Assembly (NCBI GenBank): GCA_964442455.1
Contig: CAYTZB010000005.1
Span: 5,152-69,151, forward strand
DNA: 64,000 bases
Source of the DNA: an uncultured Gammaproteobacteria bacterium
GTDB lineage: Bacteria; Patescibacteriota; Microgenomatia; UBA8517; JACQJR01
Reading direction: 5' to 3'
Shown here: piece by piece, positions 1 through 64,000 of the stretch
Numbering within the stretch: the first letter of the stretch is position 1
Layout of the letters: every line of letters begins with the position of its first letter
The notes under the pieces: generated by a model
What the model was told of the DNA's origin: nothing
What the model saw: the letters and a program-made list of their open reading frames with translations, nothing else
The model's database searches: none
Translations under genes and position numbers: made by a program

Positions 1-983
1 GCAGGGGCAATACCAATGTTTGAATAATAAAGCTTCGGTATTCCAAAAAGGAATAAAAAGATGCTCGATAAAAACCAAATAATTAAAAAGGTAATTTGCT
101 TATAACTGTTTTTTTTATTAAGAATTAAATAAAAGAAATAAAGTAGCAAAGTAGAAAGTATTAAAACTTGGGTTGTTTTATTGCCCGTCACAAGATTATC
201 ATTTACATGTAAAATTAATTTATTCCAATATGCAAACAGCGGGAAAGTTTCCGATTGAAATTTTCCAATTGATGTAAATGTTTCAATAAGCGTTGTGACC
301 GTTCTAAAACCAAACTTTATTTCAGCAAGTACGAATGTTGAGACTGAAATGGAAAAAGAAAAAAGTGATACCAAAATTCTTGGAATTGTCATTTGGGGAA
401 TTATCTCTTTCTTAAAAATCGCAACGATGATTACAAAAATAAAGCTTAAATAGATGAGAAAAAATTCAAACTGAATTGATAAGCCAAGAGCAAAAAGAGA
501 GACTGGCAAACCAATCCAATTTTTCTTAAAAACAAAAAATGCCAATCCTGCATAAAACGTCATTACTGTTAATACCGCCGGTGCAGGATTGCCAAAATAG
601 AGTGCATACTGTGTTTGCTCAAAAGAAACAGCGTACAAAAATCCTGCAAGCACTCCTGCTACCGGATTGAAAAGTATTTTTCCTATCCAAAAAATACTAA
701 AAACTCCGAGAGCATTAAGAATAAGTAAGAATGCAGCGGGAATTTCCGGATTGCCTCCGCTCAACCAGTAGAACGGACCAATAAGATACCAATAAAGAGG
801 ACCATGGAAAAGATTTTCTGCGGCCGTTGAGGGACCAATAATTTTGAAATTGAAATTCTTATATATATCTAATGATTCGAACGCATCTCGTGCTTGGTCA
901 AAACCGAAATAAACATTTTCAGGAAAATAGAGAAACCTTATGGCGCAAGCTAGGATAAATGTTAGGAACAAAAATTTTTTCAT
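1..983 (-). CDS. Integral membrane protein, GT-C/ArnT-like glycosyltransferase family (3'-truncated by window edge). Paralog of 20140..21744.
   Basis: ATG at 983-981 (revcomp of 'cat'). Translation MKKFLFLTFILACAIRFLYFPENVYFGFDQARDAFESLDIYKNFNFKIIGPSTAAENLFHGPLYWYLIGPFYWLSGGNPE... is multi-TM with a loop motif that aligns to YYDQGRDALVIWDLW...GPWYYWLIAPFY of ORF 20140..21744. Not in the ORF track because it runs off the edge. Confidence 0.5.
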   Translation of the reverse strand, partial: MKKFLFLTFILACAIRFLYFPENVYFGFDQARDAFESLDIYKNFNFKIIGPSTAAENLFHGPLYWYLIGPFYWLSGGNPEIPAAFLLILNALGVFSIFWIGKILFNPVAGVLAGFLYAVSFEQTQYALYFGNPAPAVLTVMTFYAGLAFFVFKKNWIGLPVSLFALGLSIQFEFFLIYLSFIFVIIVAIFKKEIIPQMTIPRILVSLFSFSISVSTFVLAEIKFGFRTVTTLIETFTSIGKFQSETFPLFAYWNKLILHVNDNLVTGNKTTQVLILSTLLLYFFYLILNKKNSYKQITFLIIWFLSSIFLFLFGIPKLYYSNIGIAP

Positions 984-985
984 TA

Positions 986-2650
986 TTATATTTTTCTAGT
1001 CTTAACAATCCTGTAGGCAACCACTCCATCGGGATAAAAAATTTCACGGATAAGCTCGAGTTTATGTTCTTTAATCTGACCGTAAGAAATTGTTAAACTA
1101 TCACCTATTAAATATTGTTCTATTGATAAGTCCTCCTCCCAAAAAATAGCGCGGGTTTTAATGTTTCCAATAATTTTGGTCCTATTGCGATTCATGTTTG
1201 TGTAATACTCGGAAAGGGGGACTTCGTAATTTTCCTCTTGATATTTCTCTGGCGGGTATTTTAATAAAAACAAAAATTGGCTATAAGGTTCAAAACGTGT
1301 ATTATCAACAACAATCGGCAACTTTGGATCAAGTTCATATTTTACAGTTTTTACAACTTCTTCCCATCCGTAATCCCAATAGAAACCCCGGAAATGTTCA
1401 TTAAGAATAATTGCCGAGCTATAAAGTTTAGCAATAGAATACAGGACAAGAATAACTAAAAGAGATAGCGCTCCAATTTTCAAGAGACGGTTTTTAAGAT
1501 GTTCCCAAAAACCAATCATACCTAAACTAATAATAATCAGCTGTGGAACAACAAGCGGAAGCGCTCGAATTGTTGAATAAGGATCACGAGTGAGTGCTGC
1601 TGGTATTGGAGCAATAAGAAGAAGGACAAGTGTAAAAAAACGAAGCTCGCCCAAATCGCGCCTTTTTACTAAAAGATACAAACCATAAAAGTAAAAAGGA
1701 AACTGCCATATAAAAAATGTTGCAAGTTCAGGGTATGAATCCCGAAAACCAGAGTCTCCCAGAATAAACATATTGCGCGGGGAAAAGTATGAAACATAAA
1801 GTGAGGCAAACTCCCAAGCAGATAGAAACCATGAACTATTAATAATAGGAGAAAAGACACCACTGTAATCTTCTAAAAACCCGGCAGGCATTTGTCGCTC
1901 GTGCGAGAGAATGTTTAGTCCGGATGCTCTGGCCAAAAACCCGGGAGTAAACATTATACTTAGTGTTGGTAAAGATATTAGTATCCCAACTATCAGAGCA
2001 GTTATTGTGAACCGTCGGAAGCCTTCTGCGAAAAGTTTTTTCCTGTACTTTAAAAAAAGTATCAAAATAATTGCTGGCGTTACTATTCTTTGGGAATGAT
2101 AGGAAGGAATGGCAATTGCGAACATTATTGCTGACAGCAAAAACCAAATCGGCCGTTCAAGTCCCCGGTAGAAAAAATAAACGCCGGCAACAAAGAAAAA
2201 TAACGCAACATTGCATTCAAAATTTGTCCTAGCGAAAACTATATGCCATGGTGAAATCGCCAGTAGTAAAGTAGTTAAAAAAGAAATTGAAATAGCCACT
2301 TTTGGCGGAGATATTTTTCTAATAAGCAAAAAAAGTATAGGAAAAGTTAAAATACTGAAAATAAATGACGGAAGACGAACAGTAAACGATGTCAAATCAA
2401 ATACCGGGATAAGAGGAACGATTAAATAAATATAAACAGGGGTTTTAAAGTCTATAAAAGAACGGAATACAAAAGGAAATGGTTTTCCAAACTCATCTTT
2501 CCCAGTTTGAAGTATGGAATAAGCATTGTAACCCTGACCCGCTTCGTCTATGTAAAGACCCGCCGGGGCTTCACCCAGTTTATAAAAACGTACGAATATC
2601 GCAAGTCCCAAGACAATAGCAAATAAAATAAAAAGGATAATTTTTTTCAC
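986..2650 (-). CDS. GT39/ArnT/PMT-like GT-C membrane glycosyltransferase
   Basis: 554 aa, multi-TM. First-loop 'YIDEAGQGYNAYS' matches the DE/DD motif typical of the ArnT/PMT family. Lies in a minus-strand operon with 4-nt overlaps. Confidence 0.65.
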   Translation of the reverse strand: MKKIILFILFAIVLGLAIFVRFYKLGEAPAGLYIDEAGQGYNAYSILQTGKDEFGKPFPFVFRSFIDFKTPVYIYLIVPLIPVFDLTSFTVRLPSFIFSILTFPILFLLIRKISPPKVAISISFLTTLLLAISPWHIVFARTNFECNVALFFFVAGVYFFYRGLERPIWFLLSAIMFAIAIPSYHSQRIVTPAIILILFLKYRKKLFAEGFRRFTITALIVGILISLPTLSIMFTPGFLARASGLNILSHERQMPAGFLEDYSGVFSPIINSSWFLSAWEFASLYVSYFSPRNMFILGDSGFRDSYPELATFFIWQFPFYFYGLYLLVKRRDLGELRFFTLVLLLIAPIPAALTRDPYSTIRALPLVVPQLIIISLGMIGFWEHLKNRLLKIGALSLLVILVLYSIAKLYSSAIILNEHFRGFYWDYGWEEVVKTVKYELDPKLPIVVDNTRFEPYSQFLFLLKYPPEKYQEENYEVPLSEYYTNMNRNRTKIIGNIKTRAIFWEEDLSIEQYLIGDSLTISYGQIKEHKLELIREIFYPDGVVAYRIVKTRKI

Positions 2651-3465
2651 CGTAAGAAAATTCTAATTAATTCAGGGATTGTAAATATTAAAAAAATTGC
2701 AAATGAAATTTGCACCATTTTTTTCTGCTTAAATTTAAAATTGTTAATACCGTGAATGATAATTACCGAAAGAGGCAACCATAAAAGAAAATCGTTTCTG
2801 TCAAAAATTTGGAGTATAGACAAAGATAATAAAGAACCCACGAGAAGAATTACTACAAATTTACAATATTCATGTTTACCCAAGTAATAAAAGCCAAACA
2901 AAAGAAAAATAATACCTAAGAATGGGAATTTATTTAAGTTTTGATTATCTATTAAAATTTCTCTTGGATGAAAGTTAAAGAAATAATTATTGGGGTCAAC
3001 GAGAGTAAAAAAATTATTATTGAATTTATTGATAAAAATACGCGGTTTATTCTGGAAAAATCTCGCTGTTTCAACTGTGGGGTAAAGATACCCTTTACTT
3101 ATAACCTCCTGCTGGGCCTCATAATCGGGTTGGAAAATTGTCTGCCCCCAAAAAGGTTTCCAGTTAACAAATAAGACAAGAAGTGAAAACAAAGCAAAAA
3201 TTAAGTTTCTCTTTTCCCTGTCAAGAAGGTAAATAACAAAAACAACTATTAAGGGAAATACAGCAAGTTTTGGTTCTATAAATGGAATTGCAATAAGCGG
3301 TAAGGGATAGAAATTAACTTTGTATTTTAACAAGAAAAAACTTAATGCTACTAGAAAAGCCGGTATCGCATATCTAGCAAAATCACTGGAGATGTTAGAT
3401 AAAAACAGACTTAATGGCCAAAATACAAGGCATGAACTAATAGTTATAATTTTTAACTTATTCAT
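2647..3465 (-). CDS. Hypothetical polytopic membrane protein
   Basis: 272 aa, hydrophobic throughout. 4-nt overlaps with both neighbours suggest translational coupling within the glycosylation operon. Confidence 0.45.
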   Translation of the reverse strand: MNKLKIITISSCLVFWPLSLFLSNISSDFARYAIPAFLVALSFFLLKYKVNFYPLPLIAIPFIEPKLAVFPLIVVFVIYLLDREKRNLIFALFSLLVLFVNWKPFWGQTIFQPDYEAQQEVISKGYLYPTVETARFFQNKPRIFINKFNNNFFTLVDPNNYFFNFHPREILIDNQNLNKFPFLGIIFLLFGFYYLGKHEYCKFVVILLVGSLLSLSILQIFDRNDFLLWLPLSVIIIHGINNFKFKQKKMVQISFAIFLIFTIPELIRIFLR

Positions 3466-5858
3466 TTATTTCTCCTTAAAAAGATAACCAAAAGTAAGAG
3501 TAATGCGACAGAAACACCTGTTATCTTGATACCATTGTAAAAGGAATCTGGTTCGTAGACAAATCTAATCTCATGCTCGCCTGCAGGAACATTAATTGCG
3601 CGAAAAGTATAATTGGCTTTATAAATTTTAGTTTCTATCCCATCAACAAAAGCCTTCCAGCCGGGATACCAAGTTTCGTCCACAAATAGAAATCCATAAA
3701 CGGGCGTTGAAACATTTAAAATGTTTTCCTGCTCTTTATAAGACAAATATTTCACTTCCGATGCAATCCCTTTTGTCAAATTTGTCAAAGTTGACTGTTT
3801 CGCCAAGACAAGTTCACTCAAGAATATTTTCTTGCCGGCTTCAAACTCCGAATCCAGCATTTTCTGCAATATCTTGTCGCTATCACCTTCAGTTTCCCAA
3901 TCAAATACCATAAATGCCCGAGGCAATGCATCTTTATTCTCTAGTACCACAACACTTTTATCCCGAAATACTTCTTTGTACTTCTCAATATCAACTACAC
4001 CCAAGCTACCACCTTTTACCAACACATATTTTGTATTAATTAAAGGAGATTCCCGATTTGTAATAATTCCGTATCTATCTTGTGGCTTAGCACCTGCATC
4101 ATTGCTATTTATAACTCCTATAAATTTTGCCATTTCAAATGGGTAAACCGCATCGTATCCGCTAATGCTCTCAATTTTGTAAGGAATAAATAAGTTTGCC
4201 GGGACAACATTTGCGCCATCAAACCGAAACGGCTGTTTCTGATTTTTCAGAAATTCTATAATTGGAGTTTCTGGATAAACTATATGGCGAGAAACGAAAG
4301 GTGTAAATTTCCAGCCAAAATAAAAAAGTTCTGTTAATAAAATCAAGAAAAACCCGCAAACTACAAGTTGCTTGGGAATTTTCCACTTTGTTAGAAGCAA
4401 AAACGCTATTAATACTCCCACCAAGGAAGCGAATGGCAAAATCAAATTCCTTATTGCAACTTTCTGCTGCCATTCTTCATGAATACCAAAAAATGCATAG
4501 AACAAAAAGCTAAGTAAAATTATAGTTGGTACAAGGATAGAGATTTTAAGAGAAGTCTTTGTGCGGCCCAAAACATAATCCATCCCAATTGCTGCCATTA
4601 AAGAAATTGAAAGCGTGAATAAAACAAGAGCGCGCAACGAAACCCCCGCTTGTATTCCTAGGGGGTTTGTCTGCCAAAGAAAAAGAGAAATTGGTGTGGG
4701 AAAGGCAAGAAGCAAAGATAAGACAGTAAGTAAAATTAAAAATTTAACTTCCTTTTTATCTCTCCACTGGTACAAAGTCAAAAACGCCAAAATTATACTT
4801 ACAACCCCAACAAAACCAACAACAGAGGTGTAATTTTTAGGACCCCAATAGTTACCGGTTGCATGGTTACCAAAAAAATCAGGAGCTAAAAATGTTATAA
4901 CCTGTTCCCATGATAAGAAAGCCCATTCCAAGGGTATCACTTCTCCTACTCTTTGCGAGAGGGACATAAGTTCGTACCCTGGTAGAGCTTGTATGGCTGA
5001 AATTCCCAAGCCCAAAAGAGTAAATATCAAAAGGAGTAATGTCTTTCTCCAAAACTTTCCTGTGCTCCAAAAAACAATGAACCAAAATAAAAAAATTGCG
5101 ATTAATGAATAGAAAACAATCTGCGGATATCCAGAAAAAATTTGAAGTGCCAATACTATAGATAAACCAAAAGCTGTCCAGATGTTGCCAGATCTACCCC
5201 ATCTATCAACTAATAAGATAGCCAGTGGAATAAACGCTGCAGTTAATGCATGCGCATTCCATTGAGACCAAATTAGGTTAAATCCCGAAAAAGCAAAAAT
5301 AATTCCTCCAAAAACAGATGAAGTTTTTGAAATTCCCCAATTCCGCAGAAGTAAATAAGTAAATATTGCTGCCAGTAAATGCTGCAATATAACCTGAAGA
5401 CTCCACCCGGTTAATGTATCGGTTAGAAAATAGACAAAATTGGTTGGAGAAAATGGTGCTGATTGAAAATTGGCAAGAAGTGGCGTACCGGATAAAATAT
5501 AAGGGTTCCAGAGTGGCCATTCGCCATCTTTCATTAAATCAATAGCCAGCATCCGCATAGGAAAACTAAAGGATATCGCGTCAGATGTTATTGGGTTTTT
5601 AACTGATACTCCTGCTGGATAGCCCCAATTATAATCAAGCCAGGGAAAGTAAGCGCCAACTACGACATCTGCCGGAAGAGGAACTTTTTTTTCTAGCCAT
5701 ACTGGATAGAAAAAAACAAGAGGAATAAGGATAAGAAGGATAATTGGGAAAAAATTACGCAGTAATTTTACTAATCTCATATTCGAAACGGTCTTGAGAA
5801 AACTGTTTAGATATCTGTTGGACGATATGAGAAAGTATTTTTCTCCTCTTTTCGTCAT
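3462..5858 (-). CDS. YfhO-family membrane protein (GT-C-like glycosyltransferase)
   Basis: 798 aa. Motif 'WNPYILSGTPLLANFQSAPFSPTNF' is characteristic of the YfhO family. The listed start overlaps the upstream GT1 gene by 104 nt, so the true start is probably the internal Met (MRLVKLL...) near 5780. Confidence 0.65.
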   Translation of the reverse strand: MTKRGEKYFLISSNRYLNSFLKTVSNMRLVKLLRNFFPIILLILIPLVFFYPVWLEKKVPLPADVVVGAYFPWLDYNWGYPAGVSVKNPITSDAISFSFPMRMLAIDLMKDGEWPLWNPYILSGTPLLANFQSAPFSPTNFVYFLTDTLTGWSLQVILQHLLAAIFTYLLLRNWGISKTSSVFGGIIFAFSGFNLIWSQWNAHALTAAFIPLAILLVDRWGRSGNIWTAFGLSIVLALQIFSGYPQIVFYSLIAIFLFWFIVFWSTGKFWRKTLLLLIFTLLGLGISAIQALPGYELMSLSQRVGEVIPLEWAFLSWEQVITFLAPDFFGNHATGNYWGPKNYTSVVGFVGVVSIILAFLTLYQWRDKKEVKFLILLTVLSLLLAFPTPISLFLWQTNPLGIQAGVSLRALVLFTLSISLMAAIGMDYVLGRTKTSLKISILVPTIILLSFLFYAFFGIHEEWQQKVAIRNLILPFASLVGVLIAFLLLTKWKIPKQLVVCGFFLILLTELFYFGWKFTPFVSRHIVYPETPIIEFLKNQKQPFRFDGANVVPANLFIPYKIESISGYDAVYPFEMAKFIGVINSNDAGAKPQDRYGIITNRESPLINTKYVLVKGGSLGVVDIEKYKEVFRDKSVVVLENKDALPRAFMVFDWETEGDSDKILQKMLDSEFEAGKKIFLSELVLAKQSTLTNLTKGIASEVKYLSYKEQENILNVSTPVYGFLFVDETWYPGWKAFVDGIETKIYKANYTFRAINVPAGEHEIRFVYEPDSFYNGIKITGVSVALLLLLVIFLRRNK

Positions 5859-6834
5859 TAATTAATTGGAGCGTCTTCTCAACAAGAGCTTTTTGGGAAT
5901 TCCATAAGAGATTGTCTATAGGTTCAACAAGTATTTCTCTAAAACCCCCTTTATTAACAACAATAGGAATGCACCCTGCTGCCATACTTTCCACAACTGT
6001 AATCCCGAAATGCTCAACCTTTTCTGGCTCTTTTTCCTCATCAACACCAAATCCTGATGCTGACCAAAAAATTTTTGCTCTTGCGTAAAGCGATTTCAAA
6101 TGATTGAAATCTAGGCTTTCAATAATCTCTATTGGGTAACCTCTGGCTTCAAACCTCAAACTTTTAGCAAATTCTTCTCCTCCAATATCGCTTCCTCCTA
6201 CAAGAATAAGCTTCCATCCTTGCAAACCCCCATCAACCATTGTTTTAAATACCGACACTAACACATCTTGCCGTTTTGCTTGAAGGAGCTGGGAAAATCT
6301 TCCAACAGAAAGAATAACATCAGCTTTAGTTTTATGACCCGCCTTGCCGTCGGGCAGGTTTATATCATCGAACTGACCAACATCAACTGGTGGATATATA
6401 ACAACACTATCTACCCCATATTCTTTATCAATAAATTTCTTTGTAAACTTTGAATTACATACAACTTCATAAATTCTTCTTAACTTCAATCGATTAAAAA
6501 GTGATTTTCCTCTCACATTATGAAATGGAACTTGAAAGTGCAGAATATTTTTCTTGGCATATAAGCGTGGAATACTTCCATCTGATAACCAAAAACACAA
6601 ATCATATTCTCTTCCCTTATGAATGCTAGAGACAACTCTCACGCCAGATAAATCTAGCCCCAATCTATCTTCCAGTTTTTTTAATATTCCAGCATCATCC
6701 CATCCTACATCCACCTCCCACCCACTCTTTTTCAAAACGTGAGCAACTGTCATCACATACCGTTCCCCACCACCAAGAGTATCCAAATATGGATTGTAAA
6801 TTGCAGCCCTCATAGCCTTCTTTGCATTTCCCAC
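5755..6834 (-). CDS. Glycosyltransferase family 1 (GT4-type, GT-B fold)
   Basis: 359 aa. C-terminal 'EHFGITVVESMAAGCIPIV' is the classic GT1 E-x7-E region. Confidence 0.75.
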   Translation of the reverse strand: MGNAKKAMRAAIYNPYLDTLGGGERYVMTVAHVLKKSGWEVDVGWDDAGILKKLEDRLGLDLSGVRVVSSIHKGREYDLCFWLSDGSIPRLYAKKNILHFQVPFHNVRGKSLFNRLKLRRIYEVVCNSKFTKKFIDKEYGVDSVVIYPPVDVGQFDDINLPDGKAGHKTKADVILSVGRFSQLLQAKRQDVLVSVFKTMVDGGLQGWKLILVGGSDIGGEEFAKSLRFEARGYPIEIIESLDFNHLKSLYARAKIFWSASGFGVDEEKEPEKVEHFGITVVESMAAGCIPIVVNKGGFREILVEPIDNLLWNSQKALVEKTLQLINDEKRRKILSHIVQQISKQFSQDRFEYEISKITA

Positions 6835-7748
6835 AACTTAGCATACGTTATAAATCTGCTCCATCCTTGATAAATTGAAAAGACAACACCAGGTACTCCA
6901 TCCAAAAATCCTAGTTTTAAAACTAACCGATCAAAAATTTCGCCAATGACCGGACGGAAAAATCTCCACCATGTCATTTTCGGATGACCACTCTCAAGTA
7001 AAAGCCTTGCTTCAATTTCCGACCAGTTGTTCGTTTTCTTAACCATATCTGATAAATTATCTTCTTTTAAATGAATGAAAGGATTCTTAAGATATCCAAT
7101 TTCCCCGTTGATTTTTGGTTGTTCGTGTAGTTCACCTTCCCATTTAATTAGTGCGTCCTTTCTCATAAGTCGTATAACATAATCCGGCCACCAGCCTCCA
7201 TGGTGCAATTCTTTCCCAAAAACAAAATTTCGTCTTGGAATAGCATAAGCTACTATACTAGAGTCGGCGGGTGACACGGGTGGAAGGCCTGCCTGCGCAG
7301 GCAGGGGTCCCGATCCCACTTCGCTCTTCGAGCTTCGAGGGACAAGCACGCTGGTACTGGCGGGCCTGCCAGCCGAAGCTTTAGCGTAGGCGGGAGGGAG
7401 AACCCGGGGCAGGACCCGCCGACCACCCGGGGTAGGACCCCGAGCAATCATTTCCATAATTTCCTCTCTTAACTCTGGAGAAACTCGCTCGTCAGGGTCT
7501 ATATAAAAAAGCCATTCACCTTTTGCTACCTCTTTTCCTTGATTCCTCCAGGTATCAAAACTCCCCGGTTTTTGTCTTATCACACGAGCTTTATACTTCT
7601 TCCCAATCTCAAGTGTTTTATCGGTTGAGCCGCCATCCAACAGAATAATTTCTCCTATCCCTTCCACCAGATGGCGGACAGATTCTAAACATTCAGGTAA
7701 TTTTTCAGCAGCATTTTTTGTAAGAACGACAATTGATATCTGTATCAT
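6810..7748 (-). CDS. GT2-family glycosyltransferase carrying an in-frame GC-rich palindromic insertion
   Basis: N-terminus 'ISIVVLTKNAAEKLPECLESV...ILLDGGSTDKT' and 'DPDE' are the GT2 DxD region. A roughly 57-aa Pro/Ser/Arg/Gly-rich segment (RGPTPGGRRV...PVSPADSS) interrupts the conserved core. Confidence 0.75.
   Translation of the reverse strand: MIQISIVVLTKNAAEKLPECLESVRHLVEGIGEIILLDGGSTDKTLEIGKKYKARVIRQKPGSFDTWRNQGKEVAKGEWLFYIDPDERVSPELREEIMEMIARGPTPGGRRVLPRVLPPAYAKASAGRPASTSVLVPRSSKSEVGSGPLPAQAGLPPVSPADSSIVAYAIPRRNFVFGKELHHGGWWPDYVIRLMRKDALIKWEGELHEQPKINGEIGYLKNPFIHLKEDNLSDMVKKTNNWSEIEARLLLESGHPKMTWWRFFRPVIGEIFDRLVLKLGFLDGVPGVVFSIYQGWSRFITYAKLWEMQRRL
7263..7433. repeat. GC-rich palindromic insertion element (171 bp, divisible by 3) with 10-bp perfect terminal inverted repeats GTCGGCGGGT...ACCCGCCGAC, inserted in-frame in the GT2 gene
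   Basis: The segment is sharply GC-rich within an AT-rich gene. It contains nested palindromes (CCTGCCTGCGCAGGCAGG; CACGGGTGG/CCACCCGG) and a direct repeat CTTCGAG x2. Its termini match the element at 15888-16002. Confidence 0.55.
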
Positions 7749-8698
7749 GGATTAAAACTTCCTTTCCCAAAGTTACCAAAATAATAATCTAACACTCCTC
7801 GCCGCTGCCATGACCGCCCATTGAAAAGAAGACGCGCCGACTCACGAAGTAGCGCAAATCGAGAACGAAGTGGTGCAAAGCGGCTCCCAAAGAGAAGTCG
7901 GTTGCGAGTGATGTAATAATCATTCAACTCACTCCCAATCGCAGAACTTTGCGCAACTTTGTGCCAGAGATAAGCAGATGGAGCATATAAAGTTTTAAAA
8001 CCTGTCATTTTTGCCCTTTGACAAAAATCAGCGTCTTCCCAATATAAAAAATAAGACGGGTCAAGTAGCCCAATTTTTTTAAACACTTCTTTCTTGACGA
8101 ACATACACGCACCGGTCGCAAAATCAGTCTCTGTGGTACTATCGTATTGGCCTTTATCCACTTCATCCACCCCTCGATGGCTTGCCAAAACATTATCCCA
8201 GTTAATCGCTCCCCCCGCATACCATATAACCTTTCCCAACTCTCCCTTCTTATACCTATCTTTGTGGAACTCAAAACCTTTGTAAAAATAAATTTTAGGG
8301 GAAATTATGCCAGCATGCGGGTTATTCTCTGCTGTTTTAATCAATTGAACTATTAAATTCTTATCTGTAATCGTATCGTTATTAAGAAGTACCACGTAAT
8401 CGGCATAGTCTTTTAATGCCGCTTTTATGCCCATATTATTCCCTTCCGAAAACCCTAGGTTATTTTTGTTTTCAATTAATTGAAATTTCGTGGAAAATTT
8501 TGCAAGTGTACGTAAATTTTCAACCGACCCATCAGTTGAACCATTATCAACAACAATAGTTTTGAGTTCTGAGTTTTGCCGTGCGTCGCCAAAGGCTATG
8601 CCGGCGGCGCGAGTTCTGAGTTTTGCAATGCTATCCAAGCATTGCAACGTATCTTCTTTCCCATTCCAATTAAGAATAACAATTGATACTTTTTTCAT
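7745..8698 (-). CDS. GT2-family glycosyltransferase
   Basis: 317 aa. 'VSIVILNWNGKEDTLQCLDSI...IVVDNGSTDGS' is the GT2 motif. It contains a short GC-rich insert (RTRAAGIAFGDARQNSE). Confidence 0.75.
   Translation of the reverse strand: MKKVSIVILNWNGKEDTLQCLDSIAKLRTRAAGIAFGDARQNSELKTIVVDNGSTDGSVENLRTLAKFSTKFQLIENKNNLGFSEGNNMGIKAALKDYADYVVLLNNDTITDKNLIVQLIKTAENNPHAGIISPKIYFYKGFEFHKDRYKKGELGKVIWYAGGAINWDNVLASHRGVDEVDKGQYDSTTETDFATGACMFVKKEVFKKIGLLDPSYFLYWEDADFCQRAKMTGFKTLYAPSAYLWHKVAQSSAIGSELNDYYITRNRLLFGSRFAPLRSRFALLRESARLLFNGRSWQRRGVLDYYFGNFGKGSFNP
8564..8626. repeat. 31-bp GC-rich insert flanked by a perfect 16-bp direct repeat (GAGTTCTGAGTTTTGC) inside the GT2 CDS
   Basis: 8564-8579 and 8611-8626 are identical. 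Between them lies cgtgcgtcgccaaaggctatgccggcggcgc, with imperfect palindromic ends GCGTCGCC/GGCGGCGC. It sits between the conserved CLDSI and IVVDNGS motifs. Confidence 0.5.
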
Positions 8699-8797
8699 TT
8701 TGAGCCCTGCGAAAAAACAAGCTCCGCTTATTTTGAGCCCTGCGAAAAAACAAGCTCCGCTTATTTTGAGCCCTGCGAAAAAACAAGCTCCGCTTAT
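8699..8797. repeat. Perfect 33-bp tandem repeat x3 (TTTGAGCCCTGCGAAAAAACAAGCTCCGCTTAT), followed by a hairpin CCGCTTA-tcgggt-TAAGCGG
   Basis: Three identical copies at 8699-8731, 8732-8764 and 8765-8797. The array starts immediately 5' of the ATG of GT2 gene 7745..8698 and contains the stop codon of 8794..9687. Confidence 0.9.
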
Positions 8798-9687
8798 CGG
8801 GTTAAGCGGCGCAGGAGTTTATGAAATACAGTGGGTTTTCTCATACGTTTGGCTACTAACCAATGGTCCAGTTCTCCCTCTGCATCGGTAAGTGTATTAG
8901 TAACCTCCGAAGCATCAAGAGTGATAACCTTAAACTTTTCTGCTTCCCATACCTTCAAATACAGGATAAATTCGGAAAATGCCTGAAGGAGCGACAGCGC
9001 TAACCCATGAACACCATCCTTATATCCCTCTCCAGCTAAAAACCTACTCACAAACTCATTAGTTGGTTTCGTGAGTAAATCTCGCCAATTAAATTTGTAC
9101 CCATCTCTAATTTTTGTTTCTGCTTGAATTGAACTATAGCGGTTCATTCTTTCAAGATATTGAGAAATCGATTGGTAGTTATAGTGAACAATCGCAAATC
9201 TTTCCTGCGCCGGTAAATCCCATCCAACTCCATGGGTCTCGGGTACTGAATGGATAATCTCGCTCCATAAAACACTGCCCTTCTTAAAAAATCGAATCTG
9301 GTAATCTGGCCACCAGCGTGAGTGTCTCGTCCATTGTCCAAAAATAATATTTTTACGAGGAAGGCGATAAAAATCGGCATTGGGCTTTGTTGCTAATTTT
9401 TTTAATTGCTTTGCAAGACTGTCCGGAATCTCCTCATCAGCATCAAGAACTAAAATCCAAGGACCCAAAGCTTTATTAATCGCAAAGTTGCGGGCAGGCT
9501 CAACATAACCAGTTGGCTTGTGCGAATATACTTTTGCCCCCGCCTTTTTAGCTATTTCTTGAGTGGAATCCGAAGATTCCATATCCACCACCACAATCTC
9601 AGGAGCTAAATCTTTTACAGAGGCAAGAGCTCGAGGCAAATTCTTTTCCTCGTTCCAAGTATTTATGACAACCGAAATCTTCGCCAC
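8794..9687 (-). CDS. GT2-family glycosyltransferase
   Basis: 297 aa. 'ISVVINTWNEEKNLPRALASV...VVVDMESSDST...LDADEE' is the GT2 motif set. The last codons and stop lie inside the 33-bp repeat array. Confidence 0.75.
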   Translation of the reverse strand: MAKISVVINTWNEEKNLPRALASVKDLAPEIVVVDMESSDSTQEIAKKAGAKVYSHKPTGYVEPARNFAINKALGPWILVLDADEEIPDSLAKQLKKLATKPNADFYRLPRKNIIFGQWTRHSRWWPDYQIRFFKKGSVLWSEIIHSVPETHGVGWDLPAQERFAIVHYNYQSISQYLERMNRYSSIQAETKIRDGYKFNWRDLLTKPTNEFVSRFLAGEGYKDGVHGLALSLLQAFSEFILYLKVWEAEKFKVITLDASEVTNTLTDAEGELDHWLVAKRMRKPTVFHKLLRRLTR

Positions 9688-9706
9688 ACATAAATTGTAC
9701 CAGAAG

Positions 9707-11446
9707 CTAATCCACTTGGTAAATTACCACCTCTTCATTTTCAAAAATATTGGTTAAACCAAGCTGAGATTCCCCCAAACGGAATCGTTGGCCAAAAACC
9801 GGAGTTTGGGACAAAACCAGATAAAGATATCTAATTTTATTATCTTTTAAGAAATTTCTTACTTCGTTCTGATTAAGACTTTCAAGAGGAATTCTTGAAT
9901 CTTCACGTCTATGTCGCCACTCGTACCCTGTAATATCTAGATTTACCTCGTCTTCAAGAAAAACAGGTTTTTCAGAAAACGCAGAAACATATGCAGTTGA
10001 CTCATACAAATAGAGCGGGCGTGGTGGGTTATTAACTGCGGCTTCCGCTTTTAATCTATCAAACGGATAGGTAAGTACTACACCACGAGGTTGCCTCTCT
10101 AAAAATCTTAATGCCTCTAACTCCTCATGCGATATTTTTGCCGGCGGTCGTCCAGGTAAATAATGAAGTGTAAGCGTACTAATTGTGGTTGGGATAGTTA
10201 ACAAGATAAGACCTACTATTGCCAATTTACTTAATTTATTTTCTTCTACTAACTTACCTATAAAAAGTCCTGTATAAATTGCAAAAACAAAAAGAGAATA
10301 GTAAAAGAATTGAATTGTATTCCATGGAGTACCGGACTGTAATATCGCCATCGGCAAAACCGTTCCGAGAATCGCTATTGTCAAAAGGAAAACATCAACT
10401 TCTGAAAAATTTTTCCACAACCTTTGTTTAACAATACCCCATAAGCCGATCAAACGTGTTCCCATATTGCCAACAAAAAATATGACAAACGCTACGAGAT
10501 ACGCAGGAATAAGTTTTATCAATATGCCCCCTGTCTTGTAATTCATCATCGCCTCATAAAATCTCTGCCAGCCGAATCTATCTGATACTGCCATCATCGT
10601 CTCCAAGAACCAAAATGGTTGAAAAACAACTAATTGCCTTGCAGACTTGCCAGTTAGCCAGAGCAATGCAACTCCAAGTAAAAAAGACCCTAAAAGAACT
10701 ACCAAAAAATTACTTTTAAATGCGAATTTTCTAATATGGATTATTTCGAACAGTACCACCAACCCCAATCCTCCCATCACAAGTAGCCACGCATAAATTT
10801 TTATTTGCGCCAGCACGCTAAAAATTAAAATCGTAAATCCTAAATTCCTAAATCTATTTTGAAGACTCAGTAGAAGAATCATTCCTAGAAGAATTAAAAC
10901 AAGTGATGCAGCAAACGGTGGGTTAATGAGAGTTGATATTGCCTGTTGGGCCCAGAAAAGAGATTCCCCTCCAACCACGCCATCACGAAACAATGTAGCA
11001 ATCCACCCAAAATCCCCCGCAAAATAGACAAAAAAAGTAGCCCAGAGCGCCTGTGTTCTTGACTTTCTCCAGGCAAGCACAAACCAGTACGTCAAAACCC
11101 CAACCAAAACTGCAAGTAGTGGGGGGAGAATTTGAAAGTACAGTGTATGGGCTGGGATACTCGTAATCTTATGAATGATAGCCAAAGCGAGATCAAAACC
11201 AATATGATAATTTTTAATCTGCTCTCCTGAAAAAATAGGCATTTCAAGAGAACCACGAGATAAGTGATTAATTAATGCAATATGCCATACCCCGTCATGC
11301 CCATTCGGTCCCCAAAATCCCATACCAAATGGATATATAAGACCGCTTTTTACCATAGTAAGACTCCAGCTAAGGGCGCCTGTTAAAACCAATAAAATTA
11401 TTCCAATGTTTTTCTTCACTTTTTTTAAAACTCTATGAAGCTCCAC
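9707..11446 (-). CDS. Polytopic membrane protein, putative GT-C-type glycosyltransferase/polymerase
   Basis: 579 aa, at least 10 predicted TM segments. Sits between a GT2 and the Wzx flippase. Confidence 0.45.
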   Translation of the reverse strand: MELHRVLKKVKKNIGIILLVLTGALSWSLTMVKSGLIYPFGMGFWGPNGHDGVWHIALINHLSRGSLEMPIFSGEQIKNYHIGFDLALAIIHKITSIPAHTLYFQILPPLLAVLVGVLTYWFVLAWRKSRTQALWATFFVYFAGDFGWIATLFRDGVVGGESLFWAQQAISTLINPPFAASLVLILLGMILLLSLQNRFRNLGFTILIFSVLAQIKIYAWLLVMGGLGLVVLFEIIHIRKFAFKSNFLVVLLGSFLLGVALLWLTGKSARQLVVFQPFWFLETMMAVSDRFGWQRFYEAMMNYKTGGILIKLIPAYLVAFVIFFVGNMGTRLIGLWGIVKQRLWKNFSEVDVFLLTIAILGTVLPMAILQSGTPWNTIQFFYYSLFVFAIYTGLFIGKLVEENKLSKLAIVGLILLTIPTTISTLTLHYLPGRPPAKISHEELEALRFLERQPRGVVLTYPFDRLKAEAAVNNPPRPLYLYESTAYVSAFSEKPVFLEDEVNLDITGYEWRHRREDSRIPLESLNQNEVRNFLKDNKIRYLYLVLSQTPVFGQRFRLGESQLGLTNIFENEEVVIYQVD

Positions 11447-11566
11447 GGCTAAAGCCGTGGTATCTTCTAAGCTTCACAAGCAAGTATGCTTGTGAATTAT
11501 TCGCCCTTTCGGGCTCATGAGTCAATTCATCCATGGGTAAACCCTATGGTTTTCTTGACTTGCTTA
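11447..11566. terminator. Array of stem-loops (7-bp, 9-bp and 4-bp stems) between the flippase gene and the downstream membrane protein gene
   Basis: Stem-loops are CCACGGC-taaa-GCCGTGG, TTCACAAGC-aagtat-GCTTGTGAA and GCCC-tttc-GGGC. No U-tract follows. No tRNA T-loop motif is present. Confidence 0.3.
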
Positions 11567-13066
11567 TTAACTCTTTCTGAAGGTGGCATATACATTTTTT
11601 AAATCTCGCAAAACTTGCTCGCCGACAATAACATAAAGTAGTAGAAGATAAGAAGCTATTCCTGACAAAACTAGAATAATTATTCCGAATAAATTCAGTG
11701 GGGTAATATTACCAACCAGGAATACAAAAATACCCATTCCTAAACTTGCAAGAACGGGTTTGCCTACACTTTCCAGAAAATTAAATCTCACAAATCGTGT
11801 AGCCCACACTATTGCAAAAATAGAGCTTGTTCCAACAATTGCAAATCCCAAAGCAGCTCCGTTAATGTGGTAAAGAGCGGCCAGCGCTGGTACGAGGAGC
11901 CATGTAAGCGTAGTCCACATAATCATAAGTCTAAAGGTAATTGTAATTTTGCCAATTGCCGCTAATACATTTGTAAGAGGAGTTGTTACGGCTGCCCACG
12001 CACTATTTATAGTAATAAGACCAAGTGCGAGCAATGCCGGCTGCCACTTCTCATAGCGAGGAATTACCTCTGTTAGTGGCCCCGCAAGAAGTACTAACCC
12101 GATAAGTGAGGGGAATACGAGAGCGCTTACGAAAAAAATAGAACGCGAAACCGCATGGGACAACTCCTTTTTATCATCCTGAAGACGCGAAAATGCAGGG
12201 AAAGTGACTTTTATCACCTGGTCCATAAAAAAACGTAGCGGGGCCTGTGCCCACTTTTGCGCCCAGCCCAAAAGTCCGACTCCCGCCGGCCCAAGAATCC
12301 CACCCAAAACCATAGTCATACCATCATCTTTTGCAACGGCCAAAAACGTATTTGCTTGATAGGGTAGACCAAAGCGCAGTAGTCTCGCAAGGGATTCCTT
12401 TGCGAACGCGAAACCGGGCATCCAAGGCTGGAGCAAGTAAATTATAATAAGACCTGCAAAACCTCGCACGAGTACTGCAATAGTAAAGCTTGTTATTCCT
12501 GCTCCTTGCCACGCAAAAAAAACCGCAACTCCATAAAACAAAAATGTTTCAATTATTTGAGGAATTATTAATTTTTCAAACTTTAACTGTCGTTCAAGAA
12601 GGACAGAAGGGATAGTTTTAAGAGAAGACAAAACAAGCGTTGCCGCAAGCGCCCATAAAAGATAGACAGATTGCTGACTGAACCCATACAACTTTTGAAA
12701 AAGTGGTGTTGCGGCAACGATAATAATCACCAAAAGTACTGTCAAGCCCTGTTGAATAGTAAATGTGGTCCGCAATTCCTCCTCCTTTGCCGCCTCTTTC
12801 TTTTGAATAAGCGCAGCGGCCAAGCCAATATCAGAAAAATATGCAAAAAAATTAATAACCGCTGATACTAAAAAGAATACCCCGTATTGTGTTGGAGTAA
12901 GGAAAATTGTGAGAAGAAACGTGGCAACAAGCGCAACTGTTTGAAGAGCGGCCGTCCTACCAGTGAGTACCACGACTCCCCTCACCGCCCGCTTCTTTAC
13001 CGTCTCAAGAGAAATTTCCTCTGTTGGACTTAAATGCTCACCAGCTTCAATTCCTACCACACTCAA
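11567..13066 (-). CDS. wzx: Wzx-like MOP-superfamily oligosaccharide flippase
   Basis: 499 aa, about 12 TM. The N-terminus '...RGVVVLTGRTAALQTVALVATFLLTIFLTPTQYGVFFLVSAVINFF...AALIQK' is typical of polysaccharide biosynthesis/Wzx proteins. Confidence 0.7.
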   Translation of the reverse strand: MSVVGIEAGEHLSPTEEISLETVKKRAVRGVVVLTGRTAALQTVALVATFLLTIFLTPTQYGVFFLVSAVINFFAYFSDIGLAAALIQKKEAAKEEELRTTFTIQQGLTVLLVIIIVAATPLFQKLYGFSQQSVYLLWALAATLVLSSLKTIPSVLLERQLKFEKLIIPQIIETFLFYGVAVFFAWQGAGITSFTIAVLVRGFAGLIIIYLLQPWMPGFAFAKESLARLLRFGLPYQANTFLAVAKDDGMTMVLGGILGPAGVGLLGWAQKWAQAPLRFFMDQVIKVTFPAFSRLQDDKKELSHAVSRSIFFVSALVFPSLIGLVLLAGPLTEVIPRYEKWQPALLALGLITINSAWAAVTTPLTNVLAAIGKITITFRLMIMWTTLTWLLVPALAALYHINGAALGFAIVGTSSIFAIVWATRFVRFNFLESVGKPVLASLGMGIFVFLVGNITPLNLFGIIILVLSGIASYLLLLYVIVGEQVLRDLKNVYATFRKS

Positions 13067-13069
13067 ATT

Positions 13070-13200
13070 GTAGCATTATTTCGAGCGTCAGCGAAAAACA
13101 AGCTCTGCTTATTTCGAGCAAAGCGAGAAACAAGGTTCTGTGTAAAGCACAGGTTCTTATTTCGAGCTTACGAGAAACAAGGTTCTACGCGAAGCGTAGG
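13070..13200. repeat. Degenerate array of three copies of the same repeat family seen at 8699-8797 (TATTTCGAGC-N-GCGAAAAACAAGCTCTGCTTAT...)
   Basis: Copy 1 'tatttcgagcgtcagcgaaaaacaagctctgcttat' aligns to 'ttttgagccctgcgaaaaaacaagctccgcttat'. Copies 2-3 are more diverged and carry hairpins CTGTG-taaag-CACAG and CTACGC-gaa-GCGTAG. The array lies immediately 5' of the flippase ATG. Confidence 0.7.
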
Positions 13201-13203
13201 TTA

Positions 13204-14685
13204 TCATTGTAGTTTAGCAACCAACGAATAAACTTTATCTTGAGGAAAATCTTTCGGCACACCGCCAAGGTCTTCATAAAACACTCGCAGTGTTTTGTCT
13301 TTGTACAAAATCTGCAGCGCATCTTCACCATTTAACATAAAATGGGCTTGCTTTGAGCTACCTCCCCAATCACCTGAAATTTTTGGATAATTCGGATCAT
13401 TAGCGAAGTAGAGAGCAGCGCCCTTTGGAAGTTCGGGATACTTTACTCTTATATAATTTACTAATTTTTGTGCCGCTCGGCCACGGTTTGCAGCGGGATA
13501 TGTTTTATCAGCAAGTGCGATAGACGCTACAGAAAGCAGGAATAACGACAAAAGAAATGCACCAGCCAAAACATTAGTCATAGCCCCCCACCTTTGCCTT
13601 AACCAGCTATAAGCACTAAATACTACTAACCCCACCGCCCCCCAAAAAGCTGGAAGTGCCGGGGTTAAATAATATGTTTGCTTATGAAGTGGTAAAAGAA
13701 GAACAGGTGAAAGCGCAATAGGAAACCACAGAAGGAGAAACCAAAACCTCCTATCCCGCAATATTCCACTTCGGACGGCAAACACTGCGCCCATAATAAG
13801 AATAGTCACAGCCAGCCCAGAAAAAAAGAAAATTCCCGAAGCATAATCTCCCCAAAATTTCATAAGATTAGGATTAAGTTTGAACCCCGGTTCCACGAAA
13901 TCAATAAACATCTCAGGAATACCAAGGGCCCACGCAGAGTACCAAGACAGCGAGTTAAGAATTGCTTTGGGGGATAATGTCGGCTGATACTGCTGCTCGC
14001 CTGATGAAAAACCAATAAGAAAAAAGTCTAAAAATAAGAAAACAGACAAAACAACAAAAAACGGTATGGTAATCTTTACACCTTTAAGCGCTTTTTGAAC
14101 AAACAACAATCCCACCAAAAGTAATGGTGTTACAACTGCAAGCTCATGTGAACCAAGCGCTAAAATGAACGCAAAAAATGACAATAAATACCATTTCCCA
14201 CCTTGCTCGAGCCATTTCCAAAATGAAAACAATGTCAGAAGCACAAAACTTGTTGCTCCCAACGACTGCACTCCTCCAGCAAGATAGTACAAACTTCCCA
14301 CATTTGCAGCAGTTATTCCAAAGAAAAACGAGATGAAGAGTGCCAACTCCCTTTTTTGAAACAATTTCTGCATCAACAAGTACACAAGGCCTACATTTAA
14401 AAAATGGATGCCAATTGAAAGAATCCTAAACGGAAGATGGTTTAAACCAAATATAAAATAGAAAATATTAAATAATGCTTCTCTGGTGACTGGCCGATAA
14501 AACGCAATTCCCCTCTCGCTAAATGGGTGAAATCCGAATAGATTAAGAAAACCAGCAAGCGTCCCATCGGTTTGGCTTACTTTAAAATGGAAAAAGTCAT
14601 CATGAGAGAAATAAATAGAAGAGACAGAATGATAAAGTACAAAAATCGTTCCTAAAATGCTAAAGAAAATCCAATACAATCGCAC
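13204..14685 (-). CDS. Polytopic membrane protein, putative GT-C glycosyltransferase
   Basis: 493 aa. A first-loop acidic motif 'FSHDDFFHF' follows TM1. Highly hydrophobic. Located in the glycosylation operon. Confidence 0.5.
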   Translation of the reverse strand: MRLYWIFFSILGTIFVLYHSVSSIYFSHDDFFHFKVSQTDGTLAGFLNLFGFHPFSERGIAFYRPVTREALFNIFYFIFGLNHLPFRILSIGIHFLNVGLVYLLMQKLFQKRELALFISFFFGITAANVGSLYYLAGGVQSLGATSFVLLTLFSFWKWLEQGGKWYLLSFFAFILALGSHELAVVTPLLLVGLLFVQKALKGVKITIPFFVVLSVFLFLDFFLIGFSSGEQQYQPTLSPKAILNSLSWYSAWALGIPEMFIDFVEPGFKLNPNLMKFWGDYASGIFFFSGLAVTILIMGAVFAVRSGILRDRRFWFLLLWFPIALSPVLLLPLHKQTYYLTPALPAFWGAVGLVVFSAYSWLRQRWGAMTNVLAGAFLLSLFLLSVASIALADKTYPAANRGRAAQKLVNYIRVKYPELPKGAALYFANDPNYPKISGDWGGSSKQAHFMLNGEDALQILYKDKTLRVFYEDLGGVPKDFPQDKVYSLVAKLQ

Positions 14686-14688
14686 GGC

Positions 14689-16533
14689 CTACATTCTAGC
14701 ACGCGAAAGCCGTTTCCTCCACCATGGAAGAGTAATAAGTATTCCCCAAGAAACAAGAGAAATTAAATTTCCAGCAGTGCGGGGAAAAGTATTATAGAGT
14801 TTGGCGTAAATTTCGTGCTCGCCTTCTTTAACGGTTATGTGCATTCGGCCTAACTCGTCATCATCTCCGGTAATTTCTGTTTCTTCCCCATCAATAAAAA
14901 CTCGCCAATTTGGAAATTGAAAAATATTTATTCTTGCTTTAGCACTTTCGCTTTCAATGGCAATTTTAAATTTCGCCCAGTTTGTTCCTTCACTAGTATC
15001 TGAAATATCACCCTCACCGCTCGTTATTTCGGCCAATGTAGTTCTTGGTCCTTGAGGCGCAATTCTTGATGTTTTTGGGAGATAATCATAAATCCCAGCC
15101 GTTTGTTGAAGCTCCCACGCAGCATTTGCAAATTTCTCTTCATCAGTTAAAGGACCCATGCGATAAGGCTTGAAGTAGTCTTTGTTAAACAACATCACTG
15201 TAACCAAAAGTATGACAACTAAAACTAATGTCCACCTACGCTTTCCATTAAGAAGCGGAACGAGCGCACCTATAACAAATGAAAAAGAAAGGATTACAAT
15301 TGTTAAAAATCGCCAAGGAAACTGAACAATAGAAAGGAATGGTAAGGCAAGCCAAATGGGGGTTGAACGCACATGGGCCATAAAGGCGGTGGCGAAGCCG
15401 AAAGTTAGCATGTAGCTTATGGCCAGTAGCGAATTGGTAGAAATTTTTCCTTTTCTTGCTAATTTAACCAGTACTAACGAACCTATAACTAATGCCAAAA
15501 TCCAGTGTATATGCCCAATTTGGAATGACATTCCGTCATTCTCCCCCCATACCGATGGTCCATAACCCCAAAATCGAGAAAAAAACAATTGATTAATATC
15601 TGCAAAATGGGCAATGTATTCATAATATCCTTGTGTGAGTGTATCGACGTGTACCAATCTCTGCTCGAGTATCACCGGAATGCTAAAAAATGCTGCCAAC
15701 CCAAATGCCCAAATCCCTGAAATTAAAAGTTGGGGGATTCTACTCCACGCATACCCTCTATACAACCAAAGTAAACACCAAATAGCAAACACAGGCGTGA
15801 AGATAAGCACCATAACATTGTGCGACAATAAAAGCGCCGCCCAAGAGAGCGCTAAAATAACAATCCATCTTAAATTTAATAGTAAAAGCGACGGGTGACG
15901 CGAGCGGAGGGAGTCCCACCGAGCGCCCGCAACCCGCCCAGACTGCTCGACTGTTGGCGGGGAGGACGTCGGGTGGGACGAGCGAGCGGCAGGACCCGTC
16001 GCAATAACCTTTTCAGCAATCAACTTAAAACTTGCCCACAAAATTAGCGGAACCCAGGCCAGCGCCCACGCCTCATTCATTGCTCCCCGCACATACACGT
16101 CAACCGCGTGATATGGCGCCCACACATAAAATACACTCGATAGTACCCCGCCAAGCCTGCCCCAAAATTCGCGCGCTAAAATATACATCGTTACTGCGGA
16201 CAACACGAAACTCAAGAAAAAGGTGAGCTTCACCGTCGTAATAAAAGAAACGCCTGTGAGCCTTATCACCTGCCCTACCAAATAGGGAAGTGGCGGATAG
16301 TAGTTAAAGAGTGGAAACCCATACCCATAACCCATATCCGGTACCCAACGGCAGGGGATTTGTAAATCTCGGAAGCACTTCTCCATCTCAAGTTGGCGCA
16401 TCATCTGTAAGTCATCATGCATGTTGAAGTATCCTGATGTGAGTAACACGCGACCCGCAAGAAATCCTAAAAACACTACCAAGATAATGGGCCAAAAATT
16501 AGAGAGACTCGTAATCCTTCGCAAGAATTTCAT
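14689..16533 (-). CDS. GT-C-like membrane protein (PTPS-related/'HDD-loop' family). Paralog of 60082..61755. Carries an in-frame GC-rich insertion.
   Basis: 614 aa. 'YFNMHDDLQMMRQLEMEKCFRDLQIPCRWVPDMGYGYGFPLFNYYPPLPY' parallels 'FTAHDIWHQVARFYHY...FGYPLFFFSYPLPW' of 60082..61755. The insertion encodes TGPAARSSHPTSSPPTVEQSGRVAGARWDSLRSRHP. Confidence 0.55.
   Translation of the reverse strand: MKFLRRITSLSNFWPIILVVFLGFLAGRVLLTSGYFNMHDDLQMMRQLEMEKCFRDLQIPCRWVPDMGYGYGFPLFNYYPPLPYLVGQVIRLTGVSFITTVKLTFFLSFVLSAVTMYILAREFWGRLGGVLSSVFYVWAPYHAVDVYVRGAMNEAWALAWVPLILWASFKLIAEKVIATGPAARSSHPTSSPPTVEQSGRVAGARWDSLRSRHPSLLLLNLRWIVILALSWAALLLSHNVMVLIFTPVFAIWCLLWLYRGYAWSRIPQLLISGIWAFGLAAFFSIPVILEQRLVHVDTLTQGYYEYIAHFADINQLFFSRFWGYGPSVWGENDGMSFQIGHIHWILALVIGSLVLVKLARKGKISTNSLLAISYMLTFGFATAFMAHVRSTPIWLALPFLSIVQFPWRFLTIVILSFSFVIGALVPLLNGKRRWTLVLVVILLVTVMLFNKDYFKPYRMGPLTDEEKFANAAWELQQTAGIYDYLPKTSRIAPQGPRTTLAEITSGEGDISDTSEGTNWAKFKIAIESESAKARINIFQFPNWRVFIDGEETEITGDDDELGRMHITVKEGEHEIYAKLYNTFPRTAGNLISLVSWGILITLPWWRKRLSRARM
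15888..16002. repeat. GC-rich palindromic insertion element with 9-bp TIR GCGACGGGT...ACCCGTCGC. Same family as 7263-7433.
   Basis: Both elements share a left end '(C)GGGTGAC(R)CG' and a right end 'GCAGGACCCG(Y)CG'. The segment is GC-rich inside an AT-rich CDS and the reading frame is maintained. Confidence 0.5.
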
Positions 16534-18164
16534 GGTTGTTCTTCCTCCTCTGGGAGAATTAACGCGGATGGCGTAAACTCAAATAAATAGAGGTAATCTC
16601 TTTCTCCATACCAAATGTACTCATGGGTATCAGTTCTTGCTCTTTTGGCTTTTGGATAAGATGCTACAACTTTAAGCCCCAGCTTTTCTCCTACCTCAAT
16701 AGCTCTCTGGGCATCCCTCTCAAACCTCTTCAACATTCTAGAGCTATTGAAAACTAGGTACACAGTATCCCCCGCTCTTTTTGCATTTTTCAACGACTCT
16801 GGCATTTCTTTTATTATAATTCCCACACCAATAACCGTAACATTTGGAACATTCTCTAAGTATATTTGAAGACCGTCAGGAAGTGTACCAAAAAATCCTT
16901 CAGTTCCAACCACAATTCGCTCGTCAGGGCGAGACGCTTTTTTCTCTTTGATAAACTCTGCTACTTCCCTAATCCCCGTCCCTGCAGTCCACTCTTCTAA
17001 ATATCCCGACCGTTCGCTTTGGGGCAAGGGTGCAGCTTCAGGATTAGTTAAAAATAAATAATCCGCTCTCACAGCATTTGCTAAAAAGATAAGCAGTCCC
17101 GCTATAAAGATTTTTTGATATATCTTGTTTTTTGGCAAAACCGAAGCAGCCGCAAGAGTAACTAAAAATGGAATAGAAAAAAGGATATAGCGAGCGGTAA
17201 TAACTTTCGCGAATTCTGCTTGGGCAAGGAGCGGTAGGAATGCCCACGCGGCAAGAACGAGAGTATAACGTAGATAAATTTTGCTACCAATCACGACTCC
17301 CGCGATGACCAAAAATACCAAGACGCTCGGGCCTAATATAAACAACCACTCGCGAATTCTATCGATATAGAAAATAAACGGGTCTTTGGGATTCGTCCAC
17401 AGATGGCTCAAAGGAAACACATAATCCTTATTGCGTTCTCCAATCAAGCCAAAATTGGGGCCAAGACGAAGAATATTGTACATCGCATAGCCCACGGCAT
17501 AGGTAACCCCGAACAAGCCAACAAATTTGATAATATTCAAAAAGCTCACTTTTACACTATTGCCCGTTTTCTTAAGAAATGGTGCAAGAAGAGCGGTCAC
17601 CGGCAAAAGGAGTGAGAAAAATAATGCCGGGGATTTGGTCAAAAGCGCACCACCCAACCAGAACCCTGTCAAAATGGCAGTATCAAGCCGCAAGGCTCTC
17701 GCCGTCACAAAACCGAAAAGGAGCGTCCATACACCAAACATTGAAAGCATCGAGTCAACCAGCGCCATCCTGTCAAAAAACACAGCAAACGGTGAGGCAG
17801 TGTACAATAAGCCTGCAACAACTGCACCTCTTGTTGAGCGGAAAAGATACCACGCAAGAAGCACTACTCCTACAAGTGTTCCAAACCCGGTAACCACCGA
17901 AACCATTCTTCCTGCAACAAGCGGGTCCGAGAAAATCTTAAGAAAAGGAATAATTGACCACATAAAAAGAGGTTGTTTCCCGTCAGAGAGCGGAAGGAAA
18001 CGAAGTGTAGGCTCATGTTGCATCACCTGCGCCCACCGAATATAAATCGCCTCGTCAACAAAAACAGGAATTTTCGTCAGATTCGGGACTCTAAGGAGAA
18101 AATAAAGAACAATAATTGCCAAACCGGCGATTATTGTAAATTTGTATTTGGCAAATATCTTCAC
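16530..18164 (-). CDS. GT39/ArnT-like GT-C membrane glycosyltransferase
   Basis: 544 aa. 'IPVFVDEAIYIRWAQ' is the DE motif in the first periplasmic loop. Multi-TM N-terminal domain plus a soluble C-terminal domain. Confidence 0.7.
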   Translation of the reverse strand: MKIFAKYKFTIIAGLAIIVLYFLLRVPNLTKIPVFVDEAIYIRWAQVMQHEPTLRFLPLSDGKQPLFMWSIIPFLKIFSDPLVAGRMVSVVTGFGTLVGVVLLAWYLFRSTRGAVVAGLLYTASPFAVFFDRMALVDSMLSMFGVWTLLFGFVTARALRLDTAILTGFWLGGALLTKSPALFFSLLLPVTALLAPFLKKTGNSVKVSFLNIIKFVGLFGVTYAVGYAMYNILRLGPNFGLIGERNKDYVFPLSHLWTNPKDPFIFYIDRIREWLFILGPSVLVFLVIAGVVIGSKIYLRYTLVLAAWAFLPLLAQAEFAKVITARYILFSIPFLVTLAAASVLPKNKIYQKIFIAGLLIFLANAVRADYLFLTNPEAAPLPQSERSGYLEEWTAGTGIREVAEFIKEKKASRPDERIVVGTEGFFGTLPDGLQIYLENVPNVTVIGVGIIIKEMPESLKNAKRAGDTVYLVFNSSRMLKRFERDAQRAIEVGEKLGLKVVASYPKAKRARTDTHEYIWYGERDYLYLFEFTPSALILPEEEEQP

Positions 18165-18341
18165 TTCTCAATTATAACAATAAAATGTCTACAAACTGAG
18201 TGTCCATTTTTTATTGCTGTCGGAGCAATACACCCAATAATTAATAGACACGGTCAACCACTGTGCGGCGAGTTTAAGATAACATTCGAAAAATAGCTTC
18301 CCACCTTTAAGGTGTACGCAGAAACAAGAAATAAATTTTAC

Positions 18342-18848
18342 TTATGTAGTGCCTAGTCGCTCTTGTTCGCCCACATAATCAAAAACTTTTATTTCACCTT
18401 TCAGGGAAAAGATTATTCGATATTGTAGTTCTGGCCATTTTATTCTGTAGATTAAAAACTGTATCCTGTCTGCAGGCGAAGGAAGAGGGTCTTTGGAATC
18501 ATCCCAATGAGTATGGGCAAATGCTCTCTCTACCTCTAAATTATGAAATCTTTCTAGTATAGTGGTTACATCCCTTGCTAAAACACTTGTGCCTTCACCC
18601 TCAATTAATACGCTATGTTCCCCTACAGTAACTAATCCTAATTCTCGATGTTCCTGCAAACTTCTTACAAATAATGCAACCTCCTGGGTTGTAGGGGAGC
18701 TTATCGAGAGAATAGCGTAATTAATACAGATAGTCTCTCCAAGAGGAATCTGTGATAATAAACTCTCAAAAATATTTTTCTTGTAATCTCTATATGCTTC
18801 TTCTAACCCTGGAACAAAATAATATAGCGGTGCTCTTTCCTCTTTCAT
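18342..18848 (-). CDS. Hypothetical protein (possible JAB/MPN-like metal-binding fold)
   Basis: 168 aa. 'E...HTHWDDSKDPLPSPAD' loosely resembles a JAMM motif (E-x-n-HxH-x9-S-xx-D). Confidence 0.3.
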   Translation of the reverse strand: MKEERAPLYYFVPGLEEAYRDYKKNIFESLLSQIPLGETICINYAILSISSPTTQEVALFVRSLQEHRELGLVTVGEHSVLIEGEGTSVLARDVTTILERFHNLEVERAFAHTHWDDSKDPLPSPADRIQFLIYRIKWPELQYRIIFSLKGEIKVFDYVGEQERLGTT

Positions 18849-18946
18849 AATTAGTTGAAACTATACGTTGGATAATAACAAGCCCGAAGCTAGATATCAA
18901 ATTGTCGAAGAAAATCCTGTTTGAAAGACAAGACTAGAGATACTAC

Positions 18947-19360
18947 TCAGTCAATCTTAGTCAAATCTCCATCTAAAATAATAGGCTTCATTGCCTCAAT
19001 TTCAGTTTTGTAGTATGGAATATCGGGAATTGGATTAAGTAAAAAGATTTTTTGGTTTAGCACATGTGCAAATCCAATCTCTAGAAAAGTATTACCCCCT
19101 ATGTAATTTTTAATTCCGTGCTTATCAAAGTTAGCAACCAGAATTGCATCCGCACCTTGCATGAGTCTCCAAAATTCCCTTATTGCATCTTTATTCTGCT
19201 TTTGATGAATTTTGATCTTTTCTTTCTCGTTGTCATCTTTACCAATGAAAGGATCTGCAAGGTTTGTCATAAACGCGTCGTGCCCCATTGCAATAAGTTG
19301 ATCGCGGATTTCCATCATCCGCTCCGTAAATTGCATGCTACCAACTACACCTACCCTCAT
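18947..19360 (-). CDS. Nucleoside 2-deoxyribosyltransferase-like (PF05014-type) protein
   Basis: 137 aa. 'MRVGVVGS...ILVANFD...GGNTFLEIGFAH' matches the Rossmann-like NDT/YtoQ motif D/GGT-x-FE-x-G-x-A. Confidence 0.45.
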   Translation of the reverse strand: MRVGVVGSMQFTERMMEIRDQLIAMGHDAFMTNLADPFIGKDDNEKEKIKIHQKQNKDAIREFWRLMQGADAILVANFDKHGIKNYIGGNTFLEIGFAHVLNQKIFLLNPIPDIPYYKTEIEAMKPIILDGDLTKID

Positions 19361-19362
19361 AG

Positions 19363-20127
19363 TTAATACTTGCCCTTTAAATCATTCCACCTAATCCTTA
19401 GCATATCGCGAGTTGCATCAAGGGAATCTTTGACTAATTGTACTCGCTCTGTTCCTACATGATGCCATTCAACTGGAACTGAGGCAATTTTAAATCCCTT
19501 CTTACGAGCTATGAAAAGTGTCTCAACATCAAATCCTGCATGAACTGCTGCTCCTACCGTCTTCATTCTCTCCCACCTCTCTTTCATCTTGGGGAAGAGT
19601 GTCTCTCGTGACCGTCGATTAAAAGCTTTAAAACCACATTGCGTGTCTTTAAACGGTAATCCTAAAATAATGTTTCGTAGAATAGCAAATCCCAGTGCTA
19701 CAAGTTTTCTTATTAATGGAGCCCCCGCTCTTCCATGCCGCGAACCAATAACAATGTCATATCCCCGCCGGTCGGCGGGCAGGCCTCCTTCAAAATATGG
19801 GAAAAACTTTTCAACTTCAGAAAGTGGCGTTGCTTGATCCATATCGGTAAAAAGCGCTATCTCACCTTTAGCAGCCAATAAACCTGTCATTACCGCTAAT
19901 GCTTTCCCGCCGTGCTTATTTTCAATAAGCCCCCAATTCTTTTTTCCGTGAATCCACATTTTTACTAATTCCCTTGTATTGTCTGTTGATCCGTCATCAA
20001 CAACCAAAACTTCATACGAATAATCTACATTCTTTAAGTAATTTACAACCTCACTCAAAACCTCGTTTTTAAGATTTTGCTCCTCGTTATATGCCGGAAT
20101 AATAATTGATAAATATATTTTGGCCAT
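19363..20127 (-). CDS. GT2-family glycosyltransferase (DPM1/polyprenol-phosphate glycosyltransferase-like)
   Basis: 254 aa. 'LSIIIPAYNEEQNL...VLVVDDGSTDNT...TDMDQ' is the GT2 motif set. It contains a small GC-rich palindrome at 19764-19789. Confidence 0.75.
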   Translation of the reverse strand: MAKIYLSIIIPAYNEEQNLKNEVLSEVVNYLKNVDYSYEVLVVDDGSTDNTRELVKMWIHGKKNWGLIENKHGGKALAVMTGLLAAKGEIALFTDMDQATPLSEVEKFFPYFEGGLPADRRGYDIVIGSRHGRAGAPLIRKLVALGFAILRNIILGLPFKDTQCGFKAFNRRSRETLFPKMKERWERMKTVGAAVHAGFDVETLFIARKKGFKIASVPVEWHHVGTERVQLVKDSLDATRDMLRIRWNDLKGKY

Positions 20128-20167
20128 TTGGTTACTGGGTTACTGGGTTACTGGGTTACTGGGTAAC
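20128..20167. repeat. 8-bp tandem repeat TGGGTTAC x5 (3 perfect and 2 variant copies)
   Basis: Sequence is ttggttac tgggttac tgggttac tgggttac tgggtaac. It encodes the last 8 codons and the stop of 20140..21744, and lies 1-40 nt upstream of the ATG of GT2 19363..20127. Confidence 0.85.
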
Positions 20168-21744
20168 CTATGTCTCCTCTCTACCGTTATTCCTCCGAAC
20201 TTCACCTCTTTTTCAACTTTACCAATATTTTCCTGCCTCGCCAACCATGCGTCTAGCCTCTCGGGATGAGGTGGATCAACCTCATAGAGGGTATAGAGAA
20301 GTGGCACGTGCTCCTCTTTCGGCACTATCCCATATATTGTTGTTCCCCGCCACAAAAACAAATAATCGTAGGCATATGGGATTACCGGCGGGACATAAGA
20401 GTCAACATTAAAAGGAGTATTACCAGTATCTTCGTAAACCCAGTTAACTGCTTGTTTTTGGTTACCAAAAGCAATAGTATTTTGGCCGTCTACCCCTGAA
20501 GTTATATAACTTTGGATAACTGGAACATTAGTCTGCAAAAAAAGGTATAAAAAAATACCTAAAATAATTTTGCCAAACAAGGTATTGACAATAGTCGTTA
20601 ACAGAACAGAAAACAACAAAATAAAAATTAAATAGTATCCTGTAAAGTAATAGTCATAAATATTACCGTAATTACCCTGGAAGAAAAGCATTCCGGCAAG
20701 TGGGGAGAGGAAAATAATAAGTAATGTAACAAATTTCTGATTTGCAAAAAAAATCTTTCTGTTTATAATCAAAACTCCAAGTGAAATAATTCCAAATATA
20801 AATCCGTAATTTTTATAACTCATAAAAAGCTTTGAATTAAAAACATCAAAGTAAAAAAACAACCTTTGTCTGGCTACTTCCCAAAATGAACCCTTAAAAT
20901 TACCATCTCCAATTAAAAATTTAGCAATTCCAGATCTTAATATTCCATCATGGCGCAGGTCAAAAATTATTTGCGGTAAGAATGGAATAACCAAAGCAAT
21001 AACAAATAAAATCCAAATTTTCAAATCTGGCAAATTTTTCTTTTGCCCGCTTCGCGAGGCGAGCCAGATTGCAAAAACTAAAACAGCAGGAAAATAAAAA
21101 ACTTCAGCTGCTGAACCAAATTGCATTGCAAATCCTAGCATAAGTCCAGTAATAACCCATCCCCACCGTTTGCCTTTTATAATTAAAAATAAAGAAAGTA
21201 CAAGCAACATGCTAATAAGAAGCATTGGTGTTGGATTTGATAGCCAACGTGAGGCATAAACCAACTGAAAAGAAAATGTAGAAATTATAGCAGCAACAAG
21301 CCCTGTTAATCTTCCCGATACCATTACTCCGAGGATATAAATAAGTAAACTTGCAACAACGGTGGTAAAAGACAAGAATACTGATGGCCAAACTGGATTT
21401 CCGTTCCCTAATAAATAAAAAGGGGCAATCAACCAATAGTACCAAGGGCCGCGAAAAATTCCTTCTATTCCAGTTGTCGGCCCGATAAGGAAAAATTTAC
21501 CCTTATGCCACAAATCCCAAATGACAAGCGCATCTCTTCCTTGGTCATAATAAAACCCAAGGAGATTATCAATTCTCCAAACTCTCACCAAAAAAGCACC
21601 TAGAAGAATTATTGACAAAATTAGATATATTCTCGAGTGAGTCAATATCTCAGCTCTCAAACCGCTCAGCCATCGTCTCGTTCTTGTTACACTGTTATCC
21701 TGAAAGGACAAGCTCTGCTTACGTAGGGGTATAAGATTAGCCAT
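20140..21744 (-). CDS. GT-C/ArnT-like membrane glycosyltransferase (paralog of the 1..983 gene)
   Basis: 534 aa. 'YYDQGRDALVIWDLWHKGKFFLIGPTTGIEGIFRGPWYYWLIAPFY' matches the 1..983 product. The N-terminal 35 aa is uncertain: a degenerate copy of the intergenic repeat (aaaggacaagctctgcttacg) overlaps 21700-21725. Confidence 0.55.
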   Translation of the reverse strand: MANLIPLRKQSLSFQDNSVTRTRRWLSGLRAEILTHSRIYLILSIILLGAFLVRVWRIDNLLGFYYDQGRDALVIWDLWHKGKFFLIGPTTGIEGIFRGPWYYWLIAPFYLLGNGNPVWPSVFLSFTTVVASLLIYILGVMVSGRLTGLVAAIISTFSFQLVYASRWLSNPTPMLLISMLLVLSLFLIIKGKRWGWVITGLMLGFAMQFGSAAEVFYFPAVLVFAIWLASRSGQKKNLPDLKIWILFVIALVIPFLPQIIFDLRHDGILRSGIAKFLIGDGNFKGSFWEVARQRLFFYFDVFNSKLFMSYKNYGFIFGIISLGVLIINRKIFFANQKFVTLLIIFLSPLAGMLFFQGNYGNIYDYYFTGYYLIFILLFSVLLTTIVNTLFGKIILGIFLYLFLQTNVPVIQSYITSGVDGQNTIAFGNQKQAVNWVYEDTGNTPFNVDSYVPPVIPYAYDYLFLWRGTTIYGIVPKEEHVPLLYTLYEVDPPHPERLDAWLARQENIGKVEKEVKFGGITVERRHRLPSNPVTQ

Positions 21745-23942
21745 TATGGTTTCCCGCTTGGATTATGTACAAGTCTGTATAATTTTACCCCTGCCACGTC
21801 CCACTCTTTGTCAATCTTAGACCAACCAAAAACCGTAATTTCTGCCTTGGGATTATGTGTCGGGTCACACTTTTCTTGAGGTAACTCACATACAACAAAT
21901 AATTGCTCAGCAACTGTTTCCTCATATTTTAGAGGGTCTATATCTCTTACTGGTTCTTTCCACCACTCAAGGAAATACTGATAAGCATCTTCATAATTTC
22001 GCTCGGCCAAGACAGCCAAATTAAATGTTTGGCCTTTTGCTTCCTGCACAATCTTTGCTGCCACCTCTCCCGTCCTCTGAAGTTGCCTTTGGGGAGGATT
22101 CTTGATTGGTGTCATGGAAAGGTTAAGTAGTATCAAAAACACTAAAGCAGCGAACAGTAAAAAGTTTGTAATTTGTAATTTGTAATTTGTAATTTCTTGG
22201 GCTAACATGCCCAACAAAAAAAATGGTATCACAAACATAAATCCAAAATAGTGGTCGTAGATATTTTGTTTTAAAAGTGCCATACCGCTTAAACCGAACC
22301 CCACCCAAACAAGGAGGAGGAAAGAGGGTGACTGGAAGAATGTTTGGCGCTGTTTGGCTACAATCCAAAATGTACCTATAAGGGTAACCACGGCAATGAA
22401 TCTTCCCCACAATTCGTTCATTGCACCAACCAAACGTGTCATCTCTTGCTGGAACAATGGCCACAGTTCTGGAATTGCATTCCAAGGACGAGCAGAAACA
22501 GTGGCTTGCCGCTCGGTAAAGAAAATACGCATTGCCTCAAAATTGCGCCAACCATGGCGGGCATCGAAGATAACGAGAGGAGACATGAGTAGCGCAAAAA
22601 GCGCTGAGGCGATGAGAGTATAGAGGATGAATTTTCCATTTATTTTCGAATTTCTAATTTTTTGAAATGTCAGAAGCCAGAATAGTCCAATCGTTGGAGC
22701 AAGAAGTAGACCAAGATAATGAGACTGTAACACAAACGCATACGACACACCTAAAACTAAAAGCCACTTCCACTCGTGGTGTTTCCATACACGCCACACT
22801 GAATAAATAGACAAAAGAGCAAAAAAGGGCATGATATTAGGATTCCAAGAGGAGCGAGAATAGGTAATCACAACTGGTGAAACTGCATACAAACTTGCGG
22901 CAACAACCGCCGCTACTTTTCCAAACCACTCCCTGCTAACCCACCAAACAAATCCGGTAGTAGCGACTCCGAGAGCAGCAACTTGCGCTACGGGGCCAAC
23001 TGGGGAAAGACGAAAAAGAAAAAGTGCCGGTGCAATCAGGTAATAATAAAGGGGTCCCAGATACATATTGCCAATAGAGGTACCCGGGCCGACTAAAATA
23101 GGGTCGAAGTCAACGAGGAGACGCCGCACCACAATCGCATCCCTTCCTTCGTCTCCCAGAAAAGTCATATACTCTGATAATCGATAAAATCGAAGAAACG
23201 CACCAACGATTAAAATTGTGAGTAAGGCAAAAAATTCAAGTTTCGGCAAGAATTTCCACCAAATTTTAAAAAGATCGATGTAAGACTGTATTATTACTTT
23301 TATATTAGCTCCCGTAGGTCTGCCAGCAAGACGTGGATAATGGTTAACTCCCACCTCAACAACGTTAAACCCAAATTTTTTAGCCTTTACTGCAAGTTCT
23401 GCATTAATCATTCCTCCCCGTTTCGACTCAAGATGTGGAATCTGCTCGAGCACTCTTTTTTTAACCATCTTAAAGCCGCAATCAACATCCCGAAGTTTCA
23501 GTCCAAAAAGGGTAAATAAGGATAAAGCCCACCCTTTTGCAAAAAGAAGTCTAAAAAATGGGTCTTGCCTTTTAATCCTGTATCCAATAATCAAATCGGC
23601 GGTATCTAATTTTTCTATAAATTTTGAACTTTCTGAAAAATCAAATTGCCCATCAGAATCGGTATACGCAATTACATCGTAGCGGGCGTTATAAAATCCT
23701 GACTTTAAAGCCTCACCATAACCTAAGTTTTCCTTATGATTAATAACTCTAATCCTATCATCCTGTTTACTTAGTTCTCGTGCTATCTCACCTGTTTTAT
23801 CGGTTGAGCCATCATTAATAATAATGACTTCCCACTGTGCCGCAACTTTTTTAAGGACACCGATTGAGCTTTTTACTGTACGTTCTAAATTTGCTTCTTC
23901 GTTATAAGCAGGGAAGAAGACAGAGAGCGCGCTGATTTTCAT
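21744..23942 (-). CDS. Bifunctional fusion: N-terminal GT2 (DPM1-like) plus C-terminal GT-C/ArnT-like membrane domain
   Basis: 732 aa. The N-terminus 'FFPAYNEEANL...IIINDGSTDKT...TDSDGQ' is GT2. From about residue 230 the protein is polytopic, with 'FLGDEGRDAIVVRRL...GPLYYYLIAP' resembling the other GT-C paralogs. Confidence 0.7.
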   Translation of the reverse strand: MKISALSVFFPAYNEEANLERTVKSSIGVLKKVAAQWEVIIINDGSTDKTGEIARELSKQDDRIRVINHKENLGYGEALKSGFYNARYDVIAYTDSDGQFDFSESSKFIEKLDTADLIIGYRIKRQDPFFRLLFAKGWALSLFTLFGLKLRDVDCGFKMVKKRVLEQIPHLESKRGGMINAELAVKAKKFGFNVVEVGVNHYPRLAGRPTGANIKVIIQSYIDLFKIWWKFLPKLEFFALLTILIVGAFLRFYRLSEYMTFLGDEGRDAIVVRRLLVDFDPILVGPGTSIGNMYLGPLYYYLIAPALFLFRLSPVGPVAQVAALGVATTGFVWWVSREWFGKVAAVVAASLYAVSPVVITYSRSSWNPNIMPFFALLSIYSVWRVWKHHEWKWLLVLGVSYAFVLQSHYLGLLLAPTIGLFWLLTFQKIRNSKINGKFILYTLIASALFALLMSPLVIFDARHGWRNFEAMRIFFTERQATVSARPWNAIPELWPLFQQEMTRLVGAMNELWGRFIAVVTLIGTFWIVAKQRQTFFQSPSFLLLVWVGFGLSGMALLKQNIYDHYFGFMFVIPFFLLGMLAQEITNYKLQITNFLLFAALVFLILLNLSMTPIKNPPQRQLQRTGEVAAKIVQEAKGQTFNLAVLAERNYEDAYQYFLEWWKEPVRDIDPLKYEETVAEQLFVVCELPQEKCDPTHNPKAEITVFGWSKIDKEWDVAGVKLYRLVHNPSGKP
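22165..22192. repeat. Heptanucleotide tandem repeat TTTGTAA x4 inside the CDS of 21744..23942
   Basis: Four perfect copies. On the coding strand this reads (AAATTAC)n and encodes ...EITNYKLQITN.... The unit length is not a multiple of 3. Confidence 0.85.
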
Positions 23943-23969
23943 ATCAGTTTATGATACTATGAAAAAGGT

Positions 23970-25127
23970 ATGCGACTCAACGAAAGAGTACTCCATATTC
24001 TTATTATCGCAGCTGCCACCCTCATCCCTCCCATCCTTGTGTGGGCACCCTTTTTCATACGAATGCCTTCCTTTTGGGGAATAAAGCTACCTCAAGAGGG
24101 AATGGCAACGGTAATCGCTAACTTTGACGGCCCTTATTATATTGTGGTGGCAAAAACCCTCTATAACACTAATGCTTTAGGACAATTTGAATTTCCTCTT
24201 CCCAAAGAATATTATGCTGCTCATTTTCCGGCCTTTCCACTCCTCATTCGTGCATTCTCTCCTCTTTTTGGATATCCATGGGCAATGATGGTTGTAACAC
24301 TCCTCTCTTCTTTAGTGGCGCTCGTGCTGTTTTATCTACTCCTCCGACAGGTAGGACCCAAAACTCACGCACTATGGCTAACATTGGTATTTGCAATTTT
24401 CCCTGCTCGGTGGTTAATTGTCCGTTCAATCGGTTCTCCCGAACCCCTTTTCATAGCAGCAGTTCTGGCGACTTTTTATTTCCTCTTACGAGGAAATTAT
24501 TGGGCAACGGGTATCGCGGGTGCTATCGCAATGTTTACTAAATCTCCAGGGATTTTACTCTTTGCCGCACTCGCCGCCGCACTCGCCGCACCACACATTC
24601 ATAATCTTTTTATTCATCCAATGAGTACTTTTAGAAAGCTTTTACCCAAGGGTTTACCGCTTCTCTTTATTCCTGCCGCAGTTTTGCTGGTGTTTGCCTG
24701 GTATGCACGCGCGTATGGCGACTTTTTCGCATATTTTCATTCCGGGGACAATATCCATCTTCTCTTTCCCCCTTTCCAAGTATTCAATACTGCACAAGCC
24801 TGGGTTGGAACATTTTGGCTTGATGAAATAATCTGGATTTACCTTTTCGGATTTTTGGGAGTATTTCAATTAATTAAAAATAAGCTGTATCCATTTGCAT
24901 GGTTTGTGGGAATATTTTTCGCCTCAACCCTATTTGTCTCTCATAGAGATATCGCTCGTTATATCCTCCCAATTGTTCCATTTTTATTTATCGCTTTTTC
25001 TGACGTTCTCACCAGTCGCCCTTTCAGATGGGCACTTGCACTCCTTTTACTCCCCATTTATCTGTCCGCGCTCAATTTTATTATCGGAAATGTCACTCCA
25101 ATTGCCGACTGGAGACCACTGTTGTAA
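23970..25127 (+). CDS. Polytopic membrane protein, putative GT-C-type glycosyltransferase
   Basis: 385 aa, about 10 TM. Divergently transcribed from the GT2-GT-C fusion gene, with only 27 bp between the two start codons. Confidence 0.45.
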   Translation: MRLNERVLHILIIAAATLIPPILVWAPFFIRMPSFWGIKLPQEGMATVIANFDGPYYIVVAKTLYNTNALGQFEFPLPKEYYAAHFPAFPLLIRAFSPLFGYPWAMMVVTLLSSLVALVLFYLLLRQVGPKTHALWLTLVFAIFPARWLIVRSIGSPEPLFIAAVLATFYFLLRGNYWATGIAGAIAMFTKSPGILLFAALAAALAAPHIHNLFIHPMSTFRKLLPKGLPLLFIPAAVLLVFAWYARAYGDFFAYFHSGDNIHLLFPPFQVFNTAQAWVGTFWLDEIIWIYLFGFLGVFQLIKNKLYPFAWFVGIFFASTLFVSHRDIARYILPIVPFLFIAFSDVLTSRPFRWALALLLLPIYLSALNFIIGNVTPIADWRPLL

Positions 25128-25135
25128 AAACTCTA

Positions 25136-25732
25136 TTACACTTTCCTTGCGAGGAAATTAAGGTACGTATGTGTTCGTGGTTTGAATTGTTCAAAGTGAA
25201 TAATTTGAAAACTATACATGTTTAAGCGCCTTCTTAAATCTTCTCTATCGTATAAAACAAAGAGGCGTGGTTCCCCTCCTAAGGTATAACGAATTTCCTC
25301 TCCTTCCCCTTCAATCATCCCCAAACCCAACACTCCATTAGGAACAAGCACTCTCCATATTTCTCGCAACGCCTTATTCATATAAGACCTCTCAATATGA
25401 AGAAGAGACGTATAGGCCCATACTCCGTTAAAGGATTCGCTTGCAAATGGAAGATCCAGTAAGTCAGCTTGGACCGAAGGCAGTCCTTTTTCTGTAGTCC
25501 TTTGTACCATTCCTCTAGCTGCATCAAGACACACAATATCCAACCCCGTATTTCTCAAAATTAACCCATCCCTTCCCGAACCACTTCCAACATCCAATAT
25601 TCTTCCTCTTCCTCGTACACTTTCTCTGAATTTTCTAAATATGGTGTCGGGGAATTCATCCCAGAAACCTTCTGTCTCTTGCTCATATACTCTCGGGAAA
25701 TGATTGTATGTCTCGATAGTTTCTACGTGCAT
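25136..25732 (-). CDS. Class I SAM-dependent methyltransferase
   Basis: 198 aa. 'RILDVGSGSGRDGLIL' is the SAM-binding motif I. Confidence 0.7.
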   Translation of the reverse strand: MHVETIETYNHFPRVYEQETEGFWDEFPDTIFRKFRESVRGRGRILDVGSGSGRDGLILRNTGLDIVCLDAARGMVQRTTEKGLPSVQADLLDLPFASESFNGVWAYTSLLHIERSYMNKALREIWRVLVPNGVLGLGMIEGEGEEIRYTLGGEPRLFVLYDREDLRRRLNMYSFQIIHFEQFKPRTHTYLNFLARKV

Positions 25733-25769
25733 TCAAGTAGGATTATACCACTTTCCCAAGTACGAGGAA

Positions 25770-26978
25770 TTAGAATACATTTCGAAGCTTTGCATATACT
25801 TTTGCAAAACTCCATCGCTTCCAGATAAAGAGGTTATACATCGTGTAATTGTAGGGAATAATTAAGAATGCAACAGCAATAACAAGAAAAATTTGACGAA
25901 CAAATCGGGTATCCCCAAAGAAAATAACGCCTGTACCAATAACCAGAGATTGAATGACAATTGCCCCAAAGGAAGTGAGATTAAATTGAACAAACTTTTT
26001 TATATACCGAATAGGGCCTGATATCTGTACATCCTCGAAGGTCCAAAAATTATCAAGGTTGAAGTTTGAGAAAATAGCCAATTCTGCAGCTGCTGCAGCT
26101 GCCCAAAAAGAAGGTTCGGCAATTACGGCAAAAGAGGTTTCACGAGCTTGGACAAAAAATCCCGCTAACCCTTGAGTCCAGGGGAGCATACGGAAAACCT
26201 CAAGACCCACAGCGTTAATGACAAATCCTATTCCTCCAACAATTGCAAACTTGAGAAATCGAGTCCTCAGCCGCAACACAATAATAAACGTATCCAATGT
26301 TTCTTTTAATTTGAATTTTGATTGTTCTGCCCTCCTTGGCAAAAAGGCAATAGGAACTTCCTTAACTTTTGCACCCAATTTTAAAAGCTCGGAAAGAAGA
26401 TGAATTTTGTACGCATAACTTGCTTTTCCGAATAAACTATCAAGCGCGACCTTTGATAATACCGTTGTTTTCGTTAAACGAAATCCGGTAGTCAAATCGT
26501 GAACTTGGGGTAAGAAAAGAACTGTTCTGGCAAAAAGATTACCGCCAAACGAGAGGAATTTCCTGTAAAATGCCCACTCTTTCGGAACGGACCCGCCTTT
26601 TATATAGCGTGACCCAATGACCACATCAGCTTGCGGGGAAGCAGCGACTAAGCGCGGAACATCCGCAGGATTGTGTTGGAAATCTGCGTCCATTTCAATC
26701 ACTGCATCTGCCTTCATCTCGGCAATTGCGTATTTCATGCCGCGGATATAGGCAAAACCAAGACCTTGTTTTTCTCCAGTCATTAAGTGAAGATTTTTAT
26801 ATTTCTTCGTCGCTTCCTTCACCACTTCTCCTGTGCCGTCAGGAGAGTTATCATCAACTACAAGTAAATGCATTTCGTGGTCGGCAATCTTTGGAAACTC
26901 TTCCTCAAAAAGCACGTCAATCATCCGAGCAATATTCCCCCGTTCATTGTACGTTGGCATGATAATGACAATACGCAT
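25770..26978 (-). CDS. Polyprenol-phosphate mannosyl/glycosyl-transferase (DPM1-like GT2) fused to a C-terminal GtrA-like membrane domain
   Basis: 402 aa. '[16 protein letters not shown]...[12 protein letters not shown]...MDADFQHNP' matches Dpm1/PpmS-type synthases. The C-terminal roughly 130 aa has 4 TM (the GtrA-like fold). Confidence 0.75.
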
Positions 26979-27131
26979 AATTTCACTTTATCAGACAGTA
27001 CTGATAAAATACAAGGGATGTACAATTTGCAAACAAATTTACATCCCGCAGGCCATCTAAAATCGCAGCACGAGGCGTGTATGAATAATACTGAAAAGCC
27101 TAGTGCTAAGATTGGGAGGCCAAGAGGTAGT

Positions 27132-27866
27132 ATGAAAATAGACATTATTACTTTGTTTCCAGATATGTTTCTGGGACCCTTTAATGAATCCATCCTTCGA
27201 CGGGCTCAGGATAAATCATTAGTGGAAATAAACATTCACAACCTTAGAAAGTGGGCAATTGACACACACCGGACTGTGGATGATAAACCATATGGCGGAG
27301 GAGTTGGAATGGTATTGATGGTAGAACCGATTCATCAAGCCCTACAGGCACTACGAACTACCAACTCCCAGCCACATACTATTTTACTTGATCCTGCTGG
27401 TATCCCTTTCAATCAAATAAAAGCACAAGAGTTGTCAAAATTAGACCATCTCATACTTATTGCCGGCCATTATGAAGGGGTGGACGAACGCGTCAAAGAA
27501 CATCTTGTGGATGAAGAATTATCAATTGGTGATTATGTTTTAACCGGTGGAGAGCTGCCTGCAATGGTAGTAGTTGATGCGGTAGTCAGACTCATACCCG
27601 GAGTTCTCGAAAAACCCGAAGCCACCCAATTTGAATCCTTCTCCCCAATCACTAATCACCCCGCCGAAGGCGAGGCTCGCCAAGGGCGGCAATCACTCAT
27701 CACTACCCTTGAATATCCCCAATATACTCGTCCTGAAAACTTTAAAGGATGGAAAGTTCCACAAATACTTTTATCGGGAAACCACAAGGAAATCGAAAAG
27801 TGGAGAAGTGAACACGCCCTTGAAAAAACAAAAAAAAGAAGACCAGATCTTTTAAAGAATTCTTAA
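27132..27866 (+). CDS. trmD: tRNA (guanine37-N1)-methyltransferase TrmD
   Basis: '[13 protein letters not shown]...[13 protein letters not shown]...[27 protein letters not shown]' is canonical TrmD. The ORF-track entry 26868..27866 has an 88-aa N-terminal extension. The ATG at 27132 has an AGAGG ribosome-binding site 6 nt upstream. Confidence 0.85.
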
Positions 27867-27889
27867 CCTGAAAGGCCATAGTGGGTATT

Positions 27890-28414
27890 TCAGCCATGGC
27901 GCTCTTTTCCTTGTACACTATGGATTTCAAATTCAGGCGATAGGGGAAGCTGAAATTGGTTTACTTTTCCTCCTTCACTACCAGCTTTTAGCCACCTATC
28001 AATTACTCCCTCGGGGTTTTGCGAGTGATAGATTGCATAGCGAAATGGAGCAAGCCAATCTCTTCCTTCCAAGAGAGAAGTTACTGTGTCTACAATCACT
28101 GATACGGGTATTTCCCTCCTTCCCCCAGAAAGAAAATCTCCCTTCGCTCTTTCTATCACCTCATTCGTCTCCTCTGCCGCTAGTCGCCCCTCAGTTGCCT
28201 CACGAATTGACTGTCCAAGCTTTTCAGCGTCAAACTTTTCTCTTTTCCCACCCGGATGTACAACAACCCTGCCTTCAATATCTGTCGAGACAGTCTCAAC
28301 CGTATTAAAACGCCCAGAACAGCTCTCACACTTTCTTCTTCTTCGTACCTCCCCACCATTTGCTCTCGAGTCAGTTACCTCATTTTTCTCGCTACCACAA
28401 TAAGGACAATTCAT
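27890..28414 (-). CDS. nrdR: Transcriptional repressor NrdR (Zn-ribbon plus ATP-cone)
   Basis: 174 aa. 'MNCPYCGSEKNEVTDSRANGGEVRRRRKCESCSGRFNTVE' is the NrdR zinc ribbon. An ATP-cone-like region follows. Confidence 0.75.
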   Translation of the reverse strand: MNCPYCGSEKNEVTDSRANGGEVRRRRKCESCSGRFNTVETVSTDIEGRVVVHPGGKREKFDAEKLGQSIREATEGRLAAEETNEVIERAKGDFLSGGRREIPVSVIVDTVTSLLEGRDWLAPFRYAIYHSQNPEGVIDRWLKAGSEGGKVNQFQLPLSPEFEIHSVQGKERHG

Positions 28415-28465
28415 ACTACGTTATATACACCTTCACGGGGAAGAAAACAAGCCTGAAATTAGAAG

Positions 28466-28990
28466 TTATGTATGTCTATCTGCAACCACAAATGCGCCGT
28501 AGCTCTCGGGTTTCGTTTTTGCCGTATACCCGCTCCCACTTACCATTCCTACCACTTCCCTGATCATATCACGGGTTGGACCAATCGGCCCGACGTCAAT
28601 GTGAATTTCAAGATCGTATTTTGAAGGAGGAACAACCTTCCGAATAGCGGGGACGAACTTCTCTGCCAACTCGAGAGAGAGGAGCGTCTCTCGATAAATC
28701 TTATCCCGAAGAACAAGCTTACTCTTCAGTTTAGTTTTGCTCCAGAAATAGCGTCCTCCACGACCCGCCCTGTGTATGACAATTGCTGTCACGAAGTCAA
28801 TCTCGGCTTCGCCGTTTATTCTCTTAGTTTGAGAATCCGTGCCGATAACTAGCCTATAGAAGCTTGTGGGATCCTCGTTAACGAAGTTAGCAATCTCAGA
28901 AATTACTTTCTCTAAGTTTAATTGTCCTAATGTCGGGTTATAAAACAGGCCGCTGTGCTGTCCTCCCGAGCCATTACTGCCATTTTCCAT
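28466..28990 (-). CDS. RNase H-like protein of the DUF458/YkuK family
   Basis: 174 aa. 'IGTDSQ' and the C-terminal 'ADRHT' match the YkuK family signature (B. subtilis YkuK has IGTDSH ... ADRHTK). Confidence 0.5.
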   Translation of the reverse strand: MENGSNGSGGQHSGLFYNPTLGQLNLEKVISEIANFVNEDPTSFYRLVIGTDSQTKRINGEAEIDFVTAIVIHRAGRGGRYFWSKTKLKSKLVLRDKIYRETLLSLELAEKFVPAIRKVVPPSKYDLEIHIDVGPIGPTRDMIREVVGMVSGSGYTAKTKPESYGAFVVADRHT

Positions 28991-29009
28991 ACCTCACTAT
29001 TATACCACT

Positions 29010-29444
29010 TTATATATCCAAAATCACTTGGGCGCGAAGCATACCTGTTTTTGTTTTCCCGACCTCGTATAAACGTTTGGTTGGGGCTTTGACATCGACT
29101 TTGAGTTTGTGTTTTTTAGGGTCTATTCGCTCCCCATACGCAAAGCCCTGTATAACCCAACTTTTCCCTTCCCGTGTCACACCAAGTTTTATGTCTTTAA
29201 ACAATAGTTGTTTTGCATTTTTCAAAAACACTAAATGTTCAAGTAGGCTAAAAAGGAGCTCCGACAAACTTCCCTCGCGCAAATTAAGTACCTCTTTCTC
29301 GCGGTTTCTCAAGGTTTTTGTATCAACCATAGCCTCCTCTAAAGCCCGAGCCGCATTCTCTAAAAGTTGTCTCTGTGTTCTCCCAAATGCCTCAAAGGCA
29401 ATATCGGCAGTTGCAATTTCTGGTAAGAATCTAAAATTTGGCAT
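29010..29444 (-). CDS. Archease (tRNA-ligase/methyltransferase chaperone)
   Basis: 'FRFLPEIATADIAFEAFGRTQRQLLENAARALEEAMVD' is the archease N-terminal motif. The start was moved to the internal Met (MPNFRF), because the upstream Met would overlap rmlD by 56 nt. Confidence 0.65.
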   Translation of the reverse strand: MPNFRFLPEIATADIAFEAFGRTQRQLLENAARALEEAMVDTKTLRNREKEVLNLREGSLSELLFSLLEHLVFLKNAKQLLFKDIKLGVTREGKSWVIQGFAYGERIDPKKHKLKVDVKAPTKRLYEVGKTKTGMLRAQVILDI

Positions 29445-30420
29445 TGTTTGTTCTGAATTGAGGCACAAATTTGCCTGCCCAGTCAAGAAGCATTATAGGA
29501 AGTGACCGAAGATCACGAAGACCAAAGGAGCCAACGTAGCGACCGTTTGGTATATCGAATGCATTATATTGAGGACGAGGGGCCGGTCGAGTTGCGCTAA
29601 ATTCGTCAAATGTTATCTCTTTAATAAGACTGTGGTCGAAAGATAAACCATATTTTTCAACACTATTAACTACCATCTGGGCAAATTCAAATGGGGTAAC
29701 TACAGTAGGTGATGCAACGTGCCAAATTCCGTAATCTTCTGAGTCCGCAATACGCAATATCGCATGAGCATAATCTTCTGCGTACCCCGGTGTTATCAAT
29801 TGATCAGTAACAACGGCAAATGTCTCGCCTCTTGAGAGTCTCTGTACCACTAAACGAGGAAAATCAAGCTTCATATCTTGCTCGTGGGTAAATGGCAATT
29901 GAATACGAACAATGTGGACTTTTCCTCCTGGAGCCGTAACCCTTTGTTCAGCCTCTGCTTTTGTTTGACAATAAAACCCATCTACGGGAGCAGCGGGCTC
30001 ATCTTCTTTATGAGGACAGTTTTCTTTTAAGCCTGCCAAAACATAGTCTGTCGAGATATGAACGAGTGGTATATCAAGGGCCAGACAGGAAAGAGCAAGC
30101 CTTTGCGGTCCAGAGACATTCGTTTGCCATACCTTTCCCTCTTTATTTCCCCTCTCTTTTTCACACTCATCCACGTTTGTTTTCGCAGCAAAATTAACGA
30201 CAACTGAAGGTCTATACCGCTGGAGAAAAGAAAGCATGCGTGACACTCGCATTTCTGCAATATCGAACTCTTGGTGTGAGGGAACAATGACTTCTATGTC
30301 TTCCCTCCTGGCAGCGTTCGCGAACGATCTCCCGGTAAGTCCTGAAGCTCCTAAAACAAAGAGTGTCGGTCTTGGTTCTCCTTCTTTGCGACTATCAAAC
30401 TCTCTTCCTATGTGTACCAT
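29431..30420 (-). CDS. rfbD: dTDP-4-dehydrorhamnose reductase RmlD
   Basis: 'LFVLGASGLTGRS' is the Rossmann motif, and the remaining sequence has the RmlD profile. The internal Met at 30420 is preferred, with AGAGGG 9 nt upstream. The ORF-track start at 30468 adds 16 aa. Confidence 0.75.
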   Translation of the reverse strand: MVHIGREFDSRKEGEPRPTLFVLGASGLTGRSFANAARREDIEVIVPSHQEFDIAEMRVSRMLSFLQRYRPSVVVNFAAKTNVDECEKERGNKEGKVWQTNVSGPQRLALSCLALDIPLVHISTDYVLAGLKENCPHKEDEPAAPVDGFYCQTKAEAEQRVTAPGGKVHIVRIQLPFTHEQDMKLDFPRLVVQRLSRGETFAVVTDQLITPGYAEDYAHAILRIADSEDYGIWHVASPTVVTPFEFAQMVVNSVEKYGLSFDHSLIKEITFDEFSATRPAPRPQYNAFDIPNGRYVGSFGLRDLRSLPIMLLDWAGKFVPQFRTNNAKF

Positions 30421-31144
30421 TTTTCTTTGCCCTCTGGGCTTTGGAGGCCCAGTAGGCGCTTGCCTCAAAAAGTGTTTGGAATGTTCCTGCGTCTCGCCAA
30501 AAACCGGGAAGTTCTACCCAGTGAAGTTTATTCCCTTGAATATAGAAGTTATTGACATCGGTAATTTCAAGCTGACCTCTCTTTGATGGTTTGATTTTTG
30601 AAATCTTAGTAAAAACAGTTGCATCATAAATATAAAGCCCTGTTACCGCATATGAGCTTTTAGGTACTTTTGGTTTTTCTTCAATTCTCGTGATTTGCCG
30701 CTTAGTAAATACGGGCACACCAAAACGTTGCGGATCAGGAACTTTCTTCAAGAAAATTAAAGCACCGTCAATAAAATTTTTTACCGGTTTGGTAATATCA
30801 GCATCTGTCGTATTATCTCCTAAGATAACAACAAGCGGCTCGTTACCGGCAAAGTCACGGGCGAGAGAGAGGGCATGAGCAATTCCACCGAGCGCATCAT
30901 CTTGGTAGGCATATTCAAGATGGTTAACCCCTAACTCTTTTCCATTTTGTAATACACGAATGAAATCGCCCGCATGAGGGCCACCGGTCACCACCATAAT
31001 CTCTTTTATCCCCGCATTAACCAATGTTTTAATTGGATAAAAAATCATTGGCTGGTTGTACACGGGCAGGAGATGTTTATTGGTCGCAAAGGTGAGAGGA
31101 TATAATCTCGTACCGAGTCCACCCGCTAAAACGACACCTTTCAT
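30395..31144 (-). CDS. rfbA: Glucose-1-phosphate thymidylyltransferase RmlA
   Basis: 249 aa. 'MKGVVLAGGLGTRLYPLTFATNKHLLPVYNQPMIFYPIKTL' is canonical RmlA. Overlaps rmlD by 26 nt. Confidence 0.85.
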   Translation of the reverse strand: MKGVVLAGGLGTRLYPLTFATNKHLLPVYNQPMIFYPIKTLVNAGIKEIMVVTGGPHAGDFIRVLQNGKELGVNHLEYAYQDDALGGIAHALSLARDFAGNEPLVVILGDNTTDADITKPVKNFIDGALIFLKKVPDPQRFGVPVFTKRQITRIEEKPKVPKSSYAVTGLYIYDATVFTKISKIKPSKRGQLEITDVNNFYIQGNKLHWVELPGFWRDAGTFQTLFEASAYWASKAQRAKKNGTHRKRV

Positions 31145-31147
31145 ATT

Positions 31148-31393
31148 TTACAAAAGCAGGCTTATTATAATAATACTCCCCAACAGCGCAATACCCACAT
31201 ATTCTACCACAACTTCAAAATATAAGTCATCGTGAAGGAAGTGGTGTACAATTCCCCAAGTAACGTACGAAACAGCCAGAGCAATAATCAATGCGATTTG
31301 AAAATTTTTATCCCAGGAAAAAACACTGAAGCCAACAAGCGCTATAGCAAAAAGCCCAAAAAGAACAAGATAGTGTGAAAAACGACGAGCCAT
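31148..31393 (-). CDS. Small membrane protein (2-3 TM), hypothetical
   Basis: 81 aa, hydrophobic. Starts 3 nt from the heptamer repeat. Confidence 0.4.
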   Translation of the reverse strand: MARRFSHYLVLFGLFAIALVGFSVFSWDKNFQIALIIALAVSYVTWGIVHHFLHDDLYFEVVVEYVGIALLGSIIIISLLL

Positions 31394-31395
31394 TT

Positions 31396-31423
31396 AAATT
31401 GAAAATTGAAAATTGAAAATTGA
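31396..31423. repeat. Heptanucleotide tandem repeat AAATTGA x4 in the 5'UTR/RBS region of 31148..31393
   Basis: Four perfect copies, immediately adjacent to the start codon and downstream of the stop of the CAP-domain gene. Confidence 0.85.
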
Positions 31424-31431
31424 AAATTTAA

Positions 31432-32427
31432 TCACAATATACTTCCTCTTTGAGTAATAAATAACATCATTCCTATACTTACCAAAAACCCGAAGTGTGC
31501 TAGATGCCTGGCTCCAATGCGTACCACTCGTGTCTCCAAAAGCGCCACTGCGTCAAAAACAAGAACAAGAAGGAGCATTCCCACTATAGTCATCCCCACA
31601 TTACGTTGGAGAGAGAATGGCGAAATAAGGGTGATGCCCGCTGCTGCTGCCAGCGGTCCCCCTGAAGCTGGAGTAGGAAGAGCAGCAACGATAGCAGCAG
31701 GGGTTGGCTGTGCCTGGGAAGAGGGTGTAACCGTTGGCGAGATAGATGCCTGCACGGTCGAAGGGACTGCCGTTGGCGCCACAGAGGGTGTCGGTTGAGG
31801 TGTTGATACAACTGGAGTGGGTTCTGTGGAGTTTTGAGCTACCTGTATGGGTGCACTACTTCCAAGCCTTGTGCCTAAAAGCTGGACAACAATGGTAGTA
31901 GGCTTTCCGCTCAGCTCGCCTTGCACCACCGCAATACCAATATCCTGATATTTTCCTGAAAGCATGTTATCTCTGTGTGTCGGGGACGCTATCCACGCAT
32001 TGACCACCTGCTCGGGCGAATCAAAGTCCCGCGCCAAGTTCTCTCCCGCATACCGATACTCGTAACCCGAACTAAGAAAAAATGTCCATGGCGTGGTCCC
32101 GTCAGGCGCCACGTGTGCCCAGTATCCTTTTGCAAGCATATCTTGCCCTTTTGCTGCCGCGGCAGATGAGAGCGTCGGGTCGAGCCGAAGAGAAGAGAAA
32201 CCTGATTGTGCCCGTTTTTGATTGGTGAGCTCGACTAACGCTTGCACAGGAAGTGAAGTAGCGGTTAATCCTAGAACTCTCGCAACATGGGTAGGCACAC
32301 GCACGACATATAACATAAGAAGGACACCCGCTATAACAAAAAGAGAAGAAGAATGTAAAATCTTAGCCTTAAAATTATTCGCGTGAGAGGGAAGCAAAAA
32401 ATGGGCAAGGATGGCAGCAGCGCTCAT
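31432..32427 (-). CDS. CAP/SCP/PR-1-like domain protein with an N-terminal TM anchor, a Pro/Thr/Ser-rich linker and C-terminal TM segments
   Basis: 331 aa. 'LVELTNQKRAQSGFSSLRLDPTLSSAAAAKGQDMLAKGYWAHV...GENLARDFDSPEQVVNAWIASPTHRDNMLSGKYQDIGIAV' is a CAP domain (YkwD-like). The GC-rich part of the gene (31590-31800) encodes the PTPS linker. Confidence 0.6.
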   Translation of the reverse strand: MSAAAILAHFLLPSHANNFKAKILHSSSLFVIAGVLLMLYVVRVPTHVARVLGLTATSLPVQALVELTNQKRAQSGFSSLRLDPTLSSAAAAKGQDMLAKGYWAHVAPDGTTPWTFFLSSGYEYRYAGENLARDFDSPEQVVNAWIASPTHRDNMLSGKYQDIGIAVVQGELSGKPTTIVVQLLGTRLGSSAPIQVAQNSTEPTPVVSTPQPTPSVAPTAVPSTVQASISPTVTPSSQAQPTPAAIVAALPTPASGGPLAAAAGITLISPFSLQRNVGMTIVGMLLLVLVFDAVALLETRVVRIGARHLAHFGFLVSIGMMLFITQRGSIL

Positions 32428-32458
32428 AACGTGCTTTCATTGTAACAGAGGGAAAAGT

Positions 32459-32533
32459 GAAAACTCAAGATACATACTGTATACTCATCTTACTTGAGTT
32501 TTCAACTTTTAAGCCTGCCTGCCGGCAGGCAGG
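32459..32533. promoter_or_regulatory. Divergent intergenic region holding a long imperfect inverted repeat (GAAAACTCAAG...CTTGAGTTTTC, 32459-32503) and a perfect 20-bp GC palindrome CCTGCCTGCCGGCAGGCAGG (32514-32533)
   Basis: The 11-bp arms are read directly from the sequence. The GC palindrome is nearly identical to CCTGCCTGCGCAGGCAGG inside the 7263-7433 element. Confidence 0.5.
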
Positions 32534-32566
32534 GTATTCGTATATACCTGTTTTACATCATTTTTA

Positions 32567-34816
32567 ATGCAAATTAAGGTTAAACAGGTATATAATAACG
32601 CCATGAAGCAAAATACCCTCTTTGAGATTAAAACACCCCGCGCAGGGAAAGAAACACCCGAGCAAGCTGCGACGGTATTTTCCGCACTCGCTTCCCAGCG
32701 GCCAACGCTCCTTTCACGGCTCACTGGAAGGCTAAAACCGTTCTTTTTTGAAATCGCAGGGTTTGACCAATCCATCCACTTTTACGCCAGCGTTCCCCAA
32801 GAAGTCGGCTCGTATTTTACTTCGCAACTTACCGCACAATATCCCCAAGCGCAAATTATCCCCGCTACCGACTACCTTACCTCTTTCCCACAAAATGAGA
32901 ACGAGGTAGCTCAACTGGCTCTTGCCAATTATTCTTATTATCCGCTGAAGGCCTGGCGAGATGTAGGCGAGGATACCGACCCGCTCTCCCCGGTGTTGGG
33001 TGTACTGGCAAACCTTAACGCACAACAACGTGCGTTGGTACAGCTAGTAGTGGTACCTGCGTCTGCCTCATGGCAGGAGAGAGGACGGGCATTCTTAACC
33101 ACTGGAATACAAACTCCTGAAGGAGGAACACGAACTCACCCCAAAGCCGCACTTGTTGAGCGCAAATTAGGAGCGAGCCAAGCGTTTGTAGTAGGAATAC
33201 GACTGCTTGTGCACGGAGAAACAAAAGCCGATGCCCAGGCTCTTCTGGGAAACCTGACTGGCTCGTTTGGTGCTTTTTCCCTAGGTGAGGGAAATGCGTT
33301 GGTGGTAAGTAATCCCTTCTTCTTTCGCAAGAAGCAGCTTGAGGGGTCAATAATAGCTCGTCTACCCAAACCCCTTCCTCAGGGAAATATCCTGACCGTT
33401 GACGAGCTTGCAACACTTTGGCATCTTCCGACAGAACCGCTGTCTAGAATTCCCACTATATCCTGGGGAGGAAAGCTCATGAGCGAGCCACCGGAAAATT
33501 TGCCCATTGGAACCTCCCAAGAGAAAGATGAAATTAACTTTTTTGCAAGAGCGGATTTTAAGGGAAAACCAACAGTATTTGGAGTGAAACGAGTGGATAG
33601 ACGCCGCCATATGTATCTGATTGGAAAAACAGGCACCGGTAAGTCGACCCTCATTGCCAATATGGCAATAAACGATATGCGAAATCGAGAGGGAGTAGCG
33701 GTAATTGACCCCCATGGGGATTTATCCGATATTTTGCTTGATTACGTACCTTCATTCCGCATTAACGACATTGTTTATTTAGACGCTGCGGACCGTAACT
33801 ACCCGTTTCACCTAAACTTGTTTGAGGGAGCAGAAAGTGGGCAACATGACTTAATTGCCTCGGGTATTGTGGCAATTTTCTACAAACTCTACCATTATTC
33901 GTGGGGACCTCGACTTGAGTATGTATTCAGAAATGCTATCTTAACGCTGCTTGAACAACCCGGCTCAACGCTTGTTGATATACCACGCCTCTTAACCGAC
34001 CGCGGTTTTCGGGAGAAGATTGTCTCACAAAGTAAAGACCGGATACTTGTCAACTTTTGGAAAAAAGAGTTTGAGGGAATGGGTGAAAGACTGCAAGCCG
34101 AGACAATCTCCCCAATTCTCAATAAAGTTGGACAATTTGTCTCTTCTCCGCTCATTCGCAATATTATAGGGCATCCGCGCTCAACAATTAACTTAGGAAA
34201 AATTATGAATGAAGGGAAAATTTTAGTCCTCAATTTGTCACAGGGAAAATTGGGAGAAGACAACTCATCACTTTTGGGAGCAATGGTCGTTACCAAACTT
34301 CAGCTTGCTGCCATGGAGCGAGTGAATGTTCCGGAGAGCGAGCGGCGGGACTTTTTCTTGTATGTTGATGAGTTTCAAAATTTTGCCACCACCTCATTTA
34401 TCAAGATTCTCTCTGAAGCACGAAAATATCGGCTGTCTTTAGTCCTTGCCAATCAATATATTGCACAAGTCCCTGAAGATGTCCAAAAGGCAATCTTAGG
34501 CAATGTTGGTAGCTTGGTCTCGTTCGTGGTGAGTGCGCAGGACGCGCACGTTTTGGCGCAAGAATTCGGCGACGTGTATAAAGAAGAGGACTTAGTCGCG
34601 CTTGATAATTGGCAAGTCGTTGTAAAAATGGCAATTGAGGGGAAAACTTCCCGTCCCTTCGTAGCCACCACTCTGCCACTGCCTCGTTCACGCAACAAAA
34701 ACCGTGCAAAAATCATTAACGTATCGCGGGAACGCTATGCAAAACCGCTCACTGCTCACACCTCACAAGCTCATGCGGCTGAGGAAGTAGTTCTCTACAA
34801 AGCACAGAATCGCTAA
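32567..34816 (+). CDS. VirD4/TraD/TrwB-like P-loop ATPase (FtsK-HerA superfamily, T4SS DNA-binding-domain type) with no N-terminal TM anchor
   Basis: 749 aa. The Walker A is 'YLIGKTGTGKSTLIANMA' and the Walker B is 'FFLYVDEFQNF', followed by a C-terminal 'LVLANQYIAQVP'. The roughly 330-aa N-terminal region is soluble and novel. The true start is possibly MKQNTLFEI at 32603. Confidence 0.6.
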   Translation: MQIKVKQVYNNAMKQNTLFEIKTPRAGKETPEQAATVFSALASQRPTLLSRLTGRLKPFFFEIAGFDQSIHFYASVPQEVGSYFTSQLTAQYPQAQIIPATDYLTSFPQNENEVAQLALANYSYYPLKAWRDVGEDTDPLSPVLGVLANLNAQQRALVQLVVVPASASWQERGRAFLTTGIQTPEGGTRTHPKAALVERKLGASQAFVVGIRLLVHGETKADAQALLGNLTGSFGAFSLGEGNALVVSNPFFFRKKQLEGSIIARLPKPLPQGNILTVDELATLWHLPTEPLSRIPTISWGGKLMSEPPENLPIGTSQEKDEINFFARADFKGKPTVFGVKRVDRRRHMYLIGKTGTGKSTLIANMAINDMRNREGVAVIDPHGDLSDILLDYVPSFRINDIVYLDAADRNYPFHLNLFEGAESGQHDLIASGIVAIFYKLYHYSWGPRLEYVFRNAILTLLEQPGSTLVDIPRLLTDRGFREKIVSQSKDRILVNFWKKEFEGMGERLQAETISPILNKVGQFVSSPLIRNIIGHPRSTINLGKIMNEGKILVLNLSQGKLGEDNSSLLGAMVVTKLQLAAMERVNVPESERRDFFLYVDEFQNFATTSFIKILSEARKYRLSLVLANQYIAQVPEDVQKAILGNVGSLVSFVVSAQDAHVLAQEFGDVYKEEDLVALDNWQVVVKMAIEGKTSRPFVATTLPLPRSRNKNRAKIINVSRERYAKPLTAHTSQAHAAEEVVLYKAQNR

Positions 34817-37800
34817 TTATTCGCGGGGACGACGGGGCCAAAAAACCAAAGCACCAATAACTACTATAAGAATTACACCGAGGGCGAGTAAACGATTACC
34901 AGAAAGCCGTTCAAGTAATCCGCCCTGTTCTTCCCCAACAGGAGTTGGTGCCGCCGAAGGTGTCGGAGTTGCTTCTCCTCCCAAAATCTCACCCTCGCTT
35001 GGTTCTTCTTTCGGTAAAATCTTTACCTCTCCAACACCACCAGCAACTGCCCCAGTAGTCGTTGCGGCCGACGCCAGCACTGCTCCGGCGGTAACCTGTG
35101 CCTCTTGATCAGCAACTATGCCTGAGCCATTTCCTGCATGGTCAACTGCCCGCAGAGCGTAAAAGTATGTCTTTCCACTCTCAAGGCCAAAATTATCCCA
35201 TGACATTTGCTGGTCAGGTGCTCCTCCTACCTCTCCCACTTTAGTTCCCCCATCAGCTGTAAACTCCGGTTTATCCGAGCGGTAAATAAACACTCTGCTG
35301 AAATCAGAATCGCCCGGGTTTTTCCAGAAAAGACGGTAGCTTGAGTCAGAAGGTCTTTCCTTCCTGTACTCTTGAACTCCTGATGGTCCTGAGTGGTCAA
35401 AATTTGTATTGGTCTCGTCAGCAGAAGTATCCGCTCCGCCAGTCACCTCAACTCGAAAGATATATTTCCCTTGACCGTCATAGAAATCAGCGCCTGTTAC
35501 CAAAACTTTATTGGTTGCGCCAGTTGTTGAGGAGTTAACCAAACTTCTAAATGTTCCACCATCCTTCTTGACGAAGAAGTTGGCTGTTACAGAATCGCCC
35601 TCTATGTCAAGCGCAGTATAGGAGATGTAGAAAGTATCTGTATTGGTGTAGGAAGGCAAGTCGAGTATATCAACGGTCACTGCCGCTTTGGCTGGCGAAA
35701 CCTGTGCAACAAATATGAAGAGCAACAGTACAACTACGCTACCCAAAAACTTTTTCCAAAGACCACTCTTTTTTGCTCTTCCTTTTCTTCTTGGTGCAAG
35801 TGCCAGGCCGAGGCGTCTCAAACCAAATCCTGCTCCCAAGAGGAAGCCAACATATACAAGCCAGACAGTATTAGCACCGGCTGCCGGAAGTTCTGTTACT
35901 GCAGCAAGCACTTGTGGCTGGTGAATATCGTATGAGATGAAGACACCCTTTCCTATCGGGACCGATGAACGGACAATATTACTTTGGAATGTGTCACTTC
36001 CCGTACCCTGGGCAAAGGCAAGGTTTGTGTGGGTACCGGCATGAATATCACTTGCAATAACCGCCTTATAGGTAACAGTCAAGGATGCAGTGCCAGCAAT
36101 ATCTCCAAGATTATTCCAGGTTAAGATGTTGCCTGAGACTGAGTCGGGGTCAGCAGGCGTTCCTGTCAAAGGAATAAATGTAAATCCGCTAGGCAAGACA
36201 TCAACTAATCTGACATCATGCAGTGTTCCACCACCGGTATTGGTAATGACCAATGTATATGTGACCACATCCGAACCAGAAGCACTGGAGGTATGGTCAT
36301 TTGTCTTGGTAAGCGAAATGCCAGGAAGTAATTTTTGGTTGGTAAAGGTACAAGTGACACCATCTGTGGTCAAGTTCACAACAATCTCATTGGTAGTACC
36401 GCTTGTCTCGTCCGAACAACTCCAGGAAACTAAGCCAAATTCTTCTTGTAGGTCTTCTGAAATTGTATAGCTTTCGGTTGGTAGGGTGCGGGTTTGGCCT
36501 GTCGCAATATTCTGCTCAACACCTGCTATATCCCATGTCCAGTTAGTTGCGCCAATTATGTCTTCTTCATCATTCAAATCGCCGTCTCCATTTGCATCCA
36601 CGTTCTTGAGAACAGTCAAATCTCCTGTATCCCGCGCATTACAGAGAGTAATCTCGGCACTCTGGTCTTCTTCTACTGTTATGCTTGCTGGGAGTTCTGC
36701 ATTTTCTGGATCCTCACAAGTTCCTTCTCCCTCAAACCAACCAACGAAGTGGTAACCAAGAACATTATTTTCTGAAACATCGTATGTTCCTGTATCAAGG
36801 GGACCAGCACTTTCTCCCATTTCTCTTTCCGGTGTTTCCTCATCAATTCCCCAACGGAAGCCCAGTTCATTTGCTACATCATTATCGCCCTCAAAGCTAC
36901 CGTCACCGTTGGTATCTACTTGTTTATTGACTACGATTTCTCCAATATCACGGGTGTTTGTAATCGTGCAGGTTACATCCTCACCCTCATCAAGGATAAC
37001 TGTCCCACCAAGCACTTCTGGGCATTTCTCGTCTCCGGTAATTGATGTAAAGCTGTAACCTTCTAGCCCGTCCTCGTCAATTGCGATTGGAGTATTCGCA
37101 TCAACCTCGGTTGCAAAACCAGATAATACTCCTATGTCATCAACCAGGAGACCGAAATCGTCTGGGTCTGCATTCCCGCCAATAACTTCTTTAATAAGAG
37201 TAATTGTTGGAATAATATCATCGTTGGTTATGGTACAAGAGATATTTTCTCCTTCATCCAAGGTAACTGTTCCACCAAGAGTATTTGGACACTTAGCATC
37301 CCCTGTAATAGATACAAAGTTGTAGCCGTCAAGAACAGTCTCATTGATTGTGTGAGGTTGATTGGCAGAAACTTGGGTTGTGGAACCCGATAAGACAACG
37401 TTCCCATCTATTGTTGGGTCAAAATCGTTAGGCTGCGCATTACCACCGTTATTATTTACAACAACCTTAGTAAGTGTAATGGTTGGACCAACATCGTTGT
37501 TTGTGATAGTACACGTAATACTTTCTCCTTCATCAAGAGTTACAGTTCCGCCAAGAATTTCTGGGCATTTTGCATCTCCTGAAATCGAAACGAAGGAATA
37601 ACCTGTTAGTCCAACTTCGTTAATTACTATTGGGGTATTAGCGGAAACCGTGGTTGTAGCTCCGGACAAGACCGCTGAACCACCAACTGAAATTCCAAAA
37701 TCGTCTGAACCTGCATTACCTCCATTATCATTGATTACTTCCTTAATTAAGGTTATGGATGGAGCTATATCATCGTTGGTTATAGTACAAGTGACGCTTT

Positions 37801-40800
37801 CTCCTTCATCCAAAGTTACTGTTCCTCCCAACTGAGTGGGACATCCTTCCCCTGCTATAGAAACGAATTCGTAACCGGTTAAACCAGCTTCGTTGATTGC
37901 AACTGAAGTGTTGGCGTCAACTTCTATTGTTTGACCAGAGGTTACAGGAACGCCTCCTATTGTAAGTCCAAAATTGTTTACGCCGGCATTTCCACCATTA
38001 TCGTTGATTACGTTCTTGATAAGAGTAACTGTTGGACCAACATCATTGTTTGTGATAGTACAAGTTTTGGTCTGCCCAAAAGCAATCGTGCCTGAACAAT
38101 CCTGGGATAAGCTCTTGGTATAGCCTGAAACTGAATCCTCATCAACGCTGTAAGACCCGGCGTCCAGCGTGACTGTAGTTCCATTTTCATCACCTTGGAA
38201 CGAAGAGTCGCTTACATTGGTTCCGGTAACATTTATATTAAAGTCACTCGCAACGTTATCTCCGCCGTTGTTATTAATTACGTGTTTAATAACAATTAAT
38301 TGTGCGGATACCTGTTTGTTTGTTACGTAAACATTGAAAGTTCCACCGCTTGAGACTGTTACAACCCCTCCATCGCTTATTGAAACTAGCTGATAACCAG
38401 TTGGTGCTGTAGCTTCCGTTATAGTGTATGTACCGGGTCCCAAATCAGGGTAAGTTGCATCTGTTCCTTCTGCAATAGCCTTTGGAGTGCCTCCGTTAAG
38501 CAACGAAGTAAACTCTGTTGAATTTGAAACATCTGTAGTCCCATCTGTGCCAAGAACGTTTTTATGAACAATAATTTGAGCGTTTTGGAAGTTTACGAAA
38601 GTGAAAACGTAGTTGCTGCCGCTTGTTGCTTGACCAAAACTGTGGGTTGTATCGCCAAGATTTGTCCAGCCTCCCGGGGTCTCTTCTGAAACTCCGTATG
38701 TGTGCCCCGGGCCCAAGTTTGTCCATGTATAACAACCATCTTCTTCGGTTGTTTGAGTATCGCTTACTTGACTATCAACCAAAAGTTTAACGGTCCAACC
38801 AGATTTATTTGTCTGGTCACCCGTAGTTCCTATATCTCCATCAGCGTCTATTACCTTACAAGCTTTAACGCTTACATTCTTAAAGTTTATAAAGTTTTGC
38901 TCTGTAACACTCCCACCTGGAGTAAGGGTGACGTTCTTGAAAACTGCAGTTAACGCCGTCCAACCAGCTTGTAGAACTTCTTTTACTTGATAATAGCCAG
39001 GAATAATACTCGAGAAACTATATGAACCGTCTGAAGCTGTATTTATGGTTTGAGATAAGACACAGCCGGTAAAGTCTGAAGCACAACTCCAAAGCTCAAT
39101 CGCCCAGCCAATTAATCCTGTCTGGTCGCCGCTAGTCAATAGACTTCCATCTGTGTCCTCAAATTTAAATCCTGAAATAGAGCCTACATTTTGATAATTG
39201 ACAAACGTGATGATTAGATTTTGATTACTGGCAAGAGTTTGAGTTGTCCCATTACTGGCGTTTGTATCATTATCCGGGTTTATATTATTTAGGGTATAAC
39301 CTGCCGTCACTATTTCTGAAAATGTGTACGTGCCGGGGGCAAGGGTATAAACGGCATTAAGACCCTCGTGGAAATCTTTATTATCTCCGCCACCTCTTTG
39401 AACTACGAAATTTGTGCTATCCAAGACATCATTCCCATTTGGATCGCGGACGTCTTTAACAATGGTTACAATAGCGTTCTTTTGCTTGTTTGTACAAGTA
39501 ACAGTTATAGTTCCGTTGCTGGAAACGGTAACTTGAGCTCCGTCTCCGGGAGTTTGGTTTGCGTCCGGAGTACAAGAAACATAAGTGTAATTTGAGTCTT
39601 CTACTTCTGTAATCGAGTAGCTACCCGGATTAACAGGATAGCTAGCAGTCAGGGTTTCTGAGAAGCTTTGATTATTTGCCCCATTTAGTTGTGCTGTAAA
39701 GGCATGATTATCAGAAACATCCGAGCCATCCGGAGCACGAACATCTTTAACAACGTTAATGGTTGCTTTCTTTTGCTTGTTGACAACATTAACGGTTTGC
39801 TGCTCGCCAGGCCCAACAACAACCTGTGTACCACCAGCACCCGTGTCTTCGTCTGGTGTGATGCTTACCAAATCATAATCCGGATCAGGACTTTCAGTTA
39901 TTGCGTATGTTCCTGGGACAACCGTGAATACGCCGTTGTCACCCTCCCCAATTTGGTCTGACTGACTGCCAACATTGACTGTGAATTGATGTGTATCTGA
40001 AACCTCTCCGCCATCTGGATTAAGAACATCTTTAATTACTGTTATGGTCGCATTTTGCTGGCGGTTGACAACGAATACATCTGTAGTTTGTCCCGGAGTA
40101 ACCGTCACTTGGGCACCGCTTGTCCCCCCATCATTATCCGGAGTAATACTGAATAAGGCATAACCTGTTGGCGGGGTATCCTCTGTAATTGTGTGTGTAC
40201 CTGCGGTAATGTCAGTGTAAGTAAAAGTTTCCCCGTCGGTGAGGAATTGAGGATTGGCACTGTCTAGTCTGACCGTAAAGTTTTGAGAAGTATCGGTTAT
40301 CGCTTCACCATTTGGACCCTGAACATCTTTATGAACAATAATTGTTCCAGTGTTTAGGGCGTTATGAAAGGTACAAGTGGCGTTAGTTGGCGGTTTACCT
40401 GCGGCTACTGTGGCAGTAGCTGTCGAACCATTAAAGGTGCAACTTGTGCCAGTACCACTTGCAAACGTATAGCCTGCGGGGCCACTTTCGGTAACGGTGT
40501 AATTCCCATCAGGAGAAACATTGTTAATGGTCACAGAGTTTTGACCTGGAGGTATGGGGTAGACTGATTGCCCATTAATTGCCGGTGTAATGGTAAACGA
40601 CCACTGATCAGAAGTTGCGCTACCACTATCCACAATCTTGCTCAATGTAATCGAAGGTAACTGCAGTAATTGGTTGACTGGGATCGGAATATTTTCTTGA
40701 CCACCCTGGGCTGTTCTTATACTCATCGAAGAACCATTAAACTGACTTGCATCCAAACCCAGTCTGCCGCAGAAAAGCATGTAAACAGTATTATGGGAGG

Positions 40801-41974
40801 GAACATTCGACAAGATTACATTGTAATGACGCAAAGAATCGGAACTGCTAATTGGAGTTGTACCATCATTATTACCACCGAATGGACCCGAGACTGTTGC
40901 TGGCACCGTTCCACCACTACTTTTTACGAAGCTCGTGGATGATGTAAAGTCGCTACCAGGGTAGGAAAAATCATTTAAGTTATCAGCCGAGGATCGGGGA
41001 TTACCGCTTAACCCAGTCGTGATTTGTTCTAGATGGTCGATACCGATAACACTATTTTGGAAATCATACACAGGACTGACGATAATATCCCCATCAGTAT
41101 TGTCATTGTTTTTGACTTCAATCTCAGTCGGTATACATGCCCCTTCTGGATAGGCACCAACATTACCGTTTTTAAGTTCCCCTGTTCCGGTTGGCTGGCC
41201 ACTAACAAGACTATAGACGCCAGATAAGACAAAACCGAACATACTGATTGCCACTTTGTTGTCTGGAATAGTAGAATCCGTAAACGTGGTTGTTGCCAAA
41301 ACTGACGCACCCAGCAGTACTTCAACCAGATAGCTTCCCTGTTGTCCTTCGCCGCGGAGAGGGTATAGATAAATAAAGGAACCATTTTGGTCGGTTGTTA
41401 CCGTATCGGATGAACCTATATTACCTTCCGCATCTCGAACCTGCCCATCTGGCCAGGTTACACGAACAGTTAAGTTAGAATTTGTTGGGAAATTGGAACC
41501 GGTTATTGTAACTGTATCCGAAGGAGAATAATCCGCTTTGTCGGTTGAAAGAGAATAGTTAAGTTGTGCGCTTGGCTCGCTTTCTTGTTGTCCTAGATCA
41601 AGTTGAGGGGGCCCGGTAGTGGTTTGCGGACTTACATCGTTTGCTTGGACTAAGACCTCCCCTGAAAGAACGGGTGGTTCGGAATTGTCTGGTGTGGGAG
41701 TTGGTAACAAAACCTCAGGTGTTGCGGTAACTTGCGGTGTAGGCGTTAAGGAAGGATCTGGCGAAACCGTAGGGTCTGTCGTTTCACTCGTTATTGACGG
41801 TGAATCTGTTGGGGCTTCTGTCGGAGCAATTGTTGCTTCGGGGGTTGGTGTTGCACTTTCCGCAAAAACTACTCCCGGCGCCAAAAGAACCGGCGCCCAA
41901 GAATTAAGCAGTAGGGAGACCGTTGCTACTATAGACAAAAACTTAGATAGTCTTCGGCCAAGTTCTTTTCTCAC
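34817..41974 (-). CDS. Giant (2385 aa) secreted multi-domain surface protein. It has an N-terminal signal/TM, a Ser/Thr/Pro-rich stalk, tandem Cna-B/SpaA-type and DUF11-like beta-sandwich repeats (about 95 aa each), an internal LPAAG sorting-signal-like module, an FN3-like domain and a C-terminal TM anchor.
   Basis: Cna-B-like 'SDGSYSFSSIIPGYYQVKEVLQAGW' is present. There are four near-identical repeats 'VINDNGGNAG..DFG..VGG..VLSG.TT.V.AN....INE.GL.GY.F.SI.GD.KCP..LGGTV.LDEGE..TCTITN'. The FN3-like segment is 'YRLFWKNPGDSDFSRVFIYRSDKP...GKTYFYALRAVDHAGNGS'. The C-terminus is 'LLALGVILIVVIGALVFWPRRPRE'. Confidence 0.8.
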   Translation of the reverse strand: MRKELGRRLSKFLSIVATVSLLLNSWAPVLLAPGVVFAESATPTPEATIAPTEAPTDSPSITSETTDPTVSPDPSLTPTPQVTATPEVLLPTPTPDNSEPPVLSGEVLVQANDVSPQTTTGPPQLDLGQQESEPSAQLNYSLSTDKADYSPSDTVTITGSNFPTNSNLTVRVTWPDGQVRDAEGNIGSSDTVTTDQNGSFIYLYPLRGEGQQGSYLVEVLLGASVLATTTFTDSTIPDNKVAISMFGFVLSGVYSLVSGQPTGTGELKNGNVGAYPEGACIPTEIEVKNNDNTDGDIIVSPVYDFQNSVIGIDHLEQITTGLSGNPRSSADNLNDFSYPGSDFTSSTSFVKSSGGTVPATVSGPFGGNNDGTTPISSSDSLRHYNVILSNVPSHNTVYMLFCGRLGLDASQFNGSSMSIRTAQGGQENIPIPVNQLLQLPSITLSKIVDSGSATSDQWSFTITPAINGQSVYPIPPGQNSVTINNVSPDGNYTVTESGPAGYTFASGTGTSCTFNGSTATATVAAGKPPTNATCTFHNALNTGTIIVHKDVQGPNGEAITDTSQNFTVRLDSANPQFLTDGETFTYTDITAGTHTITEDTPPTGYALFSITPDNDGGTSGAQVTVTPGQTTDVFVVNRQQNATITVIKDVLNPDGGEVSDTHQFTVNVGSQSDQIGEGDNGVFTVVPGTYAITESPDPDYDLVSITPDEDTGAGGTQVVVGPGEQQTVNVVNKQKKATINVVKDVRAPDGSDVSDNHAFTAQLNGANNQSFSETLTASYPVNPGSYSITEVEDSNYTYVSCTPDANQTPGDGAQVTVSSNGTITVTCTNKQKNAIVTIVKDVRDPNGNDVLDSTNFVVQRGGGDNKDFHEGLNAVYTLAPGTYTFSEIVTAGYTLNNINPDNDTNASNGTTQTLASNQNLIITFVNYQNVGSISGFKFEDTDGSLLTSGDQTGLIGWAIELWSCASDFTGCVLSQTINTASDGSYSFSSIIPGYYQVKEVLQAGWTALTAVFKNVTLTPGGSVTEQNFINFKNVSVKACKVIDADGDIGTTGDQTNKSGWTVKLLVDSQVSDTQTTEEDGCYTWTNLGPGHTYGVSEETPGGWTNLGDTTHSFGQATSGSNYVFTFVNFQNAQIIVHKNVLGTDGTTDVSNSTEFTSLLNGGTPKAIAEGTDATYPDLGPGTYTITEATAPTGYQLVSISDGGVVTVSSGGTFNVYVTNKQVSAQLIVIKHVINNNGGDNVASDFNINVTGTNVSDSSFQGDENGTTVTLDAGSYSVDEDSVSGYTKSLSQDCSGTIAFGQTKTCTITNNDVGPTVTLIKNVINDNGGNAGVNNFGLTIGGVPVTSGQTIEVDANTSVAINEAGLTGYEFVSIAGEGCPTQLGGTVTLDEGESVTCTITNDDIAPSITLIKEVINDNGGNAGSDDFGISVGGSAVLSGATTTVSANTPIVINEVGLTGYSFVSISGDAKCPEILGGTVTLDEGESITCTITNNDVGPTITLTKVVVNNNGGNAQPNDFDPTIDGNVVLSGSTTQVSANQPHTINETVLDGYNFVSITGDAKCPNTLGGTVTLDEGENISCTITNDDIIPTITLIKEVIGGNADPDDFGLLVDDIGVLSGFATEVDANTPIAIDEDGLEGYSFTSITGDEKCPEVLGGTVILDEGEDVTCTITNTRDIGEIVVNKQVDTNGDGSFEGDNDVANELGFRWGIDEETPEREMGESAGPLDTGTYDVSENNVLGYHFVGWFEGEGTCEDPENAELPASITVEEDQSAEITLCNARDTGDLTVLKNVDANGDGDLNDEEDIIGATNWTWDIAGVEQNIATGQTRTLPTESYTISEDLQEEFGLVSWSCSDETSGTTNEIVVNLTTDGVTCTFTNQKLLPGISLTKTNDHTSSASGSDVVTYTLVITNTGGGTLHDVRLVDVLPSGFTFIPLTGTPADPDSVSGNILTWNNLGDIAGTASLTVTYKAVIASDIHAGTHTNLAFAQGTGSDTFQSNIVRSSVPIGKGVFISYDIHQPQVLAAVTELPAAGANTVWLVYVGFLLGAGFGLRRLGLALAPRRKGRAKKSGLWKKFLGSVVVLLLFIFVAQVSPAKAAVTVDILDLPSYTNTDTFYISYTALDIEGDSVTANFFVKKDGGTFRSLVNSSTTGATNKVLVTGADFYDGQGKYIFRVEVTGGADTSADETNTNFDHSGPSGVQEYRKERPSDSSYRLFWKNPGDSDFSRVFIYRSDKPEFTADGGTKVGEVGGAPDQQMSWDNFGLESGKTYFYALRAVDHAGNGSGIVADQEAQVTAGAVLASAATTTGAVAGGVGEVKILPKEEPSEGEILGGEATPTPSAAPTPVGEEQGGLLERLSGNRLLALGVILIVVIGALVFWPRRPRE
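35750..35900 (-). other. Internal sortase-signal-like module within the giant ORF: LPAAG, then a hydrophobic segment, then a basic patch RRLGLALAPRRKGRAKK. It is immediately followed by a signal-peptide-like segment KKFLGSVVVLLLFIFVAQVSPAKA-AV.
   Basis: Translated directly from the sequence. No stop codon or frame change occurs between the two parts. A sortase gene lies directly upstream at 42031-42681. Confidence 0.55.
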
Positions 41975-42030
41975 TTATAGATGGATACTATAAGCTTATC
42001 TTAATCAAATGTCAAGTTTTTTAATCCGAT

Positions 42031-42681
42031 TTAATCAATTGCTACTTTTTTTGAAATAACAATTAACCTCTTAAGTGTCGTTCCCGGAGGATAACAAGTT
42101 TGTAGAGTGAGCATTTCCTCTTTATTTTTGGTATTGCGAAGATATTTAATGTCCGCCGAAGGAACAACTTTTTTCTCAACAACCTCATATTTGAATCTTT
42201 CTCCTTTATAAAAAATATCAATCTCGTCTCCCTTCTCAAGTTTTCCGATAAGATAAAACACGGCGTTGTAGCGACCAACATTTAGGAAACTATCGGTTGA
42301 GTGAGCAAAAAGATAAACGTTTCCCTCCTCACCCGGCAAGGCAGTACCCTTTGCATGAGCTACGCCGCTCTTTAACACGGAAAGATATTCTGACTTGTTA
42401 AAGGGATTAACATTGGCAAAAACCGGTGCGTTGGCGGCAAGTTTGGGAATTACTATTCCAAAATCTGTGCTCGCGGGGGTAATTTGGCGGTCGGAGGAAA
42501 AGGGTTCAACTGAGTATTTTATCTGAAATAGTTCATTAATCTTATACCCAATTTCTTCTTTTATTGCCGGCCCAAAGGTAAAAATAAGCATTAAAACTGC
42601 ACCGACTATAAAGAGATTACCCAAAAACATAAGAGCTCGAGCCAGGAAAATAATTTTTCTGTTTTCAGCTTTAGTAGCCAT
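42031..42681 (-). CDS. Sortase (transpeptidase) with an N-terminal TM anchor
   Basis: His is in 'GNVYLFAHS', the catalytic Cys in 'LTLQTCYP' (TLxTC motif), and Arg in 'RLIVIS'. The ORF-track start (42933) overlaps galE by 263 nt. The internal ATG at 42681 (MATKAEN..., TM 'IIFLARALMFLGNLFIVGAVLMLIF') is preferred. Confidence 0.7.
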   Translation of the reverse strand: MATKAENRKIIFLARALMFLGNLFIVGAVLMLIFTFGPAIKEEIGYKINELFQIKYSVEPFSSDRQITPASTDFGIVIPKLAANAPVFANVNPFNKSEYLSVLKSGVAHAKGTALPGEEGNVYLFAHSTDSFLNVGRYNAVFYLIGKLEKGDEIDIFYKGERFKYEVVEKKVVPSADIKYLRNTKNKEEMLTLQTCYPPGTTLKRLIVISKKVAID

Positions 42682-43651
42682 TAGGATTTTGTTTATGCCA
42701 AAGATGGGCAGTTTTGACAATGGTTTCAAGATCAGAGTGTTTTGGTTTCCAACCAAGCTCTTTTTGAAGTTTTGAAGAGTCGGCAACAAGTTCTGCCGGA
42801 TCCCCTTCTCGGCGTGGGCCCACTTTAACGGGAAACTCACCCGCAACTTTTTTGACCATCTCAATAACTTCACGATTTGAATATCCTTGGCCGGTACCGG
42901 CATTATACGCCGCACACATTTGACCACTTTCAAGAGCCTTAAGTGCCAGGATATGTGCTTCTACTAAATCCAAAACATGAATATAGTCGCGGATGCACGT
43001 TCCGTCTTTTGTTTCGTAGTCGTCCCCAAAAAGAGTAAACTCGCTTTTCGACAACGCTGCGCGTATCGCAAGGGGGATGATATGGCTTTCGTTTTTATGA
43101 GCTTCACCCAGTGAACCATCTAACGCCGCACCTGCTGCATTAAAGTAACGAATACTAATTGAGTTTATCTTGTGGATTTGGTGGTACCAATGGAGTAACC
43201 GCTCAATCATCACTTTCGTCTCTCCATATGCGTTTGTAGGGGATTGCGGGTGCTCTTCTGGAATTGGGATTTTGGTTGGATTACCATATACTGCAGCACT
43301 TGAGGAAAACACAAACTTGCGTATACCTGACAGCGCGCATGTTTCAATTAAATGAAAACTACCCTCGACATTATTCTTAAAGTACTTTCCGGGATTCTGC
43401 ATTGATTCACCGGCTTGAATGAACGCGGCAAAGTGCATAACCGCCTCTATTTCATTTATTTGAATTGTCTTTTCAATTAATTGTCCTCCAGTTACTAAAT
43501 CTCCTTCTACTACCTTTACTTCTTTTGGGATTGCCTCTTTGTGGCCTTCTGAAAAATTATCAAACACCACAACAGAATGCCCTGCATCTTTCAAGGCACG
43601 AACCGTAAAACTCCCAATATATCCTGCTCCGCCGGTAACTAGAATGTTCAT
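42671..43651 (-). CDS. galE: UDP-glucose 4-epimerase GalE
   Basis: 326 aa. 'MNILVTGGAGYIGS', the YxxxK motif and the remaining sequence have the GalE profile. Confidence 0.85.
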   Translation of the reverse strand: MNILVTGGAGYIGSFTVRALKDAGHSVVVFDNFSEGHKEAIPKEVKVVEGDLVTGGQLIEKTIQINEIEAVMHFAAFIQAGESMQNPGKYFKNNVEGSFHLIETCALSGIRKFVFSSSAAVYGNPTKIPIPEEHPQSPTNAYGETKVMIERLLHWYHQIHKINSISIRYFNAAGAALDGSLGEAHKNESHIIPLAIRAALSKSEFTLFGDDYETKDGTCIRDYIHVLDLVEAHILALKALESGQMCAAYNAGTGQGYSNREVIEMVKKVAGEFPVKVGPRREGDPAELVADSSKLQKELGWKPKHSDLETIVKTAHLWHKQNPNGY

Positions 43652-43974
43652 ATATACACTGGTTCTACTGGCTTCTTCTCAACTTTTCTCCCATTAACAG
43701 GAATACCGAGCGTCCAACCCAGGGCATTGGCAACTGCTACCCCCACTCGCAGTCCGGTAAACGAGCCCGGGCCAGGATTTATCCTAATCGCACCAATATC
43801 GGCAACACTCAATTTCTGTTTTTTGAGTGCTTTTTCAATAAGGGGAAGGAGCGCCTGTGACTTCAAAAATTCGTTCTTCTGCTCAAAACTCACTTTTTTG
43901 CCATCAATCTCAAGCACCAAGCGCGTCCTCTCGCTTTCCGAGGTATCAATATATAATAATAGTGCTTTTCGCAT
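43648..43974 (-). CDS. tsaB: Short TsaB/YeaZ-like protein (tRNA t6A biosynthesis; N-terminal ASKHA half only)
   Basis: 108 aa. 'LLLYIDTSESERTRLVL...ALLPLIEKALKK..LSVADIGAIRINPGPGSFTGLRVGVAVANAL' matches the TsaB N-terminal domain. Confidence 0.55.
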   Translation of the reverse strand: MRKALLLYIDTSESERTRLVLEIDGKKVSFEQKNEFLKSQALLPLIEKALKKQKLSVADIGAIRINPGPGSFTGLRVGVAVANALGWTLGIPVNGRKVEKKPVEPVYI

Positions 43975-44049
43975 AGATGACTAGTTAACTGGTCAACTCC
44001 GTTAATTGTATCTTATTCGAGGCTAGGGGTAAAGATTAGGAATTGAAAA

Positions 44050-45075
44050 TTAGATACCTTGGTTATTGATGAAGTCGCAAACACCCATCATCAAAAGTAA
44101 TTGATTTCTTGTTGGATTTGTCAAAGTTACCCCAGTAGCTTTTCCTTCTATAGCAGTAATTACATCCCCTAAACTGACTGTTGGCCCGCTCAAACCCAAA
44201 TAACTGGCTGCCCCTGAGGGTAAACTAGATACATTATATATGTGAGCCAGTGATTTTCTTCCAGAAGCCACATTTAGACGCAGAGCTAGATATTGAGCTT
44301 TAAACTTTAGTGCACTACACGAACGTTGACTACCTTTACAACCGGTGGAGTTTTTAATTAGATTAACCAAACCTGTTGTATTAATACCGTAAGTAGTAGT
44401 TATGCCCAATTGAGGAAACCAATCATTGATTAACCAACCTGAATCGGTATTGATAGTTGATATCCACCCATTAATATCTCCTTGAGAATAAGTATTATGT
44501 CTATTCCAATTTCTCCAAAAACCAATTGTTCCTTCAAATTCCACTACAGAGCCAAAAGTTAAGTCAAAAATTACTGATTTGGCTTGAAACTCATTGCCAG
44601 CTCCTGGTGGAAAAGTTACCTTGAAATTATAAACTTTGTGTTCACTGGGGCCAATTAGACTAAGTGTCACTCCATCTATACTTATCGAATCATTGAAAAA
44701 ATCAGCCAAAGTCTTTGCCCCTGTTGGACTACCACTGCCATAAACAGGTGTTGACCCATCCTTAATAACAATATCCAAAACCGTTTCTAGTTTTGGATCA
44801 TCCCCCACACCTCCAGTTCTAATACCTTTGACTGCCACCAAAATAGCATCACTGCCACTGTTGGTTACATCAATGTCTCTGTCCTCCATATCCCCTGGAG
44901 TCATGTTCGTTACCACAAAAATCGGATCGCCTATAGGAACATGGAAATCAACAATTAAACTCCCAAATGCTTTCACTGTTGAGCTCTTAAGCGGGAATTT
45001 ATAAGCCGTCGCAAATACTACCAAAAATGCAGCGAGCGAAACTACTGTCAATATTCTCATTACATATTTTTTCAT
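44050..45075 (-). CDS. Secreted/cell-surface protein, hypothetical (N-terminal signal anchor; possibly SipW-processed)
   Basis: 341 aa. N-terminus is 'MKKYVMRILTVVSLAAFLVVFATAYKF'. Gly/Thr-rich. Sits directly downstream of the SipW-like peptidase. Confidence 0.35.
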   Translation of the reverse strand: MKKYVMRILTVVSLAAFLVVFATAYKFPLKSSTVKAFGSLIVDFHVPIGDPIFVVTNMTPGDMEDRDIDVTNSGSDAILVAVKGIRTGGVGDDPKLETVLDIVIKDGSTPVYGSGSPTGAKTLADFFNDSISIDGVTLSLIGPSEHKVYNFKVTFPPGAGNEFQAKSVIFDLTFGSVVEFEGTIGFWRNWNRHNTYSQGDINGWISTINTDSGWLINDWFPQLGITTTYGINTTGLVNLIKNSTGCKGSQRSCSALKFKAQYLALRLNVASGRKSLAHIYNVSSLPSGAASYLGLSGPTVSLGDVITAIEGKATGVTLTNPTRNQLLLMMGVCDFINNQGI

Positions 45076-45076
45076 A

Positions 45077-46267
45077 TTAAATTCCTGGTGTCGGTGGATC
45101 TCGATTTACAAAATCAGCGTTCGTATTAGTGTCAATTCCATCTGGATCCCTTTCATGGGAAATTCCCGCTGACGTAGCCGCTGGAATCGATGGGTTTAGG
45201 CCATTAGTATTGGAGCCCCAGCTAATATGATCAACAATTAGCCCTGATGAAGGACAAACTCCACTTCTTAACGCTAGCTCATCATTATTGGCTAAGCCAT
45301 TACCAATTGATGATGGGGCAACAATGAAAACAACGCTGCCATCAGTTGGAACTGCCGTCCAAACCGCCCTAAACTCAGCTTCTGTGTGAGTAGAAACAAT
45401 CGCAAATCCATTTGAAGGTATAGAGGCATTGGGCATGTTGTCACAACTGGTGTTATCGGAAATAGACCAGTTGGCTAGACTCACAGCGGTACTTGTTGGG
45501 TTGTAAAGCTCGGCCCATTCTGAATCAGCTTCGCTACCAATTCGATGGGCTTGAGCAATTCGATAGTAGACTTCATTTATGACAATGTCATTAATACTCG
45601 GAAATTGTCCGGCAGTAAAAATATTATTCGTACTTGATCCGGAATTTGAGAAAAAGGCATGGGAGTTTTGGATAAATGAACCACTTATAATAAGGGGAAT
45701 AAGAATAACAAGACTATTTAAACTCACAGAAGGTGAAAATGAGCCTTGAGATTTCCCGCGTTGCCTTCTAATTTCTTTAAAGATATTTACAACTTCCAAA
45801 ACAATTACAAGTAATGCCGGGAAAATAACAAGAAGTGGAAAACCAATATTCGACTTAGTAAAAGCAAAAAGCCTTCCTATATACGGCAAGAGAAATATTG
45901 CTTTTCCGACAACCTTCTCTTCCGCTACTACTCCATTATCCGGCGCATTATTCGCATCTCCTTTTGTTTGATAAAACAATTTCCCCTCTTTTGTTTCAAC
46001 AGCAACAATTCTGTGTGTTGTAAGAATTTTGGGATCCTTCTCGCCTTTAAAGGCAACAATATCACCTTCTTTGTATAGTAGTAACCCTTCACCTTTGGAA
46101 TTGACGACCACAAGATCACCGACTTTAATCGTCGGTTCCATACTTCCTGAGCGAACAATCAATGCTTTATTATCAAACCAAGGAATGGCCACGAACGCCA
46201 ATCCTACTGCTACTATTACAAGCAGCACTGATACAACATAACTAATACTTTTTAAGAGCGTATTCAC
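45077..46267 (-). CDS. Archaeal/ER-type signal peptidase I (SipW-like) fused to a C-terminal lamin-tail domain (LTD)
   Basis: An N-terminal TM then 'IVRSGSMEPTIKVGDLVVV' carry the SPase I catalytic Ser box and 'GD'. The C-terminal 'INEVYYRIAQAHRIGSEADSEWAELYNPTSTAVSLANWSISDN' is an LTD signature (NEV.Y...EW.ELYN...L.GW.L.D). Confidence 0.65.
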   Translation of the reverse strand: MNTLLKSISYVVSVLLVIVAVGLAFVAIPWFDNKALIVRSGSMEPTIKVGDLVVVNSKGEGLLLYKEGDIVAFKGEKDPKILTTHRIVAVETKEGKLFYQTKGDANNAPDNGVVAEEKVVGKAIFLLPYIGRLFAFTKSNIGFPLLVIFPALLVIVLEVVNIFKEIRRQRGKSQGSFSPSVSLNSLVILIPLIISGSFIQNSHAFFSNSGSSTNNIFTAGQFPSINDIVINEVYYRIAQAHRIGSEADSEWAELYNPTSTAVSLANWSISDNTSCDNMPNASIPSNGFAIVSTHTEAEFRAVWTAVPTDGSVVFIVAPSSIGNGLANNDELALRSGVCPSSGLIVDHISWGSNTNGLNPSIPAATSAGISHERDPDGIDTNTNADFVNRDPPTPGI

Positions 46268-46364
46268 ATAACCCTTTCTTTCGACAATCGAACCTCCAAT
46301 CTATAACTTCAATCTAACCGCGCATCCCGAAGCCCTCCGGACCCTCCGGAGGGCTGTACGTGAA

Positions 46365-46967
46365 CTACTGTGACAGATTTTGATGACCTACAAACGTAAA
46401 CGTTTCTGTAATTGACTTTCCTTGGTAGGTATCATCTGCATCCTCATCAAACTCGAAGGTCAGACATAGGTATCTAGTTTCACCCGACACTATTGCCGAA
46501 AAAGGCAAATCAAGATCCGTTGTGTTCAGAGCAGCTAAAGTTGTAAAGCTACCAGTAATATCATCTGGATCATCGGCGCAGGTTGAAACGGAATCAATTT
46601 TAGCGGACGTGATATTCAATTGAGTAGCTAGATCTGGAGAACTTGAAACGGTCTCTGTTGCTCCTAAGTTAACTTCTGCAATATCGATCGAACCATCGTT
46701 GTGCATAGATACAAACCCAGAAGTAGTATCACCAGGTGCCATATCAGCATCTCCGAACGAGGCATCAATTGTGGCAGCAGGCGTTATGTCGTCGTCATCG
46801 TCTAGCAGAAGAACAAGATCACCACTAGCAAATACGTTGTCAGTACTTGTTGCTGTGCTTGAGAAAAACGCAAATGTTGAGCCGACAATTAATGCTCCTG
46901 CGGCGGCAATTGACGCAAGACTTAATGCAATTCGTGAATTAATTGCAAAAGGCATAATTTTTATCAC
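46365..46967 (-). CDS. TasA/camelysin-family-like secreted protein with a SipW-cognate-class signal peptide
   Basis: 'RIALSLASIAAAGALIVGSTFAFFSSTATSTDNVFASGDLVL' matches the SipW-dependent signal peptide pattern (...ALIGGGTFAFFSDTE.S.N.F.AG.L.L). The remainder is Asp/Thr-rich. Confidence 0.6.
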   Translation of the reverse strand: MIKIMPFAINSRIALSLASIAAAGALIVGSTFAFFSSTATSTDNVFASGDLVLLLDDDDDITPAATIDASFGDADMAPGDTTSGFVSMHNDGSIDIAEVNLGATETVSSSPDLATQLNITSAKIDSVSTCADDPDDITGSFTTLAALNTTDLDLPFSAIVSGETRYLCLTFEFDEDADDTYQGKSITETFTFVGHQNLSQ

Positions 46968-46995
46968 CTCCTTTCTGCCCTCAAAAGGGCTCTTA

Positions 46996-47030
46996 TATAA
47001 AATAAACTCCGCGGTTTATAGCGGAGTTAA
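46996..47030 (-). terminator. Rho-independent terminator downstream of the metzincin gene
   Basis: On the minus strand, AACTCCGC-tataaacc-GCGGAGTT (8-bp stem) is followed by TTATTTTATAT. Confidence 0.5.
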
Positions 47031-47256
47031 CATGGAAACTATAAGTTTGTTGTATGCAAAACAGGATTGGCAGAGTAATATCTTCATAAAAATGGGCAGA
47101 ATAGATAAGGAGGGCAGGAGGTTTTTTAAGATTTTATGGTCTTTTTTAGGCTATAGGGTACGGATTATATTGTCAAGATGAACAAAAGTAATCAAAGAGG
47201 TTTAAAATGGGTCAATCATTCCTGAGAAATATTACGTAGTAAGAGGTAAATATTTT

Positions 47257-48009
47257 CTAGTTACTACAACCTGGCCCGGGAGATGTATTTCCAGTGGAGT
47301 AAAGTACATCCATACCTAATTTATCCCCTAATCCTAAAGTTCGCTTCTGGGTTTCTCCAAGACCAGCAAATCTATAGGAAGTTAGACAACCATCTTTAGG
47401 GGCATTCGTATGATCAAGTCCCGCAACATGAAGCCATTCATGGGTAAGAGCATTTTGAACATCATAAGTTGTTGGACTGTCCCCAACTGACCATGGCTCA
47501 GATGTGTCAATTGTTATAACAAAACCGCCTATTTCCTTTGTCGCAACATTACGACAAACACGAGCGGAAGCAAGAGCGCCACCCTCTCCATCAATTGCTG
47601 TCCATTGAACAGTATTTGGATCCCCAGTACAGAGGTTTTCTTGAGCGGTAGAATCGTCCCGACTAAATTCACGAGTGATTATAAACCCATCAACTATATC
47701 TTCTGCATCAACAATCGCAGTATTACCCCCACTTACCGCTTCTGTTCCTGTAATCTTATACTCAACCATACCACCAGCAAACCATTTAATCCCCCCTTGC
47801 GTTAAATGAAAACTATTAGATTCTGTAGTCGGATGAGGACCAGGACCAGCATGAGTATCAGCTCCATAATCCACAAATACCTCTTCAACCCACTGCAGAC
47901 TGGGGGCGGTGACTCTTTTAGACGGAGCAGCAGAAGCAGGAAAGACAGCGAGAATTAAAAGGGTAAAAGCTACTATAGCAGTTGTTATTTTGCTAACACT
48001 AAAACTCAT
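47257..48009 (-). CDS. Secreted zinc metalloprotease, metzincin type (matrixin/snapalysin-like)
   Basis: 250 aa with a signal peptide. 'HEWLHVAGLDH' is the HExxHxxGxxH zinc-binding motif. Confidence 0.7.
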   Translation of the reverse strand: MSFSVSKITTAIVAFTLLILAVFPASAAPSKRVTAPSLQWVEEVFVDYGADTHAGPGPHPTTESNSFHLTQGGIKWFAGGMVEYKITGTEAVSGGNTAIVDAEDIVDGFIITREFSRDDSTAQENLCTGDPNTVQWTAIDGEGGALASARVCRNVATKEIGGFVITIDTSEPWSVGDSPTTYDVQNALTHEWLHVAGLDHTNAPKDGCLTSYRFAGLGETQKRTLGLGDKLGMDVLYSTGNTSPGPGCSN

Positions 48010-49160
48010 GGAGCGGTGGGGAGACCAAAACCGGCGTCGGGGTCATCGCCTACTCTTCCAATATCTGCATAGTTGTTGAGCGCTCTATTTTGAAGATAAG
48101 TCCTGGTTGCTGCAGCCGTCCCTTGCCATACTTTGGCAGAAAGACCGGCAACATGAGGGGTTGCCATTGAAGTACCAGAGATAGTGTAATAACACCCATT
48201 TTTCCAAGTTGACTCAACCGAAACTCCTGGTGCCGCAAATTCTATATCGCGCGCTTCTACCACATATGGGGTAGTGTTGTAGTTGTTACCGCGTGAGGAC
48301 CAGTTGGCAATTGCATCGCTTGAATTTATTGCACCAACCGCTACCACATTCGCAAGCGCGGCGGGATAAAGAATTGTGTTATCCGCTGGCCCACTATTTC
48401 CCGCTGCTGCCACAATGAGCACTCCTTTGCCAACTGCATAATTAAAAGCATTTACCTCATCTTGTGTTATTGAAGATCCCCCAAGACTTAGGTTAATAAT
48501 ATTCGCTCCGTTGTCAGCTGCATAGCGAACACCCCTGGCAATATCATCACTCCAGCATAAACCTCCGTTTGAGCATACCTTAATAGCCATAATCTTGGCA
48601 GCGGGCGCAACTCCCAAAATTTTCCCATTGGCTGCAATCGTGCCTGCCACATGGGTACCGTGCCCGTTCCCATCACTACATCGAGCGAGAATTGTTGAGT
48701 ATTGTGCATCGCGGCAATCAACAATGTTGTTTTTCAAATCCGGATGGTCTTTCTTAACACCGGTATCAATAACCGCTACTTTAATTCCACTTCCCGAGCC
48801 TGCCTGACCACCGTTCACCTTCGAGATGCCCCATGGTGTCTGGGTAGATGGTGAACAAGTTGCTTGAGTTTCACGATGGGAAGCGACAGAGGGAACTTCA
48901 AGAAGTTGCCACTGACTCGCCATTCCGCGGAATTCTAAATTGGGGTTTGTTTGTAATCGCTCTATAGTTGAAATGGGTGCTTCTATAGAGAAGACACCAT
49001 CACCAAAGTCATGATGAATATAACGGGAGATTGAAGTTAAAGCTGTGGGAGACGTAACTTTAAAGTACGCCCGACCAATTTCTTGAGCTTGAACGCTGGA
49101 GAGGATTGTTCCTGCAAAGAATGCAACTACAACCGCAAAGATAATGAGGAGTTTTTTCAT
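48006..49160 (-). CDS. Subtilisin-like serine protease (S8 family), secreted
   Basis: 384 aa with a signal peptide. The catalytic triad motifs are 'VAVIDTGV', 'HGTHVAGTIAA' and 'GTSMATPHVAG'. Confidence 0.85.
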   Translation of the reverse strand: MKKLLIIFAVVVAFFAGTILSSVQAQEIGRAYFKVTSPTALTSISRYIHHDFGDGVFSIEAPISTIERLQTNPNLEFRGMASQWQLLEVPSVASHRETQATCSPSTQTPWGISKVNGGQAGSGSGIKVAVIDTGVKKDHPDLKNNIVDCRDAQYSTILARCSDGNGHGTHVAGTIAANGKILGVAPAAKIMAIKVCSNGGLCWSDDIARGVRYAADNGANIINLSLGGSSITQDEVNAFNYAVGKGVLIVAAAGNSGPADNTILYPAALANVVAVGAINSSDAIANWSSRGNNYNTTPYVVEARDIEFAAPGVSVESTWKNGCYYTISGTSMATPHVAGLSAKVWQGTAAATRTYLQNRALNNYADIGRVGDDPDAGFGLPTAP

Positions 49161-49175
49161 TACGGTATCTCTACT

Positions 49176-49631
49176 TTACACCAGCATAGATTCTGTGTCA
49201 AGCATTATTTTGCGGCTATTTTCATCAAATTGCTCAAAATTAATCCAAATAGTACTTTTTGGAAGAAATCTTCTTATCTTTTCCGCCCATTCAATTGCAA
49301 TAATATTCTCCTGTTTCCCCCAAATCTCACCAAATCCCAAACCTTTAATTTCATGCTCAATATTTTTTTCTAATCGGTAAAGGTCCACATGATAGAAGTG
49401 GGTGATTGGGTTATTGGGTGGCTGGGTAACTAGGTAATGGCGCATAATTATGAACGTTGGTGAGATAACCCTTTTTTTAATTCCCAAACCTTCTGCCAAT
49501 CCTTGGACAAATGTCGTCTTCCCGCTTCCTAACTCTCCCACCAGCGCCAAAATCTCACCGCCTGAAAGTTTCCGTGCAAATCTTTTCGCAACTCTCTCCG
49601 TTTCCTCTGATGAATTTGTAACAATTTCCAT
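49176..49631 (-). CDS. tsaE: tRNA t6A37 biosynthesis ATPase TsaE (YjeE)
   Basis: 151 aa. 'GEILALVGELGSGKTTFVQGL', 'SPTFIIMRHY' and 'HVDLYRL' are TsaE motifs. Confidence 0.8.
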   Translation of the reverse strand: MEIVTNSSEETERVAKRFARKLSGGEILALVGELGSGKTTFVQGLAEGLGIKKRVISPTFIIMRHYLVTQPPNNPITHFYHVDLYRLEKNIEHEIKGLGFGEIWGKQENIIAIEWAEKIRRFLPKSTIWINFEQFDENSRKIMLDTESMLV

Positions 49632-49637
49632 AGTTCT

Positions 49638-49663
49638 GTTTTAATGTTTCGAAACATTAAAAC
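49638..49663. promoter_or_regulatory. Perfect 26-bp palindrome GTTTTAATGTTTC|GAAACATTAAAAC, 7 nt upstream of the tsaE start (copy 1 of 3)
   Basis: Read directly. The core TGTTTCGAAACA is shared with the copies at 50564-50589 and 51087-51110. Confidence 0.6.
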
Positions 49664-49686
49664 AATCATCAGCCCAATGTTTCTTC

Positions 49687-50583
49687 TCACTCTTTATCGG
49701 TATCAGTTAAATTTATAGTTTTTCTCTCTCTCATAAACACAATTGTCGTCCCAACAAGAAAACTTAGTCCTGTAATAATAAAGATTACAGGCAAAACAGG
49801 CAATTCTTTGAACCAACCGCCTATTTTTGTTTCCTCTCCTAGTGTCGGTGAAGGAGAAGAAGTTTGTCCCTCTTGCAAACCAAGTACAATTGGCTCTGAT
49901 GTTGGAGAAGGAGAATTTTTTGGGCTGGCCGTTGGCTTTGGCGTAGGAGTCTTTGTAGGAGTTGGAGTTTTGGTTGGGGTGGGAGTAGGTGTCTTTGTGG
50001 GCGTCGGTGCAAGAGTCTGCGAGGGGGTTGGGGTTGGAGAAGGAGTGGGAGAAGGTGTGGGTGTTTGAGGTATAGAGTTAGTCGATCCTTTAGTTGCAGT
50101 TTGTAAGATTGAGAATATCCCTGTACGATCAGGACTCCTCCCTATCGATATACCGTCACCAGGATTCGAAGTATACTGGTACTGATCAACAATCGCCCCA
50201 GAAGAATCAAAAAGCACCACATGATCCCATTCTCCGGCGCTGTTGGCACTGTTGTTTAAAAAGGAATCCATCTCTATAAAGGGGTATGTCGTGCTCGTAG
50301 TAACAAGATCAGCCAAGACTTTCTTGGTGCTACTCCCAGTATCGGTTGTAAAATCCGTATCGTCATCAAGCCAATAGGACTTTAAGAATTCAGCACTACT
50401 TGATGCATTATAAAACTCAACCCACTCAGGATTCCCATCAACCAAAAACTCATTTATCACCACCTGTGCAAAAGAATTCGTTGGGAAAACCAACCAAAGA
50501 ATAAAAAATAAACCTAAGGAGAAAACTGCTTTCGTTAAACCAAAGATAACTATATTCAATTTTGTTTTAATGTTTCGAAACAT
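49687..50583 (-). CDS. Lamin-tail-domain (LTD) cell-surface protein with a Pro/Thr-rich linker and a C-terminal TM anchor
   Basis: After the signal peptide, '[22 protein letters not shown]...YWLDDD' is an LTD. Then comes '(PTPS/PTKT)n', about 70 aa of low complexity, then '[24 protein letters not shown]'. Confidence 0.6.
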
Positions 50584-50589
50584 CGAAGC
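50564..50589. promoter_or_regulatory. Palindromic operator copy 2 (GTTTTAATGTTTCGAAACATCGAAGC), overlapping the ATG of the LTD gene
   Basis: The left half-site and the 12-bp core are perfect. The right arm diverges (CATCGAAGC vs CATTAAAAC). Confidence 0.55.
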
Positions 50590-50592
50590 AAT

Positions 50593-51060
50593 TTAGAGCT
50601 GTTTAGCTCTCTTCCTTTTGCGAATCTCCTCCTTAAGAGAAACCCATGCGTGGCTCTTTCTCCCAGGAAGCGAGAAAAGTGCTGCCATAGCTTCACCCAC
50701 ATCCAACCAAAACCGCTCCATCCGTTCATCTTGCAAAATGGTGTTCACTACCCGCTTATATCCAGAACCAGTGTTATATTGCAGTGAAATTTTGCCAATT
50801 GTTGATGTACTCACCCTAAGGAGTTTAGAAATCTCTCTCCAATCATACCCTTTAACCAAAAGAAGTGCGATTGCCAAGCGCTTAGAAAGCATTATCTGTT
50901 CAGTTGGAGATAAAAGATCTCGCAAGAAAACTGTAATCTCGCTTTTTATTCTTAAATGGGCAATTGTGCTTAAAAATATCTCAAAGATATGGGTGTAGAC
51001 TTCTTGGGAAATAGGGTACTTTGAAACTTGCGCCATAGATATATATCCATTATTGCACAT
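50593..51060 (-). CDS. TrpR-like YerC/YecD-family DNA-binding protein
   Basis: 155 aa. 'DLLSPTEQIMLSKRLAIALLLVKGYDWREISKLLRVSTSTIGKIS' matches the YerC/YecD (Trp-repressor-like) HTH region. Confidence 0.55.
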   Translation of the reverse strand: MCNNGYISMAQVSKYPISQEVYTHIFEIFLSTIAHLRIKSEITVFLRDLLSPTEQIMLSKRLAIALLLVKGYDWREISKLLRVSTSTIGKISLQYNTGSGYKRVVNTILQDERMERFWLDVGEAMAALFSLPGRKSHAWVSLKEEIRKRKRAKQL

Positions 51061-51086
51061 CTTAGTAATATGACTAGAGAGTGCAT

Positions 51087-51110
51087 GTTTTAATGTTTCG
51101 AAACATCGAA
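51087..51110. promoter_or_regulatory. Palindromic operator copy 3 (GTTTTAATGTTTCGAAACATCGAA), about 27 nt upstream of the YerC-like gene start
   Basis: Same motif as the other two copies. Its position is consistent with autoregulation. Confidence 0.55.
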
Positions 51111-51204
51111 ACCTAAGAAGTCGATGTAAATGTAATTCAATTTAATCGGTCAATGGTGGATTTATAAAAATGGATTAAGGATAACTTCCGAACCGAGTAA
51201 GCCC

Positions 51205-52326
51205 CTATTGAACGTGCCAGTACCAAGAGATTGTCTTCTCTCCGTGGTCAATGGCAACGAAGTTCATTGGTGAGCTACCACACGCGACTGTTCCTTTATA
51301 AAGTGTCCCGTCAACGGGCGCTCGTATGGCAACATTATCCGAGGTCATATCAAGCCCTGTATGCGGTCGGCCGCCATAAAAGCCCGTTCTTGCCCAGTAG
51401 GTCATGCCAAATCCCTGGGTAATACGTGGATTATCAATCGGCCACGCAAGGCTACCGGTAAACGGAAATGGACCGTCAGGCGCATTATCCCATTGGACAT
51501 CCCGAGAAGAAAGATATCCTGCCGGATCAACACTAGTCCCATCCTTTTGAATCTCAAAGTGAAGATGAGGTCCCGTTGAACAACCGGGAGAACCAGAGTT
51601 GCCAATGAGGGCAATCGTCGTTCCCTTATTTACCGGTTGACCATTTTTAAGGAGGGCTGCTGCATTGCGCATTGCGGCGGCAATGGCTGCTTGCTCGGCT
51701 CGCGCTTTACTCAACAGCTCCTGGAATCTCCTTTCATCATTTTTTGTGACTTCAAGGAGTTTCTGCTTTCCTGCACGCTGGCTAGCCAAGAATGCCCGCT
51801 GCTGTTCTAATTGTTTCTCAAGTTTTTCGAGCTCGGCCTTATCTTCCTCAAAACTTATTTGTGACGTTTGAAGGCGCACCAGCAAATTCTGGTCACGTTG
51901 CTGCACCAGCCGTAAATAATGGAGCCGAGAGAAAAGACTGGGGAGATCTTGGGAAGTCAGAAGAAAGACAAGCGGATCTCCTAATCTGACTAATTGATAT
52001 GAGGCTACCACTCGCTGCTCAAATGCGTTTGATAGCTCAACAATAGATATTTCAAGAGCATTAATTTTGGCGGAGAGTGAGGTAATATCTGCTTCCGTTT
52101 GGTCTATGCGTAACTCCGTTAATTGTATCTGGGTATTGAAATTCGCAATTTGATTGGCGAGGGTATTTTTTTGTTGAGAAAGCTCTATTAGTTTTTGCTC
52201 AAGTTGCTTAATCTCCTCAATCTTGCGCTGATAATCTTCCTCGAGACTTGCCCCTAAGGGAGCCACACTCACCAGAAGCACGATACCTGCAACAAAAAGT
52301 GCTGTAATCTTCGCAAACCAACTCAT
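51205..52326 (-). CDS. envC: M23-family murein DD-endopeptidase with an N-terminal coiled coil (EnvC-like)
   Basis: 373 aa. The N-terminal signal/TM is followed by a roughly 200-aa coiled coil. The C-terminal 'GPHLHFEI...HTGLD...IDHG' is the LytM/M23 motif set. Lies downstream of ftsE-ftsX. Confidence 0.75.
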   Translation of the reverse strand: MSWFAKITALFVAGIVLLVSVAPLGASLEEDYQRKIEEIKQLEQKLIELSQQKNTLANQIANFNTQIQLTELRIDQTEADITSLSAKINALEISIVELSNAFEQRVVASYQLVRLGDPLVFLLTSQDLPSLFSRLHYLRLVQQRDQNLLVRLQTSQISFEEDKAELEKLEKQLEQQRAFLASQRAGKQKLLEVTKNDERRFQELLSKARAEQAAIAAAMRNAAALLKNGQPVNKGTTIALIGNSGSPGCSTGPHLHFEIQKDGTSVDPAGYLSSRDVQWDNAPDGPFPFTGSLAWPIDNPRITQGFGMTYWARTGFYGGRPHTGLDMTSDNVAIRAPVDGTLYKGTVACGSSPMNFVAIDHGEKTISWYWHVQ

Positions 52327-52341
52327 ACAAGAATGCCCGCT

Positions 52342-53259
52342 TCATCTCATTTTAAGGTAGCGAGCAATGGCAAACCACGCTCCTACAATACCAATCAAAA
52401 GTGCAGCAGTCAATTCTATGCCGGCGAGTATTCCCAGTTGTGCAAGAAGAGTAGGTATCTCCCGCAAGATAGAAAGAATTTCACCAAAGTATTTTGCAAG
52501 ATTGGGCATTAAATATAAAAATAGGAGAGTAGCGGTAATAAATCCTGCAAGCGCTCCGGTGAGCGCATATATTATCCCCTCAAACAGAAACGGGGCGCGG
52601 ATAAATCCCGGCGTTGCCCCAATGAGCGTTAATACCTGTATTTCTTCCCGGCGGCTAGCAACACGCGTACCAATAACCACAAGCAATGTCAAAAGAGCAG
52701 TGACAGACAAAAACGAAAGAAGCGCCACGCCCCCTATTCTCACATATCGGGTAATCCTCTGCAGGTTCCCAATAACGGTAGCGAGTGACGTCTCTCCCCC
52801 CAAACTCGCCGTAAACTCAACACGGTCAACAATGGGTACTTGTTTGACCTCCGCAATCACCTCTTGTGTGTATGAAAGATTAGTTACGGAAAACTCAAGA
52901 GAGGCAGGCAACACATCAGGACTCACGAGTTCTGTAACCAAGGGATTGTCAGCGGTTTCTCTATAAATTTGCAACGCCTCCTCGTGAGAGACATAGCGAA
53001 TATCGCTGCGAACCCGAGCATCATTGGCGAGTTTTTGGGAAAGTGCGGAAACTGCTTCCGGAGTTGCATCATTTTTCAAGAAGGCAATAATTTGCGGCCG
53101 CGTTTCAAAGTAATGGAGTGTCGAAGTTGCGATGTATGCGGTAAATGCAAAAATAGTCGCAACAAAAAAAGTGAGCGTCATAACAAGGACTGCCGCAAGC
53201 GCTTGGTAGGGCGAACGACGTATATGAACAAGGGCAGTACGGAGATGTTGGGCAAACAT
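52342..53259 (-). CDS. ftsX: Cell division permease-like protein FtsX
   Basis: 305 aa, with TM1, a large periplasmic domain and 3 C-terminal TM. Paired with ftsE. Confidence 0.8.
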   Translation of the reverse strand: MFAQHLRTALVHIRRSPYQALAAVLVMTLTFFVATIFAFTAYIATSTLHYFETRPQIIAFLKNDATPEAVSALSQKLANDARVRSDIRYVSHEEALQIYRETADNPLVTELVSPDVLPASLEFSVTNLSYTQEVIAEVKQVPIVDRVEFTASLGGETSLATVIGNLQRITRYVRIGGVALLSFLSVTALLTLLVVIGTRVASRREEIQVLTLIGATPGFIRAPFLFEGIIYALTGALAGFITATLLFLYLMPNLAKYFGEILSILREIPTLLAQLGILAGIELTAALLIGIVGAWFAIARYLKMR

Positions 53260-53939
53260 TAACTTTCTTTATATTTTCCGTGTTCTTGGTCACGAACAAT
53301 TCTTCCACCACGCAACTCAATCACATGATGTTTCATTCTGTCCACAATATCATGATTATGGGTTGCCATAAGAACGGTTGTTCCATCCTTGTTAATGTCA
53401 CTCATCAGCTCCACAATTTCCCATGCGGTATCGGGGTCAAGGTTTCCTGTCGGCTCATCAGCCAAAAGCAATTTGGGATTGTGAGCAAGTGCGCGTGCAA
53501 ACACTGCTCGTTGCAGTTCTCCTCCTGCCAATTGTGAGGGAAATGCATCAACTCTCTCTCTCAGTCCTACACGAGAGAGTACTTCATGAGCCCTAGAGAG
53601 TTGCTTCTCTTCCGGTTCATCAAATACGGCCAGCGCTAGTGCGACATTCTCGCCAACGGTTCTGTCGTGGAGCAGTTTAAAATCTTGAAATACCACCCCT
53701 ATTCTTCTTCTGTAAAAGGGAATATCCTGGCTTTTTAATTGAGCGATGTTTTTCCCTCCAAAAAGCACGTCACCCGCATCAGGCATGAATTCGCGAAGAA
53801 TAATGCGCAACAACGTTGTTTTGCCCGCCCCTGAAGGTCCAGTAATAAAGGCAAACTCTCCCGGCTCAATAGCGAAGGAAATACCTTCAAGCGCTACGAT
53901 GGAACCAAATTTCTTAGAAACATCCTTAAAAGTAATCAT
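53259..53939 (-). CDS. ftsE: Cell division ABC ATPase FtsE
   Basis: 'GPSGAGKTTLLRII' is the Walker A, 'LAGGELQRAVFARAL' the ABC signature, and 'LLLADEPTGNLD' the Walker B. The start was moved to MITFKDV (53939). The ORF-track start at 54011 adds 24 unlikely residues. Confidence 0.85.
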   Translation of the reverse strand: MITFKDVSKKFGSIVALEGISFAIEPGEFAFITGPSGAGKTTLLRIILREFMPDAGDVLFGGKNIAQLKSQDIPFYRRRIGVVFQDFKLLHDRTVGENVALALAVFDEPEEKQLSRAHEVLSRVGLRERVDAFPSQLAGGELQRAVFARALAHNPKLLLADEPTGNLDPDTAWEIVELMSDINKDGTTVLMATHNHDIVDRMKHHVIELRGGRIVRDQEHGKYKES

Positions 53940-54427
53940 TACTCTATTATCTTTATCCTTCCCACATCCATCAACCATCCTGCTTTTTGACCCTTGAACG
54001 TTTCTCCCCACACTTCTACCTTTTTATCTACAAACTCATTGAGGTTGATAACAGAAGAGGTAAGGTAGGCATTCTGCGAAGGTCCTCCCTCTCTTTCCAA
54101 ATGATGCGTTCCTTCACCATCTATCCCGCCTTTTTTCAAAACGCCAGTTGCTGAGTCTCTGAATGTTTTAGTATCTTCCAACCCAATCCCTTCTCCGGTA
54201 ACTTTAGCACCGGGAGCTACTTCAAATTTTCCACTGATACCCGCTGGACCTTTCTGAGAGAGGAAATATCCCGTGAATATTCCCGCCCCAATAACTACCA
54301 ATACCGCAAGGAGCATTGGGCGCGGAAGGCCACGCACGAAAGAAAACTTCGCAAATAGCGTCGCTTTTTGTGGCACTGCTCTGGGTGCTGCTTGCTGCTG
54401 CTGTTGGGTTTGTTGTGTCGGGTCCAT
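53939..54427 (-). CDS. Hypothetical membrane-anchored protein (Gln-rich N-terminus, single TM)
   Basis: 162 aa. 'MDPTQQTQQQQQAAPRAV' is followed by the TM segment 'MLLAVLVVIGAGIFTGYFL'. The stop overlaps the ftsE ATG (ATGA). Confidence 0.4.
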   Translation of the reverse strand: MDPTQQTQQQQQAAPRAVPQKATLFAKFSFVRGLPRPMLLAVLVVIGAGIFTGYFLSQKGPAGISGKFEVAPGAKVTGEGIGLEDTKTFRDSATGVLKKGGIDGEGTHHLEREGGPSQNAYLTSSVINLNEFVDKKVEVWGETFKGQKAGWLMDVGRIKIIE

Positions 54428-54455
54428 ATTATACTCTCTATTTTTACCTCTTCTT

Positions 54456-55490
54456 CTACACGCTAGTCAAGCTGCTGATTACAAATTCGTCAAGTTTTCC
54501 ATCAAGCACACCTTCCGCATCAGACAGTTCTACCCCTGTTCTTAAATCTTTTACCATTTTATAGGGGTGAAGTACATATGAGCGACGTTGCGCCCCCCAA
54601 GACGCAGGTTTGTATTCGCCCCTCAATGCTTTTTTCTCTTTTTCTTTTCTTTCCTGTTCCCTAACCCACAACTTTGCCGCAAGCAAGCGCAGAGCAATTT
54701 TTCTATTTTGCTCTTGGAAACGCTCTGTTTGGGCGGTAACGACTATTCCTGTGGGCTTGTGCGTTAACCGCACGGCAGTTGACACCTTCTGGACATTTTG
54801 CCCACCGTGTCCTGAAGCACGGAAAAATTGCCACTCAAGCTCGTCTTCTTTAATACCTATTTGCTCTGTTTCGGGTAGTTGAGGAAGTACCTCAACCAAC
54901 GCAAATGAAGTTTGGCGAAGCCGCGCCGCATTAAAAGGAGACTGGCGCACGAGACGGTGTGCTCCCGCTTCATGTTTTAAATAGCCATACGCATATGGTC
55001 CGTCAACGAAAAGTGTTGCTGATTTAACCCCTGCTTCCTCTCCAGGCACAATATCAACCATCTCAACCTTCCAACCACGGCGTTCAGCAAAGCGCATGTA
55101 CATACGCTCGAGCATTTGCGCCCAATCCATTGCCTCGACTCCCCCTTGCCCCGCGTGAATTGAAATAATCGCCGGTTCTTTATCATACGGACCCGACAAA
55201 AATGCTAAAACTTCTAGCTTCTTTAGTTCTTTGTCTACTTCACTTAACTCGAAATTCTCCGCTATCTGCTTTTCTACCTTTTCCACCTCACCTACTTGCT
55301 CTTGAAGTAGAGAAAGCTCACTCATTAACTTTCCGGCTCTACCCGAATCCTGCCAAAAAGAGGGGTTTTGCGACTCACGACTCAACTCCCCTATCCGCTT
55401 TTTCTTTCCGGGAACATCAAGCGCAGACTTTAATTTCTCTACTCGTTCTTGTAATTCAACTTTCGTTGCCATACCCACCAATTGTACCAA
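54456..55490 (-). CDS. prfB: Peptide chain release factor 2 (single uninterrupted frame)
   Basis: 344 aa. The 'SPF' tripeptide ('RQSPFNAARLRQTSFALV') is RF2-specific, and 'SGHGGQNVQK' is the GGQ motif. Confidence 0.85.
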   Translation of the reverse strand: MVQLVGMATKVELQERVEKLKSALDVPGKKKRIGELSRESQNPSFWQDSGRAGKLMSELSLLQEQVGEVEKVEKQIAENFELSEVDKELKKLEVLAFLSGPYDKEPAIISIHAGQGGVEAMDWAQMLERMYMRFAERRGWKVEMVDIVPGEEAGVKSATLFVDGPYAYGYLKHEAGAHRLVRQSPFNAARLRQTSFALVEVLPQLPETEQIGIKEDELEWQFFRASGHGGQNVQKVSTAVRLTHKPTGIVVTAQTERFQEQNRKIALRLLAAKLWVREQERKEKEKKALRGEYKPASWGAQRRSYVLHPYKMVKDLRTGVELSDAEGVLDGKLDEFVISSLTSV

Positions 55491-55526
55491 ACGACTGCAA
55501 CTAAAGGTGAATATAATTGAGATACT

Positions 55527-55991
55527 CTAGGGAGTACAAATTAACTGGCGGGCTTTTTGCCGCTCAAGAGAGGACAAACTCTGGAATTCTAAAACTACAT
55601 CTGCCGCGCCCGTTGCTTCTTCTGCGGCACTCAAGGTTTTTGGTTCCCCTGCTAGGGACTGCGCAAGTTCTGTGAGATTTTTCTGAAGAAATACACGGAC
55701 GCCTTGCGGGGTCCGCTCATTTTTTATTGCTTCAACCACTAAGGTTCTTCCTCCTACCAATAAAAACGCCTCAACTGCAAGCGCGAGCACAATACCAAGC
55801 ACTATCCCAAACCATGCCCCTCTTATACTCCAAGAAAGCATGTGATGGCGGGTAAAGGCAAAAAGAAGGAGAAAAAGAAAAATCCCTACACCAATGAAGA
55901 ACGCTTTCTGCGTTCCGGGAGAGACGTACGCTCCAAGCATAGAGAAAAACTCACCCCCTCGTAAATACACCTCTCCTATAACATTTTCCAT
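55527..55991 (-). CDS. Hypothetical membrane protein (3-4 TM)
   Basis: Start trimmed to MENVIGEVYL (55991). The ORF-track start at 56102 overlaps the upstream gene. Confidence 0.4.
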   Translation of the reverse strand: MENVIGEVYLRGGEFFSMLGAYVSPGTQKAFFIGVGIFLFLLLFAFTRHHMLSWSIRGAWFGIVLGIVLALAVEAFLLVGGRTLVVEAIKNERTPQGVRVFLQKNLTELAQSLAGEPKTLSAAEEATGAADVVLEFQSLSSLERQKARQLICTP

Positions 55992-56599
55992 TAGTACACT
56001 TCCTCCTCTTCCTCGTAAATCGCCCCGTTTGTTTGCGAAGAAGGAGCGGTTGGGGGAGCTACCGCAAAAGAAGACACAACCATGTTCTGTACCTCTTCCC
56101 AAAACCCGCCGTCTTGTGGCCCTTCAATACGATAGAGAACTCCTAAGTCCACAGCTAAAGTTGTAATTATATTCTGGGCACCACGACTATAGGCATATTG
56201 CTTGGCCGCAACCTCGCCAAGAGAAGCCGCTCCGGTAACCCGTGCAAGTTTTGGACTGTCGGGGTCGCTCTCGAACCACTCATCAAGTGTTGACGCGCTC
56301 GTATCTTGAACGGTCACGGTGACTTTTCCCTCTTTTTGAGACGCGCTGAGTTCAAGCAGTGAATAGTAGGAGTCATCTGGGATTGTTTTTTCAGTTACGG
56401 TAACGTTATCTGGGTACGCAAACGAGAACCCAGAGCCATCCTCGTATGTTGACTGCCCGCTTATCGCAACTTCCGTCGTTCCCTCACCTAGGTTATTTAT
56501 GAGAGCTATTCCTCCCCTATTTTGCGTCCTAAAAAGAAACACTGCACTTGCAACAAGGAAAAGGATACCTACCACCCCCGCAATAAATTTCTTTGACAT
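55991..56599 (-). CDS. Hypothetical secreted/membrane-anchored protein
   Basis: 202 aa. The N-terminal signal anchor is 'FIAGVVGILFLVASAVFLF'. The tail is acidic (EEEEEVY). Confidence 0.4.
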   Translation of the reverse strand: MSKKFIAGVVGILFLVASAVFLFRTQNRGGIALINNLGEGTTEVAISGQSTYEDGSGFSFAYPDNVTVTEKTIPDDSYYSLLELSASQKEGKVTVTVQDTSASTLDEWFESDPDSPKLARVTGAASLGEVAAKQYAYSRGAQNIITTLAVDLGVLYRIEGPQDGGFWEEVQNMVVSSFAVAPPTAPSSQTNGAIYEEEEEVY

Positions 56600-56719
56600 G
56601 TTACCTATTTTAACTATATCATAAACTACAGAGGACTAAGAGCCCTCGGTATTCTCGCCCTTTGGGCTCAACAAGTTTGTTTCTTGTCCCGCTTAGCGGG
56701 ACTGCGAAATGAAAAAGAG

Positions 56720-57160
56720 ATGAAACGGCTACTTCTCGCAACAACTTTAATACTAATAGTAGGAGTAATTGTGGTTTCAACTGCGAGTGCAAAACGACTG
56801 CTTCCGCGTGCACAAAAGCCGAGCGTTCCTTCAGGAGCCAGTACAGCAGTCAAAACTGTGGGAGTTAAACCAATTGTGGGGTTTAGAAGCGACCGCCGTG
56901 CCATTATTGTCACTTTTCAAAACTTAGAAATTGCCGCCCGTGTGGAATACTCGCTTACCTACACCTCACGGGGGATAAAACAGGGTGCTGGAGGAGTAAT
57001 CACCCCTACTACTTCCGAGGAAACCAGAGAGCTTTTGTTTGGCACATGCTCCCATGGAGTATGCCGCTACGATACAGGTATCACCAACGCACGGTTTACT
57101 GTTACTACTGTCCTCAAAAACGGCCGCAAAGTTGTTAAACCATTCAGACTTCGGGTGTAA
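56720..57160 (+). CDS. Hypothetical secreted protein
   Basis: The internal Met MKRLLLATTLILIVGVIVVSTASA looks like a signal peptide. The ORF-track start at 56684 adds 12 aa. Confidence 0.4.
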   Translation: MKRLLLATTLILIVGVIVVSTASAKRLLPRAQKPSVPSGASTAVKTVGVKPIVGFRSDRRAIIVTFQNLEIAARVEYSLTYTSRGIKQGAGGVITPTTSEETRELLFGTCSHGVCRYDTGITNARFTVTTVLKNGRKVVKPFRLRV

Positions 57161-57170
57161 ACTGCTTTTC

Positions 57171-57198
57171 TTGACTCCATAAACTGAAGGTATATACT
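57171..57198 (+). promoter_or_regulatory. Sigma-70-like promoter (TTGACT, 16-nt spacer, TATACT) preceding a roughly 180-nt structured leader and the small-peptide cassette
   Basis: Hexamers read directly. The leader contains the hairpin TTGGAAACGT-cga-ACGTTCCAA. Confidence 0.4.
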
Positions 57199-57377
57199 AT
57201 TGTACAAAACGAAAAAGATTCAACAAGCGAATCTTTCATTCGTTTCACAACTGAATAAAAGGTCTTGTCGAGAGCAAGATAAAAAGCATTTTGTCTTTCG
57301 ATAAAGACGGTAGTGTTGGAAACGTCGAACGTTCCAAAGCACCTTGACATCAAAGTGTGTGTTCAAAAGGAGAAACC

Positions 57378-57467
57378 ATGCGATCTCGCGGCGATGGTCT
57401 CGGATTAGTGATAACGATACTGTTACTCATCGTCTTCGTAGTGGCCATACTATTGCTCCCTGGATGA
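57378..57467 (+). CDS. Small hydrophobic peptide P1 (29 aa, 1 TM)
   Basis: MRSRGDGLGLVITILLLIVFVVAILLLPG. An AAAAGGAGA ribosome-binding site lies 5 nt upstream. Confidence 0.45.
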   Translation: MRSRGDGLGLVITILLLIVFVVAILLLPG

Positions 57468-57481
57468 AAAGGAGGAAAGAG

Positions 57482-57664
57482 ATGAAAATTCGAGTACGTG
57501 TCGTGGAGATAATCCGGATTTTCTTCTTCTTGGCAATAGGAGTACTGGTAGTACTGGCAGCAAGAGGCGTGATAAGTTTTGAATTGCTGGCAAAAGCCCT
57601 CGTAGTGCTGATTGTCTTTGTAGTCGCAGGAATTTTTGTGACCGTTCGGATTGGCTCCCGGTGA
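57482..57664 (+). CDS. Small hydrophobic peptide P2 (60 aa, 2 TM)
   Basis: MKIRVRVVEIIRIFFFLAIGVLVVLAARGVISFELLAKALVVLIVFVVAGIFVTVRIGSR. An AAAGGAGGAAAGAG ribosome-binding site lies directly upstream. Confidence 0.5.
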   Translation: MKIRVRVVEIIRIFFFLAIGVLVVLAARGVISFELLAKALVVLIVFVVAGIFVTVRIGSR

Positions 57665-57698
57665 CTAAAACCAGCAATTCTCAATAAGGAGGAAAAAG

Positions 57699-57794
57699 AT
57701 GAGTCCCAGAATGATAAATGCTCTGACAGTACTCGTTGGACTGACTATCGCGTTCCTTGGAGGATTCTTCCTCATAGCAGGAGGCATAAGATGA
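57699..57794 (+). CDS. Small hydrophobic peptide P3 (31 aa, 1 TM)
   Basis: MSPRMINALTVLVGLTIAFLGGFFLIAGGIR. An AAGGAGGAAAAAG ribosome-binding site lies upstream. Confidence 0.45.
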   Translation: MSPRMINALTVLVGLTIAFLGGFFLIAGGIR

Positions 57795-57844
57795 TTCGCC
57801 ATGACGAATAACCAATCCAGCTACAGTTCCTCAAGGAGGAAACA

Positions 57845-58243
57845 ATGAGCGCGCGATCGTTTTGGTTTCTGATAGCAACCAGTGTGAGTATGTGGAGTAC
57901 ACTACTTCTTTTGATTGCCATAGATGGCCAGGGAAGTATGACATCCTATAGAGTGTCAGGACTCGTTCTTCTAACAGTATGGTGGATCGTGGAGCTTGTC
58001 ACAGCGTTGGATGGGCTTTGGTTTCCGACAAGGGACATGATACTTGGGGTGGTGATAGTTCTCGTGAGCATACTTGCGAATGTTGCAATAACCGCTGCAA
58101 TCCGAGCATGCTGTGCAAGCATCACCCACGAGGTAACACTCATCGTATCAACCGTGATAACTAACATGCTGGTCCTAGCAACCTTTGTTAACCAATGGTT
58201 GCCAAAACAACCAAATGGAGAGGTAACAACTCCCAGACGGTGA
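57845..58243 (+). CDS. Small membrane protein P4 (132 aa, 4 TM)
   Basis: An AAGGAGGAAACA ribosome-binding site lies upstream. Four hydrophobic helices. Confidence 0.5.
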   Translation: MSARSFWFLIATSVSMWSTLLLLIAIDGQGSMTSYRVSGLVLLTVWWIVELVTALDGLWFPTRDMILGVVIVLVSILANVAITAAIRACCASITHEVTLIVSTVITNMLVLATFVNQWLPKQPNGEVTTPRR

Positions 58244-58272
58244 GTAAACCCGGGTTCCTAAAGGAGGTTTCT

Positions 58273-58392
58273 ATGGAATGGATGAGCGGTGATGAATGGT
58301 TCACGGGCTGGGTGGTCTTCGCAGCCATCTTTTTGGTGATCGCTGTCGTAGGATTGGCAGGGAGATTACTTGGAAGATGGATAAAACGATAA
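58273..58392 (+). CDS. Small hydrophobic peptide P5 (39 aa, 1 TM, Trp-rich N-terminus)
   Basis: MEWMSGDEWFTGWVVFAAIFLVIAVVGLAGRLLGRWIKR. An AAAGGAGG ribosome-binding site lies 6 nt upstream. The ORF-track start at 58195 is less likely. Confidence 0.45.
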   Translation: MEWMSGDEWFTGWVVFAAIFLVIAVVGLAGRLLGRWIKR

Positions 58393-58423
58393 TACCAACA
58401 CTACAACTGAATAAATACAACTA

Positions 58424-58488
58424 GAGCGGCATGTACCGTTGTCAATCAGGTAACTGATTTGCATGATGGTATAGCCGCTCTTTTTTTT
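58424..58488. terminator. Bidirectional rho-independent terminator between the peptide cassette (+) and the VIT gene (-)
   Basis: GAGCGGC...(inner hairpin AATCAG/CTGATT)...GCCGCTC followed by TTTTTTTT. Confidence 0.55.
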
Positions 58489-58515
58489 GGTTAGTACCTT
58501 GTGTAACTTCGCTAT

Positions 58516-59289
58516 CTATACCAACTTTTGCACAAATGCCCCCACAAAATACGCAATGGACGCGGCTGCCGAACCAACCAACAACATCTCCAACCCTCCC
58601 CGAAACCAACTCACCGTCGTAATAAAAGTTCTTGCTGCTCCCACCACAAAAAGCATAGCCGCACCCACAAGAATTGAAAACAAAAAGGGAGACGGGCCGG
58701 GTGACACAAGATAAGGAAGAAGCGGAAAAAATCCAGCAATCACAAACGCGGCGAAGGTCGCCACTCCATGTTTCTTGGGCTCGTCGCTCGAATCTTCCAT
58801 AATACCGAGCTCGTCTTTCATCATCGTATCAAGCCACACCTCTCGGTTTGACGTCACAACTTTTACTGCGTTCTCAAGCTCTTTTCCCCGAAATCCTTTG
58901 CGTGTAAAAATCTCTCGTATCTCTTCAATCTCAAGCTCTCTTAGATGGTCAATTTCCCAACTCTCTTTCTCGCGCTGAGAGCGCGCAAAATCCTGCTCTG
59001 ACTTTCCCCCCAGAAAATTGCTTGCGCCCATCGATATACCATCTGCCAAAATATTTGCCAAACCCAAAATAACGACCACACTCGCGGGCAACGCAGCTCC
59101 CGCTGCACCCGCAACAACGGCAAACGTTGTAATAATCCCATCATTTGCACCGTATACTAAATCACCAATGTAACGCCCGGCTGTATGTTGATGGAGCAGT
59201 GCTTCTTGTCGCTGATATTCGGGATGCGTATGAAGATATCTCTCTTTACGCGCTATTACCTCTTCTTCCTTTTTACCCATACAAACCAT
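58516..59289 (-). CDS. VIT1/CCC1-family Fe/Mn transporter
   Basis: 257 aa. 'YGANDGIITTFAVVAGAAGA' is the VIT-family signature. The C-terminal half has TM segments. Confidence 0.75.
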   Translation of the reverse strand: MVCMGKKEEEVIARKERYLHTHPEYQRQEALLHQHTAGRYIGDLVYGANDGIITTFAVVAGAAGAALPASVVVILGLANILADGISMGASNFLGGKSEQDFARSQREKESWEIDHLRELEIEEIREIFTRKGFRGKELENAVKVVTSNREVWLDTMMKDELGIMEDSSDEPKKHGVATFAAFVIAGFFPLLPYLVSPGPSPFLFSILVGAAMLFVVGAARTFITTVSWFRGGLEMLLVGSAAASIAYFVGAFVQKLV

Positions 59290-59325
59290 TGTAGCGCAAC
59301 ACTAATCACTAGTCACCACTATTTA

Positions 59326-60015
59326 TTATAAAGGTGTTGCAGTAGGCGAGGCAGTTGGAGATGAAGTAGGAGATGCTTTGGGACTTGAGGTTGGGCTTGC
59401 TTTCGGAGTGGACTTGGGACTAGGAGACGGGGAAGGTTTCGGTGTCTGCCCCTTTCGGAGTCCCGTAATTATCTCTACATCTGCCCCTGAAGGCGCCCGT
59501 GTGGTTTGTTTAACACTCGTGTATGTATCTTCAAGCAGCGCTATAAGTTCATTTTTTATATCGTCAGTTACTGAACTCCCGATTGTAATTTCTGTTGCTT
59601 GATAGTCTTCTTTCCCGGCATTTCCAGCGTCCACATCGGTATATCCCACCGCTTTCAACTTGTCGCGAAGCAGTGCTGCCTCCCCTGTAACGCCCGTCCC
59701 GTTCAAAACCTTAATTTTTATTTCTTCTCTGTTAATGGGGGCTGGGGTAAGAATTGGTTCTTGTGTTGGAGAAAATAAAGGAGTAGGAGAAGGAGCGAGC
59801 TCATCTTTCCCGCCTCTTATGAAAAAGAAGGCACCACCCACTAGCGCAACAAGCACCACTACAACGAAGAGGGGGACAACAATATTACTTTTCTTCTTCG
59901 AATCCCGAGGGCCCAGGAAATCTTGTGTTCGGACAGGGGAGTCAATTACAGCAGTTTTCTCCTGCTCCTCTGTTTCCATCACGCGGAGTATACCCTTGTG
60001 AAAATTACTTGTCAA
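59326..60015 (-). CDS. LytR_C-domain (LytR cell-envelope-associated C-terminal domain) membrane-anchored protein with a Pro/Ser-rich tail
   Basis: A TM segment 'IVVPLFVVVVLVALVGGAFFFI' is followed by 'IKIKVLNGTGVTGEAALLRDKLKAVGYTDVDAGNA...YQATEITIG', which matches LytR_C. The tail is (SPxxSPTS)n. Confidence 0.5.
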   Translation of the reverse strand: MTSNFHKGILRVMETEEQEKTAVIDSPVRTQDFLGPRDSKKKSNIVVPLFVVVVLVALVGGAFFFIRGGKDELAPSPTPLFSPTQEPILTPAPINREEIKIKVLNGTGVTGEAALLRDKLKAVGYTDVDAGNAGKEDYQATEITIGSSVTDDIKNELIALLEDTYTSVKQTTRAPSGADVEIITGLRKGQTPKPSPSPSPKSTPKASPTSSPKASPTSSPTASPTATPL

Positions 60016-60081
60016 GTAGTAGTGTTTAATCGATTAAAATCCAAGGGATAATCACTCTCGTGACATTGTACAATACAAACA

Positions 60082-61755
60082 ATGAGTAAGCATCTCCTCC
60101 TCTTAATTACCATTTCCGTATTTTCAACTGTCGGGATGAAGGCTCTAACCAGTCCAGGGCTTTTTACTGCACATGATATTTGGCATCAAGTAGCACGATT
60201 TTATCATTATCACCAAGCGTTCATTGACAAGCAATTCCCTCCCTATTGGATAGACACTTTAGCTGCGGGGTTTGGATACCCATTGTTTTTCTTTTCGTAC
60301 CCTTTACCTTGGATTATTGGTATTCCATTTCTAGAGCTTGGATTTGATATCCCAACAACAATAAAAGTTCTTTTCTTTCTCTCATATCTTTTATCGGGAG
60401 TTTTTATGTACTTGTTCGCATCCGAACTTTTTAAAAACAAACCCGCCGCTCTTTTATCCTCAATTCTTTACCTTTGGGTACCATATCACTTTTCAACAAT
60501 TCTAGTAAGCGCTGCTATGGGGACGGCATTTGTGTTTACATTTTTTCCTTTACTCCTCCTGGGAATATATAAAATCGGCAACGATAAATCACCAAAGTTA
60601 GGAATTATTTTTACATCTTTTGGTCTTTCAGGAATAATACTCTCTCACATATTGACAACTATCTCATTGCTCCCTTTTATCACCGTATTTACTCTATGGA
60701 TTTTGTTAAACAAAGTTAAAGGCAAAGTTAGGAATGATTTTATCAAAAACGTTACTTTTTCTTTCTTTCTTGGAATTGGTTTATCAACCTTCTATCTCCT
60801 ACCCGCAGTTTTTTATAGTAAATTAACTCAAGTCTCAACAGGAGCATTCAGCGCACTCTATCAAAAAAATTTTGTAAATATTGACCAACTTATATATTCT
60901 CGCTGGGGATACGGGATAAGCGACAATGCAAAAGACGGAGTAATATCCTATCAAATTGGTATAGCTCAATGGTTAGCTTTCCTTGGCACACTAGCAATAT
61001 TTTTAATCAGCAGATCCCGCCTTGCAAGACATTTAATTGAAAGGGTCTCTAAAGAAACAAAAATATTGAGTATTGTGCTCGTGGGTTTATTCGCATTTTC
61101 CACTTTCATGATGATTGATGTCTCGCGTCTAATTTGGGATTTTGGAGCAAAGTTTATAACTCTTGATTACCCAACAATGTTCTTGCTTTCCGCAGCTTTT
61201 TCCGGATCCCTACTAGGTGGCTTACTATTAAAACTAATCAAAGAAAACCTCCGTCCGGCTCTTTTTATTGGAATAGCAGCTGTCGCGCTCTACACAAACA
61301 GAAATCATCTAAACGTCAATATGTATACAAACTACCCGGTATCTCTTTATGTCGCATCAGAAACAACCACAAATTCTTACCATGAATATTTACCAAAAGA
61401 GGCGGATATAAAACTATTTAACGAACCTCACCCATCATTTATAATTCCCGACCTCACTATTTCGGAACTTACTAGAAACACTCGTGGAATTTCTTTTACT
61501 ACTACTCCAAAAGAAGATCTAACGCTTACTCTTAATCATTTTTCTTTCCCGGGAATTTCTCTATACATTGATGGAGAGAAAAGATTATTCACATTAAATA
61601 CACGAGGAAAAATCACATTTCCAATATCTCAAGGAGTACATCAAGTTAAAGTGTCTTTTGAGGAAACGCCTTTGATAAAGATCGCAAAATTCATTACTAT
61701 TGGTTCTCTTATTTTTGTTGTATGGTTAATTAGCAAAATGTTATTGTATCACTAA
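60082..61755 (+). CDS. GT-C-like membrane protein (PTPS-related/'HD-loop' family). Paralog of 14689..16533.
   Basis: 557 aa. 'FTAHDIWHQVARFYHYHQAF...FGYPLFFFSYPLPW' matches the paralog. About 12 TM plus a C-terminal soluble domain. Confidence 0.55.
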   Translation: MSKHLLLLITISVFSTVGMKALTSPGLFTAHDIWHQVARFYHYHQAFIDKQFPPYWIDTLAAGFGYPLFFFSYPLPWIIGIPFLELGFDIPTTIKVLFFLSYLLSGVFMYLFASELFKNKPAALLSSILYLWVPYHFSTILVSAAMGTAFVFTFFPLLLLGIYKIGNDKSPKLGIIFTSFGLSGIILSHILTTISLLPFITVFTLWILLNKVKGKVRNDFIKNVTFSFFLGIGLSTFYLLPAVFYSKLTQVSTGAFSALYQKNFVNIDQLIYSRWGYGISDNAKDGVISYQIGIAQWLAFLGTLAIFLISRSRLARHLIERVSKETKILSIVLVGLFAFSTFMMIDVSRLIWDFGAKFITLDYPTMFLLSAAFSGSLLGGLLLKLIKENLRPALFIGIAAVALYTNRNHLNVNMYTNYPVSLYVASETTTNSYHEYLPKEADIKLFNEPHPSFIIPDLTISELTRNTRGISFTTTPKEDLTLTLNHFSFPGISLYIDGEKRLFTLNTRGKITFPISQGVHQVKVSFEETPLIKIAKFITIGSLIFVVWLISKMLLYH

Positions 61756-61766
61756 CAAAAAAATTA

Positions 61767-63518
61767 ATGCGCAGATTTCTATACCTAATACAGCATAATT
61801 ATTTGCTTCTTTTAATTCTTATATTTACTTTTTTAAGTAGGCTTCTTCTGCTCGATAAATTTCCAATAGGGATAACTCACGATGAATTAAATTATGTTAT
61901 TGCTGCCAAATCTTTATATTGGACAAAAAACTTCGCACCGGGTACAGCACCTGCTGTTTTTTCGACTGATATGACGAATTTCAGCGTAACAATTGCTGAA
62001 GTTCCTGCCTCAATTCTTGCTTTCTTTATTGGTCCTTTAGATACTTCTCTTTTTACGAGCAGAATTATTGGAGCAATTTTAAATTCTTCTATAGTTCTTG
62101 CCATGTATTTTCTCGTCAAACGTTTAATAAATAGTAAACTTATCGCTTTATTGACTTCTTTAGTTTTAGCCATAAATCCCTGGAGTTTTTTAATGGGAAG
62201 AACTATTTTTGAAACTAATTTTTTTGTCGCTTTTTTTCTTTGGGGATCTGTAATATTACTCGGTCAAAAAGGCTTCAAAGTTTTGCGTGCCTTACCTTTT
62301 TTTATTCTTGGATTTTTTAGTTATACAGGAGGACAAATTGCTTTTTATCTTTTTATTAACATCATATTGCTTTATCGTTACTTCACTCTTCCCAGACAAC
62401 AGATAACCCCTTACGCAATTTTTTTTGTGACAATGACAATAATTCTAGCAGGCTATGTTTATGTTGTGCTTAATAACCAATCTTATTCTTCAAGGGGAGG
62501 AGAAATATACACACCACAAGCAGTTGCCCAAGAAGTTGATAAAGAGAGACAAGTTGCAGTCCAAAATAGCGTTAACCCCATTTTTATTAATAAGATAACT
62601 TTATATTTAAGTGGTTTCCTGGATAAATATCTAAATGCCTATTCTGTTAATAATTTGTTTTTAAGAGGTGAGCTGCGCGCTGCTTTTTCTTACCAGAAAC
62701 ATGGCACTTTTTATTTCCTCGATTTTCTTTTTATAGTTATTGGAGTCTCTTTTTTGTTTAGTAAATACAGGAAAGTTTGGGTCCTTGTGTTATCAATTAT
62801 TGCGGCAGGGGCAGTAACATCAGGAATAAGCTTTATTGAGTATTCATACAGTCAAAGATCTGGATTAATATTTCCTTTTATAACTATCCTTATAGGCGCA
62901 GGGTTGGGTTATATCCTTACAATTTTTAAAAAAAATAAATTTAGGTTTTTTATAGGAGGTGCAATTTTTATCACCTACGGTTTTCTCTTTTTAAATCTTT
63001 TACATTTGTATTTCTATCGTTTCCCTGTTTATGCTTCAGATGGTTGGTTTTTCCAGGATAGGATTTTAAGCCGCTATATTGCACTGACAAACCAGGAACA
63101 TCAAAACACAAAAGTTGTAGTTTCTACCTTTGAACCAAAAATAATTTTCCAGGAATATCTATTTTTTAACAACATTTATAATGGAGAGGAAATTTCCGTC
63201 ATAAATCAAGAGATGAAAAGCGGAGATTATTCTTTTAATAATGTTGTTTTTACAGATAAATGTTTTGATGATAACTTTGACAAGAATACAGTTTGGATTG
63301 GCGATGGATTGCTCGGGTGTGAGAGATTCTCTATTAAAGAAGATAATTTACGCATCACCCGCTTCAGAGATGTTTACGAAATTTATTTAATAAAAGAAGA
63401 TAAAATTTGCCAAGGTCAACAGTTAAATTCTTATGTCTCGCCATTCTCTTTCCAGGATTTTAACATTGAAAAACAGTCAAAAAGTGAATTTTGTCAAAAC
63501 TGGATTACTAAGTTGTAA
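61767..63518 (+). CDS. GT39/PMT/ArnT-like GT-C membrane glycosyltransferase
   Basis: 583 aa. '[19 protein letters not shown]' is the acidic first-loop motif. Polytopic. Confidence 0.6.
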
Positions 63519-63541
63519 ACAACGCTCAAAAATTAAAAAAT

Positions 63542-64000
63542 ATGTCGAAACGAAAACCAAAAATTGTTGCCGTAATGCCTGCTTACAATGCGGCAAGAAC
63601 ACTTGAAAAAACCTATAAAGACATTCCAAGAGGTATAGTTGATAAAGTAATCTTGGTTGATGATGGCTCAAGAGACGACACAGTAAAAGTTGCAAAAAAA
63701 TTAGGTCTCCAGGTAGTAGTCCACCCTCAAAACAGGGGTTACGGAGGAAATCAAAAAACTTGCTACACTATTGCTTTATCTGAGGGAGCAGACATCGTTG
63801 TAATGATACATCCCGACTACCAGTACGACAGTACATTAACCGGAGAACTCGTCCGTCCAATAATTCAAAATCGTTTCGATTTAATGCTCGGTTCAAGAGT
63901 TAGAACACGACAAGAGGCCCTAAAAGGAGGAATGCCCCTTTATAAATACACTGGCAATAGAATACTTACCTTAGTGGAAAATTTTGTCCTTGGACAAAAT
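63542..64000 (+). CDS. GT2-family glycosyltransferase (DPM1-like), 3'-truncated by the window edge
   Basis: [21 protein letters not shown]...[12 protein letters not shown]...HPDYQYD is the GT2 motif set. Runs off the end of the window. Confidence 0.7.

What the first reader, a model, noticed from the sequence alone, without database searches (positions are those of the whole stretch)
32567..34816. Soluble VirD4/TrwB-like coupling-type ATPase with a novel 330-aa N-terminal region, convergent on the giant adhesin gene
The C-terminal 420 aa carry Walker A (GKTGTGKST) and Walker B (LYVDEFQNF) in the arrangement of T4SS coupling proteins and FtsK/HerA-superfamily ATPases. Yet the protein has no membrane anchor, and its N-terminal third has no recognisable motif. 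It sits tail-to-tail with the sortase-dependent giant protein. It is preceded by a divergent promoter region with strong palindromes. In genomes that lack conjugation machinery, such orphan VirD4-like ATPases may serve DNA uptake or secretion, or an unknown substrate-translocation role.
Basis: partly seen in the sequence, partly recalled or inferred. Interest (0 to 1): 0.55.

Follow-up and report, generated by a model that had tools for sequence, protein, structure and literature searches.

The report
Anchor-less CPR type IV coupling ATPase
This gene is a real but ordinary member of a very large, already catalogued family of VirD4-like "coupling" ATPases found in nearly all Patescibacteria (CPR bacteria); its supposedly novel N-terminal third is a conserved domain (Pfam DUF8128) whose predicted fold resembles the N-terminal docking domain of the secretion ATPase VirB4.

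Summary
The ORF is real (maximal 32567-34816, + strand; true start almost certainly 32603, 737 aa). It has the stated Walker A and B motifs and no membrane anchor. Its C-terminal ~420 aa are TrwB/VirD4-like, passing Pfam cut-offs and matching TrwB structurally (TM ~0.65).

The N-terminal region is not novel. It is Pfam DUF8128, found in every homolog (>6,500 protein hits; 1,222 clusters at 50% identity for the N-domain alone) across all CPR classes. The identical protein is already in NCBI, from a Candidatus Microgenomates MAG.

VirD4-type homologues in Patescibacteria are published: 5,713 in 2,918 of 3,035 genomes, rarely next to virB4. The closest Saccharibacterial counterpart, SEML1_0293, is dispensable in Tn-seq.

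New here:
- The N-domain folds confidently, and its only significant PDB matches are TrwK/VirB4 chains.
- The same two-domain protein is the first gene, beside the relaxase, of Tcp-type conjugation operons on Bacillus plasmids.
- Microgenomates copies lack an anchor (0 of 37), while most other CPR copies have one N-terminal TM helix.

The adhesin adjacency is shared only with an 87%-identical relative, and the palindromes are not conserved. The finding is a new member of a known kind, of modest interest.

The parts
32603..34816 (+). Gene for the DUF8128 + VirD4-like ATPase (737 aa from the corrected start; the maximal ORF begins at 32567)
   Evidence: The ORF is. It is 100% identical to NCBI P0001, a 737-aa 'ATP-binding protein [Candidatus Microgenomates bacterium]'. 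The family consensus start and the conservation boundary at 32591 support the corrected start.
32603..33466 (+). N-terminal domain (aa 13-300 of the 749-aa ORF) = Pfam DUF8128, with a predicted VirB4-N-terminal-domain-like alpha/beta fold
   Evidence: PF26449 is precomputed on the identical protein and on all homologs. The domain alone gives 1,222 cluster representatives, always at the N-terminus. AF2 model: pLDDT 92.4, pTM 0.91. Its only significant PDB matches are 9 TrwK/VirB4 chains (E 7e-6 to 3e-4, TMq 0.45-0.50). hhalign to the N-terminus of the Bacillus plasmid protein: probability 98.6%, E 5e-16.
33524..34696 (+). TrwB/VirD4-type nucleotide-binding (motor) domain, aa ~320-710
   Evidence: Pfam TrwB_AAD_bind, TraG-D_C and DUF87 all score above gathering cut-offs. 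Foldseek to TrwB: E ~1e-11, TM (target) 0.60-0.67, rmsd 4.7-6 over 410-460 columns. It also matches DotL and Cag-beta.
33623..33649 (+). Walker A / P-loop, GKTGTGKST (aa 353-361)
   Evidence: Read directly from the sequence. G353, K354, G356, G358, K359 and T361 are invariant in 56 homologs. It aligns with the TrwB P-loop.
33836..34168 (+). All-helical insertion between Walker A and Walker B (aa ~424-534), in the position of the TrwB all-alpha domain
   Evidence: Helices H424-H534 appear in the AF2 model. The TrwB structural alignment covers 410-460 columns. Equating it with the TrwB all-alpha domain is inferred from position.
34358..34384 (+). Walker B, LYVDEFQNF (aa 598-606)
   Evidence: Read directly from the sequence. 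D601, E602, F603 and Q604 are invariant. It aligns with the TrwB Walker B region.
32428..32602 (.). Divergent intergenic region, with a 20-bp perfect palindrome (32514-32533), a 17-nt inverted repeat (32453-32469 / 32493-32509), and TATAAT (32591-32596) 6 nt before the ATG at 32603
   Evidence: Only the TATAAT-N6-ATG part is conserved in the 87%-identical relative L093. NCBI contig JACPFY010000005.1 ends at window position 32553, beside the palindrome.
34817..41974 (-). Context only: the convergent giant SpaA/DUF11 surface protein. No evidence of a functional link.
   Evidence: Pfam. The adjacency is kept only in L093. It is absent in other relatives.

Best explanation
This is the Microgenomates (anchor-less) version of a CPR-wide, vertically inherited two-domain ATPase.

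Shown:
- The C-terminal ~420 residues are a TrwB/VirD4-type motor of the FtsK/HerA superfamily, with intact and invariant catalytic motifs.
- The N-terminal ~290 residues are the conserved DUF8128 domain, whose predicted fold resembles the N-terminal domain of VirB4.
- Full-length relatives occupy the coupling-protein slot, next to the relaxase, in Tcp-type conjugation operons on Bacillus plasmids.

Inferred mechanism:
- Like other coupling proteins, it probably forms a hexameric ring that uses NTP hydrolysis to feed a substrate (DNA, or a protein or nucleoprotein) to a membrane channel.
- The most likely channel is the MPF-FATA-derived type IV secretion system that most Patescibacteria carry.
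- It would dock through its VirB4-like N-domain onto VirB3/VirB8-type membrane partners rather than through its own transmembrane helices.
- In other CPR classes the same protein carries one N-terminal TM helix.

Its role is probably accessory or conditional rather than the essential function of the T4SS. The closest Saccharibacterial counterpart is dispensable for epibiotic growth.
For: Family identity:
- Pfam, NCBIfam and PDB sequence hits are all to T4CPs.
- The structural match to TrwB has TM (target) 0.60-0.67. DotL and Cag-beta also match.
- Walker A and B and the TrwB-equivalent R619, K620 and Q630 are invariant.

N-domain:
- DUF8128 is present on all homologs.
- The model is confident.
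- The only significant PDB hits are TrwK/VirB4.
- The full-length model aligns collinearly with full-length TrwK over 830-900 columns.
- In R388, VirB3 wraps the VirB4 N-terminal domain and the VirB8 tails bind VirB4 (PMC9259494).

Coupling-protein role in relatives:
- On three Bacillus/Shouchella plasmids the gene order is: this protein, a Replic_Relax relaxase, TcpC, TcpE, then a VirB4 (AAA_10).
- No other T4CP candidate is annotated on the complete 24.7-kb plasmid.
- The N-domain homology holds on its own.

Link to the CPR T4SS:
- In 4 of 80 loci the gene is divergently adjacent to PrgI-like, TrsD-like and VirB4-like genes plus pilins.
- The published count is 148 of 5,713 near virB4.

Vertical, core character:
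- Full-length homologs at 35-60% identity occur across all CPR classes.
- The tree follows taxonomy.
- GC content is unremarkable.

Anchor:
- 0 of 37 Microgenomates-type copies have a hydrophobic N-terminal helix, against 23 of 37 in other CPR.
Against: - T4CP homologues are more widespread than VirB4 (2,918 versus 2,417 of 3,035 genomes) and rarely adjacent to it.
- The window has no T4SS, relaxase or competence gene.
- SEML1_0293 shares the upstream sigma-like gene synteny and groups with the clade sister to Microgenomates. It is non-essential, whereas the T4SS genes are essential.
- Relaxases are nearly absent from Patescibacteria.
- The N-domain to VirB4 similarity is structural only (TMq ~0.5). 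No sequence-profile signal links it to CPR TrsD-like, CPR VirB4-like or Firmicute VirB4 N-termini.
- The tool did not print which TrwK residues were matched.
- Hexamer formation, substrate and docking partners are all inferred.
Confidence: 0.5

Rival explanations
1. Exapted, T4SS-independent DNA motor. The family was inherited from a monoderm conjugative element but now works on chromosomal or incoming DNA, for example in transformation-linked ssDNA handling, repair, or segregation at division. It would not feed the T4SS.
For: - It is present in 96% of CPR genomes against 80% for VirB4, and is almost never beside virB4.
- The authors themselves say exaptation cannot be ruled out.
- SEML1_0293 is dispensable while the T4SS is essential.
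- Recurrent neighbours are chromosomal DNA and division genes. TopA occurs in 16 non-duplicate loci and DprA in 12, in both Microgenomates and Saccharibacteria. FtsI, FtsW, MraY, MurG and RsmH also recur. A DNA-binding Sigma70_r4 + HARE-HTH protein lies 46 nt upstream in 23 non-duplicate loci.
- The Microgenomates copies have lost the membrane anchor.
Against: - The dprA-topA pairing and dcw synteny are common housekeeping arrangements. They may reflect shared ancestry of related genomes, not function.
- None of these partners is near the gene in this window.
- The closest characterised context of full-length relatives is a conjugation operon.
- There is no direct evidence of a role in transformation. 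ComEC is the known requirement in Southlakia.
Confidence: 0.3
2. It is functionally a second VirB4-type assembly or energising ATPase rather than a substrate receptor. Its overall architecture is VirB4-like: an N-terminal docking domain plus a C-terminal motor, preceded in other CPR classes by a TM helix, as in VirB3-VirB4 fusions.
For: - The best full-length Foldseek E-values are to TrwK/VirB4 (3e-14), spanning the whole length.
- The N-domain alone matches only VirB4 chains.
- CPR VirB4-like proteins are short (629 aa), with a separate TrsD-like N-terminal piece.
Against: - The motor domain scores as T4CP, not VirB4. There is no AAA_10, CagE_TrbE_VirB or P-loop_TraG hit.
- hhalign to CPR VirB4-like proteins covers only 75 columns at 64% probability.
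- NCBIfam's top hits are TraD/VirD4 families.
- On Bacillus plasmids and in CPR T4SS loci a bona fide VirB4 co-occurs with it.
Confidence: 0.1
3. It is cargo of a mobile element or a defence component. Phage- and plasmid-derived ATPases of this family occur in Bacillus phages, and it resembles the PADLOC MADS component mad8.
For: - phrog_5156 matches at 1.3e-78.
- 59 phage records, mostly Bacillus phages, have relatives.
- The N-domain fold occurs in phage G gp156, Slash and JL.
- PADLOC mad8 matches at 4e-16, and HerA weakly.
- In phage D6E the homolog lies in the lysogeny region.
Against: - There is no integrase, transposase, other MADS gene or composition anomaly near the gene.
- The family is near-universal and tracks CPR taxonomy.
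- Phage and plasmid relatives are only 21-26% identical.
Confidence: 0.05

Closest known systems
VirD4-type T4CP homologues of Patescibacteria (Quinonero-Coronel et al. 2025, PMC12102498), and SEML1_0293 of Southlakia epibionticum (Wang et al. 2023, PMC10633639)
   Same: - Same Pfam pattern (PF10412 + PF12696 + PF01935) after a ~350-400-aa N-region.
- Chromosomal and usually far from virB4.
- Saccharibacterial homologs retrieved with this protein share the upstream sigma-like gene seen at SEML1_0294/0293.
- They form the clade sister to Microgenomates.
   Different: - The window protein lacks the N-terminal TM helix that most non-Microgenomates copies have. It is also shorter: 737 aa versus 850-1,040 aa.
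- It lacks the sigma-like neighbour.
- Neither paper discusses the N-domain, and no paper in the library mentions DUF8128.
'DUF87 domain-containing protein' of Bacillus/Shouchella plasmids (e.g. WP_121549396.1 on NZ_CP032854.1; pBM69)
   Same: - Collinear over aa 14-699 at ~25% identity.
- N-domain homology: hhalign probability 98.6%.
- No TM segment, and Walker A at residue 353 as in the window protein.
   Different: - Plasmid-borne, and the first gene of a Tcp-type conjugation operon next to a relaxase.
- 100-150 aa longer at the C-terminus.
- Conjugative function is inferred from position and was not tested here.
TrwB (R388) and other canonical coupling proteins (TraD, VirD4, DotL, Cag-beta)
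   Same: - Motor-domain fold, with a helical insert between Walker A and B.
- Shared Walker A and B and downstream R/K and Q residues.
   Different: - Canonical T4CPs have an N-terminal transmembrane domain directly before the motor.
- Here a ~290-aa soluble alpha/beta domain replaces it.
- There is no relaxase or T4SS linkage in the window.
TrwK/VirB4 (R388 T4SS; PDB 7O43, 8RTD)
   Same: - Two-domain layout: an N-terminal alpha/beta domain plus a C-terminal RecA-like motor.
- N-domain structural similarity at E 7e-6, TMq 0.50.
   Different: - No sequence-level similarity in the N-domain.
- The motor domain is closer by sequence to T4CPs than to VirB4.
HerA / FtsK-SpoIIIE translocases
   Same: - Same P-loop superfamily.
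- Foldseek to HerA 4D2I at 3e-12; DUF87 Pfam hit.
   Different: - The N-domain search returned no HerA (HAS-barrel) match.
- FtsK_SpoIIIE scores below its cut-off.
- No NurA partner, and no FtsK gamma domain, was detected.

Membership tests
Type IV coupling protein (VirD4/TrwB/TraD/TraG) | FtsK/HerA-superfamily nucleotide-binding domain with Walker A and B | tested here: met
   The motifs are present and invariant. Pfam TrwB_AAD_bind scores 42.1 bits against a cut-off of 20.5, and TraG-D_C 26.5 against 22. The motor domain aligns to TrwB in sequence and structure.
Type IV coupling protein (VirD4/TrwB/TraD/TraG) | All-alpha domain inserted in the motor domain | tested here: inconclusive
   A ~110-residue all-helical segment (aa 424-534) lies between Walker A and B. 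The TrwB structural alignment spans 410-460 columns with TM (target) 0.60-0.67. Residue-level correspondence to the TrwB all-alpha domain was not printed.
Type IV coupling protein (VirD4/TrwB/TraD/TraG) | N-terminal transmembrane anchor | tested here: not met
   The maximum KD19 is 1.34, and stops lie upstream. 0 of 37 Microgenomates-type copies are anchored. Homologs in other CPR classes do carry one N-terminal TM helix (23 of 37). From memory, some Gram-positive T4CPs also lack an anchor; this was not checked.
Type IV coupling protein (VirD4/TrwB/TraD/TraG) | Genetic linkage to a relaxase and/or a T4SS | tested here: not met
   None in the 64-kb window. It is met in distant full-length relatives on Bacillus plasmids and in 4 of 80 CPR loci.
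Type IV coupling protein (VirD4/TrwB/TraD/TraG) | Hexamer with a central channel; DNA-stimulated ATPase; substrate or relaxosome binding | not testable with these tools
   This needs multimer modelling or biochemistry.
Pfam DUF8128 (PF26449) family | Match to PF26449 at the N-terminus | tested here: met
   The hit is precomputed on the 100%-identical protein P0001 and on all 120 listed homologs. The local Pfam copy lacks the model.
VirB4 (TrwK/TraC/CagE) | VirB4-type N-terminal domain fold | tested here: met
   Foldseek with the N-domain alone gives 9 TrwK chains at E 7e-6 to 3e-4, probability 1.00, TMq 0.45-0.50. Nothing else is significant. This is moderate structural similarity only.
VirB4 (TrwK/TraC/CagE) | VirB4-type motor domain (AAA_10 / CagE_TrbE_VirB / P-loop_TraG) | tested here: not met
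   No such Pfam hit. hhalign to CPR VirB4-like proteins gives 64% probability over 75 columns. NCBIfam VirB4_plasma scores 17 bits against a cut-off of 590.
HerA helicase | N-terminal HAS-barrel and a NurA partner | tested here: not met
   The N-domain fold search returned no HerA. NCBIfam HerA scores 12.8 bits against a cut-off of 970. No NurA-like neighbour is present.
FtsK/SpoIIIE | FtsK_SpoIIIE motor domain above threshold, N-terminal membrane domain, gamma domain | tested here: not met
   PF01580 scores 14.2 bits against a cut-off of 24. There is no TM segment.
MADS defence system (mad8) | Co-occurrence with other MADS components | tested here: not met
   The PADLOC mad8 match (4e-16) covers the P-loop region only. 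The neighbours are envelope and housekeeping genes.

The most novel reading that the evidence does not exclude
The DUF8128 ATPases could be a distinct, previously undescribed branch between VirB4 and VirD4. The group includes CPR chromosomal copies, Bacillus plasmid coupling-slot proteins and Bacillus phage relatives. These proteins would keep a VirB4-type N-terminal docking domain but have a VirD4-type motor. They would reach the secretion channel by protein-protein docking, or through a single TM helix, instead of the canonical two-helix anchor. In Patescibacteria this branch would have become a near-universal chromosomal gene whose job is separable from the essential T4SS function, for example DNA export or import.
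Probability: 0.25. Interest if true: 0.6.

Novelty: new member of a known kind. Interest (0 to 1): 0.33.

Why it matters
The gene itself adds little. The identical protein is already deposited. The family is in Pfam and NCBI annotation. Its abundance and scattered location in Patescibacteria are published.

What could matter is the family-level picture assembled here. Patescibacteria depend on an unusual type IV secretion system, and authors have remarked on its lack of a recognisable coupling protein within the cluster. Two observations give a concrete, testable idea of how an anchor-less coupling ATPase could dock to the machine:
- The near-universal VirD4-like ATPase carries a VirB4-like N-terminal domain.
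- The same architecture fills the coupling-protein slot of Bacillus conjugative plasmids.

It also flags a possible evolutionary intermediate between the two T4SS ATPase families.

Tried and rejected
- **Sequence-profile links of the N-domain:** nothing in PDB sequences at E up to 10. No hhalign signal to CPR TrsD-like, CPR VirB4-like or Firmicute VirB4 N-termini.
- **T4SS, relaxase or competence genes in the window:** tblastn with PrgI-like, TrsD-like, VirB4-like and pilin proteins from locus L005 gave only chance-level matches. Pfam on 28 window ORFs found envelope glycosylation, rhamnose, protease and housekeeping genes. TopA, DprA and the sigma-like partner are absent.
- **The weak pilin-like hit near 57.7 kb:** small hydrophobic ORFs are present, but the E-values (0.16-0.3) are not credible.
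- **Functional link to the adhesin and sortase:** rejected. The adjacency is not conserved beyond an 87%-identical relative.
- **Palindrome as a conserved operator:** rejected. It is not conserved in L093.
- **A separate small membrane tether next to Microgenomates copies:** none is conserved. The two 81-aa ORFs are unrelated.
- **Source genome in the supplement of PMC12102498:** not listed.
- **Literature on DUF8128:** zero papers.
- **The pLS20 literature search:** not pursued, because the Bacillus plasmids here are Tcp-type and not shown to be pLS20-like.
- **Defence (MADS/HerA) reading:** rejected for lack of partners.
Full report
**1. Observation**

The window has a 749-aa ORF at 32567-34816 on the + strand.
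- It carries GKTGTGKST at residues 353-361 and LYVDEFQNF at residues 598-606.
- Both motifs are invariant in an alignment of 56 homologs.
- Pfam places the C-terminal half in TrwB_AAD_bind (E 6.9e-11), TraG-D_C and DUF87, all above their gathering cut-offs.
- NCBIfam's best, sub-threshold hits are TraD/VirD4-type families.
- TrwB is the only meaningful PDB sequence hit.
- No 19-residue window exceeds a Kyte-Doolittle mean of 1.34, and in-frame stops lie just upstream, so there is no membrane anchor and none can be recovered.
- The gene is convergent on a 2,385-aa SpaA/DUF11 surface protein with abutting stop codons. A sortase gene follows.
- The upstream intergenic region holds a perfect 20-bp palindrome (32514-32533; 0 expected by chance) flanked by a 17-nt inverted repeat.

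So the physical observation stands.

**2. Two corrections**

First, the start is probably 32603, giving 737 aa.
- The 100%-identical NCBI protein starts there.
- The family consensus begins there.
- An 87%-identical relative (L093) shares sequence only from 32591 onward, which is TATAAT, six bases, then ATG.

Second, the N-terminal third is not novel.
- The identical protein and all 120 listed homologs carry Pfam PF26449, DUF8128.
- The local Pfam copy predates that model, which is why one search shows nothing there.

**3. How big the family is**

- The protein search returned more than 6,500 significant hits, with full-length coverage at 52-60% identity among the 120 best. Named sources are Microgenomates lineages such as Gottesman-, Shapiro-, Blackburn- and Beckwithbacteria.
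- A scan of one genome per species found 492 relatives. The best 80 span Microgenomates, Saccharibacteria, Dojkabacteria, Gracilibacteria, Peregrinibacteria and Parcubacteria at 35-56% identity over essentially the whole length.
- The N-domain alone (aa 1-335) finds 1,222 representatives of 50%-identity clusters, always at the N-terminus.
- A rough neighbour-joining tree follows taxonomy, and the window protein sits inside a monophyletic Microgenomates clade.
- GC content is unremarkable.

This is a core, vertically inherited CPR gene.

**4. What is already published**

Quinonero-Coronel et al. 2025 (PMC12102498) examined 3,035 Patescibacteria genomes.
- They found VirB4 in 2,417 genomes.
- They found 5,713 VirD4-type T4CP homologues in 2,918 genomes, only 148 of them near virB4.
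- Relaxases were almost absent.
- They state that exaptation of t4cp cannot be ruled out.

Wang et al. 2023 (PMC10633639) noted no recognisable coupling or relaxase proteins within the essential Southlakia T4SS cluster. Their tables list two T4CP-like genes:
- SEML1_0293 has the same Pfam pattern as the window protein. It lies directly downstream of a ~350-aa 'sigma factor', SEML1_0294. Tn-seq calls it non-essential at all time points.
- SEML1_0142 is 1,019 aa and essential.

No paper in the library mentions DUF8128.

**5. Genomic context**

I clustered ORFs within 10 kb of the gene in 80 non-duplicate loci plus the window.
- The most frequent partner is a Sigma70_r4 + HARE-HTH protein about 46 nt upstream on the same strand. 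It occurs in 22 of 43 non-Microgenomates loci and 1 of 37 Microgenomates-type loci.
- Other recurrent neighbours are TopA (16 non-duplicate loci), DprA (12) and dcw/mur genes such as FtsI, FtsW, MraY, MurG and RsmH.
- In Microgenomates a LysM-M23 peptidase recurs (12 loci).
- The sigma-like synteny identifies the Saccharibacterial homologs retrieved with my query as the SEML1_0293 type. In the tree they belong to the clade sister to Microgenomates.
- A T4SS cluster (PrgI-like, TrsD-like, VirB4-like, pilins) lies divergently adjacent in only 4 of 80 loci.
- In the window itself none of these partners is present. The gene sits among rhamnose-biosynthesis, glycosyltransferase, protease and surface-protein genes.
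- The CAP-gene and adhesin flanks are shared with the 87%-identical relative. They are not shared with relatives at 70% or 58% identity.
- The palindromes are not conserved even in the 87% relative.

**6. Structure**

- With a 56-sequence alignment, AlphaFold2 gives mean pLDDT 89.7 for the full protein.
- Foldseek against the PDB ranks full-length TrwK/VirB4 of R388 first (E 3e-14; alignments of 830-900 columns; low TM because the domains are oriented differently).
- HerA comes next (3e-12), then TrwB (about 1e-11; TM by target 0.60-0.67; rmsd 4.7-6 over 410-460 columns), DotL and Cag-beta.
- Modelled alone, the N-domain (aa 1-300) reaches pLDDT 92.4 and pTM 0.91.
- Its only significant PDB matches are nine TrwK/VirB4 chains (E 7e-6 to 3e-4, probability 1.00, TMq 0.45-0.50). 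The next hits are noise.
- The tool does not print which TrwK residues were matched. That the N-terminal half is matched is inferred from the collinear full-length alignment.
- In R388 the VirB4 N-terminal domain is residues 15-400. VirB3 wraps around it, and VirB8 tails bind VirB4 (PMC9259494).
- There is no sequence-level signal to VirB4 or TrsD N-termini, so the resemblance is structural and moderate.

**7. Relatives outside CPR**

- tblastn against plasmids finds 378 records.
- On Bacillus subtilis, B. methanolicus (pBM69) and Shouchella clausii plasmids, 833-886-aa 'DUF87 domain-containing proteins' align over residues 14-699 at about 25% identity.
- hhalign of the N-domain profile against one of them gives 98.6% probability, E 5e-16, over 240 columns.
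- These proteins also lack any TM segment and have Walker A at residue 353.
- In all three plasmids the gene is first in an operon. It is followed by a Replic_Relax relaxase, TcpC, TcpE and an AAA_10 VirB4.
- The complete 24.7-kb plasmid has no other annotated candidate coupling protein.
- MOB-suite labels these plasmids non-mobilizable, probably because it does not recognise the relaxase. That is my inference.
- Bacillus phages also encode relatives (59 records at 21-25% identity; phrog_5156 at E 1.3e-78). BFVD confirms the N-domain fold in phage G gp156 (TMq 0.71), Slash and JL.

**8. Anchor**

- Among genome loci, none of the 37 Microgenomates-type ORFs has a hydrophobic segment before the N-domain. 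Their Walker A lies at residue ~333-376.
- In other CPR classes, 23 of 37 ORFs have one within the first ~35 residues, and Walker A shifts to ~370-485.
- Examples show a single TM helix immediately before the conserved DUF8128 start motif.
- The same pattern appears among 50%-identity representatives.
- 'Soluble' is therefore a lineage trait of Microgenomates and of the Bacillus plasmid proteins. It is not an annotation error.
- No conserved small membrane protein flanks the Microgenomates copies.

**9. Interpretation**

Shown:
- T4CP-type motor with intact catalytic residues.
- A conserved DUF8128 N-domain with a VirB4-NTD-like predicted fold.
- No anchor in this lineage.
- Coupling-slot position of full-length relatives in Firmicute conjugation operons.
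- Occasional adjacency to the CPR T4SS.

Inferred:
- Hexameric NTP-driven translocation.
- Docking to VirB3/VirB8-type partners through the N-domain.
- A conditional rather than essential role.

The main rival is a T4SS-independent DNA motor. It is supported by a distribution wider than VirB4, scattered loci, the dprA/topA/dcw neighbourhoods and the dispensability of SEML1_0293. I rate the T4SS-coupling reading at about 0.5 and the exaptation reading at about 0.3. A VirB4-like assembly role and a defence or mobile-element role are minor.

**10. Verdict**

This is a real gene, correctly recognised as a VirD4-like ATPase without an anchor. The claimed novelty of the N-terminus, the significance of the adhesin adjacency and the 'orphan' framing do not hold. 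It is a new member of a known, catalogued family. The family-level observations (a VirB4-like N-domain, Bacillus plasmid coupling-slot relatives, and lineage-specific anchor loss) are modestly interesting and testable.

Noticed in passing
window 34817-41974 (- strand), around nt 35890: The giant surface-protein ORF has its only LPxxG sortase-type motif (LPAAG, residue 2029), plus a hydrophobic segment and a basic tail, about 355 aa before the C-terminus. The same frame then continues with a signal-peptide-like stretch and ~330 more residues ending in a second TM and basic tail. It looks like two surface proteins in one ORF, or an internal sorting signal.
   Followed up: partly
window 34814-34819: The stop codons of the ATPase gene and the convergent giant gene are directly adjacent. 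There are zero intergenic bases and no terminator-like hairpin between them.
   Followed up: no
window 32591-32605; L093 730-745: TATAAT lies exactly 6 nt before the conserved ATG at 32603, and is kept in the 87%-identical relative while everything upstream differs. There is no obvious Shine-Dalgarno sequence. The transcript may be leaderless.
   Followed up: partly
window ~32553: NCBI contig JACPFY010000005.1 (GCA_016182755.1), which carries the identical gene, ends at window position 32553, right beside the 20-bp GC palindrome. The palindrome may have broken that assembly. The window bridges it, and the CAP-gene flank is corroborated by L093.
   Followed up: partly
window 1-24000: There is a dense run of PMT_2/GT2 glycosyltransferases, YfhO and a Polysacc_synt flippase, forming a cell-envelope glycosylation island. 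The window ends are AT-richer: GC 0.33-0.37 at 1-6 kb and 60-64 kb, against 0.42-0.48 in the middle.
   Followed up: no
window 9707-11446 (-), 60082-61755 (+), 61767-63518 (+): Three large ORFs (579, 557 and 583 aa) have no Pfam match at E <= 0.001.
   Followed up: no
L086 8541-9623 and 23 other loci; SEML1_0294 in Southlakia: A ~360-aa Sigma70_r4 + HARE-HTH protein sits about 46 nt upstream of the ATPase on the same strand, across Saccharibacteria and some Parcubacteria. Its Southlakia counterpart, annotated RpoS, is essential while the ATPase is not.
   Followed up: partly
L039, L043, L052: Some Saccharibacteria-type loci carry two paralogous DUF8128-type ATPases within 10 kb (e.g. 848 aa and 1,025 aa). 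The shorter ones form a separate deep branch. Their relation to the essential SEML1_0142 is unresolved.
   Followed up: partly
L005 2799-9855 and 20387-22181: In a 1.07-Mb Gottesmanbacteria-like contig the T4SS cluster lies next to dnaA/dnaN and divergent from the ATPase gene. The cluster holds PrgI-like, TrsD-like (215 aa), VirB4-like (629 aa) and 856-aa proteins plus at least four T4SS_pilin genes. This matches the origin-proximal location reported in PMC12102498.
   Followed up: partly
L095 (phage D6E) 5215-7473: A temperate Geobacillus phage encodes a 752-aa relative between its lysis/partition genes and the integrase, in the lysogeny region rather than the packaging module.
   Followed up: no
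plasmid hits H24 etc.: Streptomyces replicons hold the closest non-CPR matches to the motor plus distal N-domain (35% identity over aa 238-706). Sulfolobus and haloarchaeal plasmids also have relatives. PADLOC's mad8 hit may relate to these.
   Followed up: no

Follow-up and report, generated by a model that had tools for sequence, protein, structure and literature searches.

The main question raised by this locus is whether a giant reading frame that adjoins a sortase gene encodes one surface protein or two. Within the window, i.e., the entire stretch of 64,000 nucleotides analysed here, positions 34817..41974 on the minus strand, to which all coordinates below likewise refer, form one unbroken ORF of 2385 amino acids (aa), as had been stated in a preliminary description of the sequence; it has a GTG start, and the public record GCA_016182755.1 has the identical gene call. 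The ORF is read here as the probable polyprotein precursor of a fibre and its partner. Two independent assemblies (L001 and L005), which are 86-87% identical to the window, carry the same in-frame fusion, and comparison with L005 yields dN/dS ratios of 0.09-0.12 at a dS of about 0.4. A phmmer search of the whole giant against the PDB sequences gave no match, and no Rfam RNA family was found in the window. The organism encoding this 2385-residue surface fibre is a bacterium with a tiny genome, belonging to the Patescibacteria.

With respect to the N-terminal part of the protein, inspection of the sequence together with a hydropathy scan identifies aa 1-38 (41861..41974) as a signal-peptide-like segment with a basic n-region, a hydrophobic core and the sequence VFA|ES, in agreement with the signal peptide described before. 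The Ser/Thr/Pro-rich region of that description was also recovered, namely as a linker comprising aa 39-129 (41588..41860), 51% of which consists of these three residues (Pro 21%, Thr 20%, Ser 10%). It is followed by a first head domain (aa 130-235; 41270..41587) that is modelled as a macroglobulin (MG2)-like beta-sandwich with a pLDDT above 93, matches 2p9r with TM scores of 0.68-0.70 and is common to 37 giants of the family. The second head domain (aa 236-438; 40661..41269) is a variable segment and a candidate binding region, for which no Pfam match was found and for which only one clear homolog, P0165, was detected. Its model is of low confidence (pLDDT 22-58), the confident part of the head model being restricted to aa 140-235, and a homolog search with the head region as query returned two proteins only.

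The stalk (aa 439-1882; 36329..40660) consists of 15 tandem CnaB/SpaA-type domains with matches to the Pfam families SpaA_2, SpaA_4, SpaA and SdrD_B. SpaA_2 matches seven stretches (E = 1.7e-46, 157 bits), SpaA_4 three (75 bits) and SpaA scores 57.8 bits, all of them above the respective gathering scores, whereas SdrD_B is weak with 26.5 bits and remains under its cutoff of 29.7. The profile searches thus support the earlier proposal of a giant adhesin-like surface protein with tandem domains of the Cna-B/SpaA and DUF11 types, the former constituting the stalk. In sequence, Lys, Glu and Asn are each invariant in all 15 stalk domains, with 78-96 aa between the Lys of the first strand and the Asn of the last strand and the Glu at the catalytic position. 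A triad of Lys, Glu and Asn has been given for the isopeptide bonds of SpaA, SpaA_2, SpaA_4 and SdrD_B (Costa et al. 2025, PMC12617251), and the pattern of all 15 stalk domains matches these published triads, in line with the isopeptide-type residues expected from the preliminary description; the bonds themselves are putative.

Four related repeats of about 91 aa (aa 1316-1679; 36938..38029) had previously been singled out as near-identical and, in consequence, as liable to collapse or expansion by the assembly. Upon comparison, however, they turned out to be only 58-70% identical in protein and about 65-74% in DNA, the longest exact DNA word in common being 17 nt, and Tandem Repeats Finder reported no repeats in 34000..43000. 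The repeats are therefore old and diverged, and owing to their low identity and the lack of a common DNA word longer than 17 nt a collapse by the assembly is not a concern. The stalk is succeeded by a single CLIPPER (DUF11/DUF7507) domain (aa 1883-2005; 35960..36328), which is matched by PF01345 (E = 2.2e-10, 41.3 bits vs. a cutoff of 24.6) and PF24346 (E = 4e-11). In a weak alignment (E = 0.25), K1890 is placed opposite the Lys of 9IFR that takes part in the isopeptide bond, and the Asp of VRLVDVLP opposite its putative catalytic Asp, while the Asn of the 9IFR triad falls outside the aligned block.

A complete cell-wall sorting signal, which had been missed in the preliminary description, is found at aa 2029-2069 (35768..35890), where LPAAG is followed by a 19-aa hydrophobic segment (TM1) and then by RRLGLALAPRRKGRAKK. 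This stretch passes the NCBI model TIGR01167 LPXTG_anchor with 17.9 bits (cutoff 15.9), in support of the notion that the protein is a sortase substrate, and differs from the canonical LPXTG in having Ala instead of Thr at position 4; relatives have the variant VLGAATG. The signal is internal and not at the extreme C-terminus, since another 316 residues follow its basic tail, and the same non-terminal position is also found in 59 cluster representatives. It is identical in L005, the 86% relative, with a dN/dS of 0.12 over aa 2029-2098. No further ORF with a sorting signal was found in the window. The C-terminal TM segment, taken before to be the anchor of the fibre, does exist, but it belongs to the fused partner, the anchor signal of the fibre itself being the internal one.

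This partner begins with a second hydrophobic segment (TM2, aa 2070-2098; 35681..35767) that resembles a signal peptide, ends in AKA|AV and can be aligned with the signal peptides at the N-termini of stand-alone homologs. The [AV]xA motif is present after TM2 in 47 of 60 fused proteins, compared with 42 of 50 true signal peptides, and after TM1 and TM3 in two of 60 each. The following ectodomain (aa 2099-2300; 35075..35680) is predicted by AlphaFold2 to form two beta-sandwiches, the second with a pLDDT above 90, and the top 25 PDB matches obtained by Foldseek are FN3-domain proteins, mostly tandem FN3 pairs, with a probability of 1.0. As Pfam fn3 (PF00041) reaches 14.5 bits and thus stays under its cutoff of 25, the FN3 status rests on the fold; at this level the single FN3-like domain noted earlier becomes two FN3 domains in tandem. 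Their dN/dS with respect to L005 is 0.094. A disordered juxtamembrane linker (aa 2301-2355; 34910..35074; pLDDT below 50) with a conserved LPKEE...GEILG motif connects the pair to TM3 and a basic tail (aa 2356-2385; 34820..34909). The TM segment itself was located by the hydropathy scan at aa 2356-2383, as announced in the preliminary description, and appears as a helix at model residues 290-309. Among 110 sequences, G2328 and L2331 of the linker are conserved in 99 and 105, respectively, and K2205 is likewise kept in 105 of 110 modules. Most of the invariant residues of the module are generic FN3 hallmarks, and a [VI]L[GA] motif is common to the sortase substrate and the linker of the partner. 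The topology of the three TM segments is based on hydropathy, charge and the -3/-1 rule.

In relatives, the module of about 300 aa occurs either as a separate gene or as an in-frame fusion to the giant, and the last 316 aa of the present ORF are homologous to stand-alone proteins of 298-315 aa having their own Met and signal peptide. At each of five split loci, a genuine sorting signal forms the C-terminus of the giant; four of these loci have gene calls, and there the ATG of the module lies in the +1 frame and overlaps the stop codon of the giant by 8-17 nt. Among the cluster representatives that match the full profile (n = 113), 59 carry the module as a fusion and 53 as a stand-alone protein. 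In the fused ones the module is at the extreme C-terminus of proteins of 400-3052 aa, and in all 59 a sorting signal is followed by TM1, a basic loop with a median net charge of +5, and TM2. According to a neighbour-joining tree, at least 22 changes from fused to split are needed, and the cassette has a wide distribution, 297 cluster representatives being found at E <= 1e-30.

The sortase (216 aa; 42031..42681) is encoded 56 nt upstream of the giant and has an N-terminal TM segment as well as the catalytic His, Cys (of the pattern TLxTC) and Arg in the contexts LFAHS, TLQTC and KRLIV, respectively. It matches PF04203 (E = 1e-23, 83.9 bits) and TIGR01076 sortase_fam (58.9 bits vs. a cutoff of 39.35), so that the sortase reported directly upstream is borne out. 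However, it does not fit any class, as none of the class-specific NCBIfam models reached its cutoff, the best class-level score being that for class C (63.6 vs. a cutoff of 160), and its closest solved relative is 4d70 (E = 3e-9). Twelve related loci have homologs with 36-56% identity beside the cassette, and L008 has a weaker match of 30%; overall, a sortase adjoins homologs of the giant in 13 tblastn-positive loci and in another three in which sortase genes had been called. The sortase gene thus lies beside the cassette in most loci, which agrees with the earlier suggestion of a dedicated enzyme.

Because of the internal sorting signal, the second export signal and the existence of the module as a separate gene in relatives, the ORF looks like a two-in-one precursor. 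The reading that we favour, and hold to be rather more than an even bet, is that sortase and signal peptidase divide a polyprotein into two parts, a fibre linked to the wall and an FN3 protein in the membrane. In this scenario, the N-terminal signal peptide would export a fibre of about 2000 aa comprising the Ser/Thr/Pro linker, the MG2-like domain, the variable head, the 15 CnaB/SpaA domains and the CLIPPER domain, until TM1 of the internal sorting signal halts the transfer and leaves the basic loop in the cytoplasm. TM2 would then act as an internal signal peptide restarting export, such that both FN3 domains come to lie outside with TM3 as their anchor. The adjacent sortase is predicted to cleave within LPAAG and to join the fibre to the cell wall, and signal peptidase to cleave after AKA at aa 2098. 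This would yield the fibre, bound to the wall, and a type-I membrane FN3 protein in a 1:1 stoichiometry, along with a TM hairpin that is discarded, and in relatives the same end products might arise from two overlapping genes. The best explanation for the locus as a whole is that the ORF belongs to a cassette conserved in Patescibacteria that consists of a sortase, a giant fibre and a membrane protein with tandem FN3 domains. Most likely, the fibre functions as a fibrillar adhesin in monomeric form and binds a partner cell by its variable head, a role in host attachment as proposed in the preliminary description being plausible, and the FN3 protein probably acts at the base of the fibre, either in its assembly or in its tethering.

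One alternative assumes that the giant adhesin is never cut and that it is held by its three TM segments, the LPAAG segment being merely a TM hairpin, as might be suspected from the lack of the canonical Thr and from the non-terminal position of the signal. This is unlikely, since the segment passes a curated LPXTG-anchor model, a genuine sorting signal occupies the homologous position, at the C-terminus, in the split relatives, the sortase gene is a neighbour of the cassette in most loci and signal-peptidase sites are as frequent after TM2 as after true signal peptides. If, in turn, the module originated from internal translation initiation, read-through would be incidental and the giant would functionally end at its sorting signal. 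The split forms do use translational coupling, and in 13 of 60 fused loops there is a Met followed by basic residues in a manner resembling the n-region of a signal peptide, so that internal initiation may contribute in some lineages. However, 47 of the 60 loops do not contain a Met, and those of the window, L001 and L005 contain neither ATG nor GTG but only TTG codons, a start at which would drop the basic n-region; as there is no stop codon, the full-length product would moreover still contain the module, which leaves this explanation with a small chance at best. The sortase might also ligate the fibre to the FN3 partner and not to peptidoglycan, resulting in a membrane tether via TM3 and the long linker. 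The obligatory 1:1 pairing, the conservation of K2205 and the [VI]L[GA] motif in both substrate and linker would be in favour of such a ligation, as would PamR, the proposed tether of a different Patescibacterial filament (10.64898/2026.03.03.709456). Yet the N-terminal residue of the module after the predicted signal-peptidase cut varies among sequences and most of its invariant positions are those typical of any FN3 domain, and we therefore regard this scenario as quite improbable.

It is still far less probable that the long ORF is an artefact of assembly or sequencing joining two genes, or a collapsed repeat array. Although split and fused forms differ by just a +1 frame change in the overlap, the fusion recurs in two other assemblies at 86-87% identity and under purifying selection as well as in the 59 fused cluster representatives, and the repeats have neither a long DNA word in common nor a signal in Tandem Repeats Finder. 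Similarly, hardly anything remains of the possibility that the protein is a pilin polymerised by a class C sortase into a covalent pilus, an option which the preliminary description had raised on the basis of domains that do belong to the SpaA family and for which the best class-level score of the sortase might speak. Neither YPK nor [YFW]PK occurs anywhere in the giant, the class C score is below its cutoff, the protein of about 2000 aa has a head-stalk-anchor layout, and the window lacks a second ORF with a sorting signal.

In flavivirus and hepacivirus structural polyproteins, internal signal sequences are resolved by signal peptidase. Like the fibre ORF as read here, they alternate stop-transfer and signal sequences and give rise to several products in fixed stoichiometry, but they are viral and belong to the eukaryotic ER, whereas one of the two cuts proposed for the fibre ORF is a sortase transpeptidation. 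To our knowledge, there is no bacterial precedent for a polyprotein resolved in such a way by sortase and signal peptidase. The fibre part resembles the Gram-positive LPXTG fibrillar adhesins (Cna, SdrD and SpaA-domain proteins; PMC12617251) in its signal peptide, variable head, tandem CnaB-type stalk, Lys/Glu/Asn triads, CLIPPER domain, LPXTG-type signal with TM segment and basic tail, and adjacent sortase. In contrast to these, its signal is internal and succeeded by a second signal-peptide-like TM segment and a 290-aa FN3 membrane protein, the motif is LPAAG (VLGAATG in relatives), the organism is a Patescibacterium and the sortase lies outside the defined classes. Sortase-assembled pili of the SpaA type (class C) also combine SpaA-family domains with a neighbouring sortase, but the present locus lacks a pilin motif as well as a sortase assignable to class C, it encodes one subunit of 2000 aa, and the window contains no minor pilins. 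With respect to the module, PamR (WP_260763282.1) combines a tandem pair of FnIII domains with a TM helix at its C-terminus, is encoded together with a surface filament and has been proposed as its membrane tether, the Pam pili being assembled by donor-strand exchange with chaperones and not by sortase (10.64898/2026.03.03.709456). Compared by architecture alone, PamR and the module are alike in the two FnIII domains, the C-terminal TM segment, the occurrence in Patescibacteria and the filament partner; unlike the module, PamR is not fused to a filament subunit, and its filament is not sortase-assembled. In the literature on CPR/Patescibacteria sortases, on internal LPXTG signals and on LPXTG in connection with polyproteins, the architecture was not found described, the works on CPR containing general statements only, to the effect that CPR bacteria encode sortases.

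Sortase signals are by definition C-terminal, and a conserved family with an internal signal in front of a functional protein would broaden this definition and would point to a natural route by which two proteins of the envelope are obtained in a fixed ratio. The Patescibacteria account for a large part of the diversity of bacteria and lead an attached life on other cells; type IV pili and the recently described Pam pili are the structures to which this attachment has mostly been attributed until now. The cassette couples a hypervariable head with an extremely robust stalk and thereby offers a concrete, testable candidate for host recognition, and the VLGAATG variant signal and the divergent sortase might be of interest to protein engineers. 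A more far-reaching proposal, which we put forward tentatively and consider doubtful, is that of an undescribed, lineage-wide anchoring pathway of Patescibacteria, in which a fibre and a tandem-FN3 protein, synthesised either jointly as a single precursor or from genes that overlap, would be parted by a dedicated, unclassified sortase at an internal signal including the new VLGAATG-type motif, with the FN3 protein as the obligatory partner serving either as ligation acceptor or as a factor for docking and assembly, in the latter case with the [VI]L[GA] motif that it has in common with the substrate. If true, the system would represent the first polyprotein in nature to be resolved by a sortase, and it might be the principal organelle with which epibionts of the Microgenomates type attach to other cells.

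The genes SEML1_0890 (FN3) and SEML1_0891 (VCBS), which are adjacent and essential (Wang et al. 2023), were considered as an equivalent pair and rejected in view of their lengths of 195 and 565 aa. Finally, the gap between the sortase gene and the giant harbours a promoter-like site, TTGACA-17-TATAGT (41987..42015), which ends 12 nt before the GTG start and is the best consensus match (11/12) in 34000..44200, a likeness to the consensus only and not functional evidence.

The giant gene was confirmed as a single uninterrupted open reading frame of 2385 codons with a GTG start (window 34817..41974, minus strand). An identical 2385-aa gene call is present in the public record matching this region (GCA_016182755.1, JACPFY010000005.1), and the beginning of the gene was recovered together with the sortase gene in an independent Logan assembly. 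The C-terminal transmembrane (TM) segment, which the preliminary description had taken as the anchor of the fibre, does not hold this role; instead, a complete sorting signal lies internally at aa 2029-2069, consisting of LPAAG, 19 hydrophobic residues (TM1) and then RRLGLALAPRRKGRAKK, and the isolated segment passes TIGR01167, the NCBI curated LPXTG-anchor model (17.9 bits versus a cutoff of 15.9). It is followed by 316 further residues (aa 2070-2385, the module), comprising a hydrophobic segment that ends in AKA|AV (TM2, aa 2070-2098), a structured part of about 200 residues, a linker of 55 aa and, with a basic tail, the third TM segment (TM3, aa 2356-2383). Within the 64-kb window the giant is the only ORF with a sorting signal, and in about 500 kb of related loci all detected sorting signals are part of this cassette of sortase, giant fibre and module, each of the internal ones having 299-364 residues after it.

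The sortase gene noted beside the giant (42031..42681) was found 56 nt upstream of it. Its product matches PF04203 (E 1e-23) and TIGR01076 (58.9 bits, cutoff 39.35) and contains LFAHS, TLQTC and KRLIV; none of the class-specific NCBIfam sortase models reaches its cutoff for this protein, and the best solved relative is 4d70 (E 3e-9). Homologous sortases directly adjoin the giant-module gene in 13 loci, with 36-56% identity and a weaker 30% in locus L008, and sortase genes have been called next to the cassette in three further loci. In about 23 of 60 related giants (among them P0049-P0112), as well as in loci L009 and L026, there is no LPxTG and VLGAATGS[PE]T abuts TM1, the sortase gene being still adjacent; this sequence may serve for docking, or as an undescribed variant of the sortase motif. 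All 60 of 60 fused giants have a [VI]L[GA] motif, typically in the form G[EQ]VLGA, just upstream of TM1, and 54 of the 60 have it a second time in the module's disordered linker, whereas 7% would be expected per segment; the copies in the present giant are QVLA (35899..35910, aa 2022-2025) and GEILG (34970..34984, aa 2328-2332), and in the linker G2328 is conserved in 99/110 and L2331 in 105/110 sequences.

Searching with aa 1882-2385 retrieved proteins of 298-315 aa with their own Met and signal peptide, which share 34-46% identity and 24 invariant columns with aa 2070-2385. In the AlphaFold2 model of the module based on that alignment, a TM helix leads into two beta-sandwiches, of which the second has pLDDT >90, and a disordered linker connects these to a TM helix at the C-terminus. 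In line with the FN3-like domain previously proposed, its top Foldseek matches in the PDB are all tandem FN3 pairs (probability 1.0); Pfam fn3 is sub-threshold. In loci L002-L004, L026, L027 and L028 the sortase gene comes first, then the giant (SpaA/SdrD_B/CLIPPER) and then the module, and the giants end in a genuine C-terminal signal (LPASG/LPAAG; VLGAATGSPT in L026), a TM segment and a basic tail, a like arrangement with LPATG being found in L008. The ATG of the module gene in the split loci lies within the giant's basic tail in the +1 frame, with an overlap of 8-17 nt, and L027 also keeps the wider synteny of the window. Its strict pairing with the fibre suggests that the module is a basal assembly or tethering factor. 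The closest published analogue in architecture is the two-FnIII protein PamR, which likewise has a C-terminal TM segment and has been proposed to tether the Pam pilus (bioRxiv 10.64898/2026.03.03.709456), a filament unrelated to this fibre.

Fusion of the module to the giant is a true feature, common and under selection. L001 and L005, which are 86-87% identical to the window and come from separate assemblies, also have the frame open from the signal through to the module, and in the comparison of L005 with the window dN/dS is 0.12 over the signal and TM2 and 0.09 over the FN3 pair (dS about 0.4). Searched exhaustively with the profile, 1.84 billion cluster representatives yielded 297 matches at E <= 1e-30. 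Among the best 150 of these, 113 are matched over the full profile without a break, with the module at the extreme C-terminus in 59, in proteins of 400-3052 aa, and stand-alone in 53, some of which may be contig fragments; the 50 stand-alone forms used for tree reconstruction begin with Met and have at least 285 aa. Fused forms are present in 13 species-representative genome loci of Woesebacteria, Microgenomates, Saccharibacteria, Dojkabacteria and Moraniibacteria. According to a quick neighbour-joining tree of 110 modules there were, as a rough figure, at least 22 fused-to-split changes versus 36.6 with tip states shuffled, which points to repeated interconversion and is consistent with both forms being functionally equivalent.

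The order signal, TM1, basic loop (median net charge +5), TM2 and module is shared by 59/59 fused representatives. In alignments TM2 coincides with the signal peptides of the stand-alone homologs, and a strict [AV]-x-A site follows it in 47/60 fused proteins and the true signal peptides of the stand-alone forms in 42/50; in the same fused proteins such a site follows TM1 in 2/60 and TM3 likewise in 2/60. As the topology read from hydropathy and charge moreover obeys the positive-inside rule throughout, we infer from element order, TM2 sites, sortase adjacency and topology that the giant ORF encodes a polyprotein that is cut apart. Internal initiation cannot be the general route to a separate module, since 47/60 fused loops contain no Met and the window's loop has neither ATG nor GTG, its only candidates being TTG codons whose use would drop the basic n-region. 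In the polyprotein model, the sortase would cut in LPAAG and attach the fibre to the wall, with a further cut by signal peptidase after AKA. The expected products would be those of the split loci, namely the fibre on the wall and, as a type-I membrane protein, the FN3 pair, and would arise 1:1 through one translocon.

With respect to the fibre itself, the CnaB/SpaA/DUF11-type domains claimed for it were borne out by Pfam, with SpaA_2 in 7 stretches (E 1.7e-46), SpaA_4 in 3, SpaA, and DUF11/DUF7507 at aa 1884-1999, a match to SdrD_B being below threshold. A signal-peptide-like segment (aa 1-38) and a linker with 51% Ser+Thr+Pro (aa 39-129) precede a macroglobulin-like beta-sandwich (aa 130-235; model pLDDT >93; 2p9r, TM 0.68-0.70) common to 37 related giants, a variable segment (aa 236-438; one clear homolog, low-confidence model), a stalk of 15 tandem domains (aa 439-1882) and a CLIPPER (DUF11) domain (aa 1883-2005). 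The giant is laid out like a fibrillar adhesin: its N-terminal sandwich is conserved, its head is hypervariable, and a long stalk, predicted to be covalently reinforced by isopeptide bonds, leads to a wall anchor. Each of the 15 stalk domains has an invariant Lys (first strand), Glu and Asn (last strand), with 78-96 aa from Lys to Asn. For SpaA_2, SpaA_4 and SdrD_B, Costa et al. 2025 (PMC12617251) give Lys/Glu/Asn as the isopeptide triad, and for SpaA they give Lys/Glu/Asp. The CLIPPER domain aligns weakly (E 0.25) with the solved CLIPPER structure 9IFR: K1890 falls on its bond-forming Lys and the Asp of VRLVDVLP on its putative catalytic Asp, and the Asn lies outside the alignment. The YPK pilin motif is absent from the 2385-aa giant. 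Heads vary widely across the giants of this family, with VWA, PKD or Cys-rich inserts, which fits a specificity-determining role, and for a Patescibacterium it is reasonable to infer that the fibre binds host cells.

Four of the repeats (aa 1316-1679) had been described as near-identical and as perhaps collapsed or expanded by assembly. However, their protein identity is only 58-70%, no pair has an exact DNA word of more than 17 nt in common, and Tandem Repeats Finder reported no repeats in the giant region; therefore such an artefact is no realistic concern.

Sortases are frequent in CPR bacteria and nearly universal in Microgenomates (PMC6744442), and isopeptide stalks and CLIPPER domains are already known (PMC12617251). 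The fibre alone would be an ordinary new member, and the interest comes from the polyprotein architecture and the conserved partner. In the literature on CPR/Patescibacteria sortases no account of this cassette was found, nor, when internal sorting signals were included, of an internal signal combined with a signal peptide and a partner protein; public names of family members are "SdrD B-like domain-containing protein", "fibronectin type III domain-containing protein" and "hypothetical protein".

Several features of the surrounding region are listed here as separate observations. A putative, near-consensus sigma-70-type promoter (41987..42015, minus strand) ends 12 nt upstream of the giant's GTG, before which no Shine-Dalgarno sequence is visible, together suggesting a very short or absent leader. 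Three kb upstream of the cassette (45077..46967, minus strand), a 396-aa S26 signal peptidase plus lamin-tail protein lies beside a 200-aa camelysin/TasA-family (Peptidase_M73) protein, a pair resembling the SipW-TasA fibre system; some sortase pili also require signal-peptidase-like proteins (SipA, PMC4049620). A second lamin-tail-domain protein is encoded at 49687..50583, and 47257..52326 (minus strand) contains predicted secreted or envelope peptidases (M10 matrixin-like, S8 subtilase, M23) and then FtsX, an M10 gene also adjoining the sortase in L027. A TsaB/YeaZ-like ORF of 108 aa (43648..43974, minus strand) covers model positions 1-90 of 212, and as equally short ORFs (101-108 aa) exist in L027 and L029, it looks like a conserved truncated gene and not an error. 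On the other side, a 749-aa VirD4/TrwB-like coupling ATPase (TrwB_AAD_bind, DUF87; 32567..34816, plus strand) is convergent with the giant, their stop codons abutting without spacer, and a similar gene occupies the equivalent position in L001; type IV secretion systems have been reported as essential in Patescibacteria (PMC12857230). Synteny with the module across the window, L001 and L002-L004 was also seen for a CAP (cysteine-rich secretory protein) domain protein (31432..32427, minus strand; L001 3427..4392; L002 10997..12016) followed by an 81-85-aa ORF and an RmlA-like nucleotidyltransferase.

The G + C content is 0.33-0.37 at 1..6000 and 60001..64000 versus 0.39-0.48 between. The matching NCBI contig stops at about window position 32553, yet synteny with L001 runs across that point. 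The window may derive from another assembly, or from one that was scaffolded. Finally, the records of L005, L007, L008, L016 and L019 are titled as Gammaproteobacteria, Bdellovibrionales or Pseudomonadales MAGs while carrying the same cassette as Patescibacteria, and these taxon labels are probably wrong.

Follow-up and report, generated by a model that had tools for sequence, protein, structure and literature searches.

A giant Patescibacteria open reading frame in which an internal sortase sorting signal runs into a second signal peptide: a probable polyprotein

The locus

The window, by which we mean the whole 64-kb stretch of DNA that was analysed, carries on its minus strand an ORF of 2385 amino acids which opens with a GTG codon and, on translation of the window, contains zero internal stops. 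It encodes in a single frame, and in this order, a surface fibre, a sorting signal, a signal peptide and a membrane protein resembling fibronectin type III (FN3) proteins. The features are listed below, with arrows marking predicted cleavage sites.

42031..42681, minus strand: sortase (Pfam Sortase, 2.3e-23), adjoining the fibre ORF on its upstream side
34817..41974, minus strand: proposed polyprotein ORF (translation; Pfam SpaA_2 in 7 stretches, SpaA_4, SpaA, DUF11 and DUF7507, above cut-offs)
41861..41974, minus strand: N-terminal signal peptide, aa 1-38, ...APGVVFA↓ESAT (sequence inspection; hydrophobic window aa 12-37)
35891..41860, minus strand: fibre part, aa 39-2028 (Pfam; TIGR01451)
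35876..35890, minus strand: LPAAG pentapeptide, aa 2029-2033, predicted sortase site (alignment with relatives)
35819..35875, minus strand: hydrophobic segment of the sorting signal (TM1), ANTVWLVYVGFLLGAGFGL, aa 2034-2052 (19 aa), predicted stop-transfer helix, N-out/C-in
35750..35818, minus strand: basic linker, RRLGLALAPRRKGRAKKSGLWKK, aa 2053-2075 (23 aa), net charge +10, with 10 K/R and no D/E
35684..35749, minus strand: internal signal-peptide core and AKA↓A site, FLGSVVVLLLFIFVAQVSPAKA↓AVTV, aa 2076-2097 (alignment with standalone homologues)
35087..35683, minus strand: two FN3/Ig-like beta-sandwich domains, aa ~2098-2296 (AlphaFold2, Foldseek, conservation)
34820..35086, minus strand: disordered stalk (LPKEE...GEILGGE), membrane helix aa 2362-2380 and RRPRE tail (hydrophobicity, AlphaFold2 model)

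By inspection the first 38 residues have the features of a Sec signal peptide, namely a basic n-region, a hydrophobic core and a VFA↓E cleavage site, the last of which was placed by the -3/-1 rule. The fibre begins with a Thr/Pro-rich section followed by repeated prealbumin-like domains of the SpaA/Cna-B type (SpaA_2, 157 bits over 7 stretches; SpaA_4, 75 bits; SpaA, 57.8 bits), and ends in a DUF11/DUF7507 domain (aa ~1884-1999); in relatives a C-terminal domain of the DUF11 type is visibly conserved upstream of the junction. An exact-sequence look-up of the 2385-aa protein returned no record, and an Rfam scan of the window gave no match.

The adjacent sortase gene probably starts with the ATG at 42681, and its product has an N-terminal membrane helix, the catalytic motif TLQTC and the sequence FAHS. 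Its match to TIGR01076 (57.8 bits) exceeds the cut-off of 39.35, and it reaches none of the class-specific (A-F) NCBIfam cut-offs (class C, 62 bits versus 160; class D, 59.5 versus 165). A same-strand sortase gene was present in 76 of the 84 loci fetched.

The internal sorting signal and signal peptide

The preliminary description of this DNA had pointed to an internal LPAAG sorting signal with a hydrophobic stretch and a basic tail, and all three parts are present. The pentapeptide aligns with LPATG, LPSTG, LPGTG and LPAAG of relatives and thus qualifies as LPxTG-like, with Ala at position 4 where canonical substrates have Thr; in the sister species it is identical at the amino acid level, with two synonymous codon changes. 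Directly after it come 19 uncharged residues and then the linker with its 10 K/R. TM1 is moderately hydrophobic (mean Kyte-Doolittle value about 1.5, with no 19-aa window reaching 1.6), and neither of the curated anchor models TIGR01167 and PF00746 matched within the ORF at E ≤ 0.01. A six-frame scan of the window for a pentapeptide followed by an uncharged hydrophobic stretch and a basic tail returned this site alone, which, together with the alignment to the conserved LPxTG of relatives, argues that the site is more than a chance occurrence. It does not lie at a C-terminus: 352 residues follow the pentapeptide without a stop, as is likewise the case in 41 of 82 loci. The distance from the signal to the C-terminus, earlier put at about 400 aa, is 357 aa, and the interval 35750-35900 first assigned to the module covers the sorting signal and the linker but leaves outside the core of the signal peptide, which extends down to 35684.

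A second signal peptide with an AxA site, separated from the sorting signal by no stop codon, had also been proposed, and was borne out by its AKA↓A site and by alignment with the signal peptide found at the N-terminus of standalone homologues of about 300 aa. It has the n-region, h-region and small -3/-1 residues expected by signal peptidase I (…KKSGLWKK / FLGSVVVLLLFIFVAQV / SPAKA↓A), and its core is both the strongest hydrophobic peak of the ORF and a helix in the AlphaFold2 model; its one departure from a standard signal peptide is its location, starting at aa ~2070 of 2385. The -1 position of the predicted site is Ala in 36 of 41 fused relatives and in all 38 separate ones considered (-3/-1 conservation being judged by a hand-made scoring), while Ala at +1 is limited to about half of the fused loci. 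The predicted mature start of the FN3 part after AKA2097 reads AVTVDILD..., so that peptides of the mature protein would start AVTVDILDLPSYTNTDTFYISYTALDIEGDSVTANFFVK; tryptic peptides of an uncut junction would include SGLWK and FLGSVVVLLLFIFVAQVSPAK.

The distribution of K and R obeys the positive-inside rule, with 10 in the linker, 0 in the 12 residues before TM1 and 0 in the 15 after the AKA site. The linker, predicted to lie in the cytoplasm as a loop, doubles as the tail of the sorting signal and as n-region for the internal signal peptide.

The C-terminal membrane protein

The last 316 aa of the ORF are homologous to the standalone proteins of relatives. The AlphaFold2 model of this part (mean pLDDT 79.8) consists of an N-terminal helix, two beta-sandwiches, a disordered stalk and a C-terminal helix. 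Foldseek placed tandem FN3 pairs at the top of its matches (e.g. 4bqb, E 2e-8), consistent with an FN3/Ig-like fold; these matches were generic and offered no functional clue. Pfam fn3 (PF00041) remained below its gathering score (E 0.057, 14.1 bits versus a cut-off of 25), and the search of Pfam and NCBIfam assigned the module to no significant family. Within the FN3 part K2205 is near-invariant, standing in the context P-x-x-P-x-x-Y-x-K-E in 80 of 82 sequences, and Y2270, R2275, A2276, D2278, N2282 and S2284 are invariant. The motif around K2205 is reminiscent of the pilin-motif lysine.

Fused and separate forms among relatives

Whether the two parts are separate genes elsewhere, a question raised in the preliminary description, has two answers: in 41 of 82 loci they form one in-frame fusion, and in 39 they are separate. 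The LPxTG-type motif occurs in 39 of the 41 fused loci. Where the genes are separate they are tightly coupled, 25 pairs overlapping and 11 having gaps of 0-3 nt, such that in at least 36 of the 39 the LPxTG gene ends between -41 and +3 nt from the start of the second gene. The LPxTG and the AxA site are kept in fused and separate states alike, and the linker of fused proteins (median 8 aa, range 4-23) is always positively charged (+2 to +11). Independent gene calls gave a similar picture: the best 150 cluster representatives include 59 long proteins whose C-terminal module follows an LPxTG signal and 72 standalone ones, the signal being found in 59 of 71 long representatives. The case of continuous orthologues without a conserved LPxxG, against which the initial reading had been set, does not describe the clade, since its fused members keep LPxTG and AxA. 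One fused subclade does lack the LPxTG ('VLGAATGSPT') and retains the hairpin, from which sortase cleavage may be dispensable in some lineages.

The layout, at first called unusual, is so when set against textbook sortase substrates, but is common within the Patescibacteria: in about half of a large gene family the sorting signal lies inside the ORF and hands over to a signal peptide. Annotation pipelines which seek LPXTG at C-termini only will miss such substrates and call their products single giant proteins.

Origin and integrity of the junction

The three readings first offered for the junction were a polyprotein cut at LPAAG, a fusion of two genes by loss of a stop codon, and translation of the downstream part from an internal start. 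Taking the last first, the FN3 protein might come mainly from internal initiation, at the TTG of L2077 or at a non-canonical codon, the read-through product being minor or irrelevant. Within the linker and the first codons of the signal-peptide core this TTG is the sole canonical start in frame, and it is conserved in the sister species (L005), so that some internal initiation may occur; furthermore, in 20 of 40 fused relatives an in-frame ATG is retained where the internal signal peptide begins (e.g. MAKKIFS, MFKNLFF). As the main source of the protein, however, it is unlikely. A start at L2077 would leave the signal peptide without its charged n-region. The AAGGAAG noted in the preliminary description as lying about 14 nt before the LWKK codons does exist, simply encoding R-K-G-R, but it lies 16 nt before the codon for L2072, which is CTT and no start codon, and 31 nt before the TTG, so that no SD-like motif stands at a suitable spacing. 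Such motifs are in any case rare in this genome (before 5 of 41 ORFs), and no promoter-like site was found on the minus strand upstream of the junction. On these grounds an internal start served by this ribosome binding site was rejected. Among 40 fused loci 11 have no ATG, GTG or TTG at the junction, and there the FN3 part can therefore be made only within a polyprotein; close pairs differ by loss of the ATG alone with the fusion kept (L063 KKYM/L045 KKYI; L071 IMSKRS/L070 ILGKRS). Finally, as no stop codon intervenes, ribosomes translating the fibre must enter the FN3 part anyway.

A second alternative is that nothing is processed, and that an intact membrane protein with three helices displays both fibre and FN3 domains outside the cell, LPAAG and AKA being relics. 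The Ala in place of the canonical Thr, the failure of TIGR01167 and PF00746 to match, and the subclade which has lost its LPxTG while keeping the hairpin speak for such a protein. Against these must be set the retention of the motif in the great majority of fused loci and long representatives, that of Ala at -1 in fused and separate relatives, and the physical linkage of a sortase gene, by the counts given above; we consider this alternative unlikely. Nor need the two parts be covalently joined, since they are separate proteins in about half of the lineages.

The fusion could also be a recent neutral accident without functional meaning, confined to the lineage of the window and due to stop-codon loss or a frameshift. 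The neighbouring branches L002, L006, L009 and L011 are separate, and an out-of-frame GTG behind the AAGGAAG resembles a relic start. The fused state, however, is shared with L005, the sister species, and with L007 and L008; a Woesebacteria relative of 44% identity, likewise fused, has a similar long basic linker. The linkers of L007/L008 read …GFGL-K/R…RRGLKK… versus …GFGL-RR…KKSGLWKK… here, at a module identity of only 38-44%. A recent accident is improbable. On a rough NJ tree, on which we do not rely for the direction, fusion or fission, parsimony infers that the root was fused and that the state changed at least 6 times. Of the stop-loss reading it thus stands that both gene states exist, and a one-off loss of a stop codon here does not. 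Neutral switching is part of the explanation that we prefer as well, from which an accident differs only in age and scope.

The junction is open in the same way in the sister species (L001/L005, ~89% nucleotide identity), whose contig stems from groundwater of the Hainich well H43 (sample ERZ1292629). Over the 47 codons that begin with LPAAG and finish with the linker, the comparison shows 12 synonymous changes and 1 non-synonymous change, of which 7 and 0 fall in LPAAG and the hydrophobic segment, and 5 and 1 in the linker. That a 1-nt sequencing or assembly error in the A-rich junction GGAAAAAG merged two overlapping genes is scarcely credible: one A added to the A5 run would end gene 1 at ...KKVFG and let the out-of-frame GTG read MVFGKKFLGS..., and relatives such as L002 have two genes with a 17-nt overlap, but the sister species keeps the frame with GGAAGAAG where the homopolymer stands, the junction substitutions are mostly synonymous in the fused frame, and the fusion recurs in forty further genomes, one of them closed (CP055308), and in 59 cluster representatives. 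The frameshift was ruled out as a candidate on the homopolymer-free sister species and the 40 other fused genomes, and the sister's continuous frame also excludes a stop codon lost through sequencing error, the artefact which had been considered at the outset.

Proposed processing

We consider it probable that the ORF encodes a true polyprotein, maintained in evolution, in which a sortase-substrate fibre is joined to an FN3-like membrane protein of type I as its obligate partner. Of the readings first offered, the polyprotein cut at LPAAG is thereby the best supported, its orthologues keeping the continuity, the LPxTG and the AxA; cleavage by sortase and signal peptidase is deduced from the conservation of these motifs. 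The N-terminal signal peptide would direct the chain to Sec, and about 2000 aa of fibre would be exported until the hydrophobic segment after LPAAG halted transfer in an N-out/C-in orientation. The +10 linker would remain in the cytoplasm, and the next hydrophobic segment would insert N-in/C-out and restart export, as the N-terminal signal peptide does in the standalone homologues. Signal peptidase I would cut after AKA2097, the C-terminal helix would anchor the FN3 protein, and the adjacent sortase would cut LPAA↓G and pass the fibre to an acceptor. The expected products are the fibre, a two-helix remnant of ~65 aa (G2033-A2097) and the FN3 membrane protein, with fibre and partner in a strict 1:1 ratio. 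Since the cleavage sites face outward in both arrangements, fused and overlapping two-gene forms should yield the same mature products, which would explain why lineages switch between them.

Should this model hold, the ORF would be a bacterial polyprotein matured by sortase together with signal peptidase, and fused and split genes would be interchangeable, made equivalent by topology and processing sites. It would also define a cassette of fibre, FN3 membrane protein and sortase, probably central to the largest surface structures of episymbiotic cells.

The 1:1 supply, by fusion or by overlapping genes, and the linkage of fibre, FN3 and sortase genes (sortase in 76 of 84 loci) suit a catalytic helper less well than a stoichiometric partner. 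One rather unlikely extension is that the FN3 protein is the dedicated acceptor of the sortase, the carboxyl group of the fibre's LPAA being joined to Lys2205 or to the new N-terminal Ala; the latter is weakly supported as a conserved nucleophile, because no more than about half of the fused loci have Ala at +1. If true, the hairpin would be excised and the fibre tethered to a membrane base, a 'cut and re-attach' use of sortase in ultra-small bacteria.

Comparison with known systems

Definitions, searches and annotation all treat sortase sorting signals as C-terminal elements. The present signal resembles them in its LPxxG, its ~19 hydrophobic residues and its K/R-rich tail, and the protein resembles LPXTG substrates in having an N-terminal signal peptide, repeated SpaA/Cna-B-type domains and an adjoining sortase gene. 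It differs in lying 357 aa before the C-terminus and running straight into a signal peptide, in the Ala at position 4, in matching no anchor HMM, and in a basic tail which is at the same time the next n-region. Our literature search found no description of a polyprotein combining a sortase signal with an internal signal peptide, and papers dealing with the T4SS of Patescibacteria or with a new CPR pilus make no mention of the architecture.

The locus resembles sortase-dependent pilus and adhesin clusters in encoding SpaA-fold domains together with a dedicated sortase, and in its conserved accessory protein. Unlike SpaA-type pilus clusters, it has one giant fibre protein rather than polymerised small pilins, its accessory protein, FN3-like and of type I membrane topology, belongs to no Pfam or NCBIfam family, and its sortase falls below every class-specific cut-off.

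In Streptococcus gordonii, C-peptides retained in the membrane after sortase A cleavage are reported to be sensed by a two-component system (cited in PMC11326707). The predicted G2033-A2097 hairpin would likewise be a hydrophobic and basic membrane remnant, differing in having two helices and in being cut at both ends. A signalling role for the hairpin would be pure speculation by analogy.

The FbcH cytochrome b/c1 precursor of Bradyrhizobium japonicum is a polyprotein with an internal signal peptide which is cut by signal peptidase. The glycoprotein precursors of flavi-, pesti- and bunyaviruses are polyproteins of the same kind, in which signal peptidase cuts at internal signal peptides (PMC7926653, PMC3113308). 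The ORF described here resembles these viral and FbcH precursors in the pairing of a stop-transfer helix with an internal signal that would restart translocation, in its signal-peptidase site, and in the prospect of several membrane or secreted products from one ORF in a fixed ratio. It belongs to a bacterial system, and it differs in the enzyme proposed for the upstream cut, a sortase transpeptidase acting at a cell-wall sorting signal, and in having both fused and unfused forms among its relatives.

Layout of the giant ORF

The minus-strand ORF at 34817..41974 is translated in the window without interruption, from a GTG start, into a protein of 2385 amino acids.

Parts of the giant ORF
aa 1-38, minus strand: N-terminal signal-peptide-like segment
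aa ~39-2028: Thr/Pro-rich region, followed by numerous SpaA/Cna-B-type prealbumin-like domains and, at the end, a DUF11/DUF7507 domain
aa 2029-2033, 35890..35876, minus strand: LPAAG
aa 2034-2052: hydrophobic segment after LPAAG, ANTVWLVYVGFLLGAGFGL
aa 2053-2075: basic linker, RRLGLALAPRRKGRAKKSGLWKK, with 10 K/R and no acidic residues
aa 2076-2097: internal signal-peptide core, FLGSVVVLLLFIFVAQVSPAKA, followed by AVTV
aa 2098-2385: C-terminal part, with a structured region of ~200 residues, then a low-complexity stalk, a hydrophobic helix at aa 2362-2380 and, last, an RRPRE tail

The domain matches of the fibre part are to SpaA_2 (157 bits in seven stretches), SpaA_4 and SpaA. Translation of the ORF and the read-out of its segments bear out the internal LPAAG module running into a signal peptide; while this architecture stands, the preliminary description had placed the C-terminus 400 rather than 357 residues away, and the signal-peptide core falls just outside its interval of 35750-35900. 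When the 64-kb window was scanned in all six frames, the LPAAG module was the sole site combining a pentapeptide, an uncharged hydrophobic stretch and a basic tail. The hydrophobicity of the segment following LPAAG is only moderate. The motif G(E/Q)(V/I)LG occurs at two places, directly before the fibre LPxTG (EGQVLGASTELPATG in the fibres of relatives, QVLAAVTELPAAG in the window) and in the stalk of the FN3 protein, where the window's copy, GEILGGE (aa 2328-2334, ~34973..34993), follows a conserved LP(K)EE (…KILPKEEPSEGEILGGE…).

The FN3-like C-terminal module

With the last 316 residues as query 47 homologues were found, all of them proteins of ~300 aa except P0001, a contig-edge fragment from the sister species. 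The standalone homologues begin with Met and a signal peptide (e.g. MFKKILGLIILLFVFAIGSVRA/L..., the slash marking cleavage) which aligns residue for residue with ...LWKKFLGSVVVLLLFIFVAQVSPAKA/A of the window, and this makes genuine N-terminal signal peptides the homologues of the internal one. The module falls outside all Pfam and NCBIfam families (fn3 at E 0.057). In an AlphaFold2 model (mean pLDDT 79.8) an N-terminal helix precedes two beta-sandwich domains, from which a disordered stalk leads to a C-terminal helix; the structures closest to it in the PDB are tandem FN3 pairs (4bqb, E 2e-8).

Residues Y2270, R2275, A2276, D2278, N2282 and S2284 are invariant in 82 sequences. Position 2205 is Lys in 80 of them and Arg in the remaining two; the motif around it, P-x-x-P-x-x-Y-x-K-E, stands where the second FN3-like domain begins, and K2205 (codon 35360..35362, minus strand) is a candidate for a functional role. 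Cys is present at positions 2133, 2157 and 2211 in 69-73 of 82 relatives and probably forms disulfides; in the window these positions are F, V and S, and Cys is likewise missing from a minority of relatives.

Fused and separate states among relatives

A scan in which each GTDB species was represented by one genome added 80 loci, which with the window and L002 made 82. A profile search of 1.84 billion cluster representatives returned 7528 relatives with E <= 1e-3, of which 664 had E <= 1e-30.

State of the FN3 module among relatives
41/82 loci: fused, the module in an open frame with a long upstream protein and without a stop
39/82 loci: separate genes
2/82 loci: truncated at a contig end
72 of best 150 representatives: standalone, ~300 aa
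59 of best 150 representatives: long protein, C-terminal module behind an LPxTG-type signal
12 of best 150 representatives: long protein with variant junction ('VLGAATG' 11, 'FPATG' 1)
7 of best 150 representatives: unrelated multi-FN3 protein

The ortholog comparison proposed in the preliminary description thus revealed two separate genes in nearly half of the loci. The named host groups are all Patescibacteria (Woese-, Shapiro-, Collier-, Roizman-, Levy-, Davies- and Gottesmanbacteria, Dojkabacteria/WS6 and others); we regard the Gammaproteobacteria or Pseudomonadales labels of several TPA records among the loci as unreliable.

At the fused junction LPxTG, ~20 hydrophobic residues, a linker and the signal-peptide core make up a tight hairpin, the linker being 4-23 aa long (median 8 aa) and carrying a net charge of +2 to +11. 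An LPxTG-type motif stands right before the junction in 39 of 41 fused loci, the exceptions being L012 ('AATGSPTS') and L044 ('LTKTG'). Among the 59 fused LPxTG-type representatives of the best 150 the pentapeptides include LPATG (35), LPSTG (8), LPGTG (6) and LPAAG (6), the last being the window's variant without the canonical Thr. One fused subclade has no LPxTG, its junction reading ...G(Q/E)VLGAATG(S/A)(P/E)T followed by hydrophobic, basic and signal-peptide segments, as though 'STELP' had been deleted (L012, junction near 8800-9000; P0078, P0082, P0087, P0088, P0096, P0097, P0101, P0152, P0156, P0168, P0180).

In at least 36 of the 39 separate loci the LPxTG-ending gene stops between -41 and +3 nt relative to the FN3 start (25 overlaps, mostly of 8 nt, and 11 gaps of 0-3 nt), a spacing which indicates translational coupling. 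In L002-L004 a 2269-aa SpaA/VWA/DUF11 protein ending ...LPASG-hydrophobic-KDGKKN-stop is encoded by a gene overlapping the ATG of a 311-aa FN3 gene by 17 nt. Where the two genes overlap, indels in the A-rich Lys/Arg codons can readily flip a locus between the fused and separate states; a neighbor-joining tree with Fitch parsimony gave, as a rough estimate only, at least six state changes from a fused root.

Translation of the FN3 part

Since no stop codon intervenes, ribosomes completing the fibre must translate the FN3 part too. A canonical start is absent altogether from 11 of 40 fused relatives, and Ala is kept at -1 of the predicted signal-peptidase site in 36/41 fused and 38/38 separate loci, as scored by a simple ad hoc -3/-1 rule. 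On these grounds polyprotein synthesis, one of three options in the preliminary description, appears to be the main route to the FN3 protein.

Internal initiation may contribute additionally in some lineages. An in-frame ATG occurs at the signal-peptide start in 20 of the 40 fused relatives, and close fused pairs differ in the start codon only (KKYM/KKYI; IMSKRS/ILGKRS). In the window the only in-frame ATG, GTG or TTG in the linker or first signal-peptide-core codons is the TTG at L2077, initiation at which would leave the signal peptide without a charged n-region. The AAGGAAG pointed out in the preliminary description as a possible ribosome-binding site is present, but encodes R-K-G-R and lies 31 nt from this TTG and 16 nt from a CTT codon, and that role was discarded. 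Shine-Dalgarno-like motifs precede only 5 of 41 ORFs in the window, and no promoter-like site was found on the minus strand around the junction.

The nearest relative, a sister species represented by contigs L001 and L005 (99.8% identical to each other, ~89% nucleotide identity to the window), has an equally continuous frame across the junction. Its junction reads GGAAGAAG versus GGAAAAAG in the window, so continuity is independent of homopolymer length. From LPAAG to the linker end (47 codons) the two species show 12 synonymous and 1 non-synonymous differences, and in the FN3 part 49 versus 15; this excess shows purifying selection in this frame on both halves and the junction. With the frame shared and substitutions across the junction mostly synonymous, a sequencing error was rejected as the cause of the open frame.

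Sortase and neighbouring genes

The sortase gene (42031..42681, minus strand), which contains TLQTC and passes the generic TIGR01076 model only, lies directly upstream of the fibre ORF. A same-strand sortase homologue was present in 76 of 84 fetched loci, mostly directly downstream of the FN3 ORF and often overlapping it (L013-L084); the position differs in the window, L006-L008 and L012, the window's clade having it directly before the fibre gene. This recurrent linkage makes fibre, FN3 membrane protein and sortase a conserved unit.

A 749-aa TrwB/VirD4/HerA-like ATPase gene (32567..34816, plus strand) meets the giant ORF tail to tail without a nucleotide between them. The ATPase stop ends at 34816 and that of the giant ORF occupies 34817-34819, which leaves no space for a terminator; L001 has the same ATPase, with a 106-aa gene between it and the FN3 ORF. 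The window, L001 and L002 share a syntenic stretch downstream of the FN3 gene, made up of a gene for a secreted CAP/YkwD-domain protein (31432..32427, minus strand; 3427-4392; 10997-12016, respectively), an ORF of ~81-85 aa and a nucleotidyltransferase gene; the CAP-domain and nucleotidyltransferase genes are found likewise throughout L002-L004. Two adjacent genes located a few kb upstream of the cassette form a TasA-SipW-like fibre pair, one encoding a SipW/archaeal-type signal peptidase I with a fused lamin-tail domain (45077..46267, minus strand; TIGR02228, 109 bits) and the other a camelysin/TasA-like protein with a SipW-dependent-type signal peptide (46365..46967, minus strand; TIGR04088). 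The 108-aa ORF at 43648..43974 (minus strand) aligns with the TsaD model, 264 positions long, over positions 30-84 alone; it either encodes a short TsaB-like protein or is a fragment of a gene. The window has 41.8% GC and no Rfam family, tRNAs included, at gathering score.

Proposed processing

On the positive-inside rule and established knowledge of Sec export, the sorting-signal helix would be a stop-transfer element (N-out/C-in) and the second helix a start-transfer element (N-in/C-out), the K/R-rich linker being held in the cytoplasm and doubling as sorting-signal tail and signal-peptide n-region. LPAAG and AKA/A would both face outwards, within reach of sortase and signal peptidase I, and we infer cleavage by both enzymes from the sequence. 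The products would be the fibre, moved by sortase onto its acceptor, a ~65-aa two-helix remnant (G2033-A2097) and a type I FN3 membrane protein (A2098-E2385). The mature products would be identical whether the layout is fused or split, which would explain the patchy spread of the two states. Because one subclade has 'VLGAATG' in place of LPxTG, reflecting perhaps altered sortase specificity or lost cleavage, sortase cleavage may not be universal among fused relatives. That the FN3 protein is itself the stoichiometric sortase acceptor, the fibre thereby being covalently tethered to a membrane-anchored base, seems improbable; candidate nucleophiles would be the near-invariant K2205 or the new N-terminus.

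Comparison with known systems

The giant ORF is assembled from classical parts, namely an LPXTG sorting signal, a signal peptidase I signal peptide and SpaA-fold fibres. The principle of a polyprotein with internal signal peptides, likewise classical, applies to FbcH of B. japonicum. Polyproteins with internal signal peptides are known in principle from viral glycoprotein precursors (PMC7926653, PMC3113308), and retention of sortase remnants in the membrane is already known (PMC11326707). Targeted literature searches found no internal sorting signal leading straight into a signal peptide, nor did the literature checked on Patescibacteria surface systems contain this combination. Each part singly is old and the combination of internal sorting signal and signal peptide appears to be new; the fused architecture is real, widespread in Patescibacteria and un-annotated.
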